Below, in pieces: positions 1-64,000 of a DNA stretch of 64,000 nucleotides. The notes under the pieces were generated by a model. That model had not been told where the DNA came from. It searched no databases and worked only from the letters and a program-made list of their open reading frames with translations. This DNA is from a virus (taxonomy: Duplodnaviria > Caudoviricetes): IMG/VR virus record IMGVR_UViG_3300026085_000093, positions 1-64,000 of that record; one strand, written 5' to 3'. Numbering within the stretch: position 1 is the first letter of the stretch; every line of letters starts with the position of its first letter. A program made the translations under genes and the position numbers.

Positions 1-1173
1 ACTTGGGATACTATGATCCCTGGACAAGGCACCAGTTATTCTAGTCCATTAATCGCAGGTATGTTGGCTTGTTTGGCTGAAATATATCCTACATTAACAC
101 AAGCACAAGCATTAACGTGGTTGCGTGACAATGCTGTCACAGGCTTGATGTATGACACAGGATCCAGCACTGTAGACTGGACACCTACAGATGCTGAGAT
201 AAGTGCCAACGCAACCACAGCCGCTTGGTTTGATGCTTCAGACACGTCAAGTTATACAACCAGCGGATCAACTGTCACAGCAGTTACAGACAAAGCAGGC
301 AATGCCACTGTCACAGTGAATGGCACACCAACTAACAGTTCTACACTGGACGGCAAGAATGTATGGACTTTCCTTTCAAGTAGCAGTGAAGATTTTACCA
401 CTGACGAGTTTGCACAAGTAGATGCTAACGGCAATCACTGGGCTATTGGGCTAATGAAATGGACCAGCATCAACGACACACAGGACTCGTTCTGGAGCAC
501 AGAGAACGCCACGGTATCAGCGTCAAGCAAAAGAGACTATGCTATCAGTGCCGGTAACACCAGTGCATTTGCCGGTGAGTTGGATTTGGACGGATTGTCT
601 AGCAACAGAATTTCATCTACCATAGGAAATCTACAGGTATTTGATTCAAGCATAGCACAAAACACCTGGGTCATAGTGTGTGCCATATTCAACAAAACAG
701 GCAACCAGATTGCTGTAAGGGTAAACGGAACCAACAAGTTTACTCCTGTGAATGACTATGACAATGCCCTAAACACCAATATGGATTTGCGATTCTTCCG
801 CAATAGAGCCAACGAACGCATGAGTGGTCAAATGGCAGAGTTTTTAACGTTTGCTGGATTGCCAGGCACAGGTGGCACAGATGTAAGTCACGTAGAACGC
901 ATAGAAGGATACCTTGCTCACAAGTGGGGACAGGAATCAAGTTTACCAGTCAGTCACCCATACAAGAGTTCAGCACCAAAACAAAATGCTCTATTAGTTG
1001 ATACCCAAACACGAGTAAGCCTTGACGGTTCTGACATTGATAGAATAGCACTTTGGAAGAATCACAGAGCGACATCAGGTAATATGGCGTTCAACACATA
1101 CAACAAAGATGTAAACACTCGTCCTACAAGCGGTTTGATGTATCCCCGTGTGAGAACACGTAGGCGCGGATAA
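1..1173 (+). CDS. C-terminal part of a subtilisin-like (S8) serine protease with a LamG/concanavalin-like module; 5' end outside the window
   Basis: Frame is open from base 1 (TWDTMIPGQGTSYSSPLIAG). GTSxSSPxxAG is the subtilase catalytic-Ser motif. It is followed by a beta-rich WFDASD...IEGYLAHKWG module. Confidence 0.75.
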   Translation, partial: TWDTMIPGQGTSYSSPLIAGMLACLAEIYPTLTQAQALTWLRDNAVTGLMYDTGSSTVDWTPTDAEISANATTAAWFDASDTSSYTTSGSTVTAVTDKAGNATVTVNGTPTNSSTLDGKNVWTFLSSSSEDFTTDEFAQVDANGNHWAIGLMKWTSINDTQDSFWSTENATVSASSKRDYAISAGNTSAFAGELDLDGLSSNRISSTIGNLQVFDSSIAQNTWVIVCAIFNKTGNQIAVRVNGTNKFTPVNDYDNALNTNMDLRFFRNRANERMSGQMAEFLTFAGLPGTGGTDVSHVERIEGYLAHKWGQESSLPVSHPYKSSAPKQNALLVDTQTRVSLDGSDIDRIALWKNHRATSGNMAFNTYNKDVNTRPTSGLMYPRVRTRRRG

Positions 1174-1176
1174 AGA

Positions 1177-1182
1177 TAAATA
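1177..1182 (+). promoter_or_regulatory. T4-like late promoter (GATAAATA)
   Basis: TAAATA core in the intergenic gap before the baseplate genes; the same motif recurs at more than 10 gene starts. Confidence 0.6.
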
Positions 1183-1206
1183 TTAAAAAGAACAGGATTT
1201 TAGAGA

Positions 1207-1923
1207 ATGGCATTAGCACAAATTAACATTGGTAACGCAGCAAACGACGGACAGGGTGATGATCTACGTGAAGCATTTATCAAAGTAAATCAAAACTTCC
1301 AAACACTAGAAAGCATAGCAGAACAAAGTGGTGCTAACGTAGGTGCTGCCTCGGGTAGTGTATACAAAGAAACTGCTGATAATGTTTTATATTTTAGAAC
1401 ACTAGCAGGAGGCACAGGCATTAGTCTAACAACTTTGGACAATACTGTTGTAATTACAAACACTGTTGCATCAGCTAACTTTACTATCACAACACCTCAA
1501 GGAACAGTTATTGGTGGTACAGATATTAACCTCAACTTTTTTGACGGTCAAGGTGTGCAAATCACAGGTGATGAAAACACTAAAACAATTACATTTAATG
1601 CTGGGTTATCAAGAGATCCTACACCAGCACTAGAGGCAAGTTTAGATGCTCGTAGTAACGATATTACCGCTGTCAATAATTTTAGTGCTACAAGTATTCT
1701 AGGTAATCGTGTCACAACAACTAATCTTGTACCAACAAACATCACAGGTGTTGATACTGTAGACTATTATGATGCGCTAGGTAGATACATTGAGGGATTT
1801 GATATGGGCGGCATTCAGCAAGTCCTAACTAGTCAACTTGATTGGGTGATGTATAGTTCACCAATTGATCTTGGAACTTTCTTAAATCCTTTAGATGCTA
1901 CAATGGATCTTGGGAATATATAG
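1207..1923 (+). CDS. Baseplate wedge/tail-fibre connector, T4 gp9/gp10-like N-terminus
   Basis: N-terminal INIGNAANDGQGDDLREAFIKVNQNF matches the gp9/gp10 N-terminal signature. Confidence 0.7.
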   Translation: MALAQINIGNAANDGQGDDLREAFIKVNQNFQTLESIAEQSGANVGAASGSVYKETADNVLYFRTLAGGTGISLTTLDNTVVITNTVASANFTITTPQGTVIGGTDINLNFFDGQGVQITGDENTKTITFNAGLSRDPTPALEASLDARSNDITAVNNFSATSILGNRVTTTNLVPTNITGVDTVDYYDALGRYIEGFDMGGIQQVLTSQLDWVMYSSPIDLGTFLNPLDATMDLGNI

Positions 1924-1932
1924 GAAGAATGA

Positions 1933-4900
1933 ATGTCTTTACTGCCAGTATGGAACGTAGAAACAAATTATAACTTAGGCACAATTAATGAAAGAGAAAC
2001 TGTTCTTATTTCTCTTCCTATTACTACGTCTACAGATTTGACAACAAAAGTTATTAGCGGAAGTCTACCAGGTGGCTTGCGATTAGAAGGTAATAATATT
2101 GTTGGAACACCATTTGAAGTAGCAAGAGACACACAAAGTAGATTTGTTATTAGAGCAACAAACAGTTTTGGCAAAAGAGATAGAACATTTTCTTTAACAG
2201 TTATAGGACCTGATAATCCTAATTGGGTAACACCTGAAGGTAGACTAGGTGTAGGCCCAAACAATGTATTGTTTATTTTAGATAGCAGCATTATTGATTA
2301 TCAACTAGAAGCAACTGATACAGACTTACCAGCAGGTGAAATATTAGAATATTATATTGCTGACGGAGACGGAGAACTGCCTCCAGGTATTACACTTACA
2401 ACAGATGGTAAACTGCAAGGTGTAGTGGATCCTTTACTAGCATTAGATGTAAATGTTGTAGATGACGGATATGACACTACAGACTTTTCTAAGTATCCAT
2501 TTGATTTTAATGTAAGAGCAGACAACGGTTGGGATAGTTATTTTTATGATATCACAACATACGATTACAGTAGTCCTGTAAGAACTCCTAGAAAACTAAA
2601 TCGCTACTATGAATTTTTTGTTACAGTAGCAGATAATGTTACTAGTGTAAGGCGTAGATTTGTAATTTATGTTGTAGGTGATGATTATGTCAGAGCAGAC
2701 AACACACTAATGAAAGCAGCAGATGGTGTGTTTACTGCGGATGCAACATTTAGAAGAATTCCTGTTTGGTTAACACCAGCAGACTTAGGTAGACGTAGAG
2801 CACAAAACTATCAAACCTTTTATCTAGAAATCCTAGAGCAAAATTTTGTAGAAGGTTTTGTAAGATATGCACTAGAAGGTGTAAACGACGACGGTAGTGA
2901 TAGCGAGTTGCCGCCAGGCATGGCACTAGATGAAACCACAGGTGAAATTGCAGGTGTTGTTCCATATCAACCTGCTGTTACAAAAGAATATAAATTTACT
3001 GTTAATGCTATACGTTTTACTACAGACCTTGATGTAGTTACAGTTTTTGCAACTGTTGCACAAGATACATTAATTGGAAATAAAACACTAAGAGTAGGTA
3101 AACTTCCAACAGGTACTGCTGATGGTATAGAAGACCTAAACAGTTTAGTAGGTCAAACTATACAACTTAATGGACGTTCCTATAAAATAGAAAGTGTAGA
3201 TAGCACAAATAATGATTATGACGAAATTACATTTGAAAGTGGATTATTATCATTAAGAACTGTAAATCCAATTGTGTTAAGAAGTACGTCAACAGGTGGA
3301 AAAAACTACTTATGGATTAATCAACTTTCTTCAAATGATACAGCATTCTATAAAAACAAAACAATTAATTTTACAGACGCAAGTCATGTTATAAGAGAGG
3401 TTGTAGATTATATTGAATGGGATGTAGACACAAGCGATAGCACTTCTGCAATGCAGTTAGTAACTGACGTTACAGGCACTATAGACGGAAGTAGTGATAT
3501 AGAACAAGGATTAGAAGCATATTTCAGCAGAACAAATGCACCTGCTACAATACAAACAGAAGTAAGTGGATACGGTATTACTAAAGTAAAGTTAATTATT
3601 CCTAGTACTGCTGAATCAAGAAACAAAAACTTTATAGAAAGTTTGTTTCATACCACAGATAGCGATACTGTTACTGCTACACAAATCGCACAATATCAAA
3701 GAGTACAACTAGACAGCAATTTAAAAAATACACTATCAGAAGGTAGACACATAACATTTGCAGCCGTTGTCAAAGATAGTTTTAGTAAGACGTTCAACAG
3801 TGCCGACAACGAAACATTAGAAAAGGCAAAAACTTTTACAGTTAGTATACTAGGAGATGTTGAAAGTACAATTACTTGGAAAACACCGGCAGACCTAGGT
3901 ACACTTAAAGCAAATAGGATTAGTACACTAAAAGTAGAAGCAGAAACAACCATCCCGGATGCAGTGTTAAAATACAATCTAGTCAGCGGATCATTGCCAC
4001 CAGGACTAGCGTTAAAGAATGATGGTAACATAATTGGTGAAGTGCCGATTTTTGGCACACCTGAGCGCAAGGGTTTAACATTCTTTGACAGCGGAACAAC
4101 TACCTTCGATGGTGGTACAACTACAAACGACAGAAGTTATACATTTGAAATCCTAGCAAGAGATAGATTTGGGTTTAGTGCAACATCAAGAACATTTACA
4201 CTTAGTATAGATGATGTAGATCAATTGTTCTACAGTAACTTGTATTTCCAACCTTTCTTAAAATCTACACAAAGATCTGTTTGGAATGAATTTATAGGTA
4301 ATACAAAAGTATTTGAACCGGATAAGATTTACAGACAAAGTGATACAAACTTTGGTGTACCTCGCCAACTTAGATCTCTAGCATACGCAGGTATTCAAAC
4401 TCAATCAATAGATGATTTTTATATTGCTGTTGCAAAAAATCATACTAGAAGAAAATATTGGTTTGGTGATGTAAAGAATGCAGTGGCCAAAGTTCCAGGA
4501 ACTAACGATGTAGTATATGAAGTAGTATACGTAGAACTTGTTGATAAAGCATTACCTAGGTCAGGCAAAACAAGACAAGTGTTCAACACAATAAACAATG
4601 GCAGTAAAATTACTGTAGACAGTATTAAATTAGAATCAGCGCAGGATAGTACTGGAAGATTAGACGAACCATTTAGATTTAGGCCAAACGGACAAACTGT
4701 AACTGCTGATACAGACGCAATACAAATTAGTCAAAGTGGACACAGTAGATTTTATATTTCTAATATTGATAATATGAGAGATAAAATTTCTGAACTAGGT
4801 GCAACATCCCTAGACTTTTTACCGTTATGGATGCGTACAGCACAAGGAACAAGCCTAGCAGAACTAGGATATGTGCTTTGTGTGCCTTTGGCATATACAC

Positions 4901-5073
4901 TTCCGGGCGAGTCTACTAGAATACTACAAAACGTAGAAAATCATATAAAGACAACAGAGTTTGATTTTGATCAAATTGAATACGACATAGATAGATATAT
5001 TGCTGATGCTGTAACAGGATCAAGTCAAGAAACATTTATCTTATTCGGAGATTACAAACACAACATTGCATAA
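1933..5073 (+). CDS. Large baseplate wedge subunit with repeated Ig-like domains
   Basis: 1046 aa with repeated SGSLPxGLxL..G.I.G Ig-like motifs, located among structural genes. Confidence 0.65.
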   Translation: MSLLPVWNVETNYNLGTINERETVLISLPITTSTDLTTKVISGSLPGGLRLEGNNIVGTPFEVARDTQSRFVIRATNSFGKRDRTFSLTVIGPDNPNWVTPEGRLGVGPNNVLFILDSSIIDYQLEATDTDLPAGEILEYYIADGDGELPPGITLTTDGKLQGVVDPLLALDVNVVDDGYDTTDFSKYPFDFNVRADNGWDSYFYDITTYDYSSPVRTPRKLNRYYEFFVTVADNVTSVRRRFVIYVVGDDYVRADNTLMKAADGVFTADATFRRIPVWLTPADLGRRRAQNYQTFYLEILEQNFVEGFVRYALEGVNDDGSDSELPPGMALDETTGEIAGVVPYQPAVTKEYKFTVNAIRFTTDLDVVTVFATVAQDTLIGNKTLRVGKLPTGTADGIEDLNSLVGQTIQLNGRSYKIESVDSTNNDYDEITFESGLLSLRTVNPIVLRSTSTGGKNYLWINQLSSNDTAFYKNKTINFTDASHVIREVVDYIEWDVDTSDSTSAMQLVTDVTGTIDGSSDIEQGLEAYFSRTNAPATIQTEVSGYGITKVKLIIPSTAESRNKNFIESLFHTTDSDTVTATQIAQYQRVQLDSNLKNTLSEGRHITFAAVVKDSFSKTFNSADNETLEKAKTFTVSILGDVESTITWKTPADLGTLKANRISTLKVEAETTIPDAVLKYNLVSGSLPPGLALKNDGNIIGEVPIFGTPERKGLTFFDSGTTTFDGGTTTNDRSYTFEILARDRFGFSATSRTFTLSIDDVDQLFYSNLYFQPFLKSTQRSVWNEFIGNTKVFEPDKIYRQSDTNFGVPRQLRSLAYAGIQTQSIDDFYIAVAKNHTRRKYWFGDVKNAVAKVPGTNDVVYEVVYVELVDKALPRSGKTRQVFNTINNGSKITVDSIKLESAQDSTGRLDEPFRFRPNGQTVTADTDAIQISQSGHSRFYISNIDNMRDKISELGATSLDFLPLWMRTAQGTSLAELGYVLCVPLAYTLPGESTRILQNVENHIKTTEFDFDQIEYDIDRYIADAVTGSSQETFILFGDYKHNIA

Positions 5074-5095
5074 ATAATATGTAAAGGAAATAACA

Positions 5096-5677
5096 ATGGC
5101 AGATGAAGTAATAGTTTATACAACAATTGATGAAGACTTTCCAGTCGCAGGACAAGATAACGATAGCCAAGGCTTCCGTGATAACTTTAGTGTGGTTAAA
5201 ACAGGATTGTCAACTGCTAACACAGAACTACTTGCTCTAAAAAATAATGCTGCAAAATTAAATGTAGATAATGACTTCGGCGAAAACAATATCACAAACG
5301 CAAATTTAGTTGCAAATACACTTGATATTAATAACACTAATGTAAATATGAACGGCGGTGAGTCAGCAGCGATTGACTGGAGTGACGGTGCAGTATATAA
5401 TGTTTCAGGTAATGCAAGTGCTGGTGCAATTGGTATAACTTTACAAAATTTTCCTACTACAAACGCAGGCAGTGTAAGAGTAGTAATAAGCACAGCAAAT
5501 ACTTCTAACACAACTTTTACATTTAATGCAGGAGTAGGTCAAACACTAAAGACAGACGGAAATGCTGCATGGACATCTACAGCACTAGAAGTTACTAATA
5601 CACAAACAATGATTGTAGATGTTTTTACAACAGATGGTGTTACATATTATCTAACACATGTAGGTACTTACAGTTGA
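5096..5677 (+). CDS. Probable virion structural protein
   Basis: IDEDFPVAGQDNDSQGFRDNF N-terminus, Thr/Asn-rich beta C-terminus, and late promoter TAAATA at 5071-5076. Confidence 0.55.
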   Translation: MADEVIVYTTIDEDFPVAGQDNDSQGFRDNFSVVKTGLSTANTELLALKNNAAKLNVDNDFGENNITNANLVANTLDINNTNVNMNGGESAAIDWSDGAVYNVSGNASAGAIGITLQNFPTTNAGSVRVVISTANTSNTTFTFNAGVGQTLKTDGNAAWTSTALEVTNTQTMIVDVFTTDGVTYYLTHVGTYS

Positions 5678-5904
5678 TACATCCTAATCTAGGTGATCTA
5701 TCAGAATTTACGTTGCATGAATTAGAACAAAAAGTTCTAAAACTTAATTCTATGTACTTCATGACACAAGATGAAAATGTACGTCATCAAATGATTTTGC
5801 TTATAGATTCTTACAAAATAGAAATAGAAGAAAGACGTAGGCAACAGAAAAAAGAACAAGAAGACACTAATTCAGATCTTGACAATCTTATCAATGTATC
5901 GTAA
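5674..5904 (+). CDS. Hypothetical coiled-coil protein
   Basis: 76-aa ORF with a TTG start, tightly packed between neighbours. Confidence 0.5.
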   Translation: MIHPNLGDLSEFTLHELEQKVLKLNSMYFMTQDENVRHQMILLIDSYKIEIEERRRQQKKEQEDTNSDLDNLINVS

Positions 5905-5907
5905 TAT
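5879..5907 (+). promoter_or_regulatory. Sigma70-type early promoter giving a probably leaderless transcript
   Basis: TTGACA(5879)-N17-TAATAT(5902)-N6-ATG(5914). Confidence 0.65.
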
Positions 5908-5913
5908 ACACGT

Positions 5914-6471
5914 ATGCTTATGAAAACAGACGACCTAGGAATACCACGATTCTCTAATCGCGATTTAATCGATATGATCTATTCAGGTCATGCGGATAAA
6001 GTTCATGTGGTATTGTGTGATTCGAGCGATGACGTAGACAAATTTAATACAGCAATGGAAGCGCAAGGTATGGATCCGTTGCAAAAGTATATTCCATTAG
6101 ATGTAGATCAAAAAACGTTTGACGGTGTATGTCAAAGCGAATGGTTTATGCCAGAAGAATATAAAACACTTACTATAGAAGAATGGCTATTTGCAAAAAC
6201 AATGGAAGAAAAACAACACGCCGGTGTTGATTTTGTATATAACTCTGCAGAATGGATACGAGTACAAGAAGAACTAGAAGCGTTTCAAGAACGTGGTATG
6301 TATGACCTACTACGCTATATGGTTTATCTTGTAGACTTTATGCGTGAGAATAACATTGTATGGGGTGTAGGACGTGGATCAAGTGTAGCAAGTTATGTGC
6401 TGTATTTGATCGGTGTGCATCGTATTAATTCAATCCAGTATGGCCTGGATTGGCGAGAGTTCTTGAGATAA
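5914..6471 (+). CDS. Truncated DNA polymerase III alpha (DnaE)-like protein
   Basis: WGVGRGSSVASYVLYLIGVH...REFLR matches the DnaE GRGS region, but the ORF stops before the catalytic PDxDxD motif. Confidence 0.75.
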   Translation: MLMKTDDLGIPRFSNRDLIDMIYSGHADKVHVVLCDSSDDVDKFNTAMEAQGMDPLQKYIPLDVDQKTFDGVCQSEWFMPEEYKTLTIEEWLFAKTMEEKQHAGVDFVYNSAEWIRVQEELEAFQERGMYDLLRYMVYLVDFMRENNIVWGVGRGSSVASYVLYLIGVHRINSIQYGLDWREFLR

Positions 6472-6498
6472 GTAGTACATATTAAGGAGATCAATAAT

Positions 6499-6882
6499 AT
6501 GGCAAGACAACAATCAGGGCGTAAGATTTATAAAACAGCCCAAGGTAAAAATATCGATCTTGATCTTCTGATCAGTAGAAATGAATTAACTCCTGCTGTA
6601 GGCAATGCAAGAGTTAATGCACGAGGAGATGAACTAGGACCAGGTGGTAAAATTGTTCGCAAGCGTGAACAAGTTCTTAAAGAATATTATAACACAAAAG
6701 GTGTTAAAGAAGAAACCGTTGTTAGACCGAAACCCATCACTGAGTTAGAAGAAGAAATGTTTGATGAATTTGATAATGAACCAGTGCCTGTAAAGCCTGT
6801 TGAAACAAAAAAATCAAAAACACAAACACTAGACGAATGGATTGAAGACGAAGACGGCAATTTTATTAGAAAAGGTGAATAA
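6499..6882 (+). CDS. Hypothetical protein with acidic C-terminus
   Basis: AAGGAG RBS and TAAGTA late-promoter variant at 6469-6474. Confidence 0.6.
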   Translation: MARQQSGRKIYKTAQGKNIDLDLLISRNELTPAVGNARVNARGDELGPGGKIVRKREQVLKEYYNTKGVKEETVVRPKPITELEEEMFDEFDNEPVPVKPVETKKSKTQTLDEWIEDEDGNFIRKGE

Positions 6883-7289
6883 TGGCTGTAAATTTTGGAA
6901 AAGTTTTTGAAGGAACTTTAACTCCTATTAAAGATAGAGTTCTTGTTACTGATATGTATTTTGGTGAACAAAAAACAAAAAGTGGATTAATTATTACTAA
7001 TGATGATGGAAATACTAGAGGCATTTATCCTCGTTGGGGTAAAGTACATGCAAAAGGTCCAGACAACAAAGATGATTACCAAGTCGGTGATTGGATTTTA
7101 ATTGAACATGGTCGTTGGACAAGAGCCTTTAATGTTGATGAAGGTAACGGCGCAATAGAACTAAGAATGATTGATCAAGAATGTATCATTGGTTATAGTA
7201 ACGAAAAGCCAAGTGATGTTTACATCGGTGACGAATATGCGAATGGTGAATCAACAACTGTAGACCCAAGTGTGTTTGTAGGTGCTTAA
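6882..7289 (+). CDS. groES: GroES/Cpn10-like co-chaperonin
   Basis: LTPIKDRVLV...KTKSGLII...GKVHAKGP...VGDWIL pattern. Confidence 0.8.
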   Translation: MAVNFGKVFEGTLTPIKDRVLVTDMYFGEQKTKSGLIITNDDGNTRGIYPRWGKVHAKGPDNKDDYQVGDWILIEHGRWTRAFNVDEGNGAIELRMIDQECIIGYSNEKPSDVYIGDEYANGESTTVDPSVFVGA

Positions 7290-7648
7290 TGACTAATCCA
7301 TTTGCAGATATTGAACGCTTTGGCTCAGCGTGTGATCAAGAGCCTAATGAAGCAAACTACAAAATGTATCTTTCACTGATTGACGAAGAAGTTGGTGAAC
7401 TAGTAGAAGCAGTAGTAGCAGATGATCGTGTAGAACAACTAGACGCACTTATTGATATACTTGTTGTAACAATGGGTGCTATTCGTGCAGGTGGCTTTGA
7501 CGGCGAAGGTGCATGGAAAGAAGTTATGGATACAAACTTTGCTAAGATAGATCCGAATACCGGCAAAGTTCGTAAACGTGAAGATGGCAAGGTTCTAAAG
7601 CCAGAAGGATGGAAGGCTCCAGAACTTGCACAGTTTATAGGAGACTAA
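7289..7648 (+). CDS. All-alpha NTP pyrophosphohydrolase (MazG/dUTPase-like)
   Basis: EExxEL...LDALxD motifs and C-terminal KREDGKVLKPEGW. Confidence 0.75.
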   Translation: MTNPFADIERFGSACDQEPNEANYKMYLSLIDEEVGELVEAVVADDRVEQLDALIDILVVTMGAIRAGGFDGEGAWKEVMDTNFAKIDPNTGKVRKREDGKVLKPEGWKAPELAQFIGD

Positions 7649-7649
7649 T

Positions 7650-8336
7650 ATGGTAGCAAGAACCGCAAATATTGCAAGTCGAGCTTATGATGAAGGCTTG
7701 CGTAAATTTATGATTAATATGTATAACCACACTGCTACAGGATTAGCATTAAGTGGTTTTATTGCCTACCTTGTTTATACAACAGGTATGGTATACAACA
7801 TGGGTGCTCTTATGTGGGTGTTCATGTTTGCTCCGCTGGGCATGATTTTATTTTATGGCTGGGCTGGGCAGAATTGGAGTCTACAGGGCATTACACGGTT
7901 TTACTATGCATTTACAGCAGTAATGGGTGTAAGTATGAGTACAATATTTGTTGTATATACAATGACGAGTATTGCACAGGTATTTTTTATTACAAGTGCA
8001 ACATTTGCAGCAGCAAGTTTATATGGATATACAACTAAACGTGATCTAACCGCAATGGGTAGTTTTCTTATTGTAGGCTTGATTGGTATTATTATTGCAA
8101 GCATTGTAAACATCTTTCTAGCAAGTTCAGCATTTGCATTTGCAATTAGTATTATCGGTGTACTAATTTTTGTCGGTATGACAGCATGGGATACGCAAAC
8201 AGCAAAAAATTTATTTCTTTCTGCTCCTAATATGGAAGTTGCAGACAAATATGGTGTCCAAATGGCATTAAGTTTATATCTTGACTTTGTGAACTTGTTC
8301 CAATTTTTATTATCATTACTAGGTAATAGAGAATAA
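7650..8336 (+). CDS. Bax inhibitor-1/YccA family membrane protein
   Basis: About 7 hydrophobic helices; YGYTTKRDLT and ALSLYLDFVNLF signatures. Confidence 0.9.
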   Translation: MVARTANIASRAYDEGLRKFMINMYNHTATGLALSGFIAYLVYTTGMVYNMGALMWVFMFAPLGMILFYGWAGQNWSLQGITRFYYAFTAVMGVSMSTIFVVYTMTSIAQVFFITSATFAAASLYGYTTKRDLTAMGSFLIVGLIGIIIASIVNIFLASSAFAFAISIIGVLIFVGMTAWDTQTAKNLFLSAPNMEVADKYGVQMALSLYLDFVNLFQFLLSLLGNRE

Positions 8337-8341
8337 TTTAC

Positions 8342-8370
8342 TTGACATCGTGTGTGTTTTGTGTTATGTT
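8342..8370 (+). promoter_or_regulatory. Sigma70-type early promoter
   Basis: TTGACA-N17-TATGTT with an extended -10 TG. Confidence 0.65.
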
Positions 8371-8398
8371 TAGACATAATTAACAACGAGGTTCAACT

Positions 8399-8989
8399 AT
8401 GAATTATAATGAGGATCGCAAGATCCTAGCAGATGTTGATGGTGTCTTTCTTAATTGGGAAGAAGCATTTGAACGTTGGATGTCTGCACGAGGATATGAA
8501 ATTGCAGCACCAGCACAATATAAAATGTCAGTCAAATATGGTATTGAACAACACACTGCTGATCATCTAGTAGGAATTTTCAATAACAGTGCATGGATTG
8601 GATATTTAAATCCTTTGCGTGATGCTGTAGATTGGGTACATAAACTAGTATCAGAAGGTTGGCATTTTGATTGTATCACTAGTTTGTCAGATGATCCTTA
8701 TGCTGCACGATTACGAGAAATGAACTTAGAGCATTGGTTCGGCAGAGGCGCAATGCGTAGAGTGCAATGTATAGCAACTGGTGCAGACAAAGATGAGTAT
8801 TTAAAAGCCTATGAACATAGTCATTGGTGGATTGAAGATAAGCCTGAAAATGCAATGGCAGGACTTTATGCAGGCCACAAGCCTATTTTAATACAACACG
8901 ACTATAATCTAGACTTTTTCGAAGCAGATGTGACTGTGGCTGAAAACTGGCAGCAAATTTATAATCTTATTACTAACAGCGAGGAATAA
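8399..8989 (+). CDS. HAD-family 5'(3')-deoxyribonucleotidase
   Basis: DVDGV motif I and WIEDKPEN motif. Confidence 0.75.
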   Translation: MNYNEDRKILADVDGVFLNWEEAFERWMSARGYEIAAPAQYKMSVKYGIEQHTADHLVGIFNNSAWIGYLNPLRDAVDWVHKLVSEGWHFDCITSLSDDPYAARLREMNLEHWFGRGAMRRVQCIATGADKDEYLKAYEHSHWWIEDKPENAMAGLYAGHKPILIQHDYNLDFFEADVTVAENWQQIYNLITNSEE

Positions 8990-8990
8990 A

Positions 8991-9512
8991 ATGATCCATG
9001 CAATGATCGACTTAGAAACACTGCACACTACACCTCAAGCAGCAGTCCTTACAGTCGGGGGTGTAAAGTTCGATCCAAACAGCAATAGCGAACCTTATGG
9101 AGAGTTTTACTATAAACTAGATTTAGATACGCAAGATCGTGCAGTAAGCGATGATACAATCGCATGGTGGGGACAACAAGATCCTAAAGTACAAGAAGAA
9201 GCGTTCGGTACAGAAGGGCGCGAACATGTTGACGTATTCTTAGACAGTTTGCCCAAATGGATGGTAGGTGTTGATGTGCTTTGGGGTCATGGTTATGGCT
9301 TTGACATTACTATTATTGAAGATATGTTACGACAGCGTAGCAAGCCTATTCCATGGCAATTTTGGCAAGTGCGTGACAGCAGAACATTGTTTGCATTGGC
9401 AAAAGTAGATCCACGCAAAGCAATGCAAAGTGATTTGCACAATGCACTAGCAGATGCATATTTCCAAGCAAAAGGTGTGCAAATGGTATACAAGGAACTT
9501 GGACTATGTTAA
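8991..9512 (+). CDS. DEDDh 3'-5' exonuclease (Rv2179c-like)
   Basis: MIDLETL...GFDITI...HNALADA motifs. Confidence 0.8.
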   Translation: MIHAMIDLETLHTTPQAAVLTVGGVKFDPNSNSEPYGEFYYKLDLDTQDRAVSDDTIAWWGQQDPKVQEEAFGTEGREHVDVFLDSLPKWMVGVDVLWGHGYGFDITIIEDMLRQRSKPIPWQFWQVRDSRTLFALAKVDPRKAMQSDLHNALADAYFQAKGVQMVYKELGLC

Positions 9513-10324
9513 GATTAGGAATTATTGGTAGTAGTTATAGTAGCGGAAGTCATAAAATTACAAATCCGTTACTAGACAATGTTGGAGAGCATTGTCAGCC
9601 TATCGATAAATGGTTTGAAAAACATGCAGATGTAGAAGTACATAACTTTGCTATACCAGGCAGAGGCAGCGAAGAATATCACAAATCGATTATACGAGCA
9701 GCCAAACTTGGTATTGATACAGTAGTTCTTGAAATGTGTAGTGACCGTAGTCAGATTATATCAAGAATGCCAGATAATGAAGACGTTTATGATGACTTGT
9801 TGAAGTATGATTGTTTAGATACAGAAGACTTATACAAGATTTCAACTGATCCACATGAACTAAGAAAAATTACAAAAAGCATTGCATGTTATAGAGATCC
9901 ATCAGAAACTGATCCTGTTTGGGATATAACTATACCTGGTATTAAAAAAGAGTGGTTAATGCCCTATGTAAAATTTAAAGTTATGGAAGATATGCATAGT
10001 TGGAATTTTTGGACACTAGAAAAAATATACTGGACACTAGAACTAGCAGAGCAATTAGATATAAATGTATTACTTTGGGAATACAGAAGACTCAAAGATT
10101 CTTATCTTAAAGAAAGTTTAGGAGCAATGGAATCTGCACATTACTTAGATATTCCACAAGGAGCACAAGAATATTACATTAGAGAATATGGCAAAAAAGC
10201 TTTAAGTGATGGAGATCATTTGTCAGACGAATGCTATGAACATCTTGTTAAAGAGTGGTTGATACCTGGATTAAAAGACGCAGGATGGTTGAACACAACA
10301 TCACAGACTGGACAGAATCATTGA
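9506..10324 (+). CDS. SGNH/GDSL-like hydrolase or acyltransferase
   Basis: N-terminal GSSYS, NFAIPGRGS block and C-terminal DGDH. Confidence 0.5.
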   Translation: MLRLGIIGSSYSSGSHKITNPLLDNVGEHCQPIDKWFEKHADVEVHNFAIPGRGSEEYHKSIIRAAKLGIDTVVLEMCSDRSQIISRMPDNEDVYDDLLKYDCLDTEDLYKISTDPHELRKITKSIACYRDPSETDPVWDITIPGIKKEWLMPYVKFKVMEDMHSWNFWTLEKIYWTLELAEQLDINVLLWEYRRLKDSYLKESLGAMESAHYLDIPQGAQEYYIREYGKKALSDGDHLSDECYEHLVKEWLIPGLKDAGWLNTTSQTGQNH

Positions 10325-10342
10325 ATATTACGGTGGAAATTT

Positions 10343-10525
10343 ATGAAAGTAACAATGTTTGATCCTCCTAGCGGTTGGCGCTATGGCTTTCCTAAACCTA
10401 TTCCAAAAAAGTGTATAGGCAATGATATGGAATTTAGAAAATACTTGACAGAAAATGGTTATCCAGATAGTATGTTAGATATAGCAAGTAAGTATAGTCG
10501 CTATTGGGAACAGGAAGAAGAATGA
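10343..10525 (+). CDS. Small hypothetical protein
   Basis: 60 aa starting MFDPPSGWRYGFPK; tightly packed. Confidence 0.55.
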   Translation: MKVTMFDPPSGWRYGFPKPIPKKCIGNDMEFRKYLTENGYPDSMLDIASKYSRYWEQEEE

Positions 10526-11436
10526 AAGAACTATGGGTAGAAAAATGGCGTCCAAAAACAGTGGACGGTTATGTATTTAGAGATGACGCACAAAGAAATC
10601 AAGTTAAAACATGGATCAAAGATAAAACTATTCCGCATTTGCTTTTTAGTGGCAATGCTGGGATTGGTAAAACTACTCTTGCTAAACTACTTTTTAATGA
10701 GCTTGATCTAAATCCGTTAGATATATTAGAAATCAATGCAAGTCGCACAAACTCAGTTGATGACGTGCGAGACAAGATTGTTGCATTTGTGCAAATGATT
10801 CCATTTGGAGATTTTAAAGTTGTATTACTTGATGAGGCAGACTATCTGTCACCTAATGCGCAAGCCGCACTACGTGGTGTTATGGAAGAATATCATACTA
10901 CTGCTAGGTTCATACTTACTTGTAACTATCCTAACCGTATCATTCCGGCTATTCACAGCAGGTGCCAAGGTTTCCATATTGCCAAGATCGACCAAACTGA
11001 ATTTACTGCTAGGGTCGCTGAAATTCTCATCACTGAAGGTATCACTCCAGATTTGGATACACTCGACACTTATGTCAAAGCAACATATCCAGACTTGCGC
11101 AAGTGTATCAACATGGTGCAAATGAATTCAGTTGAAGGCAAACTTGTTTCGCCAACAGAAGGTGACTCAGGTGAAGCAGACTGGAAACTTGATATGGTAG
11201 AACTGTTTAAAGCAGGCAAAATCCAAGATGCACGTAAATTACTATGTGGCACTGTACGTGCAGAAGAAATGGAAGAAATATATCGTTGGCTCTATGACAA
11301 CATAGAGTTGTTCGGAGATGAGGAACAACAAGACAAAGCAGTGCTAATTATTAAACAAGGTTTAGTAGATCATACATTGGTTGTAGATCCAGAAATAAAT
11401 CTTGCAGCAACATTAATCAGATTAGGATCATTATGA
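10522..11436 (+). CDS. Clamp loader ATPase subunit (RFC/gp44-like)
   Basis: WVEKWRP, Walker A GNAGIGKT, Walker B LLDEAD and the SRC motif. Confidence 0.93.
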
Positions 11437-11774
11437 CTTATATTGTAAATGACGCCTGTATTAGGTGTAAGCACATGGATTGCGTAGAAGTGTGTCCTGT
11501 GGATTGTTTTTATGAAGGTGAGAACATGTTAGTTATTCACCCTGATGAATGTATTGATTGTGGTGTATGTGAACCTGAATGTCCTGCAGATGCTATTTTA
11601 CCTGACACAGTAGAAGGCACAGAACAATGGGTAGACTTCAATAGAAAATGGAGTGCGGTATGGCCAAACATTACTGAAATGCGTCCAGAAGATGTACCTG
11701 CAGATGCAGAACAATGGGAAGGTGTTGAAGGCAAAATGCAATATTTTAGTGAGGAGCCGGGTCGTGGAGACTAA
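11433..11774 (+). CDS. fdxA: 7Fe ferredoxin (FdxA family)
   Basis: [13 protein letters not shown]...[17 protein letters not shown]. Confidence 0.92.
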
Positions 11775-11949
11775 AAATAAAAAATTAGTAAATGATATTG
11801 TACGTATTAGCGTATTAGAAGAAGAAATAGAGTATTACAAAACACTATTGCAACCACATGACACAGGGCATATTAATACAACAATTAGTTTCCTAAGTCA
11901 AAGACTATCTAACATCAAAGGAGAATTAGCGGGATGGCCGTTCGATTAG
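11764..11949 (+). CDS. Small hypothetical coiled-coil protein
   Basis: GTG start after a GAGGAG RBS; it is the 3' part of the 11653 ORF call. Confidence 0.5.
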
Positions 11950-12629
11950 TAAGTTACACAAAACCAACACCAGAATTTGTAGAAGAAGGCATTAACGATA
12001 ATGATCTACTAGATCTTGTTGCGTTTTGTGCAAGGGTAAGTAATCCTGCAAATCAAATTAATTCAGAAACAAGTGAAAAACTTGTAAAGTATTTGATTAA
12101 ACACGCACACTGGAGCCCATTGGAAATGGTAAATGTGTGTATGGAAATTGATACAACACGTGACATTGCACACCAAATTGTACGTCATAGAAGTTTTGCA
12201 TTCCAAGAGTTTTCGCAGCGTTATGCAGAGCCGGGCGAAATGGGAGAGATTTTTATTACAAGCGAAGCACGTTTACAAGATCATAAAAATAGACAAAACT
12301 CTATTGAAATTGATCTAGGACAAGAAGGTGCTGCTGAACTTGTTACTAAATGGGAAGAATTACAACAAGATGTATGCTTTACAGCAGGCAAAGCGTATGA
12401 CTGGGCTATTAAAAATGGTATTGCAAAAGAAGTTGCACGTAAAGTATTGCCAGAAGGTTTAACAAAAACAAGGCTGTATATGAATGGTACTCTACGCAGT
12501 TGGGTGCATTACATTGAACTTAGAGGTGCTAATGGTACACAAAAAGAACACATGGAAATTGCACATGAATGTGCAAAAGTTATTGCAGAAATATTTCCCC
12601 TGGGAATAACATATGCAGACAAAAGTTAA
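11934..12629 (+). CDS. thyX: Flavin-dependent thymidylate synthase
   Basis: RHRSFAFQEFSQRY ThyX motif, HWSPLE and EVARKVLP. Confidence 0.95.
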   Translation: MAVRLVSYTKPTPEFVEEGINDNDLLDLVAFCARVSNPANQINSETSEKLVKYLIKHAHWSPLEMVNVCMEIDTTRDIAHQIVRHRSFAFQEFSQRYAEPGEMGEIFITSEARLQDHKNRQNSIEIDLGQEGAAELVTKWEELQQDVCFTAGKAYDWAIKNGIAKEVARKVLPEGLTKTRLYMNGTLRSWVHYIELRGANGTQKEHMEIAHECAKVIAEIFPLGITYADKS

Positions 12630-13476
12630 ATTATTTGAAGAAAAACCTAAAAGACTATTTGTGTTTGGTTGTAGTTTTACTGAATACACATGGATGACTT
12701 GGGCAAATATACTTGCTTTAGATTTAGATATTCCTTTTTTTAATTATGCTGTCTCAGGTGCTGGTAACAGATTTATTGCAACACGCTTAGTTCACGCCGA
12801 CGCATTTCATAAATTTACAAAAAATGACTTGGTAATAGTTTGTTGGACAAATATTGCTCGAATAGATAGATATATTTCAGCAGAAGAAAGATGGGTTTTA
12901 CAGGGTAATATCTATAATAATGTAAATTATAAATTAAAAGAACTTAAGAAAATAGATCAAACAGATTTATTTTTGAGAGATATGGCGTACATAAGATTGT
13001 CCCATGAAATGCTGAAATCAAAAACAAATGCTCATTTTTTACAAATGTTAGACATTTCAAAGTGGTTTGATCAACAACACGAAAGCATATTTCCAGGCGA
13101 GTCTCAAATACTTAGTATTGATAATGATATTTTAAATTTATATCAAGATACATTACAAGAAATGCAAAAAAGTTTTTATGATGTATTGTGGAATGATACT
13201 TTAACATTTAAATTAAATTGGAATAGAAAAACAATACATAAACTATTTTGGGACTCACATCCGTTGCCGGGAGAACACTACAAATATTTGACTCAAACTT
13301 TCGATCACAAAATGAAAGATAAAACAGTAGATCGTGTAAAAAATATACATGAAAAAACCATAGAATACATAAAAAAATATATAGAGCAAGATCCAGCAGC
13401 ACTTCAAGATAGACTTTGTAATCACCAACGTGAAATTATTGGACCAAGAGGAACAAGCATGGAAGAGGTTGTATAA
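12613..13476 (+). CDS. SGNH/GDSL-like protein
   Basis: FGCSFT, NYAVSGAGN and DSHP. Confidence 0.55.
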   Translation: MQTKVKLFEEKPKRLFVFGCSFTEYTWMTWANILALDLDIPFFNYAVSGAGNRFIATRLVHADAFHKFTKNDLVIVCWTNIARIDRYISAEERWVLQGNIYNNVNYKLKELKKIDQTDLFLRDMAYIRLSHEMLKSKTNAHFLQMLDISKWFDQQHESIFPGESQILSIDNDILNLYQDTLQEMQKSFYDVLWNDTLTFKLNWNRKTIHKLFWDSHPLPGEHYKYLTQTFDHKMKDKTVDRVKNIHEKTIEYIKKYIEQDPAALQDRLCNHQREIIGPRGTSMEEVV

Positions 13477-13748
13477 TGCCAGCAACACTTGAAGTTGACA
13501 TTGAATGGAATGAACACTACGCACTGTGGCCCGTGCGTAGCAGTTGGAGTAAAAATCGTATTTGGTTAAAAAAATACTGGCAGGGCGATATCTATTACGA
13601 TGCAATGGGTCGCCCGCCTATAAAGGAAAAATCTTGGAAGCTCATTTATACAGAAAATGAGTATCTAATGTACTTGTTAAAACAAGATGAAAACAAGTAC
13701 CAGCACCCCTTAGGGGCACCTGTATTTAAAAGTGTAAGGGCTAAATAG
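13476..13748 (+). CDS. Hypothetical Trp-rich protein
   Basis: 90-aa ORF coupled by a TAATG overlap. Confidence 0.55.
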   Translation: MPATLEVDIEWNEHYALWPVRSSWSKNRIWLKKYWQGDIYYDAMGRPPIKEKSWKLIYTENEYLMYLLKQDENKYQHPLGAPVFKSVRAK

Positions 13749-13762
13749 CCCTTACTGAATGT

Positions 13763-14485
13763 TTAAACTTCGCCGTAGACTTGTAAAACTTCTTTTACTG
13801 CCTGATGCCGTTCGATGTCCTTGCTGACAAAATTTACAATATCTATCCTATGACTATTATGTTTGGATAGTAATTTAGTAAATTCAATTAATCCATTTTC
13901 TTTTAACCTATCTGCTTGATTAAGATCTCCAGTTACCACCATTTTGCTGCCTGTTCCAATTCTAGTAAGCAGCATTTTCATCTGGTTTGGGGTTGCGTTT
14001 TGCATTTCATCAGCAATAATAAAACTGTCTTTAAAAGTTCTACCACGCATATATGCTAGTGGAGAAATTTCAATAACACCTTCTGCAATCATGCCTTCAA
14101 TCTCGTTAGCATAAAAGTAGTCTCTGAATACATCAAAAATAGGTCTTGTCCAAGGTGCCATTTTTTGTTCTAATGTACCTGGTAAGAATCCGATATCTTC
14201 ATCTGCACTCACTGCTGGACGAGTAACAATAATCTTTTCTACTTCCCCTTCAAGAAATGCTTTTACTGCTACTTGACAAGCAAGCATGGTTTTACCAGTA
14301 CCAGCAGGTCCAATACCAAATACAATACTCTTGTCAGAGTCTAGTAGTTTGATAATGTAGTTTTCTTGGTTATAATTTCTTGGTAGAATATTTACTGTTT
14401 TATGTTTTTTTGGAAGGAATGAATTAAGTTTCACAATGTTATTGCTGTTTGAAATGTTGTGCCGTTTGGCCCTTTTTGCACCCAT
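13763..14485 (-). CDS. phoH: PhoH-family ATPase
   Basis: GPAGTGKT, LAYMRGRTF, DEMQN and GDLNQAD motifs; AAGGAGG RBS before the ATG at 14485; minus-strand TAAATA at 14546-14551. Confidence 0.93.
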   Translation of the reverse strand: MGAKRAKRHNISNSNNIVKLNSFLPKKHKTVNILPRNYNQENYIIKLLDSDKSIVFGIGPAGTGKTMLACQVAVKAFLEGEVEKIIVTRPAVSADEDIGFLPGTLEQKMAPWTRPIFDVFRDYFYANEIEGMIAEGVIEISPLAYMRGRTFKDSFIIADEMQNATPNQMKMLLTRIGTGSKMVVTGDLNQADRLKENGLIEFTKLLSKHNSHRIDIVNFVSKDIERHQAVKEVLQVYGEV

Positions 14486-14606
14486 GTAGTCCTCCTTGTA
14501 TGGATAATGGGAATGTTCCAACGCAGGAAGCATTCCCTGCAACAGTATTTAACCTTTTGACAACCGAAATCGACTAAATACTATTAACAAAAAAGGACTT
14601 TTTTTA

Positions 14607-15158
14607 ATGGCCAGTATCCTAGACGAAATTGATGTAATAAAAAACATTGAAAACATGTACGAAAGTAACACAGCATTCAATGTGCTAAAAGACTTTGAGC
14701 GTATTATAGACGAACTAGATCTATATGTTTACAAAAATTGGAGCGACGGTGAACTTGCGGAAGGACCTAATATTGACAGACATTGGGTAACTGCAAAGTT
14801 TATGTGGCCAAGAGAAACAATGCCAGATCCAATGGGTGCAAAGAGACTTCTTGATTATGATTGCAAAGTTAACTACCAAAAAATGTCTTTGCTAAAACCA
14901 CGCAAAGTTACAAAGAAAGAAGATTTACGTCCTGGCACAAAATTTGGTAAATTAGATAGACATCCTATTTGGGTTGTAGAGATTGCAGTACCTAAAAAAA
15001 TGTTAATGGATTTTTATGCTGCAAGTGCTGCAAATTTAGAAGCAGAAGCGCAACCAAATGATCAATTACAGCAACAACAAGTTCAAGCACAACAAAATCA
15101 AACACAAGCACAACAAGCCGCCGGGGCAGAAGAAGCAGCATTGGATACAGAAGTATGA
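14607..15158 (+). CDS. Hypothetical protein with a Gln-rich low-complexity C-terminus
   Basis: Late promoter TAAATA at 14575-14580; QQQQVQAQQNQTQAQQ tract. Confidence 0.6.
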   Translation: MASILDEIDVIKNIENMYESNTAFNVLKDFERIIDELDLYVYKNWSDGELAEGPNIDRHWVTAKFMWPRETMPDPMGAKRLLDYDCKVNYQKMSLLKPRKVTKKEDLRPGTKFGKLDRHPIWVVEIAVPKKMLMDFYAASAANLEAEAQPNDQLQQQQVQAQQNQTQAQQAAGAEEAALDTEV

Positions 15159-15871
15159 CATTACAAGCAAATGATTTAAAAGATATGATTTATCCAGTAT
15201 TTGAAGTAGATGCTTACAAAAGTAAAATGGGCAGCGATTCAGAAATTGTTGTGGTTAGTTTTTCAGTAAATGAAAAAGCAATCGGTGAAGACTTAGTTAA
15301 TTTTATTGAAAAAGGTTACGGCTTTGTATTAGATGCAGATGTTACAGCAGGCGAGCAAAGCGACGGAATGTACAGAGTATATGTAGAGATGGAAAGAAAC
15401 TCAGATGTACCTGAACAGATTGTTGAAATGCTAGATGGTGTAGGCAAACTAACAGGAACAAATTTTAGATATAGATATTACAAATCATTTCAAAGCGAGC
15501 CTGCAACACTAGAAAGTTTGGCAGCAACTATTCCAGCAGATAATGAAGCATACGAAGCAACTGTAAATGAAGCAAACATGAATAATTTTAAAAACTTTTT
15601 TAACAAAAGTTATTTAGAAGAATGTGACTTAGATGAATACGAAGATCTAATTCTCAAAAAAGCATATGCAGATCCGATAGGATTTGCTATCAAAGACTTT
15701 GGTCCAAGTCAGCAAGTACAAGAAAGTATTAACGAAAAAGTAAATATGAATGATTATGCAGAAATTTTGTTTTTAACAAAATATATTGGTGATTATAATA
15801 TTATGAAATATGGATCTAAAACTTTAACTTTTGAAAACGAGGGACATACATTAGTAGTAGAAAGATTATAA
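15155..15871 (+). CDS. Hypothetical protein
   Basis: 238-aa ORF with an ATGA overlap. Confidence 0.6.
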   Translation: MTLQANDLKDMIYPVFEVDAYKSKMGSDSEIVVVSFSVNEKAIGEDLVNFIEKGYGFVLDADVTAGEQSDGMYRVYVEMERNSDVPEQIVEMLDGVGKLTGTNFRYRYYKSFQSEPATLESLAATIPADNEAYEATVNEANMNNFKNFFNKSYLEECDLDEYEDLILKKAYADPIGFAIKDFGPSQQVQESINEKVNMNDYAEILFLTKYIGDYNIMKYGSKTLTFENEGHTLVVERL

Positions 15872-16017
15872 TGACCTATTGTCAAAATTGCGGACATACT
15901 GCACATTGTAACACTCCCCTCTATCGTGATGAAAGAGATTACGATAATAGAATTTACGCTATAAAAGTCTGTGATTGTTGTCGCTGCAATGATTGCCAGC
16001 CAAAAAAGGAAAAGTAA
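15871..16017 (+). CDS. 48-aa Cys/His-rich protein (not in the ORF track)
   Basis: MTYCQNCGHTAHCNTP...VCDCCRCNDCQPKKEK; start and stop both overlap neighbours (TAATG). Confidence 0.65.
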   Translation: MTYCQNCGHTAHCNTPLYRDERDYDNRIYAIKVCDCCRCNDCQPKKEK

Positions 16018-16874
16018 TGGGCGCTGAAAATTTTAAATTTGATTTTGAACCGTGGATGGCAGAAGAACTGATCCATCGCGATGACTGGGAAGAATGGTAC
16101 GAAGCAATGTGTGAAATTCTTCCTTTATGGGAAGTAGACACTATTGAACGTGTAGCAATGTTTGTTGCTCAGTGCGGTCATGAATCAGGTGGTTTTAGAG
16201 TACTAAGTGAAAATCTTAATTATAGTGCTCAAGCATTAAACACTATTTTCCCTAAGTATTTCAAACGTGCAGGAAGGGATGCAAATGAGTACCATAGACA
16301 ACCTGAAAAAATTGCTAACGTCATTTATGCAAATCGTATGGACAACGGAGATGCAGAAAGCGGTGATGGTTGGCGTTTCCGCGGAGGCGGCATACTTCAG
16401 CTTACTGGCAGATACAACTATACCAAATTCGGCAAAGAAGTAGATATGTCCCCAGAAGAAGCAGTAGAGTATGTGCGTACCAAAAAAGGTGCGTTAGATA
16501 GTGCTTGCTGGTTCTGGGATACCAATAACATTAACAAATACTGCGACGAAATGGATGTAGTAGGTGCTACTAAACGCATCAACGGCGGTACAATTGGTTT
16601 AGACGATCGCAAGAAGCATTATCTACATGCTATGGATGTGTTAGGCGGCGATTACGAAGAGCCGGAAGAAAAAGAACTTAATTTAAATCAAACTATACGT
16701 AAAGGAAGTAAAGGACCTTTAGTTGCAGAAGTACAAGAAAAACTTAATATTTCTCCAGCAGACGGTATCTTTGGTCCAGGCACAGAACGCATTGTTAAAG
16801 AATGGCAAAGTGCGAACGGACTTGCAGCCGATGGAGTAGTAGGACCCAAAACATTGGGAAAATTACTAGGGTAG
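16017..16874 (+). CDS. Endolysin: GH19 domain plus C-terminal peptidoglycan-binding domain
   Basis: AQCGHESGGF, FRGGGILQLTGRYNY and TKRINGG; C-terminal DGIFGPGT/DGVVGPKT repeats. Confidence 0.9.
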   Translation: MGAENFKFDFEPWMAEELIHRDDWEEWYEAMCEILPLWEVDTIERVAMFVAQCGHESGGFRVLSENLNYSAQALNTIFPKYFKRAGRDANEYHRQPEKIANVIYANRMDNGDAESGDGWRFRGGGILQLTGRYNYTKFGKEVDMSPEEAVEYVRTKKGALDSACWFWDTNNINKYCDEMDVVGATKRINGGTIGLDDRKKHYLHAMDVLGGDYEEPEEKELNLNQTIRKGSKGPLVAEVQEKLNISPADGIFGPGTERIVKEWQSANGLAADGVVGPKTLGKLLG

Positions 16875-16879
16875 GTGGT

Positions 16880-17368
16880 ATGGGTGCTAAGTTAGCATTG
16901 GTAATGTTTTTGCTACTGTGCGGTGCAGGAGGTATAGGTTATTGGTACTATAACGATACACAAGAACGTATGGCAATTTTACAAGAAAACAATGCTAAAC
17001 TTAACACCGCAGTTGAATTAAATGAACAAACTATAAGTTCGCTAGAGCAGGATTATGAAAAAGCATCTAGCGAACTTGCAAGTTTAAACGAAGCATACAC
17101 TGCTATACGCAGACAAAATCAACAATTAGCAGACAAACTTCAAGAAATAGATCTAACAGCAGCAGCAATCGCAAATGCTGAAGGCATTGAACGTGCAGTA
17201 AACAGAGGTACAGAAAATGCTGGTAGATGTTTTGAACTTCTATCGGGGGCAGAATTAACAGAAAAAGAAAGGACAGCAAAAAATGGTATCGCTTTTAACA
17301 AAGAGTGTCCTTGGCTTTACGATACTTATAAGTCTCGCGGCCTGCTCGACCCAGCCCCAACAGATTGA
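16880..17368 (+). CDS. Inner-membrane spanin (Rz-like)
   Basis: Single N-terminal TM helix then a long coiled coil; follows the endolysin. Confidence 0.7.
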   Translation: MGAKLALVMFLLLCGAGGIGYWYYNDTQERMAILQENNAKLNTAVELNEQTISSLEQDYEKASSELASLNEAYTAIRRQNQQLADKLQEIDLTAAAIANAEGIERAVNRGTENAGRCFELLSGAELTEKERTAKNGIAFNKECPWLYDTYKSRGLLDPAPTD

Positions 17369-17675
17369 AATTAGCACAAAGCCTGTTGAAAAACCAACAC
17401 TGCAATTACCTCCAGTCGACGAACTTAACATGAAAAAAGTTGAATGGATTGTTATTAACGAAGCAAACGTAGATCAAGTTATTGCTAAACTACAAACTGA
17501 AGGTAAAGCATTTGCATTATACGCACTCACAGGTGATGGTTATGGTAATTTGAGTTTGAACTTCTCTGACATTAGAGCATTGGTTCAACAGCAGCAAGCA
17601 ATCATAGCAGCATATGAAGGCTACTACAAGGAGGCAGAACAAGCACTTGATAAAGCAGTCATTGTGGACAATTAG
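17283..17675 (+). CDS. Outer-membrane spanin lipoprotein (Rz1-like)
   Basis: Signal peptide with LAAC lipobox and Pro-rich start; overlaps the 3' end of the i-spanin gene. Confidence 0.7.
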   Translation: MVSLLTKSVLGFTILISLAACSTQPQQIEISTKPVEKPTLQLPPVDELNMKKVEWIVINEANVDQVIAKLQTEGKAFALYALTGDGYGNLSLNFSDIRALVQQQQAIIAAYEGYYKEAEQALDKAVIVDN

Positions 17676-18180
17676 TTTTTTTATAACCCTAGTAGGATGT
17701 AACGCATCACAACTTCCAGATCCAGTAAGCACAGCCCATGATTATATTGGGCTTAATGAATATCAGAATAGAAAACAAATACGAGAGTTTGTAGGAGTTG
17801 ATCCTGTAAACACAGAATGGTGTGCGGCATTTGTTAATGCTGTGCTCGAACTAGACGGTATACCAGGTAGTGAAAGTGTAAGTGATGTTCCACTTATGGC
17901 ACGTAGTTTTCTCAAATGGGGTGAACCCGTTGAGCCAGAAGATATTCAACGTGGAGACATTGTGGTATTTCCAAGGGGCGATGGCGGTTGGTTAGGACAC
18001 GTTGGATTTTTTATAGCAGAAGAAGACGGGCGTTGGATAATACTTGGCGGCAATCAAAAGAACGAAGTAAGATACGACTTCTACAATCCTAAACATGCTT
18101 TAGGCATACGTAGGTATAAATATACACATATAATAGAGGGCGATATACATGTGGGAAATGATAGAAAGGATGGCCAGTGA
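17614..18180 (+). CDS. CHAP/NlpC-P60-like peptidoglycan hydrolase (TIGR02594-like), lipoprotein
   Basis: WCAAFVN Cys, GHVGFF His and LGGNQ; LVGC lipobox. Start codon uncertain. Confidence 0.75.
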   Translation: MKATTRRQNKHLIKQSLWTISFFITLVGCNASQLPDPVSTAHDYIGLNEYQNRKQIREFVGVDPVNTEWCAAFVNAVLELDGIPGSESVSDVPLMARSFLKWGEPVEPEDIQRGDIVVFPRGDGGWLGHVGFFIAEEDGRWIILGGNQKNEVRYDFYNPKHALGIRRYKYTHIIEGDIHVGNDRKDGQ

Positions 18181-18436
18181 TAGGCTGTGGATCTACACAG
18201 CATTAGCAGGCTCCGTATTTGGTGCTATATTTGTCGCATATATCAGCACCACACGAATAGGTCTATGGGGTTATGCCCAAGTAGACAGAGCGATAGATTA
18301 TCTTGTAGAACGTTGGGGACTTACATGGCTAGAACAGCCTGAAGACGCTTGGCGTAAAAAGTATCCAAAAATAACTGCGAAAATTGATAGCATTGAAAAA
18401 CGTTTAGCAGATTTGGAGGGCAAAAATGATAAGTGA
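18149..18436 (+). CDS. Small membrane protein, holin candidate
   Basis: N-terminal TM segment, charged C-terminus, located inside the lysis cassette. Confidence 0.4.
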   Translation: MWEMIERMASDRLWIYTALAGSVFGAIFVAYISTTRIGLWGYAQVDRAIDYLVERWGLTWLEQPEDAWRKKYPKITAKIDSIEKRLADLEGKNDK

Positions 18437-19175
18437 AATGAATTTTAAGGAGCGCAGTCTCCTTTTTGCACGTCTAGCAAGTATTGCATATTTAGATGAT
18501 GCAAAAAAGGAAGCCAAAAAACTAGGCTTTACAACAACAGAATTTTATAATAAAGATGGCGCACAGGCTTGGCGCTTTATGAATAAAGAAGATTTAGTCA
18601 TTGCTTGTAGAGGAACACAACCTACAGAGTTCAATGATATAAAAGCAGATCTAAAAGCAATGCCAGTAATGGCTGAAACTGTAAGCAGAGTACACAGGGG
18701 CTTTAAAGCAGAAGTTGACGAACTTTGGCCAATGATACTAGAAGATATTGATCGCAAAGCAAATGCAGACAAAAAACTTTGGTTCTGTGGACATAGTTTA
18801 GGTGCTGCTATGGCAACTATTATGGCAAGTCGTTGTCATTTGTACGAGGGAATAAATCCAGTAGAAGAACTTTACACATTTGGATCTCCAAGAGTAGGTT
18901 GGAAAGGCTACTGTAATAGTTTATGTGTAGAGCATCACAGATTTGTTAATAATAATGATATTGTAACTAGAGTTCCACTAGCAGTTATGGGTTACAAACA
19001 TCACGGTAACGAACACTATATAAACGCATACGGTAAATTCCGTCCATTAACACCTTGGCAACGTACTAAAGATCGTTGGCGTGGTATGTGGCTAGGAATT
19101 AAACAAGGTAAAATTGATAACTTTGGCGATCATTCAATGACTGAATATATTAAACATATAGGAAACATGGATTGA
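18426..19175 (+). CDS. Class 3 lipase
   Basis: RGTQ, VHRGF, GHSLGAA nucleophile elbow, FGSPRVG and DIVTRVP. Confidence 0.88.
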   Translation: MISEMNFKERSLLFARLASIAYLDDAKKEAKKLGFTTTEFYNKDGAQAWRFMNKEDLVIACRGTQPTEFNDIKADLKAMPVMAETVSRVHRGFKAEVDELWPMILEDIDRKANADKKLWFCGHSLGAAMATIMASRCHLYEGINPVEELYTFGSPRVGWKGYCNSLCVEHHRFVNNNDIVTRVPLAVMGYKHHGNEHYINAYGKFRPLTPWQRTKDRWRGMWLGIKQGKIDNFGDHSMTEYIKHIGNMD

Positions 19176-19915
19176 AATATCTTTATACTAACGGATGTAG
19201 TTTTACATGGGGAGGCGGTATTAACCAAGACAACGGATACAAAGAATCCGATAGAGAAAAACTAGTTTGGCCTTACTACCTAGCACAATTGTTAGACAGA
19301 ACTCCAATTCAACATGCCATAGGTTGTGGTAGTAATCAAAGGATGGTAAGAACAAGTATAGACTGGTTAGTGAATACACCTCAAGTAATCTTAGATAACA
19401 CAATTGCAGTTTTACAGACTACAGAAGCATTCAGGATGGAATATTACACAGGCAAGGATGAATATGTAGAAACTCAAGTACCTTTTGAAGATGGCAGTTT
19501 TTGGACAAGAAAAGATTACACTTATACACACGATGATGAAAAATGGATTAAGTTAAACGTTTGGGGTGACGAGTATGATAAGTCATTACCTACATCATTT
19601 AAAACAATACACGAAGCTAGAACAAGGTCATTTACAGAAGTGCAAGGAATGTACGAAAGTATCAGCCTTGTTTTATCATTAGACAGAATATTTAAAAGTT
19701 TAAATGTTAAAACCTATTGGTGGATGCAGTTCGGATCTGTACCGAAACAATATCCGCTAGAATACCGAAAATTATATGAGGATATAGACATCATGCCAAG
19801 TATGTTTTATGATATAATAGGAAAACACGATCCGCACCCTAGTCCTCAAGGACATAAATGTATAGCGGAACAAATGTTTAATTACTTAAAAGGAGGGCTT
19901 AAAAATGCCACGTAA
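19172..19915 (+). CDS. SGNH/GDSL-like protein
   Basis: NGCSFTWG, GCGSNQR and DPHPS; TTG start. Confidence 0.55.
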   Translation: MKYLYTNGCSFTWGGGINQDNGYKESDREKLVWPYYLAQLLDRTPIQHAIGCGSNQRMVRTSIDWLVNTPQVILDNTIAVLQTTEAFRMEYYTGKDEYVETQVPFEDGSFWTRKDYTYTHDDEKWIKLNVWGDEYDKSLPTSFKTIHEARTRSFTEVQGMYESISLVLSLDRIFKSLNVKTYWWMQFGSVPKQYPLEYRKLYEDIDIMPSMFYDIIGKHDPHPSPQGHKCIAEQMFNYLKGGLKNAT

Positions 19916-20300
19916 AAAACCAGAAGATTTACAAGCAGCAGCACCAGCAGTAAAAGCAGAACAAATGACAGAAATGCCTACATATGATTCTACAGTAGCA
20001 GTTCCAGCAAGTTCTGAAGGGCTAACAAAGAAAGTAAAACTTGATTTGGAAGTTGATACAACTGTAAAAGATCTAGGACCAAATCCTTATGCTAAACTTA
20101 TACATTTAGCAAAAGCAGTAGATGCATGGAGAATTTTTCCAAGAGCATTCTTAACAGTTTATATCTTTTTGCTTTACAAAACAGTTTTATGGTACATGAC
20201 ACTAGATGATCCTAGCATGAACCAGTCTGCACTTATTTCCGTAATTGTAGGTGCTGGCGCAGCATGGTTTGGACTATACACCGGAACTAGCAAAAAATAG
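19905..20300 (+). CDS. Two-TM membrane protein (holin-like)
   Basis: WRIFPRAF plus two C-terminal hydrophobic helices. Confidence 0.5.
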   Translation: MPRKKPEDLQAAAPAVKAEQMTEMPTYDSTVAVPASSEGLTKKVKLDLEVDTTVKDLGPNPYAKLIHLAKAVDAWRIFPRAFLTVYIFLLYKTVLWYMTLDDPSMNQSALISVIVGAGAAWFGLYTGTSKK

Positions 20301-20323
20301 CGGAGTAGCAAATAAGTAATAGT

Positions 20324-21154
20324 ATGGACTATTACAGCGTACTAGGTGTAAACAAACACGCCACATCAGACGAATTAAAGAAAGCATACAGAAAACTTGC
20401 AATGGAACACCATCCTGACAAGGGTGGTGATGGCAAAAAGTTTGCCCAAATTAACGAAGCATATGATACGTTGAAAGATCCTGAAAAAAGATCGTTATAT
20501 GACAATCCTGCAACTAATAATAATTTTCAAGGTAATGCATTTACTGATAACTTCGGTAATTTTAACGATATTTTTGGCAGTATGTTTGGACAAGGTTTTG
20601 CACAACAACATCGAGCAGTAAAAAATAAAGATATTAGATTGCGTGTAAGTTTAACACTAGAAGATGTTTTAACAGGTAAAGATTTTCTTGCAACTTATAG
20701 TATGTTAAATGGTGTAGAAACAAGTGCAAGTATTAGAATTGCTCCTGGTGTAATGGATGGTCAATTAATGAGATACAGAGGATTAGGAGATCACTCTGCC
20801 CACAGTCTGCCTAGAGGTGACTTGATTATGCAAATAAGCATTGTAAAACATCCTAGGTTTAGAAGAGATAATGCACACTTACATATTGAAGAAAAGGTAA
20901 ATCTTTTTGATTTTATTACAGGTACAACAAAAAACATTCCAACTCTAGAAGGAGGCATGGTTAGATTGAATATTCCTGCAGGAACAAACCCAGGTACAAT
21001 ATTAAGTGTATCTGGAAAAGGTTTGCCAGAACTTAATACAGGACGTACAGGAAATTTATATGTAAAGTTGAAAGGTATTACACCAAAAATAAAAGATCCA
21101 AATATGCTAGAAAAGGTAAAATTAATAAATGATGCAATTAATCGTAGCGCCTGA
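20324..21154 (+). CDS. dnaJ: J-domain co-chaperone (DnaJ type II/CbpA-like, no zinc finger)
   Basis: DYYSVLGV...HPDKGG J-domain, G/F-rich linker and DnaJ C-terminal domains. Confidence 0.9.
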
Positions 21155-21653
21155 TACAAGACTAGAAAATCCTGTTCCAAAGTTTGACTTGGTTACAGAT
21201 AATCCAAGACCTCTTGCATTTCAAATGATTGAATTAATGCAAAAGGAAGGTGGATTAGGGCTATCAGCAAATCAAGTGGGAATAAATGGGCAGATATTTG
21301 TTATGAAATGTTTGTTAAATAAAAAATACGGCGATACAATCGTTGTGATGAATCCACATATTAAAGGAATAAGTAAAGAATTAGAAGAAGGAATTGAGGG
21401 GTGTTTAAGCCATCCAGGTTTAACACTTAAAGTAAGACGTCCAATTAGTTGTATTGTTGAATTTGATACCTTGACAAATGATTATAAAGATGTTATACAT
21501 ATAGAGACAAAATTTAATGATATTGACAGTAGAATATTTTTACATGAATACGACCATTTACAAGGAATACAATTCATTAATAGGGTTAGTAGACTTAAAC
21601 TTAACATGGGTTTAAAAAAGCAAGCAAAAAGGAACAAAAATGGTAGAACCTAG
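21129..21653 (+). CDS. def: Peptide deformylase
   Basis: [13 protein letters not shown] and HEYDH motifs are intact. Confidence 0.9.
21471..21499 (+). promoter_or_regulatory. Possible sigma70 promoter inside def, upstream of clpA
   Basis: TTGACA-N17-TATACA with an extended -10 TG. Confidence 0.4.
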
Positions 21654-23889
21654 CCAGGCATTACAAGTAGTATTTGACAAGGCAGTTAAAGACGCAAAGA
21701 AATTACAACATGAATATGTTACTCTTGAACATCTTCTGTTTGCAATGCTTTGCGAAGAACAATTTTCTACAGCATTAAAAGGGTTTGATACAGATGTAGA
21801 CCTATTAAAAAAGAATGTAGAAAATTATCTCAAAACAAAACTAAGCGAAATTAAAACAGAAGCAAAAAAATACAAACCTGTAAAAACAGGAACAGTTGAA
21901 CGTGTTTTAAACAGAGCATTTGCACAAGTTTTATTCCAAGGACGCAATCAAATAGAAATTACTGATGTCTTTATTAGTACATTAAGTGAAAAAAGAAGTT
22001 ATGCGTTCTTTGCATGTCAACAAGCAGGTATTCAAAAAGATAAGTTTATTCAATATATGAGTGCAGAACTTGAGTTAGATATTACCGACGAAGATGATAT
22101 GGAAAATGCCGGGATCGCTAATAAAGCGTTAAAGGCGTTCACTGATGATCTTAATGCTGATGTTAAAAAAGGCCGGATCGATCCTGTAATTGGACGAGAA
22201 GATGAAATAGAATCACTAGCACTTGCGTTAGGACGCCGCACAAAATCAAATGTTCTTATGGTAGGCGATCCAGGTGTAGGTAAAACTGCTATTGCAGAAG
22301 GACTTGCATGGAAAATTGTAAACAATGATGTTCCAGATTTCCTAAAAGAATATAATGTTTATGCACTCGATATTGGTAGTATGCTTGCTGGCTCAAAATA
22401 TCGTGGAGACTTTGAAGAACGCTTTAAACTTGTATTATCTGCACTACAGAAAAAAGGTAAAACAATCATGTTTATCGATGAAGCACACATGATTTCAGGT
22501 GCAGGAGCAGGAGGCAGCAATAGTGCAAACGATCTTGCAAACATGCTCAAACCGGCATTATCTAAAGGCAACATTAAAGTTGTTGCTTCAACTACTTGGG
22601 AAGAATATCGTAAGTATTTTGAATCAGATCGTGCTCTAATGAGACGTTTTCAGCGGGTAACTGTAGACGAACCTAGTGCAGAAATTACAAAAGATATTTT
22701 ACATGGTATAAAGAAGTATTATGAAGAGTTCCACACTGTTGAAATTACTGATGAAGCAATCGAAGCAGCAGTAAAACTAACAATAAAATATCAAGCAGAT
22801 AAAAAACTACCTGACAAAGCAATTGATGTAATCGATGTTGCATGTAGTAGATTCAAAGTTAACAATCAAACAGAAAATAAAATTGTTACAGAAGAAAGTA
22901 TTCAATTTGAACTTGCTAAAATGGTTAAAATACCTAAAGAACAAGTTGCAGAACGTGAAACAGAAAACCTTGCTAATTTAGAAAATAATATGAAAGGCAG
23001 TGTTTATGGACAAGACGAAGCAATTGAAGGCATTGTTGATAAAATACTTGTGGCGCAAGCAGGATTAAAGGCAGCAAACAAACCTATTGGCTCGTTTGTG
23101 TTTATGGGTCCAACAGGAACAGGTAAAACGGAAACAGCAAAACAACTTGCACATCATTTAGGTGTACAACTTGTACGTTTTGATATGAGCGAATACCAAG
23201 AAAAGCACAGTGTTGCTAAGTTTATCGGTGCACCTCCAGGCTATGTAGGTTTTGAAGACGATGCCGGCCAACTTATTATCAAATTACAAGAAAATCCAAA
23301 CTGTGTGTTATTGTTAGACGAAATTGAAAAAGCACACCCTGATGTAAGTAATGTTTTATTGCAACTTATGGATAACGGAATGATCACAGGGTCAAACGGT
23401 AAAGAAGCAGATGCTAGAAATTGTATTCTAATTCTTACAACTAACTTAGGTGCTAGAGAATCAGAAAAGAATGCAATCGGTTTTGGTGAAGAAACAGATG
23501 GTTCTGACTACGAAGACGGTGAATTGAAAAAATTCTTTGCTCCAGAGTTTAGAAATAGGCTAGATGGCGTTATTACATTTGCTAAACTTGGTAAGCCTGT
23601 GATGTTAAAAATTGTTGGCAAGTTCTTAAAAGAACTTAAAGATCAAGTTAAGGACAAAAACGTAGAAATTAGTGTCACAGACGAAGCATTAGACTTGTTA
23701 GTAGACAAAGGTTTCGATCGCAAGATGGGTGCAAGACCATTACAGCGTGTTATTGACAAAGATATCAAACGTCCTTTGTCAAGGATGCTATTGTTTGGTG
23801 ATTTAAAAGACGGTGGTAAACTTACAATCAACGCAAAAGGCAAAGACATCGTCCTAAATGTTGAGAGTACTGTAATTGCAACAAGCTGA
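21640..23889 (+). CDS. clpA: ClpA-type Hsp100 unfoldase
   Basis: Clp N-domain, two AAA modules (GDPGVGKT, GPTGTGKT), no ClpB middle domain, IGF ClpP-docking loop. Confidence 0.93.
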   Translation: MVEPSQALQVVFDKAVKDAKKLQHEYVTLEHLLFAMLCEEQFSTALKGFDTDVDLLKKNVENYLKTKLSEIKTEAKKYKPVKTGTVERVLNRAFAQVLFQGRNQIEITDVFISTLSEKRSYAFFACQQAGIQKDKFIQYMSAELELDITDEDDMENAGIANKALKAFTDDLNADVKKGRIDPVIGREDEIESLALALGRRTKSNVLMVGDPGVGKTAIAEGLAWKIVNNDVPDFLKEYNVYALDIGSMLAGSKYRGDFEERFKLVLSALQKKGKTIMFIDEAHMISGAGAGGSNSANDLANMLKPALSKGNIKVVASTTWEEYRKYFESDRALMRRFQRVTVDEPSAEITKDILHGIKKYYEEFHTVEITDEAIEAAVKLTIKYQADKKLPDKAIDVIDVACSRFKVNNQTENKIVTEESIQFELAKMVKIPKEQVAERETENLANLENNMKGSVYGQDEAIEGIVDKILVAQAGLKAANKPIGSFVFMGPTGTGKTETAKQLAHHLGVQLVRFDMSEYQEKHSVAKFIGAPPGYVGFEDDAGQLIIKLQENPNCVLLLDEIEKAHPDVSNVLLQLMDNGMITGSNGKEADARNCILILTTNLGARESEKNAIGFGEETDGSDYEDGELKKFFAPEFRNRLDGVITFAKLGKPVMLKIVGKFLKELKDQVKDKNVEISVTDEALDLLVDKGFDRKMGARPLQRVIDKDIKRPLSRMLLFGDLKDGGKLTINAKGKDIVLNVESTVIATS

Positions 23890-24574
23890 GACTACAAAAC
23901 TACACTATAACAAATATCTATATAAATTAGAAACAAGACTTTATGTAGCACATATCTTGCGTACTGAAATGCAGCATGGAAAAAACTTTCAGTACGCAAG
24001 ACGAGAACTTAATGCTTTTAAAGCAAGAGTTTTTCCTGGAAGTAAAACATTTCAAGTTAATGCTCGATTTGGACAAACACACCTTTCGATTGACACTGAT
24101 GAATTACTTGATGTTGAAAGAGTTATTGCCAATCTTATGCACGAAGAAGACTACACTATCAGAGTAGAACAAAGTTTTTTAAACATTTATTCTAATAATG
24201 AAAGTTTAATTGATAGGTTAGCAAAAACTTTATCAGCAAATTATATAAAGGTTTGGAAACCAAATCCTGATATGATAGAATATTTGCAAAAGAATAAAAA
24301 TGTTATTATTGTAAACAAAGAAGTAGAGTTTGATTACAAAGTTACGTTTGGAGGTAATAGCGTTAATCCCTTAATGGCTAATTGGATTGTAAAAAATCCT
24401 AATTTATGCAAGTGTGGCCCTAAACTATTAGAAAAAATAAAAAACAAAAAATGGATCAAAGGGCAATACGTTTATATTAAGAACGACAAAGCACTTACTT
24501 TGTTTCAACTACTCTCAGGTGGAAATATTTCAAGGATCGATAAACTAATCTACAAACATGATCTAGATAAATAG
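23876..24574 (+). CDS. Hypothetical protein
   Basis: 232-aa ORF overlapping the clpA end. Confidence 0.55.
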   Translation: MQQAETTKLHYNKYLYKLETRLYVAHILRTEMQHGKNFQYARRELNAFKARVFPGSKTFQVNARFGQTHLSIDTDELLDVERVIANLMHEEDYTIRVEQSFLNIYSNNESLIDRLAKTLSANYIKVWKPNPDMIEYLQKNKNVIIVNKEVEFDYKVTFGGNSVNPLMANWIVKNPNLCKCGPKLLEKIKNKKWIKGQYVYIKNDKALTLFQLLSGGNISRIDKLIYKHDLDK

Positions 24575-24601
24575 TATTAGTAAATTTACAAAGGATCGAT
24601 C

Positions 24602-25360
24602 ATGGAACATTTCGTACGAGTAGTCATGGAAAAAACCGACATTGCTGAAAAGTTAGATGAGTCAATTTTTCCAGGCAACGACATTTTTGAATCAGAACAG
24701 GGTGCAACAGTTTTTGAAATTCCTCTATCTAGGGAATTATCAGAAGAAGAAGCAGATGGATATGCAGAGCACCTAGCAAATTATATGTTTGAACAAGGTT
24801 ATGACGACTTTGATATTGAAATATCTGCTAACGAAGAAATTTCAGACATTGAAGAAACATATGACGGCGACGAGTTTTTTGAAAACTACGGTGTCATGTG
24901 GTTCAACGAAGATGAAGATGAAGGTTTAGAAGAAAGATCAGAGTTTGAAAAATATAGAAATATGTATATTGTCTATGATCCAGGAACACTAGAAGTTAAA
25001 AAAAGCTATCCAATAACAAATAAAATGCAAGCACAAAACGATGCAAAAGCAATGGGTATGGTAGCAACTAGTGGAACAAAATATTTAGAATTAAGACGTG
25101 ATAGAAAATCAATGGACGAAGCTGAATATCAAGGACGCAAAGTTAAACTTGGCAAACCTATGCGCGGCGATGTTAAAAAGTTCAAAGTATATGTAAGAGA
25201 TCCAAAGACTAAAAATATTAAGAAAGTTAACTTTGGTGATCCAAACATGAAGATCAAAAAGTCTAACCCAGCACGTAGACGTTCATTCCGTGCTAGACAT
25301 AACTGTGATAATCCAGGACCAAGAACAAAAGCACGTTACTGGAGTTGTAGAAAATGGTAA
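24602..25360 (+). CDS. Modular probable internal head protein: acidic N-terminal part plus basic C-terminal module
   Basis: Late promoter at 24568; junctions LEE|R and MDE|AE precede a Lys/Arg-rich FGDP...ARH.C...YWSC module. Confidence 0.55.
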   Translation: MEHFVRVVMEKTDIAEKLDESIFPGNDIFESEQGATVFEIPLSRELSEEEADGYAEHLANYMFEQGYDDFDIEISANEEISDIEETYDGDEFFENYGVMWFNEDEDEGLEERSEFEKYRNMYIVYDPGTLEVKKSYPITNKMQAQNDAKAMGMVATSGTKYLELRRDRKSMDEAEYQGRKVKLGKPMRGDVKKFKVYVRDPKTKNIKKVNFGDPNMKIKKSNPARRRSFRARHNCDNPGPRTKARYWSCRKW

Positions 25361-25707
25361 AAATCAACGAGTTTCACGATCTTAGCCAAGACATGGATAT
25401 GAAAACTGGAGACAAACTTCCGTTTAACGTTGTTGACGATTTAGTAGTCTATATGAAGAATGATCCTGAATTTTATAGACGCCAATTATATCCAAAAATG
25501 TGTGATGTACAAGAAGTTGTAAAAAAAGGCAAAAAATACGATAAAAAGTCTTTACTTCCTACTGTCGAATGTGCTATAAGAGAATATGTTGATAAATTCA
25601 AAATCAAAAAAATGCCTGAAGAGATGTGTACAAGAGAAGAAAAGATGATGGTAATCGATCAAATACTAAGAGGCGAAATAGAAAACTTCCGCAACGGAGA
25701 GTATTAA
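25354..25707 (+). CDS. Hypothetical protein with a capsid-targeting-like N-terminus
   Basis: Starts MVKINEF. Confidence 0.55.
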   Translation: MVKINEFHDLSQDMDMKTGDKLPFNVVDDLVVYMKNDPEFYRRQLYPKMCDVQEVVKKGKKYDKKSLLPTVECAIREYVDKFKIKKMPEEMCTREEKMMVIDQILRGEIENFRNGEY

Positions 25708-28109
25708 TGTTTGTTCGTGACCTTTTTGAAGCACAGGCAAGACGTATTGTTGCAATTATGCCTGGAGGATTTCATCCGTTTCATCCTGGTCACAAAAGTT
25801 TATATGATTGGGCGACTAAAACATTTGGTAGTGAAAATGTATTTGTCGCTGCAACAGCAGATACCAAAACTAGACCATTCCCTTTCGATGTAAAAAAGAA
25901 ACTTGCTAACATGGCAGGAGTTCCTGCAGAGCGTTTTATACAAGTCAAATCACCTTTTAATTTAAACAGTTATAAAGACATGTTAGGAGACGATGCAGCA
26001 ATAGTATTTGTACGCAGTCTAAAAGACAAGGGCGAACAGCCGTTACCAGATCAAACAAAGAAGAATGGTGAGCCCGGTTATTTAAGATCATACAAAGGTA
26101 AAAATCTTAGAACTAGTGATGAAATGGGATACATGGCATATGGTCCTACTATAGATTTTAATTTTTCAGGTATGCAAATCAAGAGTGCTAGTGAACTTAG
26201 AGCAACATGGCCTGAAATGTCAGACGAAGATAAATTGAAAGCTGCTAAACTTATGTACGGTAATGGTGCCCCTGTTGCTGTTAAATTGTTAAATCAAGCA
26301 CTGGGCGATCCTGAGGCTCCTGTTGGTGAAGCATCATATAACAATCACATAGGACACAATGATCTACTAACTATGCCAAAGAATACTGTTGTTATTGATA
26401 CTCCTGGTGACTTAGACTGGTACAAATTAGGACAACATTTTCCTACATTAAACCGTGCAGATCCTAGAGAATTTGGTCAAGGCGAAAGCGATGCTATAAT
26501 TACATTTGCTAACGATAAAGAAAAAGAAGTATTCCTTAAACTAGCAGCACGTTTAGGTTTAAAAGTCAAGGATATCGGCGGAAGTGCTGAACATCCTGAA
26601 ATACACGGCGAAGAACAACAAGTTAATGAGATTGCACCAGCAGTATTATGGGCAGGTGCAAAAGCAGCAGGTTGGGTTTTAGGATGGGCTGCAAGGAGAG
26701 GCGCAGTTCCTGTAGTCAAATGGGCAATTAGACGGCATGGCGGCAAAATAGCAATAGGCGGCACAGCGGCATATTATGCTAAAAAAGGATGGGACTGGGT
26801 TGAAAGTATACTTGGTCCTGAAATGGTTAAATTCCTTGTTGCAAACAAGTTTAGTATTATGATGGCAGTAATATTGATCTTAGGAGGTGTTGCCCTACAA
26901 AAATTCTTTACGAAAAAAGGTGACGAACTTGTTCAAAAGATGGCCGACGAATCAATTGACATATCTGAAGATGCTTCTCCGGATGAAGAATATGAATTCC
27001 ACAGAAAACTAGACAAGTTAGTTCACAAGTATTTTGGTCATAGTTCAGACGAAAAACCAAAAAAGACAAAACCCAAAAAAAAAATTATTGAAGGTTACAA
27101 ACTACAACTAGAGCGTGATCCTAATATGTATGTATTACATATTACTGATACTGCTACAGGTAAACGTACAGAAGTACGTGGCAAACCAGATTATGAAACT
27201 ACTGGTTACGATGCAAATGATAAACTGCATCAACTGTTAGACAAGATTGGCAAAAGTGCAAACATTGCAGAACTAATCAACGGCGAAGTTGTAACTATCA
27301 ATCCTAAACATCCTGATGCTACCAAAGCAAAAGCAGCAACAGATTTAGCATATAATGAAAGTACAGACTTAGATAGTCTTAGAAAGTTTGTAAGGTCTCA
27401 ACGAGAAGCACCTGATCAAGTTCTTTATCAAATGATGATGGCACCAGATACTTATGGACACGCAGCATCAAACTTTGTAAGAAGTTGGTATGAGAAAACA
27501 AAAGAAGAAAATGGCTTAAATGATGTAGATTCAGCGTTAGAAATAATGGTTGATGAACTTGGAATGAAAAACGAAGGCGCAGAAATCACTATGTGGACTA
27601 ATCCTGAGTACCAAGGTGCAGATGTTGACGACAAATATTATAAAAAACAACCAGTAAAAATAGTAAACGTATCTAAACTTACACCGTTTGAACCTGCAGA
27701 CAAAATGGATCCTAAAGACAATCACGACAATATGATGAAGTTTGTTGACAAGATTAAAGCAGGTGAGAAGATTAAACCTATCGTAATCTTACGACACAAA
27801 GGTAAGTGGCTTATTGTTGATGGACATCACAGATACTTTGCACACCTAAAAGCAGGTGTAGATAAAATCCGTGCAGTTGTTGCTGATCCAAAAAATGTAA
27901 CTTGGCGTGATGATGTTCCAGAGAGTGTAAAAGAAAACTTTGCTGACGGTAAAGTAAAAGGCAAAAGCAGACCAGGGCGTGTAAAACGTGCAGGCGCTAG
28001 TTGCAATGGTAGTGTTACAGCATTACGTAAGCGAGCAAAAAATAGTTCGGGTGAGAAAGCGAGGATGTATCATTGGTGCGCAAACATGAAGGGCGGGAAG
28101 AAAAAGTAG
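25707..28109 (+). CDS. 800-aa mosaic polyprotein: HxGH nucleotidyltransferase-like, hydrophobic and ParB/Srx-like modules
   Basis: Starts MFVRDLFE; contains GGFHPFHPGH, SASELR and IVDGHHR; seven internal xxE| junctions. Confidence 0.7.
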   Translation: MFVRDLFEAQARRIVAIMPGGFHPFHPGHKSLYDWATKTFGSENVFVAATADTKTRPFPFDVKKKLANMAGVPAERFIQVKSPFNLNSYKDMLGDDAAIVFVRSLKDKGEQPLPDQTKKNGEPGYLRSYKGKNLRTSDEMGYMAYGPTIDFNFSGMQIKSASELRATWPEMSDEDKLKAAKLMYGNGAPVAVKLLNQALGDPEAPVGEASYNNHIGHNDLLTMPKNTVVIDTPGDLDWYKLGQHFPTLNRADPREFGQGESDAIITFANDKEKEVFLKLAARLGLKVKDIGGSAEHPEIHGEEQQVNEIAPAVLWAGAKAAGWVLGWAARRGAVPVVKWAIRRHGGKIAIGGTAAYYAKKGWDWVESILGPEMVKFLVANKFSIMMAVILILGGVALQKFFTKKGDELVQKMADESIDISEDASPDEEYEFHRKLDKLVHKYFGHSSDEKPKKTKPKKKIIEGYKLQLERDPNMYVLHITDTATGKRTEVRGKPDYETTGYDANDKLHQLLDKIGKSANIAELINGEVVTINPKHPDATKAKAATDLAYNESTDLDSLRKFVRSQREAPDQVLYQMMMAPDTYGHAASNFVRSWYEKTKEENGLNDVDSALEIMVDELGMKNEGAEITMWTNPEYQGADVDDKYYKKQPVKIVNVSKLTPFEPADKMDPKDNHDNMMKFVDKIKAGEKIKPIVILRHKGKWLIVDGHHRYFAHLKAGVDKIRAVVADPKNVTWRDDVPESVKENFADGKVKGKSRPGRVKRAGASCNGSVTALRKRAKNSSGEKARMYHWCANMKGGKKK

Positions 28110-28297
28110 TAGATCTATATCCAGATGGGTATAGTATAACGTGGAGAGAACACGAAGATATGAGCATTGACGACATAGAATGGTCACATTATGTTGCTAA
28201 GTTAAAAGAGCACGAAGCAAATAAAACAAGCACAAACGACAGAAACAAATATTGGAATGAATATAGAAGATCTAAAGAAGTTGGCGGGGATAAATGA
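28073..28297 (+). CDS. Possible small hypothetical protein
   Basis: Fills the gap but overlaps both neighbours. Confidence 0.3.
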   Translation: MVRKHEGREEKVVDLYPDGYSITWREHEDMSIDDIEWSHYVAKLKEHEANKTSTNDRNKYWNEYRRSKEVGGDK

Positions 28298-28469
28298 ATT
28301 CAAAGGATATACTGAATATACTCCTGAGAACATGAGTGCTGCCGCTGCTGAAAAAAGAAAGATTGAAAAGAAAAAAGGCATTAAGCCTGGCGACCCAGAT
28401 TGGTTTAAACTATGGTTTAGTTTACCTTATATGACAGGTCCTGTGCAATTTAGAGGGAGAAAGAAATGA
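28257..28469 (+). CDS. Small probable internal head protein
   Basis: MNIEDLKKLAGINE| leader followed by a basic module. Confidence 0.6.
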   Translation: MNIEDLKKLAGINEFKGYTEYTPENMSAAAAEKRKIEKKKGIKPGDPDWFKLWFSLPYMTGPVQFRGRKK

Positions 28470-28576
28470 ATGGCGAAAAAAGAACTTGCAAAAATTGTGG
28501 GCATAGATGCCATTGTTATCGACCTGATTGTAAAGACTGTGTAAATGATGTTTGTACGAAGTGTAATTGTAAATGA
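28466..28576 (+). CDS. 36-aa metallothionein-like protein (not in the ORF track)
   Basis: MNGEKRTCKNCGHRCHCYRPDCKDCVNDVCTKCNCK has 9 Cys and 2 His; GGAG RBS; ATGA overlaps at both ends. Confidence 0.7.
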   Translation: MNGEKRTCKNCGHRCHCYRPDCKDCVNDVCTKCNCK

Positions 28577-29406
28577 AACTATTTGAATTTTTAAAAGAAG
28601 ATGGACGTATTGTAAAAGGAGTTAACACTACTCCTGATGTAGCAGTAGACGAAATACCAAAGCAAGCAGCAAAATTTGGTAATAAAGTAGATGTTGGCGG
28701 ACGTCCACCTACACTATCAACTAAAGTAAAAGGTAAATCTACTAACGTACTTTTTAATTTAGGACTAGCAGAAAAAACCTATAGTGCATATGAACTTGCA
28801 CTGATGGAGGGCGGGCATAGCCTACCGGAAGAACATTCATGGCCAAAAGGACACGGAAGTGAAATCGCATGGCTGGCATATAACCACAACCTAGTGGAAG
28901 AACTAGAAAACATAGGTCCTAATACTGAAATTTACGTAGACATGGACGGTGTACTTGCTGACTTTTTTGGCGATTGGGCTAAATTAATGAACAAAAAACA
29001 CTGGACTGATATCGAAGATCCTGCTAATGCAATTAACAAAATTAAAACAGTAGATGATTTTTGGTTAAATTTACCTCTTACAAAAAATGCAAAGCCTTTG
29101 CTTATGTTAATCAAGCGTGTCAAAGGCAGTTATAATATCTTAAGCAGTCCACTTGCTGATGATCCTAAAAGTATTCCGCATAAAAAGGAATGGATCAAGA
29201 AAAATTTGTCATTTTTTCCACCCAGAAGAATATTTTTAACACACGACAAAGCACAGTATGCTACAAACTCAGACGGTTCTGCAAATATTCTAATTGACGA
29301 CTATGGTGTAAACATTAACAAATGGTCCGAAGCAGGAGGTATAGGCTTCAAACACAAAGATCATAAGTTTGAAAGAACTGTGAAGAACTTAAAAGGTTTA
29401 AGATAA
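28573..29406 (+). CDS. Modular protein: targeting leader plus HAD 5'-nucleotidase (NT5C-like) domain
   Basis: Starts MKLFEFLKE; contains YVDMDGVLADF and LIDDY. Confidence 0.7.
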   Translation: MKLFEFLKEDGRIVKGVNTTPDVAVDEIPKQAAKFGNKVDVGGRPPTLSTKVKGKSTNVLFNLGLAEKTYSAYELALMEGGHSLPEEHSWPKGHGSEIAWLAYNHNLVEELENIGPNTEIYVDMDGVLADFFGDWAKLMNKKHWTDIEDPANAINKIKTVDDFWLNLPLTKNAKPLLMLIKRVKGSYNILSSPLADDPKSIPHKKEWIKKNLSFFPPRRIFLTHDKAQYATNSDGSANILIDDYGVNINKWSEAGGIGFKHKDHKFERTVKNLKGLR

Positions 29407-29413
29407 ATACATT

Positions 29414-29602
29414 ATGCTAATAAGAGAAGTCAAAAAGAGTCAATTTTCTGTTTGGATAGCAAATGTCCGAGTGCGTCAGCGTACCTACACACAATGGATA
29501 CCTGTCCAAGTTAGCGCAAGAAATAACAGAGAAGCACGTAACATCATTTATGCACAATATGGCAAAAACGCAGGCATTACAGACCTAAGGAGAGCCAAAT
29601 GA
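29414..29602 (+). CDS. Small basic protein, probably leaderless
   Basis: Starts MLIREV; TAAATA-N4-ATG. Confidence 0.6.
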   Translation: MLIREVKKSQFSVWIANVRVRQRTYTQWIPVQVSARNNREARNIIYAQYGKNAGITDLRRAK

Positions 29603-29868
29603 AAATGCAAGACATTTTAGAAGCAGTGAAGCAAAGAGATCCTAGCAGTAAAATTATGCAGGATATTCGCAAGAGTGGTGCAGCAGGTGCTCACAAAGAC
29701 AAAAAGAAAGTACTACCTCGCAAAGAAAAGCACAAAGGCAAAGCATACGAAGAATATAAACATGCTGATCATGCTAAAGGCAAAGATCCAATGCCTAAAA
29801 AATCTAAGCCAGGTAAAGGTCCTGAGACTAAACATCCTCTAAGAGGAAAATTAGTAGGAGGGACTTGA
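29599..29868 (+). CDS. Lys-rich probable internal head protein
   Basis: MKMQDILE| leader; very basic. Confidence 0.6.
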   Translation: MKMQDILEAVKQRDPSSKIMQDIRKSGAAGAHKDKKKVLPRKEKHKGKAYEEYKHADHAKGKDPMPKKSKPGKGPETKHPLRGKLVGGT

Positions 29869-29893
29869 CAATGAAGATAAAAGATGTTATAAT
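29865..29893 (+). promoter_or_regulatory. Perfect-consensus sigma70 promoter embedded in a gene start
   Basis: TTGACA-N17-TATAAT with an extended -10 TG. Confidence 0.55.
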
Positions 29894-30053
29894 AAATGAA
29901 GTTGCAACAGGAATGGGAACATCTAGTGTATCAACAGTAATAAATCCAACTGTCGCAAAATCTAAAAGAAAACCCAAAAAACAAAAGCCAACTGATAATG
30001 CATTAGATATGAAAGGTGTATCTTTATTTGGCGGATCACTGCTGAAACGATAA
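29871..30053 (+). CDS. Small probable internal head protein
   Basis: MKIKDVIINE| leader. Confidence 0.6.
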   Translation: MKIKDVIINEVATGMGTSSVSTVINPTVAKSKRKPKKQKPTDNALDMKGVSLFGGSLLKR

Positions 30054-30083
30054 ATACTACAACAAGAGAAAACGGAGCCACCG

Positions 30084-31007
30084 ATGCCTACAATGAATAA
30101 AGCAGCAAAAAACAAAGCACAGATGCAGTTCGCTCAAATGACAAAGACACTGCTTCCAATGATTCGCAGACGTATTCAAAACGTCAAAAACGCACCTATG
30201 AATGATGTTGATTTTAATCAACTAGACCATATGGGATCACTAATTGCTAATCAACAAGTAACAACCGCAAGAGAGTTGCTAGATGCAATGAGTGAATATA
30301 CAACAATGCGTGATCAAGGTGAGTTTACTGTAGATCGTTTTAAAGAATTAGTTGCTCTCGCCAAAGGTGGTACTAGCGAAGGCATGATTGAAGCACACGC
30401 AAAAGCAACTTGCGGCTGCGATGCAAGTAGTTGCTCACACTGTGGCGGCAAGCATACATTAGACGAAGTAGGCAAAACTTGTGATTGCTGCGAAAACAAA
30501 ATTAAAAAAGTGGAAACAACAAACGAAGGTCTTGCAGACATGGCAGGCGTTGCAGAACGTGATCACGAAGTGCAAATGGCTCGTGCTGAACTATATAAGA
30601 TCGCAAAATATGCTATCAAACTACACGAAATGCTAAAAGGTGTAAGTGAAGCAGAAGGCATCGAAGGTTGGATGCAAAGCAAAATCACAAAAGCAGCAGA
30701 CTACATGGGCTCAGTATATCATACACTAGATTATGATATGATGGGAGAGTCAAAGAAAACATTCAAAGGCAATATGGACGAAGCAGCAAAAGCTGATTAT
30801 AAAACCACACTTGCCGAAAAAATGAAAGAACAGACTTGTAACGAATGCAGTAAAACAATGCTTACTGCTCAAGAGAAAAAGGAACTTGCAAATTTGCCAG
30901 AAGGCAAACGCCACGGTAATAGTAAAATTTATCAAAAATGCTGGAAAGGCTGCCGTAAAGTAGCAGGTGTTCCACGTGGTCAACCTGGTTCATGCAAGTG
31001 TGATTAA
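30084..31007 (+). CDS. Modular polyprotein-like protein with Cys-rich modules
   Basis: Junctions MIE|A, TNE|G, MGE|S, MDE|A and LPE|G; CGC..CxHC and CWxGC modules; late promoter at 30051. Confidence 0.6.
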   Translation: MPTMNKAAKNKAQMQFAQMTKTLLPMIRRRIQNVKNAPMNDVDFNQLDHMGSLIANQQVTTARELLDAMSEYTTMRDQGEFTVDRFKELVALAKGGTSEGMIEAHAKATCGCDASSCSHCGGKHTLDEVGKTCDCCENKIKKVETTNEGLADMAGVAERDHEVQMARAELYKIAKYAIKLHEMLKGVSEAEGIEGWMQSKITKAADYMGSVYHTLDYDMMGESKKTFKGNMDEAAKADYKTTLAEKMKEQTCNECSKTMLTAQEKKELANLPEGKRHGNSKIYQKCWKGCRKVAGVPRGQPGSCKCD

Positions 31008-31009
31008 TA

Positions 31010-31195
31010 ATGCGTATTCACGAAGTCACTGAACGTAAAATGACTGGGGCTGAAAAGTCCAAGGAAACTAAACTTAAGAAAAAGTATGACGACAGTGATA
31101 TGAAAAAGAATATGAAAAAACAGTATGGTAAAGATTGGGAAAATGTTTACTATGCTACTATCCGTAAAAAGTCAATGACCAAAGGCGCAAAGTAA
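31010..31195 (+). CDS. Small basic probable internal head protein
   Basis: MRIHEVTE| leader. Confidence 0.6.
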   Translation: MRIHEVTERKMTGAEKSKETKLKKKYDDSDMKKNMKKQYGKDWENVYYATIRKKSMTKGAK

Positions 31196-31199
31196 TGTT

Positions 31200-31700
31200 A
31201 TGTTTGAACAACATATACAAAACTGGATAGAAACTTTCCTTAGTATACCTTCCGAAACATTTAATAACTTACCTCCTTGTCCGTTTGCCAAACAAGCAAT
31301 GCTAGAAGACAAGATAAAGTGTGTAGAATTAAAAGACATCTATAAAATAAGCATGAGTTCTTATTTTATAGCAGAACTTGAAAATTTTTCTTATCATTGG
31401 CCTAAAAATACAGAAGTTGTAATACTAGGGTGTGATCCGTCTTTGATTACATCTGAAGAATTATCACGTGCTGTAGGACATTCAAATGATCAATTTTTAC
31501 ATAACAGAGGCTTTATTGCACTGGAAGATCATCCAGATGAAGAAGAACTAGTAGATAACACTATACTCAACAACGGTAAATACGCTGTAAGTTTCTTGCA
31601 GCAAAAAGATAAACTTGAACTTGCAAGAAAGGCTTTACGTAAACAAAACTATTACGTAAAATGGGATCAAGATTATTATAACGAAGTTGTGGGTGAATGA
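31200..31700 (+). CDS. Hypothetical protein (DUF1415-like CPFA motif)
   Basis: N-terminal PPCPFAK. Confidence 0.45.
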   Translation: MFEQHIQNWIETFLSIPSETFNNLPPCPFAKQAMLEDKIKCVELKDIYKISMSSYFIAELENFSYHWPKNTEVVILGCDPSLITSEELSRAVGHSNDQFLHNRGFIALEDHPDEEELVDNTILNNGKYAVSFLQQKDKLELARKALRKQNYYVKWDQDYYNEVVGE

Positions 31701-32131
31701 CAAGTAGAATTGATTTACAAAATACAAAATATAAAACAATTGATTTTAAACTGCTAAACAGTTCACACTTTGAAGAATGTGAACAAATTTACAAACAATA
31801 TTTAATTTATAAAAAATTTGATACAATTTATCCTATATTTAAAGAAGATTGGGATAGAAATACAGTTTTTGGTTATTATGACAATAATGAACTAGCAGCA
31901 TGGAGTTGCTACATGGTTTATCCGAGTAAGAGTACAGCACATGCTGATCAATTTGCATGGAACTATAAATCACCTAAACTAAAATTAGGATACAGATCAT
32001 TGCGTAGTGAATGTGCTTATTTTCGAGATCAAGGATTTCGTTATTTAATACTAGGAGATTTGTATTCTTACAAACAAGAACTACAAGGCTTTGAACATAT
32101 TACTTTAGATAGTCATTTAGCGTTTTCATAA
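31697..32131 (+). CDS. GNAT-fold protein resembling the C-terminal domain of Ate1/Bpt aminoacyl-tRNA-protein transferases
   Basis: LGYRSL..E......GFRYLILG resembles LGTYxIL.EI....G..YLYLG. Confidence 0.5.
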   Translation: MTSRIDLQNTKYKTIDFKLLNSSHFEECEQIYKQYLIYKKFDTIYPIFKEDWDRNTVFGYYDNNELAAWSCYMVYPSKSTAHADQFAWNYKSPKLKLGYRSLRSECAYFRDQGFRYLILGDLYSYKQELQGFEHITLDSHLAFS

Positions 32132-32157
32132 TATACGCATTTAATGATAAATACTAC

Positions 32158-33279
32158 ATGAAGTATAATGCATGGAATTATAACGATCTAAATGCTTTTC
32201 ACGTAGAATTAAGTACACGATGCAATGCAGCGTGTCCAGGCTGTCCAAGATTCTTACGTAATAGCACTAATGTCGATCCGGAAGTTGTGCAAACGGATAT
32301 TACAATTGATTTGTTTAAAAGATGGTTTCCATTAGATCTTGTACAAAAATCTAAAAGTTGGATATTTTGCGGAACACATGGAGATCCATTGGCCTGTAAT
32401 GATATATATGATATATTAGATTACATATGTTCTAACAGTATAGCAACTATACAAATTAACACCAATGGAGGCTTGCGCACTCCGGATCATTTCCGTGCAA
32501 TAGGAGAATTGTTTTTAGAAACAACAAATGGTTTAAACCCAAAACCAATGCGTAAAATTACATTTAGTATAGACGGCTTAGAAGATACTAACCATATATA
32601 CAGAAGAAATGTTATTTGGGATAAAGCATGGAATAACATGATTGCATATGCATTTACAGGTGCGCACACTGATTGGGACTTTTTACAATTCAAACACAAC
32701 AAACATCAGGTAGAACTTAGCAGAAAAATTGCACAAGAAAATGGTATTAATTTTGTATTAAAAAATCCATTCGGTGTCGACGGCACAGGTATGCCAGCAT
32801 ATGACAAAGACTACAACTTAGAATATGTCCTAGAACATGCTACAGACAACGGACATGATCATTACACTCCTGCTCCATTAGGTTGGGAAGCAGATATGCC
32901 AGCGCCAGTAACAGAAGAAGGTGTAATTGCTTGTAACAGTTTTAGAACTTTGCCATATCCATACCATGAAGAACCAATGGTCGAACTATATATAGATGCA
33001 TTAGGAAGAGTTCATCCTTGTTGCTTTGTAGGAAATAAAATGCAAGGCCCTAGATATGTTCCTGAAGCAAGAGAAATGCAAACACTACAAAAAACACTAG
33101 GCGATGCAAATAATTTACATCATCATAGACTTGATCAGATTATAGACGGAGGCGTACTTGCAGTTTATTCAGAAAGTTGGCAATCAAAATCAATCAGTCA
33201 ATGCTGGGTCCAATGCGGAAAGTCCTGTGGAAAAGTCAGAGAAATTGACAAACTCTTCGAACTCTCCGAAGAAATGTAA
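32158..33279 (+). CDS. Radical SAM protein with a SPASM/twitch domain
   Basis: CNAACPGC and C-terminal VHPCC...C..QC. Confidence 0.85.
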   Translation: MKYNAWNYNDLNAFHVELSTRCNAACPGCPRFLRNSTNVDPEVVQTDITIDLFKRWFPLDLVQKSKSWIFCGTHGDPLACNDIYDILDYICSNSIATIQINTNGGLRTPDHFRAIGELFLETTNGLNPKPMRKITFSIDGLEDTNHIYRRNVIWDKAWNNMIAYAFTGAHTDWDFLQFKHNKHQVELSRKIAQENGINFVLKNPFGVDGTGMPAYDKDYNLEYVLEHATDNGHDHYTPAPLGWEADMPAPVTEEGVIACNSFRTLPYPYHEEPMVELYIDALGRVHPCCFVGNKMQGPRYVPEAREMQTLQKTLGDANNLHHHRLDQIIDGGVLAVYSESWQSKSISQCWVQCGKSCGKVREIDKLFELSEEM

Positions 33280-34327
33280 ATGGCTAGATAATCACATCAG
33301 TATGGATACTTTGGGTAACTTACGGCCTTGCTGTAATTGGGATGACCGTGACAGAAACGATCTTGTAAAAGTTTCAGATATCAAAAAATACAAAGACAGT
33401 GACTTTTTAGCAAGTGTTAGGAAAGATCTTGATAATGGAATATTTCCCGAAGGATGTAGAGATTGTGAGGAAGAAGAATCTTATGGCTTTGAAAGTTTAC
33501 GATTGCAAAGCGATAGAAAATATAAGAACAATCGCAAAGACGCTGAGATAAAATTTGGAAACAAATGTAATCTTTCGTGTTCAATGTGTGGTCCTGTTAA
33601 CAGTAGTTTAATAGATACAGAACTAAGAAAATTAGATTCGCAAGATATACAACACAAACTGATACAAAGACAAAAATATTCATTTGATTTATGGTATGAA
33701 GACGAAAAAAATATACAAAAACTTGCCGAATTTTTACATGATAGAGATGAAATACGTTTCACAGGTGGAGAACCAACTGTAAATAATTATCTTCAAAAAT
33801 TTTGCGAATATTTGTTAGTATATGATAGTAAACCTAGTTTGCGTATTACTACAAATGGAAATAACTTACCTACGAAATTACTTTCAATCTTAGAAAAATT
33901 TGACGTTGAATGGCATTTTAGCATTGACGGTTATAAAGAAGTAAACGAATATATAAGGTATCCTAGCAATTGGGATAAAATTATAAAAAACATAGCAAAA
34001 GCACAACAAATCGGTACAAGTGATGTTTGTACAACTGTAAGTTGGTTGAATGTAAAACACATGGAACCATTAGGCGAATGGATCATGTCAAATAATTTTG
34101 AACGATGGGAAGTTTATCCTGTAAACAGTCCTAAAGAATTTGCACCTTGTCATGCACCTGATAATCATAAACAGATTTATGTAGATTTGTGTGCCACATA
34201 TACAGATCTTAAAAGAAGCTTGCCGGCAGTAATCCGAGAACGGAACATTGATTATTTTGATCAAGGTATGAGTTATCAAAAACATTTAGATAGATTGAGA
34301 GGAACATCTATTGAAACGGTATTTTGA
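33158..34327 (+). CDS. Radical SAM protein with an N-terminal Fe-S (twitch-like) segment
   Basis: RPCC...CRDC, CNLSCSMC and GGEP; true start probably downstream of 33158. Confidence 0.8.
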   Translation: MQFIQKVGNQNQSVNAGSNAESPVEKSEKLTNSSNSPKKCKWLDNHISMDTLGNLRPCCNWDDRDRNDLVKVSDIKKYKDSDFLASVRKDLDNGIFPEGCRDCEEEESYGFESLRLQSDRKYKNNRKDAEIKFGNKCNLSCSMCGPVNSSLIDTELRKLDSQDIQHKLIQRQKYSFDLWYEDEKNIQKLAEFLHDRDEIRFTGGEPTVNNYLQKFCEYLLVYDSKPSLRITTNGNNLPTKLLSILEKFDVEWHFSIDGYKEVNEYIRYPSNWDKIIKNIAKAQQIGTSDVCTTVSWLNVKHMEPLGEWIMSNNFERWEVYPVNSPKEFAPCHAPDNHKQIYVDLCATYTDLKRSLPAVIRERNIDYFDQGMSYQKHLDRLRGTSIETVF

Positions 34328-34367
34328 TAATGTTAGCGCTCAATTGTAACAAATATGTAAATACGTT

Positions 34368-34589
34368 ATGTTAAAAAATGATCTCAAAGAACAATACAGA
34401 TTATTTTACATGGTCAAGGGCCACCTTGACGCTTCCCCTGAAACAGTAATAGCAAGTGCAAATGGATATTTCAAACGCCTCTGGTATGATGGCGGCGATG
34501 GTGCACCTCTTTATGAATACAGTGAACAATTTGAACAAGCATGGAGACATAAACAGAATGGTTTCACAGAAGATACAAGAACTGAGTGA
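34368..34589 (+). CDS. Hypothetical protein, probably leaderless
   Basis: TAAATA-N4-ATG. Confidence 0.55.
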   Translation: MLKNDLKEQYRLFYMVKGHLDASPETVIASANGYFKRLWYDGGDGAPLYEYSEQFEQAWRHKQNGFTEDTRTE

Positions 34590-34776
34590 TGACGACTTGT
34601 CCTACTTAGAAAAACTACTTGGTGAGCAATTTGCCAAAGAGTTAGAAGCAGATAAAACTTGGATACAAAAGAATAACTATCATCGTCCAGGTGAAAAGAA
34701 AAGCAAAATCATTCGTCTTATGAATGCCATCCGTGCTCAAAGAGATGTCAAAAAAAGAACATCATTAAAGTGGTAA
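34558..34776 (+). CDS. Hypothetical protein
   Basis: GGAG RBS before the ATG at 34558. Confidence 0.5.
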   Translation: MVSQKIQELSDDDLSYLEKLLGEQFAKELEADKTWIQKNNYHRPGEKKSKIIRLMNAIRAQRDVKKRTSLKW

Positions 34777-34783
34777 TTACTTC

Positions 34784-34811
34784 TTGACTTTTTTCTTATA
34801 AGTTGTATAAT
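34784..34811 (+). promoter_or_regulatory. Sigma70-type early promoter
   Basis: TTGACT-N16-TATAAT. Confidence 0.6.
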
Positions 34812-34831
34812 ACAAATAAAGGAGAAATCTT

Positions 34832-35092
34832 ATGAGTGATCGAGTATATGGTGCTGAAGAAAAGCAAAAACTAGAACGCCTAGTCAATGAAGGTGTGACT
34901 GTGCTTCAAGAAATTGAGGACCTACAAGCAGGTTTAAAAGACACAATAAAAGCAGTAGCAGAAGAACTTAACATTAAGCCAAGTTTGATCAACAAGGCTA
35001 TTAAAGTTGCACAAAAAGGAGATTGGGATAGACACCAAGACGAGTTTGAAGACCTCGAAACACTTGTTGTAACTGTTGGTAAGGACAAATGA
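34832..35092 (+). CDS. Small dsDNA-binding protein (T4 DsbA/GapR-like)
   Basis: 86 aa; EIEDL...KDTIKAVAEELNIKPSLINKAIK helical pattern. Confidence 0.6.
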   Translation: MSDRVYGAEEKQKLERLVNEGVTVLQEIEDLQAGLKDTIKAVAEELNIKPSLINKAIKVAQKGDWDRHQDEFEDLETLVVTVGKDK

Positions 35093-35370
35093 TTAAGTCT
35101 ATAATTGATTTCTGTAAAGAAAGTTATAGACTTTCTCCACTAGCATTTTATTGCGAAATGGCGGAAACCTTAATTTTAATTTCTGCAAGTGCTGTACTAA
35201 CATTTACAGTGTTAGATCCTGCAACAGAAATTTTTATTCCGATGTATCTAATTGGAAGTATACTTGGAGTTATTAGCACTGTAATTCGTAAAGCAGCGTT
35301 TGCAATAGTATTGTGTGCATGGTTTGTTGTTATGAACTCAATAGCAATGGTGCAATTATTCTTGCTGTAA
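35089..35370 (+). CDS. Small membrane protein
   Basis: About 3 hydrophobic helices. Confidence 0.6.
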   Translation: MIKSIIDFCKESYRLSPLAFYCEMAETLILISASAVLTFTVLDPATEIFIPMYLIGSILGVISTVIRKAAFAIVLCAWFVVMNSIAMVQLFLL

Positions 35371-35386
35371 TATATAATAATGAGTC

Positions 35387-35437
35387 GCTCACATTACGAG
35401 CATGTAGAAGGTCCGTTGGCCAGAAACAACGAAGGAG
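35387..35437 (+). promoter_or_regulatory. Structured leader/translational operator of the DNA polymerase gene
   Basis: Hairpins GCTC-N7-GAGC and CGTTG-N8-CAACG; the second abuts the AAGGAG RBS. Confidence 0.5.
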
Positions 35438-35442
35438 AATAA

Positions 35443-38142
35443 ATGAGTTATGTAGATGCATTCTTTGACCGTGATCAAGATATCATTCGTGTTGTAGAAC
35501 GCAAAGATGGAAAGCGACATTTCCACGAATATCAAGCAAAATATACATTTTATTATGAAGATCCTAGAGGCAAATATAAAAGTGTCTATGGCGATCCTCT
35601 TACACGTATTGTGTGTAAAAACACAAAAGACTTTAGAAAAGAAGTTGCTATTAACAAAGGCAAGAACTTGTTCGAAAGCGACATTAATCCTATCTTTCAA
35701 TGTTTAAGTGAAAATTATCTTAATCAAGATGCACCCAAACTAAACATTGCGTTTTGGGATATTGAGACGGACTTTGATCCAGAGCGTGGCTTTGCTCCAG
35801 TTGAAGATCCGTTTATGCCAATTACTGCTATTACTGTATGTTTACAATGGCTAAACAGTGCGCTAATTACACTTGCTGTTCCACCTAAAGGTATGAAGCA
35901 TGAAGATGCTGTTGCTATGTGTAAAGAACGTTGGGGAGACGAAGTAATACTTTTCACTAATGATAAGAACGGCGATGGTGAAAGACAAATGTTACAGACG
36001 TTCTTAGACTTAATTGAAGATGCAGATGTACAAAGTGGTTGGAACTCAGAAGGTTATGATGTTCCGTATACTGTTAATAGAATTAAACGTGTACTCAGCA
36101 ACGATGATACAAGACGTTTTTGTTTATGGGGACAGTTGCCCAAGAAGCGTGAATATGAAAAATTTGGTAAAACGTCAGAAACATATGACTTTGTAGGTCG
36201 TGTGCATTTAGACAGTTTGGAACTATATCGAAAATACACATATGAAGAACGTCATACATATAGACTAGATGCGATTGGTGAAATTGAAGTAGGCGAAAAC
36301 AAAACTGTTTATGAAGGCACACTTGATCAATTGTATAATCAAGACTTTGAAACATTTATTGAATATAACAGACAAGACGTTGCACTACTTGACAAACTAG
36401 ATAAGAAATTACGTTTTATTGATTTAAGCAATTCAATTGCACATGAAAATACAGTGCTTCTACAAACAACAATGGGTGCTGTTGCTGTAACAGAGCAAGG
36501 TATTATCAACGAAGCACACAACAGAGACTTACGTGTACCAAATCGGCCAAAGCGTGATGACACAGAAAGCACACAAGCCGCTGGTGCTTATGTTGCGTTT
36601 CCTAAAAAAGGTGTACACAAATGGATCGGTTCAATGGACTTGAACTCACTGTATCCAAGTGTGATTCGTGCGTTGAATATGGCTCCAGAAACTATCATAG
36701 GACAAATACGTCCTGAAATTTCTGAAGCTCGTGTTACTGAAGATATGGGGTTAAAGAAAAAGTCGTTCGCAGGTAGTTGGGAAGGACGTTTCAGCACAGA
36801 AGAATACGAAGCAGTTATGGAACAACGCAAAGATGTTGCACTAACTGTTGACTGGGAAGATGGTCGTTCAGATGTATTAAGTGCTGCCGAAATACATAAA
36901 CTTGTTTTTGATTCAAACATGCCTTGGATGCTTAGTTCAAATGGCACTATTTTTACTACAGAATTTGAAGGCGTTATTCCAGGTATCCTAAAGCGTTGGT
37001 ATGCAGAGCGTAAAGACATGCAAAAGATGCTTAAGAAAGCAAAAGACGCTAAAAATGATGCGGAAATTGAATACTGGGATAAAAGGCAACTTGTTAAAAA
37101 AATTAACTTGAACAGTTTGTATGGTGCTATTTTGAATCCAGGTTGTAGATTTTTTGATAAGCGTATCGGTCAATCAACTACACTCACAGGTCGTACTATT
37201 GTTAAGCACATGAGTGCAGAAGTAAACAAAGTTATCACAGGCAAATACGATCACGTAGGAGAAAGTGTTATCTATGGTGACACAGACTCTGTGTACTTTA
37301 GTGCATATCCGACATTACGTAAAGAAATCGAAGCAGGTAATATTCCTTGGAGTAAAGACAATGTAATTACATTATATGATCAAGTAGCAGAAGCAGCAAA
37401 TGCTACGTTCCAAGAATTTATGCTAAAGGCATTTCATTGTCCAAAGAGTCGTTCAGATGTTATTGCCGCAGGTAGAGAAATTGTTGCAGAAAGCGGATTG
37501 TATATTACAAAGAAGCGTTATGCGGCACTAGTGTATGATGTAGAAGGTTTCCGTTCAGATGTAGATGGCAAACCAGGTAAAGTAAAAGCAATGGGCTTGG
37601 ACTTGCGTAGATCAGATACTCCAGTGTTTATGCAAGAGTTCTTAAGTGAAATTCTTCTTATGGTGCTACAAGACAAACCAGAAAAAGAAATCCTAGATCG
37701 TATTACTACGTTCAGAAAAGAATTTTCACAACGTCCAGGTTGGGAAAAAGGCACACCAAAACGTGCAAACAAGATTGGACACTATCAGCGTCTTGAAGAA
37801 CGCCAAGGCAAGGCCAATATGCCAGGGCACGTTAGAGCAAGCATCAATTGGAATACGCTAAAACGCATGAACGGCGACAAGTATTCGCAAGAGATTGTAG
37901 ATGGCATGAAAGTTATTGTTTGTAAATTAAAGCAAAATCCATTAGGGTTTACTTCAGTAGCATATCCTACAGATGAACTACGTATTCCAGAATGGTTTAA
38001 GGAACTACCATTTGATGATGCAGCAATGGCAGAAACTATTATTGACAACAAACTAGATAACTTGATCGGTGTGTTGAACTATCCACTAGAAGATACAAAA
38101 CAGCACACTACATTTAACAGTTTGTTTGAATTTGGAGTATAG
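35443..38142 (+). CDS. Family B DNA polymerase (gp43-like)
   Basis: Exonuclease DIET, DLNSLYPS, KINLNSLYG and YGDTDS motifs. Confidence 0.97.
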   Translation: MSYVDAFFDRDQDIIRVVERKDGKRHFHEYQAKYTFYYEDPRGKYKSVYGDPLTRIVCKNTKDFRKEVAINKGKNLFESDINPIFQCLSENYLNQDAPKLNIAFWDIETDFDPERGFAPVEDPFMPITAITVCLQWLNSALITLAVPPKGMKHEDAVAMCKERWGDEVILFTNDKNGDGERQMLQTFLDLIEDADVQSGWNSEGYDVPYTVNRIKRVLSNDDTRRFCLWGQLPKKREYEKFGKTSETYDFVGRVHLDSLELYRKYTYEERHTYRLDAIGEIEVGENKTVYEGTLDQLYNQDFETFIEYNRQDVALLDKLDKKLRFIDLSNSIAHENTVLLQTTMGAVAVTEQGIINEAHNRDLRVPNRPKRDDTESTQAAGAYVAFPKKGVHKWIGSMDLNSLYPSVIRALNMAPETIIGQIRPEISEARVTEDMGLKKKSFAGSWEGRFSTEEYEAVMEQRKDVALTVDWEDGRSDVLSAAEIHKLVFDSNMPWMLSSNGTIFTTEFEGVIPGILKRWYAERKDMQKMLKKAKDAKNDAEIEYWDKRQLVKKINLNSLYGAILNPGCRFFDKRIGQSTTLTGRTIVKHMSAEVNKVITGKYDHVGESVIYGDTDSVYFSAYPTLRKEIEAGNIPWSKDNVITLYDQVAEAANATFQEFMLKAFHCPKSRSDVIAAGREIVAESGLYITKKRYAALVYDVEGFRSDVDGKPGKVKAMGLDLRRSDTPVFMQEFLSEILLMVLQDKPEKEILDRITTFRKEFSQRPGWEKGTPKRANKIGHYQRLEERQGKANMPGHVRASINWNTLKRMNGDKYSQEIVDGMKVIVCKLKQNPLGFTSVAYPTDELRIPEWFKELPFDDAAMAETIIDNKLDNLIGVLNYPLEDTKQHTTFNSLFEFGV

Positions 38143-38143
38143 C

Positions 38144-38422
38144 ATGAAAAGTCCTATAAATGAACTACAACAACTAATGATTATCACCAGTGAAGAATGT
38201 GGCGAATTAATCCAAGTTTGTAGCAAAATTACGAGAAAGTATAAAAACGCTGGACAAGTTAATAAAGAATGGCGGCAGAAATTATTAGAAGAACTTGGCG
38301 ATGTACAGTGTATGATTGAACTTATGATTGATCATGGAATTGTTAATCATGTTGAAATTGCTAAACGCTCTAATGTAAAGCGTGAAAAATTAAAAAAGTG
38401 GAGTACTATAATCAATGAGTGA
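38144..38422 (+). CDS. MazG-like NTP pyrophosphohydrolase
   Basis: EECGELIQ...EELGDV. Confidence 0.75.
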   Translation: MKSPINELQQLMIITSEECGELIQVCSKITRKYKNAGQVNKEWRQKLLEELGDVQCMIELMIDHGIVNHVEIAKRSNVKREKLKKWSTIINE

Positions 38423-38666
38423 AGAATCAAAACTTATTCTTATTACAGACTTTATAGAACAAAAGTTACGCAAAGAAAAAGAACTAGAATATTATCTAGA
38501 AGAACTCCAAAAATTACAAACCAAGATTGGATACTTACGTAGAGAAGTTGATCTAACTAACACTATAATTAACTTGATTAAACATGAGCAGGTTTATGAC
38601 ATTAAAGACAATATGTTAGAAAATAACAAGGATAAACTAATAGGGAGCAATGAAGAAATATCTTAG
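38415..38666 (+). CDS. Hypothetical coiled-coil protein
   Basis: Tightly packed ORF. Confidence 0.55.
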   Translation: MSEESKLILITDFIEQKLRKEKELEYYLEELQKLQTKIGYLRREVDLTNTIINLIKHEQVYDIKDNMLENNKDKLIGSNEEIS

Positions 38667-38919
38667 AAGACTTTTTATAGCATTTAGTATTTTCATAAAT
38701 GTTATACTTGGAGGCAGGATTAATCAAACATTTAGTGCAAGGAACTGGCAAAGAAAACGTGACAATAAAATAAATCTAGTGTATATTATTAATACAATAT
38801 TTAGGAATAATGATCACTGTTGGGAAAGTTGGGTAAAATGGACAATAATAAATGGTGCAATAAAAAGGTATGATGAAGAAATGGGTTTTGATAGAAAGAG
38901 GAGGCATTGGTACGAATGA
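38650..38919 (+). CDS. Hypothetical protein
   Basis: N-terminal hydrophobic segment; QTFSAR...DHC. Confidence 0.55.
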   Translation: MKKYLRRLFIAFSIFINVILGGRINQTFSARNWQRKRDNKINLVYIINTIFRNNDHCWESWVKWTIINGAIKRYDEEMGFDRKRRHWYE

Positions 38920-39341
38920 AAGTAGGATTTACCGCATCGACCTTCGATTTACTTCACGCCGGGCATATACAAATGCTACGTGAAGCAAAAGAACAGTGTG
39001 ACTATCTTATATGCGGATTACAAATGGATCCCAGTGTAGATAGGCCAGAAAAGAATCCACCTGTACAAACAATAGTGGAACGTTATACACAACTCAAAGG
39101 AGTTAGTTATGTAAATGAAATAATTCCTTATGCAACTGAACAAGACTTAGAAGATATCTTGACAATGTATCATATTGATGTTAGAATACTAGGTGAAGAG
39201 TATCGTGAAAAGGATTTTACTGGCAAGGATATTTGCAAGAAGCGGGGTATCCAGCTACATTTCAATAAAAGAGATCACCGCTTCTCAAGCAGCGATTTAA
39301 GAAAACGAGTATGCGAAAGGGAAAGAAATGCCACTACCTGA
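38916..39341 (+). CDS. Cytidylyltransferase (TagD/RfaE-like)
   Basis: STFDLLHAGH HxGH motif and C-terminal FSSS. Confidence 0.85.
   Translation: MKVGFTASTFDLLHAGHIQMLREAKEQCDYLICGLQMDPSVDRPEKNPPVQTIVERYTQLKGVSYVNEIIPYATEQDLEDILTMYHIDVRILGEEYREKDFTGKDICKKRGIQLHFNKRDHRFSSSDLRKRVCERERNATT
39159..39187 (+). promoter_or_regulatory. Sigma70 promoter inside the cytidylyltransferase gene
   Basis: TTGACA-N17-TAGAAT. Confidence 0.5.
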
Positions 39342-39495
39342 AGGACGTAAAGCACTAACTGATCAAGATATGGTAATCTTGCTACACAATATAGCAAGAG
39401 ATTTAGAAAACACAGACCTTAGACTTACAGCAGATAGGTTTAGTGAACTAGCCAAAGCAGCAAGCGAAGCACAGCATAGGGCGAAGCAAGGATGA
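39328..39495 (+). CDS. 55-aa hypothetical protein (not in the track)
   Basis: MPLPEGRKALTD...; overlaps neighbours. Confidence 0.5.
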   Translation: MPLPEGRKALTDQDMVILLHNIARDLENTDLRLTADRFSELAKAASEAQHRAKQG

Positions 39496-39647
39496 TACGA
39501 AATACTGATCCAACATGTGATGAACTTAGAAAAATTTTTATAGAAAATGGATTACAATTTTATATCAAAAAAGAAAAGAAGGGTATTGTAAAAGTACACT
39601 TTATAACTAGAGAGGAAGAAAATGATGTGGACACTGTTGATAATTAG
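39492..39647 (+). CDS. 51-aa hypothetical protein (not in the track)
   Basis: MIRNTDPTCDEL...; ATGA overlap. Confidence 0.45.
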   Translation: MIRNTDPTCDELRKIFIENGLQFYIKKEKKGIVKVHFITREEENDVDTVDN

Positions 39648-39783
39648 TTCACTTGTAGATATTAATGAATACAAAGTTACAAGATTTAATGATTATCCTA
39701 CAGAAAAACAATGCAGCATTAATGCAGCAGTTCTTGAAGCATTGTTTACAGAAGGAGAAAAGGCGGTATGCATAAATGAATAA
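39622..39783 (+). CDS. 53-aa hypothetical protein (not in the track)
   Basis: MMWTLLII...C...C; GAGGA RBS. Confidence 0.5.
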   Translation: MMWTLLIISSLVDINEYKVTRFNDYPTEKQCSINAAVLEALFTEGEKAVCINE

Positions 39784-40492
39784 GTTTATTTTTGATGTCG
39801 ACGGAACACTAACTCCAAGTAGACAAACTATCGATCCTGAGTTCAACAAATTCTTTTTTGATTTTGTAACAACTAATGATGTATATTTGATTACAGGCAG
39901 TGACAAAGATAAAACAGTTGAACAAATTGGTAATGTTTTGTTTTGTACAGCAAAAGTTGTTTATAATTGTTCTGGAAACGATGTTTGGAGTCACGGTGTT
40001 AATGTAAAAACCAATGACTGGACGGCACCAAAAGAACTTATGGATCTAATGCATGGTTGGCTACAAGCAAGTAATTTTCCTTTACGCACAGGTAACCACA
40101 TCGAAGTGCGTCCAGGTTGTGTTAACTTTAGTATAGTTGGACGTAACTGCACACTAGGCGAACGTAAATTATATATTAAACACGATCTCGAAAGTAGAGA
40201 ACGTGAAAGTATTGCTTATCAAATTAACACAGAATTTGAAAACATAACAGCAAAAGTAGGAGGAGAAACAGGTATTGATATCTATCCTACAGGTTGTGAC
40301 AAATCACAAATTATTAATGATTTTAACGACCATGACAAACTAATCTTTTTTGGCGATAGACAAGAACCTGGTGGTAATGACGAACCATTATCAACTGCGA
40401 TTGCCAAGAGAGGCAATGGTAAATCCTATCATGTCAAAGACTGGAAGGATACAATGGAGATCTTAAATGAAAGTTATGTTAACAGGCCATAG
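39776..40492 (+). CDS. HAD-IIB phosphomannomutase-like enzyme
   Basis: FDVDGTLT, NFSIVGRN and FFGD...GGND motifs of the eukaryote-type PMM family. Confidence 0.8.
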   Translation: MNKFIFDVDGTLTPSRQTIDPEFNKFFFDFVTTNDVYLITGSDKDKTVEQIGNVLFCTAKVVYNCSGNDVWSHGVNVKTNDWTAPKELMDLMHGWLQASNFPLRTGNHIEVRPGCVNFSIVGRNCTLGERKLYIKHDLESRERESIAYQINTEFENITAKVGGETGIDIYPTGCDKSQIINDFNDHDKLIFFGDRQEPGGNDEPLSTAIAKRGNGKSYHVKDWKDTMEILNESYVNRP

Positions 40493-41243
40493 AGGCTTTA
40501 TTGGGAGTCATTTACTAAAAAGACTTACAAAAAAACATAGTGTTGTAGGGTTTGATCTTAAGGACGGTTGGGATAGAGACAAACTTAACAACAGCCAAGA
40601 TCTAACAACTTGTGACCTAAAAGAAGAATTTGATTTAATTATACACCTAGCAGGAAAAAGTGGTGTTCGTGAATCAATGAAGGATCCTGCAGGTTATTGG
40701 CTTCATAATGTAGAAGTCACCAAAAGACTTTTAGAACGCTATCCAGACACACGTATGTTGATTGCAAGTTCAAGTTCAGCATATGAGCCACATCTAAATC
40801 CATATGCAGCAAGCAAGTATATCGTAGAAGAAGCAGCATCATGTTATTCCAATACGCTATGTATGAGATTCCATACAGTTTATTCTGATAATCCTCGAAA
40901 AGGTATGTTTATGCAAAAGTATCTAGATGGAGAACTTGAATATGTTACAAACCATTACAGAGATTTTATACATATTGAAGATTTATGCGATGCAATAGAA
41001 TTATGTATGAATAGCAAGTATAAAGGAGAAATTGATATAGGTACAGGACATCCTTTTCGTATCCGTGACTTTGTAGAAGATTTGCCCATCCGTCTAAATA
41101 CCCCAAACGAAAGACAATGGACTTGTGCAAATACGGAAAAAATTAAAACACTAGGCTTTAAACCTAAATACTCAGTAGAAAAACTATTGACAAACAGCAG
41201 ATTAGGCAATATAATAGAATTTAACAATGGAGAAACAGTATGA
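40467..41243 (+). CDS. NAD-dependent epimerase/dehydratase
   Basis: TGHRGFIG, HLAG and YAASK. Confidence 0.88.
   Translation: MKVMLTGHRGFIGSHLLKRLTKKHSVVGFDLKDGWDRDKLNNSQDLTTCDLKEEFDLIIHLAGKSGVRESMKDPAGYWLHNVEVTKRLLERYPDTRMLIASSSSAYEPHLNPYAASKYIVEEAASCYSNTLCMRFHTVYSDNPRKGMFMQKYLDGELEYVTNHYRDFIHIEDLCDAIELCMNSKYKGEIDIGTGHPFRIRDFVEDLPIRLNTPNERQWTCANTEKIKTLGFKPKYSVEKLLTNSRLGNIIEFNNGETV
41187..41215 (+). promoter_or_regulatory. Perfect sigma70 promoter for the clamp/dpdA-like genes
   Basis: TTGACA-N17-TATAAT. Confidence 0.75.
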
Positions 41244-41968
41244 AAGATATCTTACAAGATGTTGTGTCGCACACACATAGTCTCGGTTTTATTACAACAT
41301 TAAAAGTTGTTGCAGAACAAGAGACTAGTATCGAAAGTATGGCAGAAGATAGAAGTGTTGTACTTAGTGCAACAACTCATTCGCCTGTGTCGGAATTTGT
41401 AGGTACATTTGGTATGCCAGATTTAAATAAACTTGCATATCATTTGAAGAACCCAGAATACCAGGACAAAGCAAAAATTGATGTGGTACAGGAAGAACGC
41501 AACGGAGAAATTATTCCAACACATATTCATTTTGAAAATGAAGTTGGCGACTTCCAAAACGACTATCGCTTTATGAATAAAGCAATTATCGAAGAAAAAT
41601 TAAAAAGTGTTAAATTCAAAGGTAGCACATGGGATGTAGAATTTACTCCAAGTGTTGCAGCAATTGCACGTATGAAACTAATGGCTGGTGCTCATTCAGA
41701 AGAACCAGTATTCCAGGTCAAAACAGAAGATGGAAATCTAAACTTTTACTTCGGTGACTTGAATACACACGCAGGTAAGTTTACATTCCAACACGATGTA
41801 GGTGGAACCTTGCAACACACTTGGGCATGGCCAGTTGCGCAAACTATTTCTATTTTAGGACTAGATGGCGATAAGAAAATTAGCATCACAGATCAAGGTG
41901 CTATGATGATTACAGTAGACAGTGGTATGGCCAAGTATGACTATATCCTGCCAGCACAAAGTAAATAA
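41240..41968 (+). CDS. Probable DNA polymerase sliding clamp (gp45/PCNA-like)
   Basis: 242 aa, two-domain beta/alpha pattern ending YDYILPA; PolB and RFC are in the window. Confidence 0.6.
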   Translation: MKDILQDVVSHTHSLGFITTLKVVAEQETSIESMAEDRSVVLSATTHSPVSEFVGTFGMPDLNKLAYHLKNPEYQDKAKIDVVQEERNGEIIPTHIHFENEVGDFQNDYRFMNKAIIEEKLKSVKFKGSTWDVEFTPSVAAIARMKLMAGAHSEEPVFQVKTEDGNLNFYFGDLNTHAGKFTFQHDVGGTLQHTWAWPVAQTISILGLDGDKKISITDQGAMMITVDSGMAKYDYILPAQSK

Positions 41969-43425
41969 TGAATACAAATTTAACTGCAACACAAAATGAC
42001 TATGCTGTTTTTCTGCCTGCGTTGAGTGGCTTTTATGCTACTTACGTGGGCAAACAGCGTTTTGAAAACTATGTTGATCCTGCTAGAATACCAAGCAATT
42101 TAAATAATGGCGTTGAAAGTCTTAACTATCTAAATAAAGATCAAGGACAGTTTCAATATAAGTGGACATTGTACTCAGCAGGACATGCTGACTTAGATAC
42201 TACAAAACATGCACCTAAGGAAGATATGGTGCGTAACAGAGATAGAGCAAACACTTGGCTACTTGGTGACTCAGGTGGCTTCCAGATTGGTAAGGGTGTT
42301 TGGGAAGGTGACTGGAAAGATCCAAACTGTCCAAAAGCACAAAAGAAACGTGATGGTGTATTGCGTTGGATGGATGCTTATATGGATTATGGTATGATAC
42401 TTGATATTCCCGCCTGGGTTGCACGTTCACCTGCAGGTGCAAAAGCAACAGGCATTAGTACATATGCAGAAGCAGTTAAAGCAACACGTATTAATAATGA
42501 TTATTGGATGAAGCATCGTACAGGTGCCTGTAAGTTTTTGAACGTACTACAAGGCGAAAATCATGCAGATGCAGATGACTGGTACGATCAAATGAAAGAC
42601 TACTGTGATCCAAAAAAATATGAAGATCATTTTAACGGATGGTCAATGGGTGGACAAAATATGTGCGATGTACACCTTGCTCTTAAACGTGTTGTTTCAC
42701 TACGTTTTGACGGATTGCTTGAAAAGGGCAAACATGATTTTATGCACTTCTTAGGAACTTCAAAACTTGAGTGGGCTACACTACTAACAGACATTCAACG
42801 AGCAGTGCGCAAATATCATAACGAAAACTTTACTATCACATTTGATTGTGCTAGTCCTTTCCTTGCAACTGCTAATGGACAAATCTACTGTGAACTGGAA
42901 ACAGAAGACAGAAGTAAATGGGTATATCGAATGGTGCCAAGCATTGACGATAAAGCACTAGCAAACGATACTACTCCGTTTAGTCAAGCATTTGTAAGAG
43001 AAGGAAAACACCCTAGTTTCTTAGATTCACCAATAACAACAGGATTACAAGCCAAAGATATTTGTATCTATGGTCCGGGTGATCTAAATAAAATAGGCAA
43101 AGAAGGCAAGACCTCATGGGACAGTTTTTCATATGCTGTTATGATGGGTCATAATGTATGGATGCACATTAACGCAGTGCAGGAAGCAAACCGCCAATAT
43201 GATGCAGGTATTATTCCTAATATGTTAATACAAGAAAAGTTTGATAGAATTGCGTTTAGAGATATTGTTGATGCAATTTTTGAAACCGATAACAGACAAA
43301 AAGCCGAATCTCTCATTTTAGAATTTTCTAAATATTGGGACAGTATTATAGGTACTAGAGGCAATACAGGAAAGCGTATTGTAAATGCACAAACGCAATT
43401 CAACAATCTATTTGAGGAACTATAA
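41968..43425 (+). CDS. dpdA: tRNA-guanine transglycosylase-like protein (DpdA-like DNA 7-deazaguanine transglycosylase)
   Basis: TGT motifs DSGGFQ, LDIP, VLQG, GG, HFLG and FDC; located next to folE/queE. Confidence 0.75.
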   Translation: MNTNLTATQNDYAVFLPALSGFYATYVGKQRFENYVDPARIPSNLNNGVESLNYLNKDQGQFQYKWTLYSAGHADLDTTKHAPKEDMVRNRDRANTWLLGDSGGFQIGKGVWEGDWKDPNCPKAQKKRDGVLRWMDAYMDYGMILDIPAWVARSPAGAKATGISTYAEAVKATRINNDYWMKHRTGACKFLNVLQGENHADADDWYDQMKDYCDPKKYEDHFNGWSMGGQNMCDVHLALKRVVSLRFDGLLEKGKHDFMHFLGTSKLEWATLLTDIQRAVRKYHNENFTITFDCASPFLATANGQIYCELETEDRSKWVYRMVPSIDDKALANDTTPFSQAFVREGKHPSFLDSPITTGLQAKDICIYGPGDLNKIGKEGKTSWDSFSYAVMMGHNVWMHINAVQEANRQYDAGIIPNMLIQEKFDRIAFRDIVDAIFETDNRQKAESLILEFSKYWDSIIGTRGNTGKRIVNAQTQFNNLFEEL

Positions 43426-43607
43426 TGATGGGACATAAAGAACATTTAGTTGAACTGAAAAGAAAACATAGAAAACTAGATGAAGAAATTATTGAACTTG
43501 AAAAATCGTATGTTGTAGATGACGAAATTAGAAAATTAAAAACAAAAAAACTTTGGTATAAAGATGAAATTCATAGACTGGAGAATATAATTGCGTTCAG
43601 AGAATGA
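43425..43607 (+). CDS. DUF465/YdcH-like coiled-coil protein
   Basis: LKRKHRKLDEEI...LKTKKLWYKDEI. Confidence 0.65.
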   Translation: MMGHKEHLVELKRKHRKLDEEIIELEKSYVVDDEIRKLKTKKLWYKDEIHRLENIIAFRE

Positions 43608-43767
43608 AATTAGATTAGAAGCATTACAAATGGCCCTAGAAGAAATTGAAAAAATCATTGACAGTATGCATAAAAACAATTATACTAATGAAGAAATTAA
43701 TGAATACAACAAAAAACGTTGGGACATTTGGAACGAAATGTATAAGGTAAAAAATGGCAAAGGTTGA
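43591..43767 (+). CDS. 58-aa hypothetical protein (not in the track)
   Basis: TTG start after GGAG; helical. Confidence 0.45.
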   Translation: MRSENEIRLEALQMALEEIEKIIDSMHKNNYTNEEINEYNKKRWDIWNEMYKVKNGKG

Positions 43768-44068
43768 AGAAACAGTAGCAGCCCTAAAGGGTATACCTAC
43801 AAAAGATGAATTAGTTGCATTGTTAGAAAAGCAAGTCGTTGAAGTAACTTTTAATAAATTAGACGGCACTGAAAGAGTAATGCCTTGTACTCTTATGCCT
43901 TCATTCTTTCCAGATCCAAAGAAAGATACAACACAAAAACACGAAAAAAATGTTGTTGTGTGGGCAATTGAATCAAACGCTTTTAGAAGTTTTAGGTACG
44001 ATCGTGTTAAAAAAGTAGAAGTTATTCAATATGGCAACGGCGGCAACGAATGGGAGGCTCAATATTAA
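43754..44068 (+). CDS. Sm-like/WYL_2 (DUF2693-like) protein
   Basis: VTFNKLDGTERVMPCTL...FRSFRYD. Confidence 0.65.
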   Translation: MAKVEETVAALKGIPTKDELVALLEKQVVEVTFNKLDGTERVMPCTLMPSFFPDPKKDTTQKHEKNVVVWAIESNAFRSFRYDRVKKVEVIQYGNGGNEWEAQY

Positions 44069-44622
44069 TGAATAGAGATTATTCTACAGGTTCTGCAGAT
44101 GATGCTATTTACTTTATCGGTAACGAAGTAGAACGCACACCTGCATTTGGCTTAAAAACTTTGTTTATTACAGGCAAACAGCCTTTAGAAGAAATTAAAG
44201 GCATTGCTAATGTGAATAAAATCAAGCATTTGTTTTTTGGTTCTAATCATAGTTTTAAACCCGAGACTAGTGAAGATTGGGACTGGTGGGAATCGATGAT
44301 CAAGGATTGTCTAGATGAAGGTTACTATTGCAGTTTAGATATTCCTATTGCACTTGCAGAAGAATTTCTCGAAAGTGGTTTGACAGAATACGAAAATTTT
44401 ATTCCACAACTAAGAGTTCCTATTCCATATATTAAACTATGGAATTATAACACTATGTTAAAAATCGATGATAAAGATTTTAAGGCAACTAATCCAGGTG
44501 TTTGGTGTCATAGTTTACACGACTTAATGGATAGGAAAAAATTTACTGACTGGTCTAATTATGCATCAGATGAAATTATTGAGTTGACAACTATCGAAAA
44601 TGGTACTATAGTAAATGAGTAA
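44068..44622 (+). CDS. Uncharacterised protein inside the deazaguanine locus
   Basis: 184 aa, directly upstream of the T-fold gene. Confidence 0.65.
   Translation: MNRDYSTGSADDAIYFIGNEVERTPAFGLKTLFITGKQPLEEIKGIANVNKIKHLFFGSNHSFKPETSEDWDWWESMIKDCLDEGYYCSLDIPIALAEEFLESGLTEYENFIPQLRVPIPYIKLWNYNTMLKIDDKDFKATNPGVWCHSLHDLMDRKKFTDWSNYASDEIIELTTIENGTIVNE
44584..44612 (+). promoter_or_regulatory. Sigma70-type promoter
   Basis: TTGACA-N17-TATAGT; if real, the T-fold gene starts at a downstream ATG (44654 or 44666). Confidence 0.5.
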
Positions 44623-45076
44623 CAACAAAGAACCCGAGCGCTATTATGATTGGATGCTTTGGAAAATGCGACAGGAAGATAATAAATTGGCAAATAGTTT
44701 AGAAAATGCAAAACGTAGTATTTGGGTAACATTCCGTAAAGAAGGTATCCATTTGTATCCTGCGGCAAAAGACGACCCGGCACTTGCAACAGGTGGTTGG
44801 GATGATGTAAGTTTCTTAGGTGTAGCACATAGACACATCTTTCATTTCAAAGTACAAATTCAAGTAACACACAATGATAGAGATATTGAATTTATTCAGT
44901 TCAAGCGTTGGCTCGAAAGTCTTTATGATGATAAGGTTATTGAACTTAATCACAAGTCTTGCGAAATGATCGCAGACGACTTGTATATCCAGATTAACAA
45001 CAAATATCCCGGCCGCTTTGTTGTTATTGATGTCGCCGAAGATGGCGAAAATGGCTGTCAAATTGTTTACCCATAG
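44615..45076 (+). CDS. QueD-paralog T-fold enzyme, DpdL-like (putative CDG decarboxylase)
   Basis: LGVAHRHIF fits LxxxHRHxF; also IEF..FK, SCE and EDGENG. Confidence 0.7.
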   Translation: MSNNKEPERYYDWMLWKMRQEDNKLANSLENAKRSIWVTFRKEGIHLYPAAKDDPALATGGWDDVSFLGVAHRHIFHFKVQIQVTHNDRDIEFIQFKRWLESLYDDKVIELNHKSCEMIADDLYIQINNKYPGRFVVIDVAEDGENGCQIVYP

Positions 45077-45094
45077 AAAAAAGGATTAAGGTAA

Positions 45095-45307
45095 ATGACT
45101 ATTACATTCAATCGTGACGCTTACAATAAAGTGTTTAATGATTTGGATAAATTCCGCGACTACTGTCGTTTCGAAGGAAAGGTCTTTAACGAGGCTGATT
45201 TATATAAAAAGGATTCGCCTATTTGGCAGTCTTATATTAAACATCAAAATTATATTCGTGCTAAGTCACGTAACGCAAGCCGAAGTTTTAACAATCGGAG
45301 AAACTAA
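45095..45307 (+). CDS. Small hypothetical protein
   Basis: AAGG RBS; 70 aa. Confidence 0.55.
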   Translation: MTITFNRDAYNKVFNDLDKFRDYCRFEGKVFNEADLYKKDSPIWQSYIKHQNYIRAKSRNASRSFNNRRN

Positions 45308-46356
45308 TGACAATTTACATTGTAGATATCGAAGCAGTTGATACACGCTACACAAAGCAATGGAAAGACTATCTTCCGAAGCAACTACAACGATCTACAA
45401 ACGAAAATGTAAAAGTCATTAGTGGTGGGGAAACGCCTCAGGCAACAACGCCTGGGGCATTTCTCAATTTTGGTGGAACTAATGTTTATAAGTCCAAACA
45501 ACTAGAAATTATAGGCGAAATGTTTTGCAAAGGGCAAATTCAAAGTGGAGATTATTTTTTATATACCGATGCTTGGAACCCTACTGTTATTCAGTTACGT
45601 TATATGGCAGAACTCTTGGACGTTGATGTTAGCATCGGCGGGCTTTGGCATGCTGGTAGTTATGACCCTCATGACTTTCTTGGCAGGTTAATTGGAGATA
45701 AACCGTGGGTACGTCATGCAGAACAGGCAATGTATGAATGTTACGATGATAACTTTTTTGCAAGTAATTTTCATATTGAATTATTTGCACAAAGTTTAGA
45801 CATTGATCCAGATAAAACACATCGTGTAGGCTGGCCTATGGAATATTTACGTAGTAGTTTAGATCAATACAAAGGTATGGAGAAGCGTAATCTTATTCTT
45901 TTCCCACATCGTCTTGCCCCAGAAAAACAAGTTGATGTATTCCATGATTTGAAACAGCAACTTCCGCAATATGAATTTGTTGTATGTCAAGAGCAAATGC
46001 TTTCTAAAAATGAATATCACAACTTGTTAGGAGAAGCAAAACTTGTGTTTAGTGCTAACTTACAAGAAACACTTGGTATTAGTTGGTACGAAGGCGCACT
46101 TGTTGATGCTATTCCTATGGTTCCTGATCGCCTTTCTTACAGTGAAATGGCATTGCCTGAATTTAAATATCCTAGCCAATGGACTGAAGATTATAGTGCA
46201 TATAGAAAACATAGAGGAGATATTGCTGCCAAGATTGTTGACTATATGGAAAACTACAATGACTATCTTATAAGTTTAGAAAAACAGCGTATTAGACTTA
46301 ACAAAGAATTTTTTGACGGAACAGAACTATACAGGAATATTGCAGATGGGCAATGA
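45307..46356 (+). CDS. GT-B fold glycosyltransferase (GT4-like)
   Basis: PHRLAPEKQ and the ETLGISWYE EX7E motif. Confidence 0.8.
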   Translation: MTIYIVDIEAVDTRYTKQWKDYLPKQLQRSTNENVKVISGGETPQATTPGAFLNFGGTNVYKSKQLEIIGEMFCKGQIQSGDYFLYTDAWNPTVIQLRYMAELLDVDVSIGGLWHAGSYDPHDFLGRLIGDKPWVRHAEQAMYECYDDNFFASNFHIELFAQSLDIDPDKTHRVGWPMEYLRSSLDQYKGMEKRNLILFPHRLAPEKQVDVFHDLKQQLPQYEFVVCQEQMLSKNEYHNLLGEAKLVFSANLQETLGISWYEGALVDAIPMVPDRLSYSEMALPEFKYPSQWTEDYSAYRKHRGDIAAKIVDYMENYNDYLISLEKQRIRLNKEFFDGTELYRNIADGQ

Positions 46357-46666
46357 TGATGATTATATTTTTAGTGTAAGTACAGACCACACTTATTCAG
46401 TTAGCATAAGTGATATCACAACAACAACTATAGACACTAGTACATTTGATGATCTAATTACATTAGATGGAGATAACGGTATTACACTTATCATGGACGA
46501 TCCTGTTGATTTTGTAGATCAAATGCCTTCATTAGATAAAATAAAAGATATGTGTCAACATTATCCTGGCTTAAAAAAAGCTTTTAAAAACTTTGAATCA
46601 GTTTACAAAATGGTTCATCAAGACTATAAAGGTAATCACGAACCAAAAATAGAGGTACCATTTTAA
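46346..46666 (+). CDS. Hypothetical protein
   Basis: Acidic Thr-rich N-terminus and CQHYPGL module. Confidence 0.5.
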   Translation: MGNDDDYIFSVSTDHTYSVSISDITTTTIDTSTFDDLITLDGDNGITLIMDDPVDFVDQMPSLDKIKDMCQHYPGLKKAFKNFESVYKMVHQDYKGNHEPKIEVPF

Positions 46667-46893
46667 TGCAACATCCAATTGAAGAATGGATCAGACGTAT
46701 CAATGCAATGAAAGATTTATGCATACAAGCACATAGAGTGCGTAACGAATTTGCAGAAATCAGTTATAAACAATATGACGAATCTACTTGTAAGCACTTA
46801 CTAGAACAAGTTCAATCAATGGCAGCAGGTATTGCAAACGAAAAAATAACTGATATAAAAACTGAAATGGATGAGTGGAAAAAGAATGATTAA
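46666..46893 (+). CDS. Hypothetical protein
   Basis: TAATG-coupled ORF. Confidence 0.5.
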   Translation: MQHPIEEWIRRINAMKDLCIQAHRVRNEFAEISYKQYDESTCKHLLEQVQSMAAGIANEKITDIKTEMDEWKKND

Positions 46894-47467
46894 GAAACAT
46901 TATTATTCGTGGCAAGACGTAGAAAAGATGTGTGCAAGTATTGTCATGCAGATGTATAAAGATAATTGGCGTCCTGATTACATTGTAGGTATTACACGAG
47001 GTGGTAACATTCCTGCTACTATTATTAGTAACATGACAGGCATCCGTTGTGAAGCACTTAAAGTAAGTTTGCGTGATAACGGTAATGGCGAAAGCGAAAG
47101 CAACTGTTGGATGGCAGAAGATGCATTTGGATATGAAGATATGAAACTTCAAACCCATAACCAAGACATTCAAGCAAGTGCAAATGTTGATATTATCACT
47201 ATAGAAAACAAAAGTAATATCCTTATTGTAGACGATATTAACGACACTGGTGCAACATTTAACTGGATTGTTAATGACTGGCAAGCCAGTTGTTTACCTG
47301 ATCATGATCGATGGAGCAGAGTTTGGGACGAAAACGTTCGTTTCGCAACATTAACTGAAAACTTATCAAGTGCCTGCGGATTAGTGCGTTATTATGCACA
47401 CGAAATTAATAAAGCAGAAGAAAACGTTTGGTTAGTTTATCCTTGGGAGAATGTAAATGAGTACTGA
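46886..47467 (+). CDS. Type I phosphoribosyltransferase (Gpt/Hpt-like)
   Basis: VGITRGG, PRPP loop LIVDDINDTGAT and C-terminal WLVYPWE. Confidence 0.88.
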   Translation: MIKKHYYSWQDVEKMCASIVMQMYKDNWRPDYIVGITRGGNIPATIISNMTGIRCEALKVSLRDNGNGESESNCWMAEDAFGYEDMKLQTHNQDIQASANVDIITIENKSNILIVDDINDTGATFNWIVNDWQASCLPDHDRWSRVWDENVRFATLTENLSSACGLVRYYAHEINKAEENVWLVYPWENVNEY

Positions 47468-47708
47468 ATATAAAGAATATAGATGCAAGTATAAAGCAGA
47501 ATGGCCTGTAGACAAATTTGGCAGACTTGGTGGAATGTATAGCATGGCAGATCTTCCAGTTAAGGCATATGTCGAACTAGAAAGAGAAGGTCTTTTAGTA
47601 TCACAAGATAGCAAAAAAGAACTGTACGAAATTAAAGATGCTGAAAAACAATTTATCAAACGTGTAGTTCCTTTTAGTGATGTAACAGATATTGAAGAAA
47701 TATCTTGA
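47457..47708 (+). CDS. Hypothetical protein
   Basis: 83-aa ORF. Confidence 0.5.
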   Translation: MSTEYKEYRCKYKAEWPVDKFGRLGGMYSMADLPVKAYVELEREGLLVSQDSKKELYEIKDAEKQFIKRVVPFSDVTDIEEIS

Positions 47709-47733
47709 CAAAAACCTAAATACATGGTATATT
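47705..47733 (+). promoter_or_regulatory. Sigma70 promoter of folE with an overlapping TAAATA
   Basis: TTGACA-N17-TATATT. Confidence 0.7.
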
Positions 47734-47772
47734 AAATTAATAGACATCCCCGTCTATAACTCGGAGAAATAA

Positions 47773-48456
47773 ATGAGCAAATCAAAACAAATTACAGCCC
47801 GCTTGCAAGATGCAGGCATTCGCTATTGGGCCGGCGACAACATTTCAGAAGTCCTACAAGCAGGCGACAAAGAAGAACTTATTGAAGATGCTACAGTAGC
47901 ATTTGAAGGTGTACTAGATGCACTACTAATCGATCGACATAACGATCCTAATTCACAAGGTACTGCAAGGCGTCTTGCTAAGATGTACTTTAATGAAATT
48001 ATGGCAGGACGATATGATCCTATTCCAAGTGCTACAGCATTTCCAAACCATGTAGATGAAGGTTACAAAGGTATGTTAGTTGTAAGAAGCGAACTTAAAA
48101 GTATGTGTTCGCATCATCATCAACCAGTAAACGGTGTAGCATATATTGGTATTATTGCCGCTGATACACTTATCGGACTTTCAAAGTATACACGTATTGC
48201 ACAATGGTGTGCTAGACGTGGTACACTACAAGAAGAACTTAATAATGTTATTGCAAATGAAATACAGAAAGCAACAGGAAGTCCTAACGTAGGTGTGTAC
48301 ATTCAAGCAACACATGGTTGTTGTGAAAATAGAGGTATTGGTGCACACAGCAGTCTTACACAAACAACTGTACTACGTGGTGCATTCTATGATGATCCTA
48401 GTACTAAGAAAGAGTTTATGGATAATATAAAACTACAACAGGAATTTGCTTGCTAA
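47773..48456 (+). CDS. folE: GTP cyclohydrolase I
   Basis: SMCSHHHQP, GLSKY.RI, LQEEL and HGCCENRG. Confidence 0.95.
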   Translation: MSKSKQITARLQDAGIRYWAGDNISEVLQAGDKEELIEDATVAFEGVLDALLIDRHNDPNSQGTARRLAKMYFNEIMAGRYDPIPSATAFPNHVDEGYKGMLVVRSELKSMCSHHHQPVNGVAYIGIIAADTLIGLSKYTRIAQWCARRGTLQEELNNVIANEIQKATGSPNVGVYIQATHGCCENRGIGAHSSLTQTTVLRGAFYDDPSTKKEFMDNIKLQQEFAC

Positions 48457-48562
48457 TGTTTGAAATTAATTATTCTTTTACACAACCTTACTACAATACA
48501 TTCATTGTTAATCTGCAACCTAAATACGATCTAGCAGAAAGATTTATCAAGGCAAAAGCAGA

Positions 48563-49201
48563 ATGTCAAGGTTAATTGCATTTGGTTGTAGTTTGACATA
48601 CGGCGATAATTTAAAAGATATATGGCCGCACAATGAAGAGTCGAGCAAACTTGCTTGGCCTTCTGTTGTTTCTAAACTATTAAATTTAGAATGCATTAAC
48701 AAAGGAGTAAGTGGTTATTCAAATAAAGAAATACTTAACGATTTGTTGACATTTGAATACCAAAAAGGTGACACAGTTATTTGTTTATGGACATTTCATC
48801 AGAGACATGCAATACTTACTGAAGAATTATCAACACCTGCAATTTCAATTAAACCGTGGGAAATGAAAAACAATAAAGCAATTAAGTCATATTTTAAAAA
48901 TCTTTACACAGATTATGATTCTAATTGGACAACTAACTTATACATGAGAGTAGCGAAATCTTACTTTGACGAGCATAACATAATTAATTACCATGCTAAT
49001 GCAAAACCATGGATCTTCCAACAGGAAAAATGGAATAACATAAATTTTATTCCAGTAGAAGACATTGATACAATTCGAAACAAAGAAAGCAGTGATTTGG
49101 CAAAAGACAAACGTCATCCAGGTTACAGAGTGCATAAAGAGTTTGGTACAAATATTGCAAATTATATAAAGGAACAGACACATGAAATTACGTTACAGTG
49201 A
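48563..49201 (+). CDS. SGNH/GDSL-like protein
   Basis: FGCSLTYG, NKGVSGYSN and DKRHPG. Confidence 0.55.
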   Translation: MSRLIAFGCSLTYGDNLKDIWPHNEESSKLAWPSVVSKLLNLECINKGVSGYSNKEILNDLLTFEYQKGDTVICLWTFHQRHAILTEELSTPAISIKPWEMKNNKAIKSYFKNLYTDYDSNWTTNLYMRVAKSYFDEHNIINYHANAKPWIFQQEKWNNINFIPVEDIDTIRNKESSDLAKDKRHPGYRVHKEFGTNIANYIKEQTHEITLQ

Positions 49202-50075
49202 AGCATTTTATAGTGTACAAGGTGAGGGTAAATACGTAGGAGTACCTAGCGTATTTTTACGTACATTTGGTTGCAACTTTCGTTGTATGAATTTTGGATT
49301 ACCTAAGGACAAAGATCGTTGGGAGCAACACGCAGAAGGCAATCGGTACAATCCAGAAGTAAAGGCACTACTTGACGCAGGCGTACACGAAACTACAGAA
49401 AAATTTGAAGATTTACCTATTATTCACACAGGCTGTGATACATATGCTAGTATCTATCCAGAGTTTAAACACTTTAACAAACTTGCAGAAGTAGACGAAG
49501 TTGTAGATCATTTGATTAGTTTATTGCCAGAAGGCAAATGGACACAAGACAATGGACAAGATATTCATTTGATTATGACAGGTGGTGAACCATTACTTGC
49601 ATGGCAACGACTTTACGTAGAGTTGTTTGAACATCCGAAAATGAAAGATTTAAAAAATGTCACGTTTGAAACAAACACTACACAATTTTTACATGATGAT
49701 TTGTTCGATTACATCAACAATAATGACAGAATTGAATGGACATTTAGTTGTTCTCCTAAACTTTCCGTCAGCGGAGAAACTTGGGAGTCAGCTATCAAAC
49801 CTGATGTCCTGCGGGATTACGCTCGTTGTGACAGCAGTTCTGTTTATCTTAAATTTGTTGTTGCTGATATGGATGATGTTGATGAAGTTAGTAGAGCAGT
49901 TAGTGAATATCGTGCAGCGGGTGTGGAATGCCCTGTCTATCTTATGCCGCTTGGCGGTCGCTCGGAAGGGTACAACATCACGGTACAAGAGGTGGCGAAG
50001 CTCTGTATGGAACGAGGCTGGAGGTTCACTCCGAGACTCCACATTAGCCTATTCGGAAATGCCTGGGGAACATAA
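49182..50075 (+). CDS. queE: 7-carboxy-7-deazaguanine synthase (radical SAM)
   Basis: FYSVQGEG, FLRTFGCNFRC...CDT, TGGEP, CSPK and PRLH. Confidence 0.9.
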   Translation: MKLRYSEAFYSVQGEGKYVGVPSVFLRTFGCNFRCMNFGLPKDKDRWEQHAEGNRYNPEVKALLDAGVHETTEKFEDLPIIHTGCDTYASIYPEFKHFNKLAEVDEVVDHLISLLPEGKWTQDNGQDIHLIMTGGEPLLAWQRLYVELFEHPKMKDLKNVTFETNTTQFLHDDLFDYINNNDRIEWTFSCSPKLSVSGETWESAIKPDVLRDYARCDSSSVYLKFVVADMDDVDEVSRAVSEYRAAGVECPVYLMPLGGRSEGYNITVQEVAKLCMERGWRFTPRLHISLFGNAWGT

Positions 50076-50144
50076 GGAAACTAGTAAGTATGCTAGTGGG
50101 ATATACACTGAAGAACAATATAACAAACTAAGGAAACACTTATA

Positions 50145-50534
50145 ATGGGATGGTGGAATAAACTTGTTAGAGACAAAAAAGCCGAAGAAGAAAAGGCAAA
50201 GTTTGAGGAAGAAAAACTTGAGTTTCTAAAAAAGAAAGATCCAAAAGAATATGCAACAAAAAGAAAACAGCCATGGGTAAGTGTTTTAGATGTACAAGTA
50301 AACGAAGAAAATATTCGCAACGGATTCTTTGAACTAGATTGGAATGAATATTTTATTCAACAACTTTTAGAAGCAGGTTATGGAACAGATGCTGATCCTG
50401 AAGAAGAAATTGTTGATAGATGGTTTAAAGATATTGTTTACAATATGCTTGTAGATGAAGGTTTAGACACAGATAGAGGTGCAGGTTATATTAATGTTGT
50501 ACCTATAGATAAAAGAAGAAGTGAAGTATCATAA
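50145..50534 (+). CDS. Hypothetical protein
   Basis: NGFFELDWNEYF core. Confidence 0.6.
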   Translation: MGWWNKLVRDKKAEEEKAKFEEEKLEFLKKKDPKEYATKRKQPWVSVLDVQVNEENIRNGFFELDWNEYFIQQLLEAGYGTDADPEEEIVDRWFKDIVYNMLVDEGLDTDRGAGYINVVPIDKRRSEVS

Positions 50535-50540
50535 TAGTGC

Positions 50541-51776
50541 ATGACGAATGAAATAGAAGATTTATACAAAAATTTTTGTGTCCATCCTTTTGTTAAAATG
50601 TTTGTGACAACAACAGGGCATATGAAAGCCTGTTGTTATGCAAAACAATTAGATTCAGACGATATTAATATTCTAGGCAAGGATGTCGATGAAGTATGGA
50701 ACAGCAAGACTTTACAAAAATTAAGACACAAATTCAATCAAAGAATCATCCCTAAAAATATCTGTAAAAGTTGTATTGAAAGTGAAGAACAGGGAATCAT
50801 TTCAAACCGACAGTATGAAAATCATAAATGGAAATCATTAGCCGATTATTATTATAAAAATGCCCATACAGTTGTTCCTAGTCCTCTGAGTTTTGATTTG
50901 AGAATGAGCAACGAATGTAACTTGCAGTGCGTGATGTGCCTCCCTACATTGAGCAATCAAATTGCAAAGAACATGCTAGAATATAATAAATTCGGCAAAA
51001 GCAATCCTTATACCAATAGTAAAGACCTAGAAGTTCTTTCTACATCATCTAATAATTTCAACCAGCGATTTGTTGACCATATACTTGAAAATGCAAAAAG
51101 AACTCAAGAGATTGTGGCAGTCGGCGGCGAGCCGTTTGTGATGAAGGGATTTACATCTTTGATAGAAGAATTAGTGAATAGAAAAGAAAGCGGTCATATA
51201 AAGGTACACATAATTTCAAATGGCACAATTATCAAAGAATCATGGATAGAAAAATACCTTACAAAGTTTAAGCATGTAAACTTATCAATAAGTTTGGATG
51301 CTACTGGAAAAGTTTTAGAATATGTTCGATACCCTAGTTCTTGGTCTGCATTGGAAAGCAAGATTTTAAGATCTAAAAAAATATGCGACCAATATGAGAA
51401 TTTTCAAATTACCTTAGAGCCTACAATACAATTGCTAAATCTAAAAGATTTGCCAAATTTGCTTGACTTTATTAAACAAAATAAGTTTCCTTTTAATACA
51501 ACATTTTTAGATTGGCCAGAGCCATTACATTTTGCCAACTCACCCATTGATTACAGAATTGAAATTGTAAAAAAAATTGAAACTTTCTTACCAGAGTTAA
51601 AAACTTTAGACCTAATAGACGACTACAACTGGTTAGATTGGATTAAAACGGAGCCACAAAAAACTTTATCAGATAAACAACGTGATTATTTTAGATACAT
51701 GTTGGATTATTTTGACAGTACAAGAGCAACAAAATTCTTAGATCTTTATCCTGAATTTGGTTTTTTAAAAGATTGA
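50541..51776 (+). CDS. Radical SAM protein with an N-terminal twitch-like segment
   Basis: ACC...CKSC, CNLQCVMC and GGEP. Confidence 0.82.
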   Translation: MTNEIEDLYKNFCVHPFVKMFVTTTGHMKACCYAKQLDSDDINILGKDVDEVWNSKTLQKLRHKFNQRIIPKNICKSCIESEEQGIISNRQYENHKWKSLADYYYKNAHTVVPSPLSFDLRMSNECNLQCVMCLPTLSNQIAKNMLEYNKFGKSNPYTNSKDLEVLSTSSNNFNQRFVDHILENAKRTQEIVAVGGEPFVMKGFTSLIEELVNRKESGHIKVHIISNGTIIKESWIEKYLTKFKHVNLSISLDATGKVLEYVRYPSSWSALESKILRSKKICDQYENFQITLEPTIQLLNLKDLPNLLDFIKQNKFPFNTTFLDWPEPLHFANSPIDYRIEIVKKIETFLPELKTLDLIDDYNWLDWIKTEPQKTLSDKQRDYFRYMLDYFDSTRATKFLDLYPEFGFLKD

Positions 51777-51801
51777 CATTTGAGTGTTAATGTGTTATAT
51801 T
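51773..51801 (+). promoter_or_regulatory. Sigma70 early promoter
   Basis: TTGACA-N17-TATATT with an extended -10 TG. Confidence 0.7.
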
Positions 51802-51834
51802 GTATAAAGTTAGATTATACGGAGTAGCACATAA

Positions 51835-52398
51835 ATGACAAGTAATACACAATCAGTTGCAGAAGAACTGTCTAAGGAAGTCAATTGGAATGGATTTTTC
51901 CAAATGGTCAAAGACCTAGGACCGCAATTGAATGAACGTCAATTGAGATTTTTAAAAGCACGTTTGATTGAAAAAGGTATTGCAAACCTAAGTAAAAATA
52001 TTAAATGGGTTGACACAATTGGACAAGATCATCAATTACGTGACATACGTATTGAAACAAAATTTGCTACAAACTCAATTACCACTGGCAAAGGTGCTTG
52101 GAAGAAAAATAATAAAACAAGCGATATTAAACTAACAAATACACTAGGCAGCAGTGATGGAAGAAACTTGCCAGAAACATTTGACTTCCTTATGATTGTA
52201 GATACCGACTGTGTTGGTTTAGTTGCACACAAAGATATCAATGCTGTAAGTGCAGGAGACGGACTTAAAGCAAGCATTCCATATGAAAACTTGTCTATCG
52301 TTGTAAAAAACAATGCAATACTTAGAGAATCAAAAAATATCAATATTCTCGAAAAATTAGATTCAATGTTAGATAATATTATTTCAGAATATAACTAA
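51835..52398 (+). CDS. Putative PD-(D/E)xK restriction-endonuclease-like protein
   Basis: GQD-x7-IETK pattern; GGAG RBS. Confidence 0.45.
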   Translation: MTSNTQSVAEELSKEVNWNGFFQMVKDLGPQLNERQLRFLKARLIEKGIANLSKNIKWVDTIGQDHQLRDIRIETKFATNSITTGKGAWKKNNKTSDIKLTNTLGSSDGRNLPETFDFLMIVDTDCVGLVAHKDINAVSAGDGLKASIPYENLSIVVKNNAILRESKNINILEKLDSMLDNIISEYN

Positions 52399-52492
52399 TG
52401 TACTTCAACTATGATAAATAGTTATGTAGACAGTAAACGCTTATGCAACTTCTGTTTACCCCAAACGCATAGAGCAATGAAGGAGATATACT

Positions 52493-53515
52493 ATGGCGAA
52501 ACCAAAAATCGCGGGCACCTCATCGGTGACAGGATTTAACAATCACGGAACAATTAACTTAAACGAATACGGATATGAACATATCCGCGAGCAAAAGAAC
52601 GCTGAGTTTCAGCATTTTGAATTTATAGATTTAGATACAATTGACGAAAATAATCCAGATCTTTGGAATATGTCAATTAGACAAGAACAGAATACAGAAG
52701 AGCGCATCGAAAGTATTCAGGCTAGTTTTTTCTATCATGGATTTTCAACAAAATATGCACCGCCTTGTTTAGGTACAGATGGTAAATTTAGAGATGGTAG
52801 AGGTCGTGTTATTGCTGCAAAACGCAATGAAGAAAGATGGCTTCCAGTAGCAGTATTTGATTACGAAGACGATAGTGAACGTAACTATGTAACTAATGGA
52901 CTTATTGCAAACGAGCATCCGCCAGCAGTTCCTACACTAAGAAAAGACTTTGAAACAGCGGGCATCGAGCTTTGTAGAATAGGACAACTAAAACCAATTG
53001 CAGAAGAAATCGAATGGTGGCTGTATAACGATGTAGATATTGAAAAGTTTTTTAATAACAAAAGTGGTAACATTACAAAAATTATAAACAATATTATTTC
53101 TGGTTACGAAGCAGGTCAAGATTTAGGACTTGTAAGAACACAAAGCAGATCAGGTTGGGTGCAATGGTGTAAACAAAATGGTTACGAAATAAATGACAAA
53201 AATCGTATTCTAGTAAGTGTAGATAATGATACATACCCTTTAAGAACATTTGTACACATCCTCGAAGCATGTAACAAAAAGTTTGATCCGGTTGAGATTA
53301 TTCTTTTTACAAATTCTTATAATCCAAAGAAAGCAAAAGATGGTGTAAGAAACTTCGAAAAAACACTTGAAAAATTATACACTTTGTCGTATAATATGGC
53401 ATATGCAGTTATTAGAGATAGCGAACGCCCTTGGAAAATATTAGGTGCAGTTCCGCAGATCAAAGATAAACATGCACTAGAAGGCAACAAGTTAGTAGAC
53501 ACAAAGGACTATTAA
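52493..53515 (+). CDS. ParB/Srx-like protein
   Basis: RDGRGRVIAA resembles the ParB DGxxR motif. Confidence 0.4.
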   Translation: MAKPKIAGTSSVTGFNNHGTINLNEYGYEHIREQKNAEFQHFEFIDLDTIDENNPDLWNMSIRQEQNTEERIESIQASFFYHGFSTKYAPPCLGTDGKFRDGRGRVIAAKRNEERWLPVAVFDYEDDSERNYVTNGLIANEHPPAVPTLRKDFETAGIELCRIGQLKPIAEEIEWWLYNDVDIEKFFNNKSGNITKIINNIISGYEAGQDLGLVRTQSRSGWVQWCKQNGYEINDKNRILVSVDNDTYPLRTFVHILEACNKKFDPVEIILFTNSYNPKKAKDGVRNFEKTLEKLYTLSYNMAYAVIRDSERPWKILGAVPQIKDKHALEGNKLVDTKDY

Positions 53516-54387
53516 TGACTTATAAAGTTTACAACCAGGACTGTATTTCTGGTATGCGTGAACATGTAGCAGACGGGTCAGTGGATTTGATATTCACTGA
53601 TCCTCCTTATGGTATCGAAGGCGATAAACTTGATGTTGTTTATCACAGAGATGAAAGCAATGTAGTTCCAGGTTATGTAGAAGTTCCGTTAGAAACATAC
53701 GATACATTCAGCAAAGATTGGATTTCAGAGTGTGCAAGATGTTTGCGACCAGGTGGTAGCATTTACATTGTAAGCGGATATACTAATCTACACCATGTGT
53801 TAAATGCATTACATGCAACAGACTTACAAGAAATTAATCATATAATTGCAAAGTATTCATTCGGTGTAAGCACTAAAAAGAAATGGGTAAGCAGTCACTA
53901 TCATGTGCTGTTTTGGCAAAAGCCAGACAAAGGTAAACAAAAACGTACATTCAATACAAATGTATATTACTCAGATCAAAAAGACAGTTATCATGATAGA
54001 TTAACTGTGCAAGATCTGCCACGTGATTACAAGCCAGGACAAATAAAAAACAAAAATCAACTTAGCGAAGATTTTATTGAAAAATTTGTTTTATACAGCA
54101 GTAATAGAGAAGAAACTGTAATGGACCCATTTTGTGGCGGATTTACAACTGCACGTACTGCACTACGTTATGGTAGAAACTTTATTGGCTTCGAATTAAA
54201 CAAAAATGCATATGATGCTTTTTTGCCAACACTAGGTCAAGTGAATCCAAAAGATGATCCTATCCCAATCAATCCTAGTCCAGAAGAACTTGCAAAACGT
54301 AACAAAATGCGTGAAGGCTGGGCAAATAAAAGAGCACAACGTAAAGCAGAACTAGACAATAATTTATTTGAGACTGACGATGGCTAG
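53515..54387 (+). CDS. Amino (N4-C/N6-A) DNA methyltransferase, beta class
   Basis: Catalytic TDPPY precedes the SAM-binding DPFCGG motif. Confidence 0.88.
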   Translation: MTYKVYNQDCISGMREHVADGSVDLIFTDPPYGIEGDKLDVVYHRDESNVVPGYVEVPLETYDTFSKDWISECARCLRPGGSIYIVSGYTNLHHVLNALHATDLQEINHIIAKYSFGVSTKKKWVSSHYHVLFWQKPDKGKQKRTFNTNVYYSDQKDSYHDRLTVQDLPRDYKPGQIKNKNQLSEDFIEKFVLYSSNREETVMDPFCGGFTTARTALRYGRNFIGFELNKNAYDAFLPTLGQVNPKDDPIPINPSPEELAKRNKMREGWANKRAQRKAELDNNLFETDDG

Positions 54388-54583
54388 ACTAGTTGCAAAG
54401 AATATGGTTATAACAAAAGACAAGGATTCAATGGTATTTGCTGTAAGACGTAAACACAATCGTGTAACTATCGATTGTTATAAAGATTATGAATTTTCCA
54501 AAACAATTGAAACAGATCTTGACAAAGGAACAGAATTGTATTATAATGCTATTAACAATGAAGGATATCAAGAGGCTTTTTAA
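54380..54583 (+). CDS. Small hypothetical protein
   Basis: 67 aa. Confidence 0.45.
   Translation: MARLVAKNMVITKDKDSMVFAVRRKHNRVTIDCYKDYEFSKTIETDLDKGTELYYNAINNEGYQEAF
54519..54547 (+). promoter_or_regulatory. Perfect sigma70 promoter for the RNase H gene
   Basis: TTGACA-N17-TATAAT. Confidence 0.75.
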
Positions 54584-55566
54584 TGGCAACCTATGTACTA
54601 GTAGACACACTTAACACATTCTTTCGTGCTCGTCATGTTGTGCGCGGCGACATCGATACTAAAGTTGGTATGGCACTACATATTACCCTTAACAGTGTAA
54701 AGAAAGCATGGAATGACTTTGATGCAGATCATGTTGTGTTTTGTTTAGAAGGACGCAGTTGGCGTAAGGACTATTATGAGCCTTACAAACGTAATCGCAA
54801 AGAACACCGCGATGCTATGAGTTCACGTGAAGCAGAAGAAGATAAGATCTTTTTTGAAGTGTTTGACGAGTTTAAACAGTTTGTAGATACAAAAACAAAC
54901 TGCACTGTGTTACAAAATTCTGTACTAGAAGCAGACGACTTGATTGCAGGCTGGATACAGAATCATCCAAATGACAATCATGTTATTGTTTCTACTGACG
55001 GCGACTTTGCACAGTTGATTGCTCCGAATGTACGTCAGTACAATGGGGTAAGTAATACTACTATTACATATGAAGGATATTTTGATGACAAAGGTAAGCC
55101 CGTGGTGGACAAGAAAACCGGCGAAGCAAAACCTGCTCCAGAACCTCAATACATGCTGTTCGAGAAATGTATGCGTGGAGATACTAGTGACAATGTGTTT
55201 AGTGCCTATCCGGGTGTTAGAAAGAAGGGCACGAAAAACAAAGTTGGACTAGTTGAAGCATTTGCTGATAAACAGACTAAAGGCTACAACTGGAATAACA
55301 TGATGCTACAGCGTTGGGTAGATCATGAAGGTGTTGAGCATCGTGTGCTTGACGATTACACACGTAATGTTACATTGTGTGATTTGACTGCACAGCCAGA
55401 TGATATTAGAGAACAGATTGATACAACTATACAAACTGTAGAATCGAAAAACATTTCACAAGTAGGTATGCGTCTTATGAAATTTTGTGCAAAATGGGAT
55501 ATGCAACGTGTAGCAGATCAAGCAGCAACATTTGCAGAACCTTTACAAGCGAGGTATATTAAATGA
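54583..55566 (+). CDS. 5'-3' exonuclease/T4 RNase H-like flap nuclease
   Basis: YKRNR, EADD, STDGDF and GDTSDN. Confidence 0.88.
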   Translation: MATYVLVDTLNTFFRARHVVRGDIDTKVGMALHITLNSVKKAWNDFDADHVVFCLEGRSWRKDYYEPYKRNRKEHRDAMSSREAEEDKIFFEVFDEFKQFVDTKTNCTVLQNSVLEADDLIAGWIQNHPNDNHVIVSTDGDFAQLIAPNVRQYNGVSNTTITYEGYFDDKGKPVVDKKTGEAKPAPEPQYMLFEKCMRGDTSDNVFSAYPGVRKKGTKNKVGLVEAFADKQTKGYNWNNMMLQRWVDHEGVEHRVLDDYTRNVTLCDLTAQPDDIREQIDTTIQTVESKNISQVGMRLMKFCAKWDMQRVADQAATFAEPLQARYIK

Positions 55567-56036
55567 CAATGAATGTAAAACCAGTATTACAAGATAAATT
55601 TTGGATTGTTGAAGATGAAGGCATCCGTGTCGGCACACTTACTAAAGACGAAGATAAATTCATATATACAAAAAAAGGTGTAGTAACATTTCATAGTGAA
55701 ACACAAATTAAAAAACAATTTGGCAAAAGTTTCTTAACAGCAAAAATTACGACTCCTGACGTAGATGAAGACACAAGAGAAATACACGGCTTTCCTACAA
55801 AGAATCAACCTTACAATAGTATGTTTGATATAAGCAGAAACTTACCACTATTTACAAAAAGTGAAAAGTCTAAGAGTGTATATTGTGCAGGATATTATTT
55901 GATTAAATTTAACAAAAATTGGTTAAAGAGTTTTTGTCCAAAATTAATTACTATTGAACGCAACAAATATAAAGGGCCGTATAAAACTGAATTAGAAATG
56001 AAATTAATGTTAAGCAATGTCAACAGAACCTCTTAA
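55563..56036 (+). CDS. Hypothetical protein
   Basis: 157-aa ORF. Confidence 0.6.
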   Translation: MTMNVKPVLQDKFWIVEDEGIRVGTLTKDEDKFIYTKKGVVTFHSETQIKKQFGKSFLTAKITTPDVDEDTREIHGFPTKNQPYNSMFDISRNLPLFTKSEKSKSVYCAGYYLIKFNKNWLKSFCPKLITIERNKYKGPYKTELEMKLMLSNVNRTS

Positions 56037-56259
56037 TACACAACCTATACAGCAATTTATAAAACAAGTACAGGCTGCTGAAAACAGTAGAGCCAAGGAC
56101 TTACGTTTAGACATTGCAACCGCAAAAAACTTGGCTTTTACAATGGGCATTGTAATGAGTAGATTACAAGGCGATTTAGAAAAATTTGTTAAAGAAAACA
56201 GCGGCGGACTAGGAGATCAAGTCATAAAAATTGACTTAGATACTGGAGATTCTTGGTAA
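56017..56259 (+). CDS. Hypothetical protein
   Basis: 80-aa ORF. Confidence 0.55.
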   Translation: MSTEPLNTQPIQQFIKQVQAAENSRAKDLRLDIATAKNLAFTMGIVMSRLQGDLEKFVKENSGGLGDQVIKIDLDTGDSW

Positions 56260-56300
56260 AAATAGATAAATATATACGTAGTTTTTAAAAGGATACGTAT

Positions 56301-56588
56301 ATGTCAAGACCAAAGCCTACAGTACTGTTAGATTATACAAATAGTGCAACATATAAATGTGAACAAATTTTAGATGCTGATGCTATCTGGGCAGTATTCT
56401 ACGACGGTAAACCTTTTAATTTAAAAAGCAGTAATTCAATTACAAACTATCCAGGTCCTAAGTATAAGAAAACTTCTTTTTCTAATCCAGGACATGCACA
56501 CAATCTTGCAAAAAGATTAAATCAGCAATTCAAAACAGACAAATTTGTAGTAATAAAGTTAACACAAGGTGAAGTTGTATCTGAATGA
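56301..56588 (+). CDS. Hypothetical late protein
   Basis: TAAATA at 56267; AAGGA RBS. Confidence 0.6.
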   Translation: MSRPKPTVLLDYTNSATYKCEQILDADAIWAVFYDGKPFNLKSSNSITNYPGPKYKKTSFSNPGHAHNLAKRLNQQFKTDKFVVIKLTQGEVVSE

Positions 56589-57495
56589 TAATGTAGATAT
56601 TTTATCTACAACACCAAAAGGTGGATATACCTTAGAAAAAGGCCCTTATGCATGGATTGATGATCTAGAAAACTATAAAGGAAAAAAGCCGTTAGTTATT
56701 AATCAAATGACAGAAGGTTTTCCTTTATTAGATAAAGATTACGAAAGAATCCACAAAAGTTTTCCAAGAAAAAGAATTTTTTATATCACTAGTAATTTAC
56801 TAGAGCCTAAAAGGTATAAAAGATGGTGGAAGAATCAAAACAAATTCTCTACTAAGATACAAATAGTTGCACAGCCTGTATGGGCAGAAATTGTCAAAAC
56901 AGACTTTACACCTATAGATATAAAAGAATATAATGATACTAGAGAATGTTTTTATAATTGTTTAAACAGACAACCTAGAGAATACAGACTATACTTAGTG
57001 CAAAATCTGCAAAAAAAGAATTTAATAAAAAATAACTTTGTAAGTTTTCCTTATCATTCTTTATTACCTGATAGTCCTCTTATTGTAGATAGAAATGATT
57101 TTTGTACAAACTGGGCAACAAACATGAATAAAGACATCTATTTAAATAGTTGGTTTTCGATAGTGAACGAAACGTTTTATGAAGAAGACGCTGAATATAC
57201 TATGTTCCATTCAGAAAAGATATTTAAAACTATACTTGCAGGACATCCTTTTATTTTATTTGGTCAACACAAAAGTTTAAGAAGTTTAAAAAGAATGGGT
57301 TTTAAAACTTTTGGTAAATTATGGCCTGAAGACTATGATAGTATAGTTGATCCAAAAGAACGTCTACAAAAAATTATAGATACAATAGAATACATGTGTA
57401 AGTTAGACTGGAAAGAAATTTGGCCTAGCGTACAAAAAATTGTAGAATATAATCAATCATTCTTATTGAAGAATACATTTTCAGATTACGATTAA
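56569..57495 (+). CDS. Putative glycosyltransferase-like protein (GT10-like C-terminus)
   Basis: SIVNET...SEKIFK...PFILFG...GFKTF...YD pattern. Confidence 0.4.
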   Translation: MKLYLNDNVDILSTTPKGGYTLEKGPYAWIDDLENYKGKKPLVINQMTEGFPLLDKDYERIHKSFPRKRIFYITSNLLEPKRYKRWWKNQNKFSTKIQIVAQPVWAEIVKTDFTPIDIKEYNDTRECFYNCLNRQPREYRLYLVQNLQKKNLIKNNFVSFPYHSLLPDSPLIVDRNDFCTNWATNMNKDIYLNSWFSIVNETFYEEDAEYTMFHSEKIFKTILAGHPFILFGQHKSLRSLKRMGFKTFGKLWPEDYDSIVDPKERLQKIIDTIEYMCKLDWKEIWPSVQKIVEYNQSFLLKNTFSDYD

Positions 57496-57502
57496 ATACC
57501 AT

Positions 57503-57898
57503 ATGAAATGGAAAGAAGCATATACAAAGATATTTTTAAAACAACTAGGGGAAGTAGACTCTTCTAGTAATGTAAAAATACATTTGCCTATATGGTGGAA
57601 AAATACTAGAGAAAAAGACGAAGGCGGACTACGTCTAACCGACGAAGGATGGAATGCCATACAAAGTATTGAACTAGCAAACTATGAGATACCTTTTCCA
57701 TTAGACATGCCTCTTACAACACAAATTATAATTTGGTTGGACCATTTTATAGATTGCCCGTATTATCTTACATCAAGAGCAGTGTACGTAACAAATGAAA
57801 AAAAGGCAGTCGAACTTACTCTTTTTTCAGGCGATATTAGAAAATATGGTTTAGCAAAAGCTTTAAAAAGATCAGAAAAAATAGAAAATAATGGTTGA
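57503..57898 (+). CDS. Hypothetical protein, probably leaderless
   Basis: TAAATA-N4-ATG. Confidence 0.6.
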   Translation: MKWKEAYTKIFLKQLGEVDSSSNVKIHLPIWWKNTREKDEGGLRLTDEGWNAIQSIELANYEIPFPLDMPLTTQIIIWLDHFIDCPYYLTSRAVYVTNEKKAVELTLFSGDIRKYGLAKALKRSEKIENNG

Positions 57899-57943
57899 CA
57901 CTTTCTTGTTTGGTGCTATATTAGTTGTATAGGCACTGATAAA
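57895..57943 (+). promoter_or_regulatory. Early promoter plus TAGGCACTGATAAA box
   Basis: TTGACA-N16-TATATT; 14-nt box at 57930-57943. Confidence 0.7.
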
Positions 57944-57962
57944 AATTGAAAGGAATACACAG

Positions 57963-59051
57963 ATGAGTGTTGCAGAGATCGCACGTACTGTAAGCCCTAA
58001 CAAGGCTAAATCACGAATTCAGCGAGCAATCGCTAAAAAACGTCCAATTTTCCTGTGGGGGCCTCCGGGTATTGGAAAATCAGAAATTGTTGAACAGATT
58101 CAAACTTCAACACCTAATTCATATCTCATTGACGTTCGTTTGTCACTTTGGGAACCTACAGACATTAAAGGTATGCCCTACTATGCTGCAAATGACAACA
58201 CAATGAAATGGGCACCTCCTGTAGAACTGCCAAGCGAAGAATTTGCTAAACAGTTCTCGAGAATCTATTTGTTCTTAGATGAGTTGAATTCGGCAGCGCC
58301 TGCTGTACAGGCAGCGGCTTATCAACTTATTCTTAACCGTAAGGTTGGTACATATGTACTACCTGACAATGTAGTAATCATTGCGGCTGGCAACCGTGAA
58401 GCAGACAAAGGTGTTACTTATCGAATGCCTGCTCCGCTTGCTAACCGTTTTGTACACTTAGAATTAGCCGTTGATTTCAATGACTGGTTTGAGTGGGCTG
58501 TCGCTAACAAGATACACAAAGATGTGGTTGGTTATCTTCAGTTTGCAAAAAAAGATTTGTTTGACTTTGATCCTCGTAGTCCAAGTCGTTCGTTCGCAAC
58601 ACCACGAACATGGACGTTTGTGAGCGAATTGCTCGACGATGAAGATGATCAAGAAGTTATTACAGATCTTGTAGCGGGTTCGGTTGGCGAAGGACTTGCT
58701 GTTAAGTTTATGGCACACCGCAAAGTTGCATCAAGTATGCCAAATCCGACTGACATCTTAGATGGTAAAGTAAAAGAGTTGAACACAAAAGAAATCAGTG
58801 CCATGTATTCCTTGACTGTTTCACTTTGTTACGAACTTCAAGATGCAGATGCAAAAAATGACAAAAAGTTTGATGCTAAGGTTAATAACTTTTTGCGTTT
58901 TGCAATGGATAATTTCGATACGGAATTGGTTGTTATGGGTATTAAACTTGCTCTTACTCAATACAGTCTTCCAATCGATCCAGACGCTGTTGAATGTTTT
59001 GATGAGTTCCACGATCGTTATGGAAAGTATATCAAAGCAGCACAACAGTAG
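57963..59051 (+). CDS. MoxR-like AAA+ ATPase
   Basis: GPPGIGKS, FLDELN, AAGN and ANRF. Confidence 0.88.
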   Translation: MSVAEIARTVSPNKAKSRIQRAIAKKRPIFLWGPPGIGKSEIVEQIQTSTPNSYLIDVRLSLWEPTDIKGMPYYAANDNTMKWAPPVELPSEEFAKQFSRIYLFLDELNSAAPAVQAAAYQLILNRKVGTYVLPDNVVIIAAGNREADKGVTYRMPAPLANRFVHLELAVDFNDWFEWAVANKIHKDVVGYLQFAKKDLFDFDPRSPSRSFATPRTWTFVSELLDDEDDQEVITDLVAGSVGEGLAVKFMAHRKVASSMPNPTDILDGKVKELNTKEISAMYSLTVSLCYELQDADAKNDKKFDAKVNNFLRFAMDNFDTELVVMGIKLALTQYSLPIDPDAVECFDEFHDRYGKYIKAAQQ

Positions 59052-59064
59052 ATGTGTCATAGGC

Positions 59065-59099
59065 GGGCAGGGTGTAAACTCTGCCCATTTTTCTTTTTT
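59065..59099 (+). terminator. Rho-independent terminator
   Basis: GGGCAGGGT-GTAA-ACTCTGCCC 9-bp stem with a GNRA loop, followed by a U-tract. Confidence 0.8.
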
Positions 59100-59104
59100 A
59101 ATGG

Positions 59105-59151
59105 TTGACAAAAAACGTAAATATGTTATATTAATGTTAGGCACTGATAAA
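59105..59151 (+). promoter_or_regulatory. Early promoter plus a second TAGGCACTGATAAA box
   Basis: TTGACA-N16-TATATT; identical box at 59138-59151. Confidence 0.7.
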
Positions 59152-59161
59152 GAGGTATAAT

Positions 59162-60490
59162 ATGTCTTATCCATTTGGTAGTAAAAGTTTTAAAGTTGCA
59201 ATGCAAATGTCTACAGACAAGACTGCAAGTAAACTTAAAAACTGGCAACCTGATCCGGACATAACAGAAGGCGCTCTTTCTGTTATGCGTGAAGAAGTAT
59301 TAGATCGCATTATTGTTGCAAGAGTAGGATTATTGCTAAGACATCCGTTTTTTGGTAATATGGCAACACGTCTTAAAATTGTTGCTGCTGACGACTGGAT
59401 TCCGACTGCGGCTGTAGATGGGCGTAACTTATATTTTAATACTCAATTCTTTAATGCAATGGATAATAAAGAAATTGAGTTTGTAATTGCACACGAAATC
59501 CTACACTGTGTATTTGATCACTTAGGTCGTAGAGATGATCGTCATCCTATGCTTTATAATATTTCAGCAGATTATATTGTTAACAATTTACTTGTTCGCG
59601 ATCGTATTGGTAATAAACCCAGCATTGTTGATTGTTTTCAAGACTTTAAATACGAAGGTTGGACTTCAGAAGAAGTATACGATGATTTGTTTCCAGAGTT
59701 TGAAAAACAAGGCCAAAAATTCCTAAAACAGTTAGGTGAGATGCTAGACGAACACCTTGATTTAGAAGGCGAAGACGGTGACGAGGACGGCGAAGGCAAA
59801 GGTAAAGCACCTAAGTATTCAAAAGAAGAAATGAAACAAATTCGCGACGAAATCAAAGAAAGTATGATTTCGGCAGCAAACGCCGCTGGTGCAGGTAACA
59901 CTCCAGGCGAGATTACAAGAATTATTAAAGATCTTACTGAACCTAAAATGAACTGGGGCGAAATTATTCGTCAACAAATTCAAAGTACAGTAAAAAATGA
60001 TTTTACATTTATGCGTCCTTCACGCAAAGGCTGGCACACTGGTGTTATTTTGCCAGGTATGAACTTCCAAGAAACTATTGATGTTTGTATTGGTGTTGAC
60101 ATGTCGGGTTCTATTGGAAACGAACAAGCAAACATTTTTCTAAGCGAAGTACAAGGTATTATGGACCAATTCAAAGACTACAATATTAAATTGTGGTGTT
60201 TTGATACTAAAGTATATAACGAACAAGATTTTAGTGCCGATTGCGGCGAAAGGCTCACTGACTACGAAGTCATGGGTGGCGGTGGCACTGATTTCGATGC
60301 TAACTGGACCTACATGAAAGAAAACGATATTACGCCTAAAAAGTTTATTATGTTTACAGATGGCTATCCTTGGGGTAGCTGGGGCGATCCAGATTACTGT
60401 GATACTATTTTTATTATCCATGGGCATCATGATAAAGGACTAGAAGCACCATTTGGTCTTACTGCACACTACGAAGAGTTACATGGATAA
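59162..60490 (+). CDS. Metallopeptidase-vWA protein (DUF2201-like)
   Basis: HEILH zincin motif, acidic linker, MIDAS DMSGS and GGGT. Confidence 0.85.
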   Translation: MSYPFGSKSFKVAMQMSTDKTASKLKNWQPDPDITEGALSVMREEVLDRIIVARVGLLLRHPFFGNMATRLKIVAADDWIPTAAVDGRNLYFNTQFFNAMDNKEIEFVIAHEILHCVFDHLGRRDDRHPMLYNISADYIVNNLLVRDRIGNKPSIVDCFQDFKYEGWTSEEVYDDLFPEFEKQGQKFLKQLGEMLDEHLDLEGEDGDEDGEGKGKAPKYSKEEMKQIRDEIKESMISAANAAGAGNTPGEITRIIKDLTEPKMNWGEIIRQQIQSTVKNDFTFMRPSRKGWHTGVILPGMNFQETIDVCIGVDMSGSIGNEQANIFLSEVQGIMDQFKDYNIKLWCFDTKVYNEQDFSADCGERLTDYEVMGGGGTDFDANWTYMKENDITPKKFIMFTDGYPWGSWGDPDYCDTIFIIHGHHDKGLEAPFGLTAHYEELHG

Positions 60491-60764
60491 AATTAAAATT
60501 AACCCTTTAAACGTTTTTGATATTAGACGGGTGGATTTTTGTCCACCCTATTGGGAATCTATGATTATTCCTCAAAAGTATAATATCCAAAAGGCACTAG
60601 AAGAGTGGGTGCATACTAATCTTAAAGGAAGATACTATATTAATAAAGAAGTTGTATATGAAGAAGAACAACCGTTATCAAGTAAAGTAAAAATTGCATT
60701 TGAAGAATCAAAAGAACTTAGTTATTTTGCTCTTGCTTGTCCACTTTTAAAATATAGAAACTAG
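60483..60764 (+). CDS. Hypothetical protein
   Basis: 93 aa. Confidence 0.55.
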   Translation: MDKIKINPLNVFDIRRVDFCPPYWESMIIPQKYNIQKALEEWVHTNLKGRYYINKEVVYEEEQPLSSKVKIAFEESKELSYFALACPLLKYRN

Positions 60765-60800
60765 ACATCAAATAATTACATTGTAAAGGAGATTTCGAAT

Positions 60801-61067
60801 ATGTCTGAACAAGAACAACAACAGCCAAATCCAATGGATCTTAACATTCAAGATTTAGCAGTTATGAAAGGTATCATTGATATTGCCAGCGAGCGCGGAT
60901 CATTTAAACCAGGTGAGATGGCTGCGGTAGGTACAGTGTACAATAAACTAGATGCGTTTTTAAAGAACGTAGAAGAACAACAGAAAGCAGCACAGGCTGC
61001 AAAAGAAGCCGCATCTGGTCCAGATGCGCCGAAACCAACAGAGGAAGTAGAAGAAGATGCCGCTTAA
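60801..61067 (+). CDS. Hypothetical protein
   Basis: AAGGAG RBS; low-complexity C-terminus. Confidence 0.6.
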   Translation: MSEQEQQQPNPMDLNIQDLAVMKGIIDIASERGSFKPGEMAAVGTVYNKLDAFLKNVEEQQKAAQAAKEAASGPDAPKPTEEVEEDAA

Positions 61068-61665
61068 ACACGTAGGAAGACTTGCTAGAAATAAAAAGTC
61101 TGTGGTTGTGGCTTATAGAACAATTCCAAATGATCCAGAAAATTGTTTAGTTGTTACAACCGAAACACTAATGTCAGACGAGCATGACGCATTAATGAGA
61201 CTTGTTGAATCACCAGCAGGTCAAAGTTCAAATGAACTTGCAGAAGCAATGGCGCGAGATACTCTACCAGATGGTAGAAACATGCTTGCAGCTTTTCATT
61301 CAACAGGAAAATTAAATAAATTTCCAACTAAAGAAGTTGAAATGGTGCCTGACAGATCAACAACAATTATGTTAAACGAACTTAACAAAATCATTGCTGA
61401 ACAAAAAGGTATTGCACTAGAAGATCTTGCAATTAAACCTGAAATTAGGTCAGCAAATCCAACTCAGGCACCAGAAAGTGCTTATATACAAGAACCAGTC
61501 GCTCAACCTACCGCTGCACCAGTAGATGGTGTGTTATCTGATGAAGATCTAGCAGCAAGTTATAGATCTCAAGCAGACAGGCTTTTTAAAGAGGCCAAAG
61601 CATTAAGAGAACAAGCAGAAGAACTTGTTCCTACTAAAAAGAAAAAAACAGTAAGCAGTGCCTAA
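61057..61665 (+). CDS. Hypothetical protein
   Basis: 202 aa. Confidence 0.6.
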   Translation: MPLKHVGRLARNKKSVVVAYRTIPNDPENCLVVTTETLMSDEHDALMRLVESPAGQSSNELAEAMARDTLPDGRNMLAAFHSTGKLNKFPTKEVEMVPDRSTTIMLNELNKIIAEQKGIALEDLAIKPEIRSANPTQAPESAYIQEPVAQPTAAPVDGVLSDEDLAASYRSQADRLFKEAKALREQAEELVPTKKKKTVSSA

Positions 61666-61975
61666 AAAATTAATTGATTACGAAGCAGATACGGAAACAC
61701 ATTGGGATGACATATTCGAATCCATTGAAATGGAAGTGCTTCCTATTGAATATCTAAGTAGAATTGTAATTAAATTTCATAGTGGCACCCAATGGGATAT
61801 AGATATCGACGATAGTAAGAAAAAACAAACTATTGATCAAATTGAAGAAACTTTAGACAATCTGTTTATGCAATACGAAGATGATATCGATCTTGTTGAT
61901 TTTAGACTAGATGTCAAACAGTTAAAGAACGATCTTGCTAAAAGAGTTCATAAATTCCTTAAACTAAATCGATAA
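61658..61975 (+). CDS. Hypothetical protein
   Basis: GTG start; 105 aa. Confidence 0.55.
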   Translation: MPKKLIDYEADTETHWDDIFESIEMEVLPIEYLSRIVIKFHSGTQWDIDIDDSKKKQTIDQIEETLDNLFMQYEDDIDLVDFRLDVKQLKNDLAKRVHKFLKLNR

Positions 61976-61982
61976 ACAAAAC

Positions 61983-62028
61983 CTCCTAAGGTGATAAATA
62001 CATACAAATACTATTATCACCTTAGGAG
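61983..62028 (+). promoter_or_regulatory. 15-bp perfect inverted repeat occluding the RBS, with an embedded late promoter
   Basis: CTCCTAAGGTGATAA / TTATCACCTTAGGAG; TAAATA at 61995-62000. Confidence 0.8.
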
Positions 62029-62036
62029 AACATAAA

Positions 62037-64000
62037 ATGACATTAAGACTTCGCCGCGGAACAAACCTTGAAAGGTTGGGCGTTACGTTTGCAGAAGGCG
62101 AACTAGTTTACACAACTGATACACAAGAAATTTACGTGGGCGATGGTAGCACACTAGGCGGTATCAGAGTTACAGGTAGTGTAAGCGGTTCCCCAGCAGT
62201 ACTAAGCCAAAATTTAGATCTTAATAACTTTGACATTGTAGGAACTGGTAACATAACAATTGCCGGTAGTATTATTCCTACTTCAGTAGCGGCTGCTTCA
62301 ACAATTAGCGCAACTGCAATGACTGCAAGTGGTTCGATCACAGCCGGATCATTTATAGGTGACGGTAGCGGACTAACAAACTTACCAATTTCCGGCGGTG
62401 GCGGCGGTGGTACAGGCATTCTTGAAGGCCAAACATATGATATTAGTATTACAGGTGATGTAATAGCAGATGATTCAACTATAATGGTTGACACGTTCTC
62501 TAAAACAGTAACAGCAAACTTTTTCGTAGGTGATGGTAGTCTTTTAACAAATCTTCCAAGCACTGGCGGTGGTGGTGGCGAAGGTGTTGTAGGTGGTGGT
62601 AACTATAACATTAATATCGTTGCTGATGATAGCACACTATTGTTAGATGCAACTAACCAAACGTTTTATGGTTTAGGATTAACAATTAGTGGAAATGGAA
62701 TCTTCACAGGTAACGTTGAATCTAGTCAATTCTTTGGTCCTTTAGATGGTGATGTAACAGGTAGTATTTTCTCTGACAGTAGTTTTGTTATGATTGACAG
62801 CATTGCCGGTAAAGTAAGAGCAGACACACAGTATGTCGGCTCAGGTATTATTACTTCACCATCTGGTAATATTGACGTAACAGCACCTAGCGGCGCTGTT
62901 AACATAAATGGTGTTAACTTTTTAAGTAACAAAGATGTTGTACCTCTTGTAAGCGGACAAGGTAAAATTGGTAGAGCAGGAACTAGATTTGAAGAAGTCA
63001 ACGCAATAACTGGTAACTTTGGTGCCATAACAGGCGATGCAAGTGGATTGTATAACTTTCCTCCTACTATTGGCATTGTTGACGGACAAACATACACTAT
63101 TGATGTACAAGGTAATCTAATCGGAGAAGATTCTACAATACTTGTTGACGCTGTAAGTAATCGACTTAATGGTAACGTGCAAGGTAATGTTATTGCAGAT
63201 GATTTATCAGTAATAGTAGATGCGTTAGACAAAAGAGTAACAGCAAACTTATTTATAGGTGGATTTGAATGCTCACCGACAGGAGTTTTCCAAGGTGATC
63301 TAATTGGTAATACATTCGGAGATTTATACGACGAATCATCTGTTAATTTAACAACAGTAGAACTATCAGAAATGCACTTTACTAGATGGTTGCCAAATGA
63401 TTTAACAGTTATATTTGAAAACAGATCTCAAACAACAGGTGACCAAGTTATCCAATTTAATTCTTTTGAAGGAAGAATGCAACTAGACCTCAAAAAGAAT
63501 AAAGCAGATGCAGGACTAGATGATGGAATTTTTGATATTAGAGGCGAAGTTAAATTTGGTGCATTATCAGACATAGACGGCGATATCAACAGTGCTAAAA
63601 TTACAGTTGGACACGATGCATTATTCATAGGCACTGCTAAAAACAACGATTTGACAATTGACGAAAAGTTTGTTATGTTTACAACAAACGATTCAGATCA
63701 AATTAAAGTAGGTATCGGTAAGACAGCAGTTAATGCAGAATTAGATGTAAACGGTTCAGGTATTTTTGAAGGTGATGTTACAGCAGCAGCATTTAAAGGT
63801 AGTTTAGTTGCTGATGATTCTACAATTATAGTGGATGCAGTAAACAACACAATCACATCAGGCGGTTACATACAGTTTGGTCAATATACAACAGCAAATA
63901 GAAATGCATTAGCAGCAGCAAACGGTATGGTTATTTACAACGAATCAGTAGACAGATTCCAAGGCTACCAAAACGGTGCTTGGATTAACTTAGACGATGG
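62037..64000 (+). CDS. Tail fibre-like protein, 3' end outside the window (absent from the ORF track)
   Basis: MTLRLRRGT...EGELVYTTDT...YVGDG N-terminus, repeated ADDSTxxVD and GDGSxLTNLP motifs, frame consistent to the window end. Confidence 0.75.
   Translation, partial: MTLRLRRGTNLERLGVTFAEGELVYTTDTQEIYVGDGSTLGGIRVTGSVSGSPAVLSQNLDLNNFDIVGTGNITIAGSIIPTSVAAASTISATAMTASGSITAGSFIGDGSGLTNLPISGGGGGGTGILEGQTYDISITGDVIADDSTIMVDTFSKTVTANFFVGDGSLLTNLPSTGGGGGEGVVGGGNYNINIVADDSTLLLDATNQTFYGLGLTISGNGIFTGNVESSQFFGPLDGDVTGSIFSDSSFVMIDSIAGKVRADTQYVGSGIITSPSGNIDVTAPSGAVNINGVNFLSNKDVVPLVSGQGKIGRAGTRFEEVNAITGNFGAITGDASGLYNFPPTIGIVDGQTYTIDVQGNLIGEDSTILVDAVSNRLNGNVQGNVIADDLSVIVDALDKRVTANLFIGGFECSPTGVFQGDLIGNTFGDLYDESSVNLTTVELSEMHFTRWLPNDLTVIFENRSQTTGDQVIQFNSFEGRMQLDLKKNKADAGLDDGIFDIRGEVKFGALSDIDGDINSAKITVGHDALFIGTAKNNDLTIDEKFVMFTTNDSDQIKVGIGKTAVNAELDVNGSGIFEGDVTAAAFKGSLVADDSTIIVDAVNNTITSGGYIQFGQYTTANRNALAAANGMVIYNESVDRFQGYQNGAWINLDD

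What the first reader, a model, noticed from the sequence alone, without database searches (positions are those of the whole stretch)
46886..48456. Purine PRTase beside folE suggests a nucleotide-pool route to a non-canonical G
Seen: an intact Gpt/Hpt-like PRTase lies two genes upstream of folE inside the deazaguanine locus. Two MazG-like pyrophosphatases (7289-7648 and 38144-38422, the second directly after polB) and two HAD nucleotidases (8399, 28573) are also in the window. Inference, by analogy with 2-aminoadenine phages: the PRTase could couple the free 7-deazaguanine base to PRPP, giving a deaza-dGTP for PolB, while MazG/HAD enzymes deplete dGTP. That would allow very high or complete G substitution rather than post-replicative base exchange.
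Basis: inference. Interest (0 to 1): 0.75.

Follow-up and report, generated by a model that had tools for sequence, protein, structure and literature searches.

The report
Guanine-salvage-type enzyme beside phage deazaguanine genes
An intact guanine-salvage-type enzyme really does sit in the operon that lets this marine giant phage replace DNA guanine with 7-deazaguanine, but comparison with many other phages suggests it recycles the discarded guanine back into the pathway rather than feeding a modified nucleotide to the polymerase.

Summary
Window 46871-47467 encodes an intact type I purine phosphoribosyltransferase (PRTase) of the Gpt/HGXPRT kind. It lies one small ORF upstream of folE, in a locus that also holds a TGT-fold DpdA-like gene, a DpdL-like gene and queE.

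The link to the pathway is real and general:
- Among 182 related loci with enough flank, 135 of 138 PRTases with intact catalytic residues lie within 10 kb of folE/queE, against 5 of 44 catalytically altered copies.
- Gpt-like PRTases also sit next to, or fused to, FolE in unrelated cultured phages that make different deazaguanines (immuto_2-6A, Brevundimonas MaInes, BUCT-ZZ01, PA5oct, a Stenotrophomonas phage).

The nucleotide-pool reading is not favoured, for four reasons:
- A catalytically intact DpdA-like enzyme is always present.
- The PRTase is altered and displaced in sister phages, and undetected in ACP17 and the fully substituted CP220.
- It tracks FolE, the GTP consumer, whatever the final base is.
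- The MazG-like gene after polB is not conserved.

Most likely (about 0.55) it recycles guanine released by DpdA into GMP, then GTP, for FolE. A TubE-like deazapurine PRTase remains possible (about 0.2). Substrate cannot be read from the sequence.

This scan has already noted the same pairing in at least 36 other genomes. I found no paper that discusses it.

The parts
46871..47467 (+). Gpt/HGXPRT-type purine phosphoribosyltransferase (198 aa; alternative start at 46886) with a long flexible loop II (residues 69-109)
   Evidence: PF00156 E 2.8e-10; phrog_8995; fold matches to HGXPRT/XGPRT; catalytic residues conserved
47773..48456 (+). GTP cyclohydrolase I (FolE), the first enzyme of 7-deazaguanine synthesis and the consumer of GTP
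   Evidence: PF01227 E 1.3e-37; NF006824 E 3.1e-38
47457..47708 (+). 83-aa ORF between the PRTase and FolE, function unknown, poorly conserved
   Evidence: No family hit; found in 6 of 83 related loci
46313..46893 (+). Two small ORFs (117 aa and 75 aa) whose ends overlap each other and the PRTase start
   Evidence: ORF list; conserved order [117][74][PRTase] in relatives; no family hits
44615..45076 (+). DpdL-like QueD paralogue (LGVAHRHIF), the proposed CDG decarboxylase
   Evidence: 33% identity to phiST gp040, which is DpdL; motif; homologues in 29 phage records
45307..46356 (+). GT-B (GT1/GT4-like) glycosyltransferase that travels with DpdL
   Evidence: Atlas feature search gives viral glycosyltransferase family 1 clusters; 39% identity to the ACP17 gene next to DpdL; a weak PF00534 hit in the PA5oct homologue
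44050..44622 (+). Conserved 190-aa protein of unknown function in the module
   Evidence: Found in 52 of 83 related loci; 32% identity to the ACP17 gene beside FolE; no Pfam hit
41968..43425 (+). DpdA-like DNA-guanine transglycosylase candidate (TGT fold)
   Evidence: AlphaFold pLDDT 89.5; all 50 best PDB matches are tRNA-guanine transglycosylases; D101-S-G-G-x-Q106, D146 and D293 are invariant in 15 homologues; not seen by Pfam or by PDB sequence searches
49182..50075 (+). QueE-like radical SAM CDG synthase
   Evidence: phrog_2076 E 7.5e-50; TIGR03963/TIGR04322 partial hits
44584..44612 (+). Near-consensus sigma-70 promoter (TTGACA-17-TATAGT) in front of the DpdL-like gene. It would transcribe DpdL, the GT, the small ORFs and the PRTase.
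   Evidence: 11 of 12 matches. A consensus match only; the total number of sites is not above the shuffles.
47705..47733 (+). Near-consensus sigma-70 promoter with an extended -10 in front of folE
   Evidence: 11 of 12, TG before the second hexamer
35443..38142 (+). Family B DNA polymerase
   Evidence: PF00136 E 7.8e-37, PF03104 E 7.4e-16
38126..38422 (+). Weak MazG-like all-alpha NTP pyrophosphohydrolase candidate after polB; not conserved in relatives
   Evidence: PF03819 E 0.004, below the cut-off; found in 3 of 31 related loci that include polB
7289..7648 (+). MazG/PRA-PH-type NTP pyrophosphohydrolase
   Evidence: PF01503 E 1.1e-9; PF03819 E 0.0033
28573..29406 (+). Protein with a C-terminal NT5C (HAD) 5'-deoxynucleotidase domain
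   Evidence: PF06941 E 1.8e-8
8399..8989 (+). Weak NT5C/HAD nucleotidase candidate
   Evidence: PF06941 E 1.4e-4, below the cut-off

Best explanation
The gene encodes an active Gpt/HGXPRT-type 6-oxopurine phosphoribosyltransferase that is an accessory part of a DpdA-based, post-replicative 7-deazaguanine DNA-modification module.

Proposed loop: the DpdA-like transglycosylase swaps guanine in phage DNA for the deazaguanine base and releases free guanine. The PRTase joins that guanine (and guanine from degraded host nucleic acid) to PRPP to give GMP. Host kinases raise GMP to GTP. FolE, encoded one small gene downstream, then uses the GTP to start the next round of deazaguanine synthesis (FolE, a CPH4 synthase step, QueE, the DpdL-like enzyme). 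Removing free guanine would also stop it competing with the deazaguanine base at DpdA.

Shown here: the fold, the intact catalytic residues, the operon position and the conserved coupling to FolE. Inferred: the substrate (guanine) and the loop itself.
For: 1. The fold and motifs are those of XGPRT/HGXPRT enzymes, with RGG, R68, DD, D-T-G-x-T, the stacking Trp and the PWE motif all present.
2. In 182 related loci with enough flank, 135 of 138 catalytically canonical PRTases have folE/queE within 10 kb, against 5 of 44 variant ones.
3. The partner that stays constant across unrelated phages is FolE, whatever base is made. In immuto_2-6A (fdPreQ1) the order is PRTase then FolE. In Brevundimonas MaInes, which has QueC and QueD, it is FolE then XPRT. 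BUCT-ZZ01 has QueE, PRTase, a 118-aa ORF, QueD, FolE. PA5oct has a locus syntenic with this window. In a Stenotrophomonas phage the first ~117 residues of a 297-aa FolE are PRTase-like, inside a QueE-QueC-QueD-FolE-DpdA operon.
4. The MaInes enzyme is 35% identical to E. coli Gpt.
5. A TGT-fold DpdA-like gene with invariant catalytic motifs is present in every record tested.
6. The PRTase is dispensable. The complete sister phage G005 and near-complete G003 keep PolB-clamp-DpdA-DpdL-GT-FolE-QueE-FEN with no PRTase there. L124 keeps the locus with R43G, D121N and D125N. CP220 and ACP17 have none detectable.
7. Close relatives add a PRPP synthetase next to the clamp gene.
Against: No substrate assay exists, and specificity cannot be read from the sequence.
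- The Lys that binds O6 in XGPRT-type enzymes (K115 in E. coli Gpt; 'KP' in 1vdm, 4z1o, 4trb) is Asn164 in this clade, so guanine specificity is not assured.
- TubE, in the same structural subfamily, uses CDG.
- phiST and immuto_2-6A, both fully substituted, combine a PRTase with a MazG-like gene and a kinase-like gene in or near the cluster. That set also fits a nucleotide-level route.
- The loop needs GMP and GDP kinases that the phage does not encode.
- Counts of loci are not phylogenetically independent.
Confidence: 0.55

Rival explanations
1. One reading: the PRTase is a TubE-like deazapurine PRTase. It couples CDG or 7-deazaguanine to PRPP. The ribonucleotide is decarboxylated where needed (by DpdL), phosphorylated, reduced by ribonucleotide reductase and used by PolB as 7-deaza-dGTP. 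MazG/HAD enzymes lower dGTP, which would give very high or complete pre-replicative substitution.
For: - TubE is a proven CDG-specific PRTase, and its authors aligned it with S. solfataricus 4Z1O, which is also the nearest structure to this protein.
- The tubercidin gene set (FolE, QueD, QueE, PRTase, decarboxylase) parallels FolE, QueE, PRTase, DpdL here.
- QueC is absent.
- Asn164 replaces the usual O6-binding Lys.
- phiST and immuto_2-6A (100% replacement; PMC10516641) carry a PRTase plus MazG-like and kinase-like genes.
- A modified dGTP route was once proposed for Campylobacter phages (PMC6884629), and DpdA3 has never been reconstituted.
- Complete relatives encode a ribonucleotide reductase.
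Against: - A DpdA-like enzyme with intact catalytic motifs is always present.
- The PRTase is lost, degenerate or moved in sister phages that keep the rest of the locus.
- CP220, with 100% dADG, has no detectable PRTase.
- The same pairing, even a fusion to FolE, occurs in QueC-plus, preQ0-type operons beside DpdA. DpdA was shown to be essential for the modification in phage CAjan (PMC6884629).
- A product-specific PRTase would have had to change substrate in each lineage, whereas guanine is common to all of them.
- The MazG-like gene after polB is not conserved, and its substrate is unknown.
- No phage guanylate kinase was found.
- Inference: a ribonucleotide route would also load 7-deaza-GTP into RNA and GTP-dependent enzymes.
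Confidence: 0.2
2. It is a generic purine-salvage auxiliary gene. The PRTase simply boosts the GMP/IMP supply for replication in purine-poor water, and its place beside folE reflects clustering of replication and nucleotide genes, not a specific loop with DpdA.
For: - The locus lies in the replication module, between PolB/clamp and FEN.
- Several carriers are aquatic phages.
- In phiST the PRTase lies 19 kb from the cluster, beside RNase H and the reductase.
- L154-L156 have canonical PRTases with no folE nearby.
Against: - Adjacency to folE recurs in unrelated genome architectures and reaches gene fusion.
- Integrity of the catalytic motifs tracks the folE linkage.
- tblastn with this PRTase and with three other Gpt-like queries found it in phage isolates almost only where deazaguanine genes are present.
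Confidence: 0.12
3. The protein works mainly as a purine- or PRPP-binding regulator or partner protein rather than as a catalyst, as its many catalytically altered relatives may do.
For: - 35 of 75 cluster representatives at 50% identity have lost catalytic residues in several branches, yet keep intact ORFs and the clade-specific motifs.
- The forms fused to FolE lack the catalytic loop II.
Against: The copy in this window keeps every catalytic residue. These residues are invariant among the FolE-linked members, which argues for selection on catalysis.
Confidence: 0.06

Closest known systems
Xanthine-guanine / hypoxanthine-guanine-xanthine PRTases (E. coli Gpt, PDB 1A95/1NUL; S. solfataricus HGXPRT, 4Z1O/4ZFN; P. 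horikoshii, 1VDM)
   Same: Same type I PRTase fold. Shares the RGG pyrophosphate loop, the DD-x-x-D-T-G-x-T PRPP loop, the stacking Trp and the C-terminal W-x-x-x-P-W-E motif.
   Different: - Only 16-21% identical.
- Has a loop II about 40 residues longer, with the clade-specific ESNxWMAEDAFGY motif.
- Has an inserted DWQxSCxP...WxxVW segment.
- Asn164 stands where these enzymes have the O6-binding Lys.
- The clade is essentially confined to phages: only one fragment was found in 185,579 species genomes.
TubE (and ToyH), the CDG/preQ0 PRTases of tubercidin and toyocamycin biosynthesis in Streptomyces (PMC6112128)
   Same: A purine-type PRTase encoded with FolE, QueD and QueE genes. TubE's authors chose 4Z1O as its structural relative, which is also the nearest structure here.
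   Different: - Those clusters lack any nucleic-acid transglycosylase and carry a UbiD decarboxylase, a GMP reductase and a Nudix or HAD enzyme.
- Here a DpdA-like enzyme is present and none of those partners was found among the window genes scanned.
- TubE's sequence could not be obtained, so direct similarity was not measured.
DpdL/DpdA-type 7-deazaguanine (dDG) systems of Cellulophaga phage phiST and relatives (Cui, Hutinet et al. 2023, PMC10516641)
   Same: FolE, QueE, a DpdL-like protein with LxxxHRHxF, a remote DpdA, no QueC, and a PRTase elsewhere in the phiST genome.
   Different: - That paper does not mention the PRTase.
- Here it lies inside the operon.
- This phage has no canonical QueD.
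- Its DpdA-like protein is 485 aa against 259 aa for the phiST DpdA3 candidate (gp042).
- A GT-B glycosyltransferase and a 190-aa protein are part of the module here.
PRTase-FolE neighbours and fusions in other cultured phages (immuto_2-6A, Brevundimonas MaInes, PA5oct, Stenotrophomonas vB_SM_ytsc_ply2008005c, Vibrio VpKK5)
   Same: A Gpt-like PRTase next to or fused with FolE in a DpdA-containing deazaguanine cluster.
   Different: - Those PRTases are short (131-161 aa), and some lack loop II.
- They are only 20-21% identical to this one.
- Several belong to QueC-plus pathways.
Pre-replicative base-replacement systems, for example the 2-aminoadenine (dZ) system of phage S-2L (PurZ, MazZ, DatZ)
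   Same: The window contains MazG-like pyrophosphohydrolases and a polymerase, which prompted the analogy.
   Different: - No conserved nucleotidase dedicated to the canonical nucleotide was shown.
- The candidate enzyme works at the ribonucleotide level.
- A post-replicative base-exchange enzyme is present.

Membership tests
Type I PRTase, XGPRT/HGXPRT-like 6-oxopurine subfamily | PRPP-binding loop: hydrophobic strand, two acidic residues, then D-[TS]-G-x-T | tested here: met
   ILIVDDINDTGAT at residues 117-129; D121, D122, D125, G127 and T129 are invariant in 12 canonical homologues
Type I PRTase, XGPRT/HGXPRT-like 6-oxopurine subfamily | Pyrophosphate loop R-G-G, and a purine-stacking aromatic residue followed by the P-W-E/D motif | tested here: met
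   R43-G44-G45, W187 and P191-W192-E193 align with E. coli Gpt SRGG and W134...P-W-D
Type I PRTase, XGPRT/HGXPRT-like 6-oxopurine subfamily | Overall fold | tested here: met
   Model pLDDT 84. The best 50 PDB matches are HGXPRT, XGPRT, HGPRT or close relatives, with probability 1.00.
Type I PRTase, XGPRT/HGXPRT-like 6-oxopurine subfamily | Lys that hydrogen-bonds the 6-oxo group (K115 of E. coli Gpt; 'KP' in 1VDM and 4Z1O). The role of this residue is from my own knowledge of the family. | tested here: not met
   Asn164 aligns with that Lys, both in HMMER alignments to PDB chains and in MAFFT alignments. phiST, immuto and MaInes keep the Lys.
Type I PRTase, XGPRT/HGXPRT-like 6-oxopurine subfamily | Catalysis of guanine/xanthine/hypoxanthine + PRPP to the nucleoside monophosphate | not testable with these tools
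   Needs an enzyme assay
TubE/ToyH deazapurine PRTases | Uses CDG or preQ0 with PRPP | not testable with these tools
   Needs an enzyme assay. The TubE activity is documented in PMC6112128.
TubE/ToyH deazapurine PRTases | Closer in sequence to TubE/ToyH than to salvage Gpt/Hpt enzymes | not tested
   No TubE or ToyH sequence could be reached with the tools. The only link is the shared nearest structure, 4Z1O.
TubE/ToyH deazapurine PRTases | Gene cluster lacks a nucleic-acid insertion enzyme and carries a UbiD decarboxylase, GMP reductase and Nudix/HAD tailoring genes | tested here: not met
   A TGT-fold DpdA-like gene lies 3.4 kb upstream. No UbiD or GMP-reductase family appeared among the window proteins scanned. 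Not every ORF of the genome was scanned.
Phage DpdA/DpdL-type 7-deazaguanine DNA-modification module (Cui et al. 2023) | A DpdA-family (TGT-fold) transglycosylase with its catalytic Asp residues | tested here: met
   Fold search returned only TGTs. D101-S-G-G-x-Q106, D146 and D293 are invariant. Activity on DNA was not tested.
Phage DpdA/DpdL-type 7-deazaguanine DNA-modification module (Cui et al. 2023) | FolE, QueD and QueE present; QueC absent; DpdL with LxxxHRHxF | tested here: inconclusive
   FolE, QueE and the DpdL motif are present. QueC gives only a 15-bit hit elsewhere in the genome. No canonical QueD was found: PF01242 gives nothing in the 236-kb record and there is no CxxxHGH motif in the window. 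The record is estimated to be 66% complete.
Phage DpdA/DpdL-type 7-deazaguanine DNA-modification module (Cui et al. 2023) | A 7-deazaguanine base in virion DNA | not testable with these tools
   The phage is uncultured; needs LC-MS of its DNA
Pre-replicative base-substitution systems (dZ-type logic) | A nucleotidase or pyrophosphatase that removes the canonical dNTP and is conserved with the module | tested here: not met
   The MazG-like gene after polB is found in 3 of 31 related loci that include polB. No homologue of the 7289-7648 MazG was found at the syntenic place in the complete relative G005. Substrates are unknown.
Pre-replicative base-substitution systems (dZ-type logic) | No post-replicative exchange enzyme is needed | tested here: not met
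   A DpdA-like gene was present in all five further records tested and in the loci with enough upstream flank

The most novel reading that the evidence does not exclude
The PRTase (perhaps aided by Asn164 in place of the O6-binding Lys) is a phage counterpart of TubE. It would turn CDG or 7-deazaguanine into a nucleotide, so that part or all of the 7-deazaguanine enters DNA through the polymerase. The DpdA-like enzyme would then only mop up residual guanine. This would overturn the current view that all phage 7-deazaguanines are post-replicative.
Probability: 0.2. Interest if true: 0.85.

Novelty: new variant of a known kind. Interest (0 to 1): 0.5.

Why it matters
Phage 7-deazaguanine genomes are a current topic in anti-restriction biology. 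How some phages replace every G is unsettled. A modified-dGTP route was suggested in 2019. A purely post-replicative route was asserted in 2023, but the DpdA3 enzymes involved have never been reconstituted.

A Gpt-like PRTase that repeatedly sits beside, or is fused to, the first pathway enzyme is not discussed in the papers I could search. If it recycles guanine, it halves the purine cost of the modification and removes a competitor of the base-exchange step. That would be a new accessory logic for DNA hypermodification, and a plausible reason why heterologous reconstitutions gave low yields. If instead it activates the deazaguanine base, it would be the missing enzyme of a pre-replicative route.

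Either answer is within reach, because cultured phages (PA5oct, phiST, immuto_2-6A, MaInes) carry the same pairing.

Tried and rejected
- Megablast of the locus against 50,697 phage records found nothing.
- Pfam TGT (PF01702) does not detect the DpdA-like gene, here or even in immuto_2-6A where DpdA is annotated. PDB sequence searches with the protein and with a 15-sequence profile also found nothing. Only the predicted fold identified it.
- I first took 48563-49201 for QueD because of its position, as in phiST. It has an SGNH/GDSL-like N-terminus, is found in only 11 of 83 related loci and matches no QueD, so I rejected that.
- I first concluded that the PRTase occurs only in QueC-less DpdL phages and that PA5oct lacks one. 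That was an artefact of tblastn sensitivity. Queries with E. coli Gpt and the immuto PRTase found it in PA5oct, immuto, MaInes and the FolE fusions.
- I tried to read specificity from the catalytic Asp125 and the Lys/Asn164 position. The archaeal adenine PRT 4TRB keeps both D-T-G and K-P, and a Sphingobium plasmid homologue with no folE nearby also has Asn. Neither residue therefore discriminates.
- A scan of 185,579 species genomes found only one 22-residue fragment. The diverse alignment A1 had no stretch conserved enough for a pattern scan.
- I could not obtain a TubE or ToyH sequence. The supplementary figure is an image.
- The neighbourhood of the altered 'RGGDA' copy in the complete relative G005 was uninformative: a helicase, a zinc-finger protein, a radical SAM enzyme and a desaturase.
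Full report
**What is there.** The window is the first 64 kb of a 236-kb IMG/VR virus record, estimated 66% complete. Its genes run almost entirely on the + strand. It matches Pfam PF00156 above the cut-off (E 2.8e-10) and phrog_8995. One 83-aa ORF separates it from FolE (47773-48456, PF01227 E 1.3e-37). QueE follows at 49182-50075.

Upstream lie three further parts of the locus:
- a DpdL-like QueD paralogue at 44615-45076, with LGVAHRHIF and 33% identity to phiST DpdL;
- a GT-B glycosyltransferase at 45307-46356;
- a 485-aa protein at 41968-43425 that Pfam and PDB sequence searches do not recognise.

I folded that 485-aa protein with 15 homologues (pLDDT 89.5). All 50 best PDB matches were tRNA-guanine transglycosylases, and D-S-G-G-x-Q, L-D-I-P and F-D-C are invariant. 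The deazaguanine locus and the PRTase's place in it are therefore confirmed.

- 7289-7648 is a clear MazG/PRA-PH protein.
- 28573-29406 has an NT5C/HAD domain.
- 38126-38422 and 8399-8989 are only weak matches.

Near-consensus sigma-70 promoters stand before the DpdL-like gene (44584) and before folE (47705). This places the PRTase in the DpdL-GT operon, directly ahead of the folE operon. These are consensus matches only.

**What kind of PRTase.** The AlphaFold model (pLDDT 84) is closest to S. solfataricus HGXPRT, P. horikoshii purine PRT, and E. coli, Yersinia and H. pylori XGPRT. Profile alignments map the following residues:
- R43-G-G to the pyrophosphate loop;
- D121-D122 and D125-T-G-x-T129 to the PRPP loop;
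- W187 and P191-W-E to the purine-stacking and C-terminal motif.

Two things differ from these enzymes. Loop II is about 40 residues longer, disordered in the model, and carries a clade-specific ESNxWMAEDAFGY motif. Asn164 stands where XGPRT-type enzymes have the Lys that binds the 6-oxo group.

I could not turn either the conserved Asp125 or Asn164 into a substrate call. The archaeal adenine PRT 4TRB keeps both D-T-G and K-P. A Sphingobium plasmid homologue with no deazaguanine genes nearby also has Asn.

**How the family behaves.** The protein has more than 8,000 close relatives in marine metagenomes and 1,368 clusters at 50% identity, but essentially none in 185,579 species genomes. I collected 194 loci and scored the catalytic residues and the neighbours.

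Among PRTases that keep R43, DD, D125, G127 and W187, 135 of 138 with enough flank have folE or queE within 10 kb, usually with the DpdL-like, DpdA-like, GT, clamp and FEN genes. Among variants, only 5 of 44 do. These counts are not phylogenetically independent, because a few clades dominate.

Three observations show that the PRTase is an accessory rather than the core of the system:
1. In the complete 342.6-kb phage G005, and in G003, the syntenic block PolB-clamp-DpdA-DpdL-GT-FolE-QueE-FEN has no PRTase between the GT and FolE. The only close copy lies about 170 kb away and reads DDINRGGDA, with D125R and R68 lost.
2. L124 keeps the full locus, but its PRTase has R43G, D121N and D125N.
3. 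All five further records I tested that have PRTase plus FolE also carry the DpdA-like gene.

**Cultured phages.** Cui et al. 2023 (PMC10516641) showed 100% dDG in phiST and 100% fdPreQ1 in immuto_2-6A. They proposed DpdL as the decarboxylase and argued that all 7-deazaguanines are post-replicative, because every carrier has a DpdA. They could not reconstitute DpdL/DpdA3, and they never mention a PRTase. Hutinet et al. 2019 had allowed for a modified dGTP route.

| Phage | Arrangement found |
|---|---|
| phiST | PRTase 19 kb from the cluster, beside RNase H and the ribonucleotide reductase |
| BUCT-ZZ01 | QueE, PRTase, 118-aa ORF, QueD, FolE |
| immuto_2-6A | PRTase, FolE, a small DUF4494 ORF, MazG-like, a small ORF, DpdA, then further on a kinase-like gene and QueF |
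| Brevundimonas MaInes (has QueC and QueD) | dNMP kinase, FolE, XPRT |
| PA5oct | PolB, a 540-aa gene, a GT, DpdL, PRTase, QueE, RNase H (syntenic with this window) |
| Stenotrophomonas ytsc_ply2008005c | FolE is 297 aa inside QueE-QueC-QueD-FolE-DpdA-clamp-PolA |

In the Stenotrophomonas phage the first 117 residues of FolE match the immuto PRTase (tblastn E 2e-6), although Pfam does not call them. The same tblastn search matched within or beside FolE-annotated genes in Vibrio VpKK5-like, Sphingomonas and Pseudomonas phages; I did not inspect those.

CP220 (100% dADG) and ACP17 (which carries DpdL) have no PF00156 match, and their FolE frames are too short for a fusion. A stand-alone stripped-down PRTase could still have escaped Pfam in those two.

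**Reading.** The constant partner of the PRTase is FolE, the enzyme that consumes GTP. This holds whether the final base is DG, fdPreQ1 or a preQ0-type base. A DpdA is always present, and the PRTase can be lost.

The substrate common to all these systems is the guanine that DpdA expels. I therefore favour a guanine-recycling loop (about 0.55): guanine plus PRPP gives GMP, then GTP, then FolE. As a side benefit, this loop removes a competitor of the base-exchange step. Relatives that add a PRPP synthetase next to the clamp gene fit this reading, although they would fit any PRTase role.

- TubE, a proven CDG-specific PRTase, belongs to the same structural neighbourhood.
- The phage gene set parallels the tubercidin pathway.
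- Asn164 is unusual.
- Two fully substituted phages combine a PRTase with MazG-like and kinase-like genes.

Against it stand the points above, together with the non-conserved MazG-like gene after polB (3 of 31 loci) and the absence of a phage guanylate kinase. There is also the inference that a ribonucleotide route would put 7-deaza-GTP into RNA and GTP-dependent enzymes.

A generic salvage role (about 0.12) and a mainly non-catalytic role (about 0.06) are less likely for this copy, because its catalytic residues are under clear conservation.

**Novelty.** My searches found no paper that links a PRTase to phage DpdA systems. The library is incomplete. The scan itself has noted the pairing in at least 36 other genomes, with follow-ups that also lean towards guanine recycling.

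I checked two of those claims:
- The FolE fusion and the occurrence in QueC-plus operons hold up.
- The claim that all three fully substituted phages carry the PRTase holds for phiST and immuto_2-6A, but not for CP220 at Pfam sensitivity.

The finding is a new accessory variant of a known system. It is of moderate interest and is directly testable in cultured phages.

Noticed in passing
window 45307-46356 and 44050-44622; L206 (ACP17) 6213-8991; L218 (PA5oct) 3666-4727; L201, L203: A GT-B (GT1/GT4-like) glycosyltransferase and a 190-aa unknown protein travel with the DpdL-like gene in this phage, in complete relatives, in Acidovorax phage ACP17 (39% and 32% identity) and, for the glycosyltransferase, in PA5oct. 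They may be missing parts of the DpdL pathway, or may point to a sugar-bearing base.
   Followed up: partly
window 38907-41243: A cytidylyltransferase, a phosphomannomutase-like protein and an NAD-dependent epimerase/dehydratase lie between polB and the clamp-like gene, so sugar-nucleotide genes sit next to the DNA-modification locus.
   Followed up: no
whole record G000; window 44615-45076: No canonical QueD was found: PF01242 finds nothing in the 236-kb record and the window has no CxxxHGH motif. FolE and QueE are present. The only T-fold candidate is the DpdL-like protein. Either the host supplies CPH4 synthase, or the gene lies in the missing third of the genome, or 'DpdL' does more than decarboxylate.
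   Followed up: partly
loci L159-L200; G005:C1:242815-243315; proteins P0128, P0221, P0177 and others: About half of the clusters of this phage PRTase clade have lost catalytic residues in several separate branches, yet keep intact ORFs and the clade-specific motifs. One large clade reads DDINRGGDA, with Arg in place of the catalytic Asp, and sits far from the deazaguanine locus. Their function is unknown.
   Followed up: partly
L005 1417-2350 (also L006, L007): Close relatives carry a PRPP synthetase, called as two ORFs (208 aa and 109 aa), just upstream of the clamp-like and DpdA-like genes. This record has none.
   Followed up: no
L217 4971-5864 (Stenotrophomonas phage vB_SM_ytsc_ply2008005c gp47): The gene annotated as GTP cyclohydrolase I is 297 aa. 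Its FolE domain starts at residue 118, and the N-terminal part resembles a loop-less Gpt-like PRTase that Pfam does not call. tblastn found similar matches within or beside FolE-annotated genes in Vibrio VpKK5-like, Sphingomonas MMDA13 and Pseudomonas Baskent_P4_1/PSASB_03 phages.
   Followed up: partly
window 48563-49201 and 50541-51776: An SGNH/GDSL-like hydrolase (N-terminal FGCSLTYG) lies between folE and queE in this phage but in few relatives. A twitch-domain radical SAM protein (NF033640, E 9.7e-82) follows the locus.
   Followed up: no
window 41187, 43658, 44584, 47705, 51773 (+ strand): Five near-perfect TTGACA-17-TATAxT promoters sit in intergenic spots directly before gene blocks, which suggests transcription of this region by the host sigma-70 polymerase.
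   Followed up: no
window 7650-8336; L091 6309-6983: The phage encodes a Bax1-I/TMBIM-family membrane protein (PF01027, E 2.6e-53). In a distant relative the same family lies directly upstream of the degenerate PRTase.
   Followed up: no
window 5914-6471: A 185-aa ORF matches only a short part of the DNA polymerase III alpha NTPase domain (PF07733) and the corresponding part of the phiST polymerase gene, in a phage that otherwise uses a family B polymerase.
   Followed up: no
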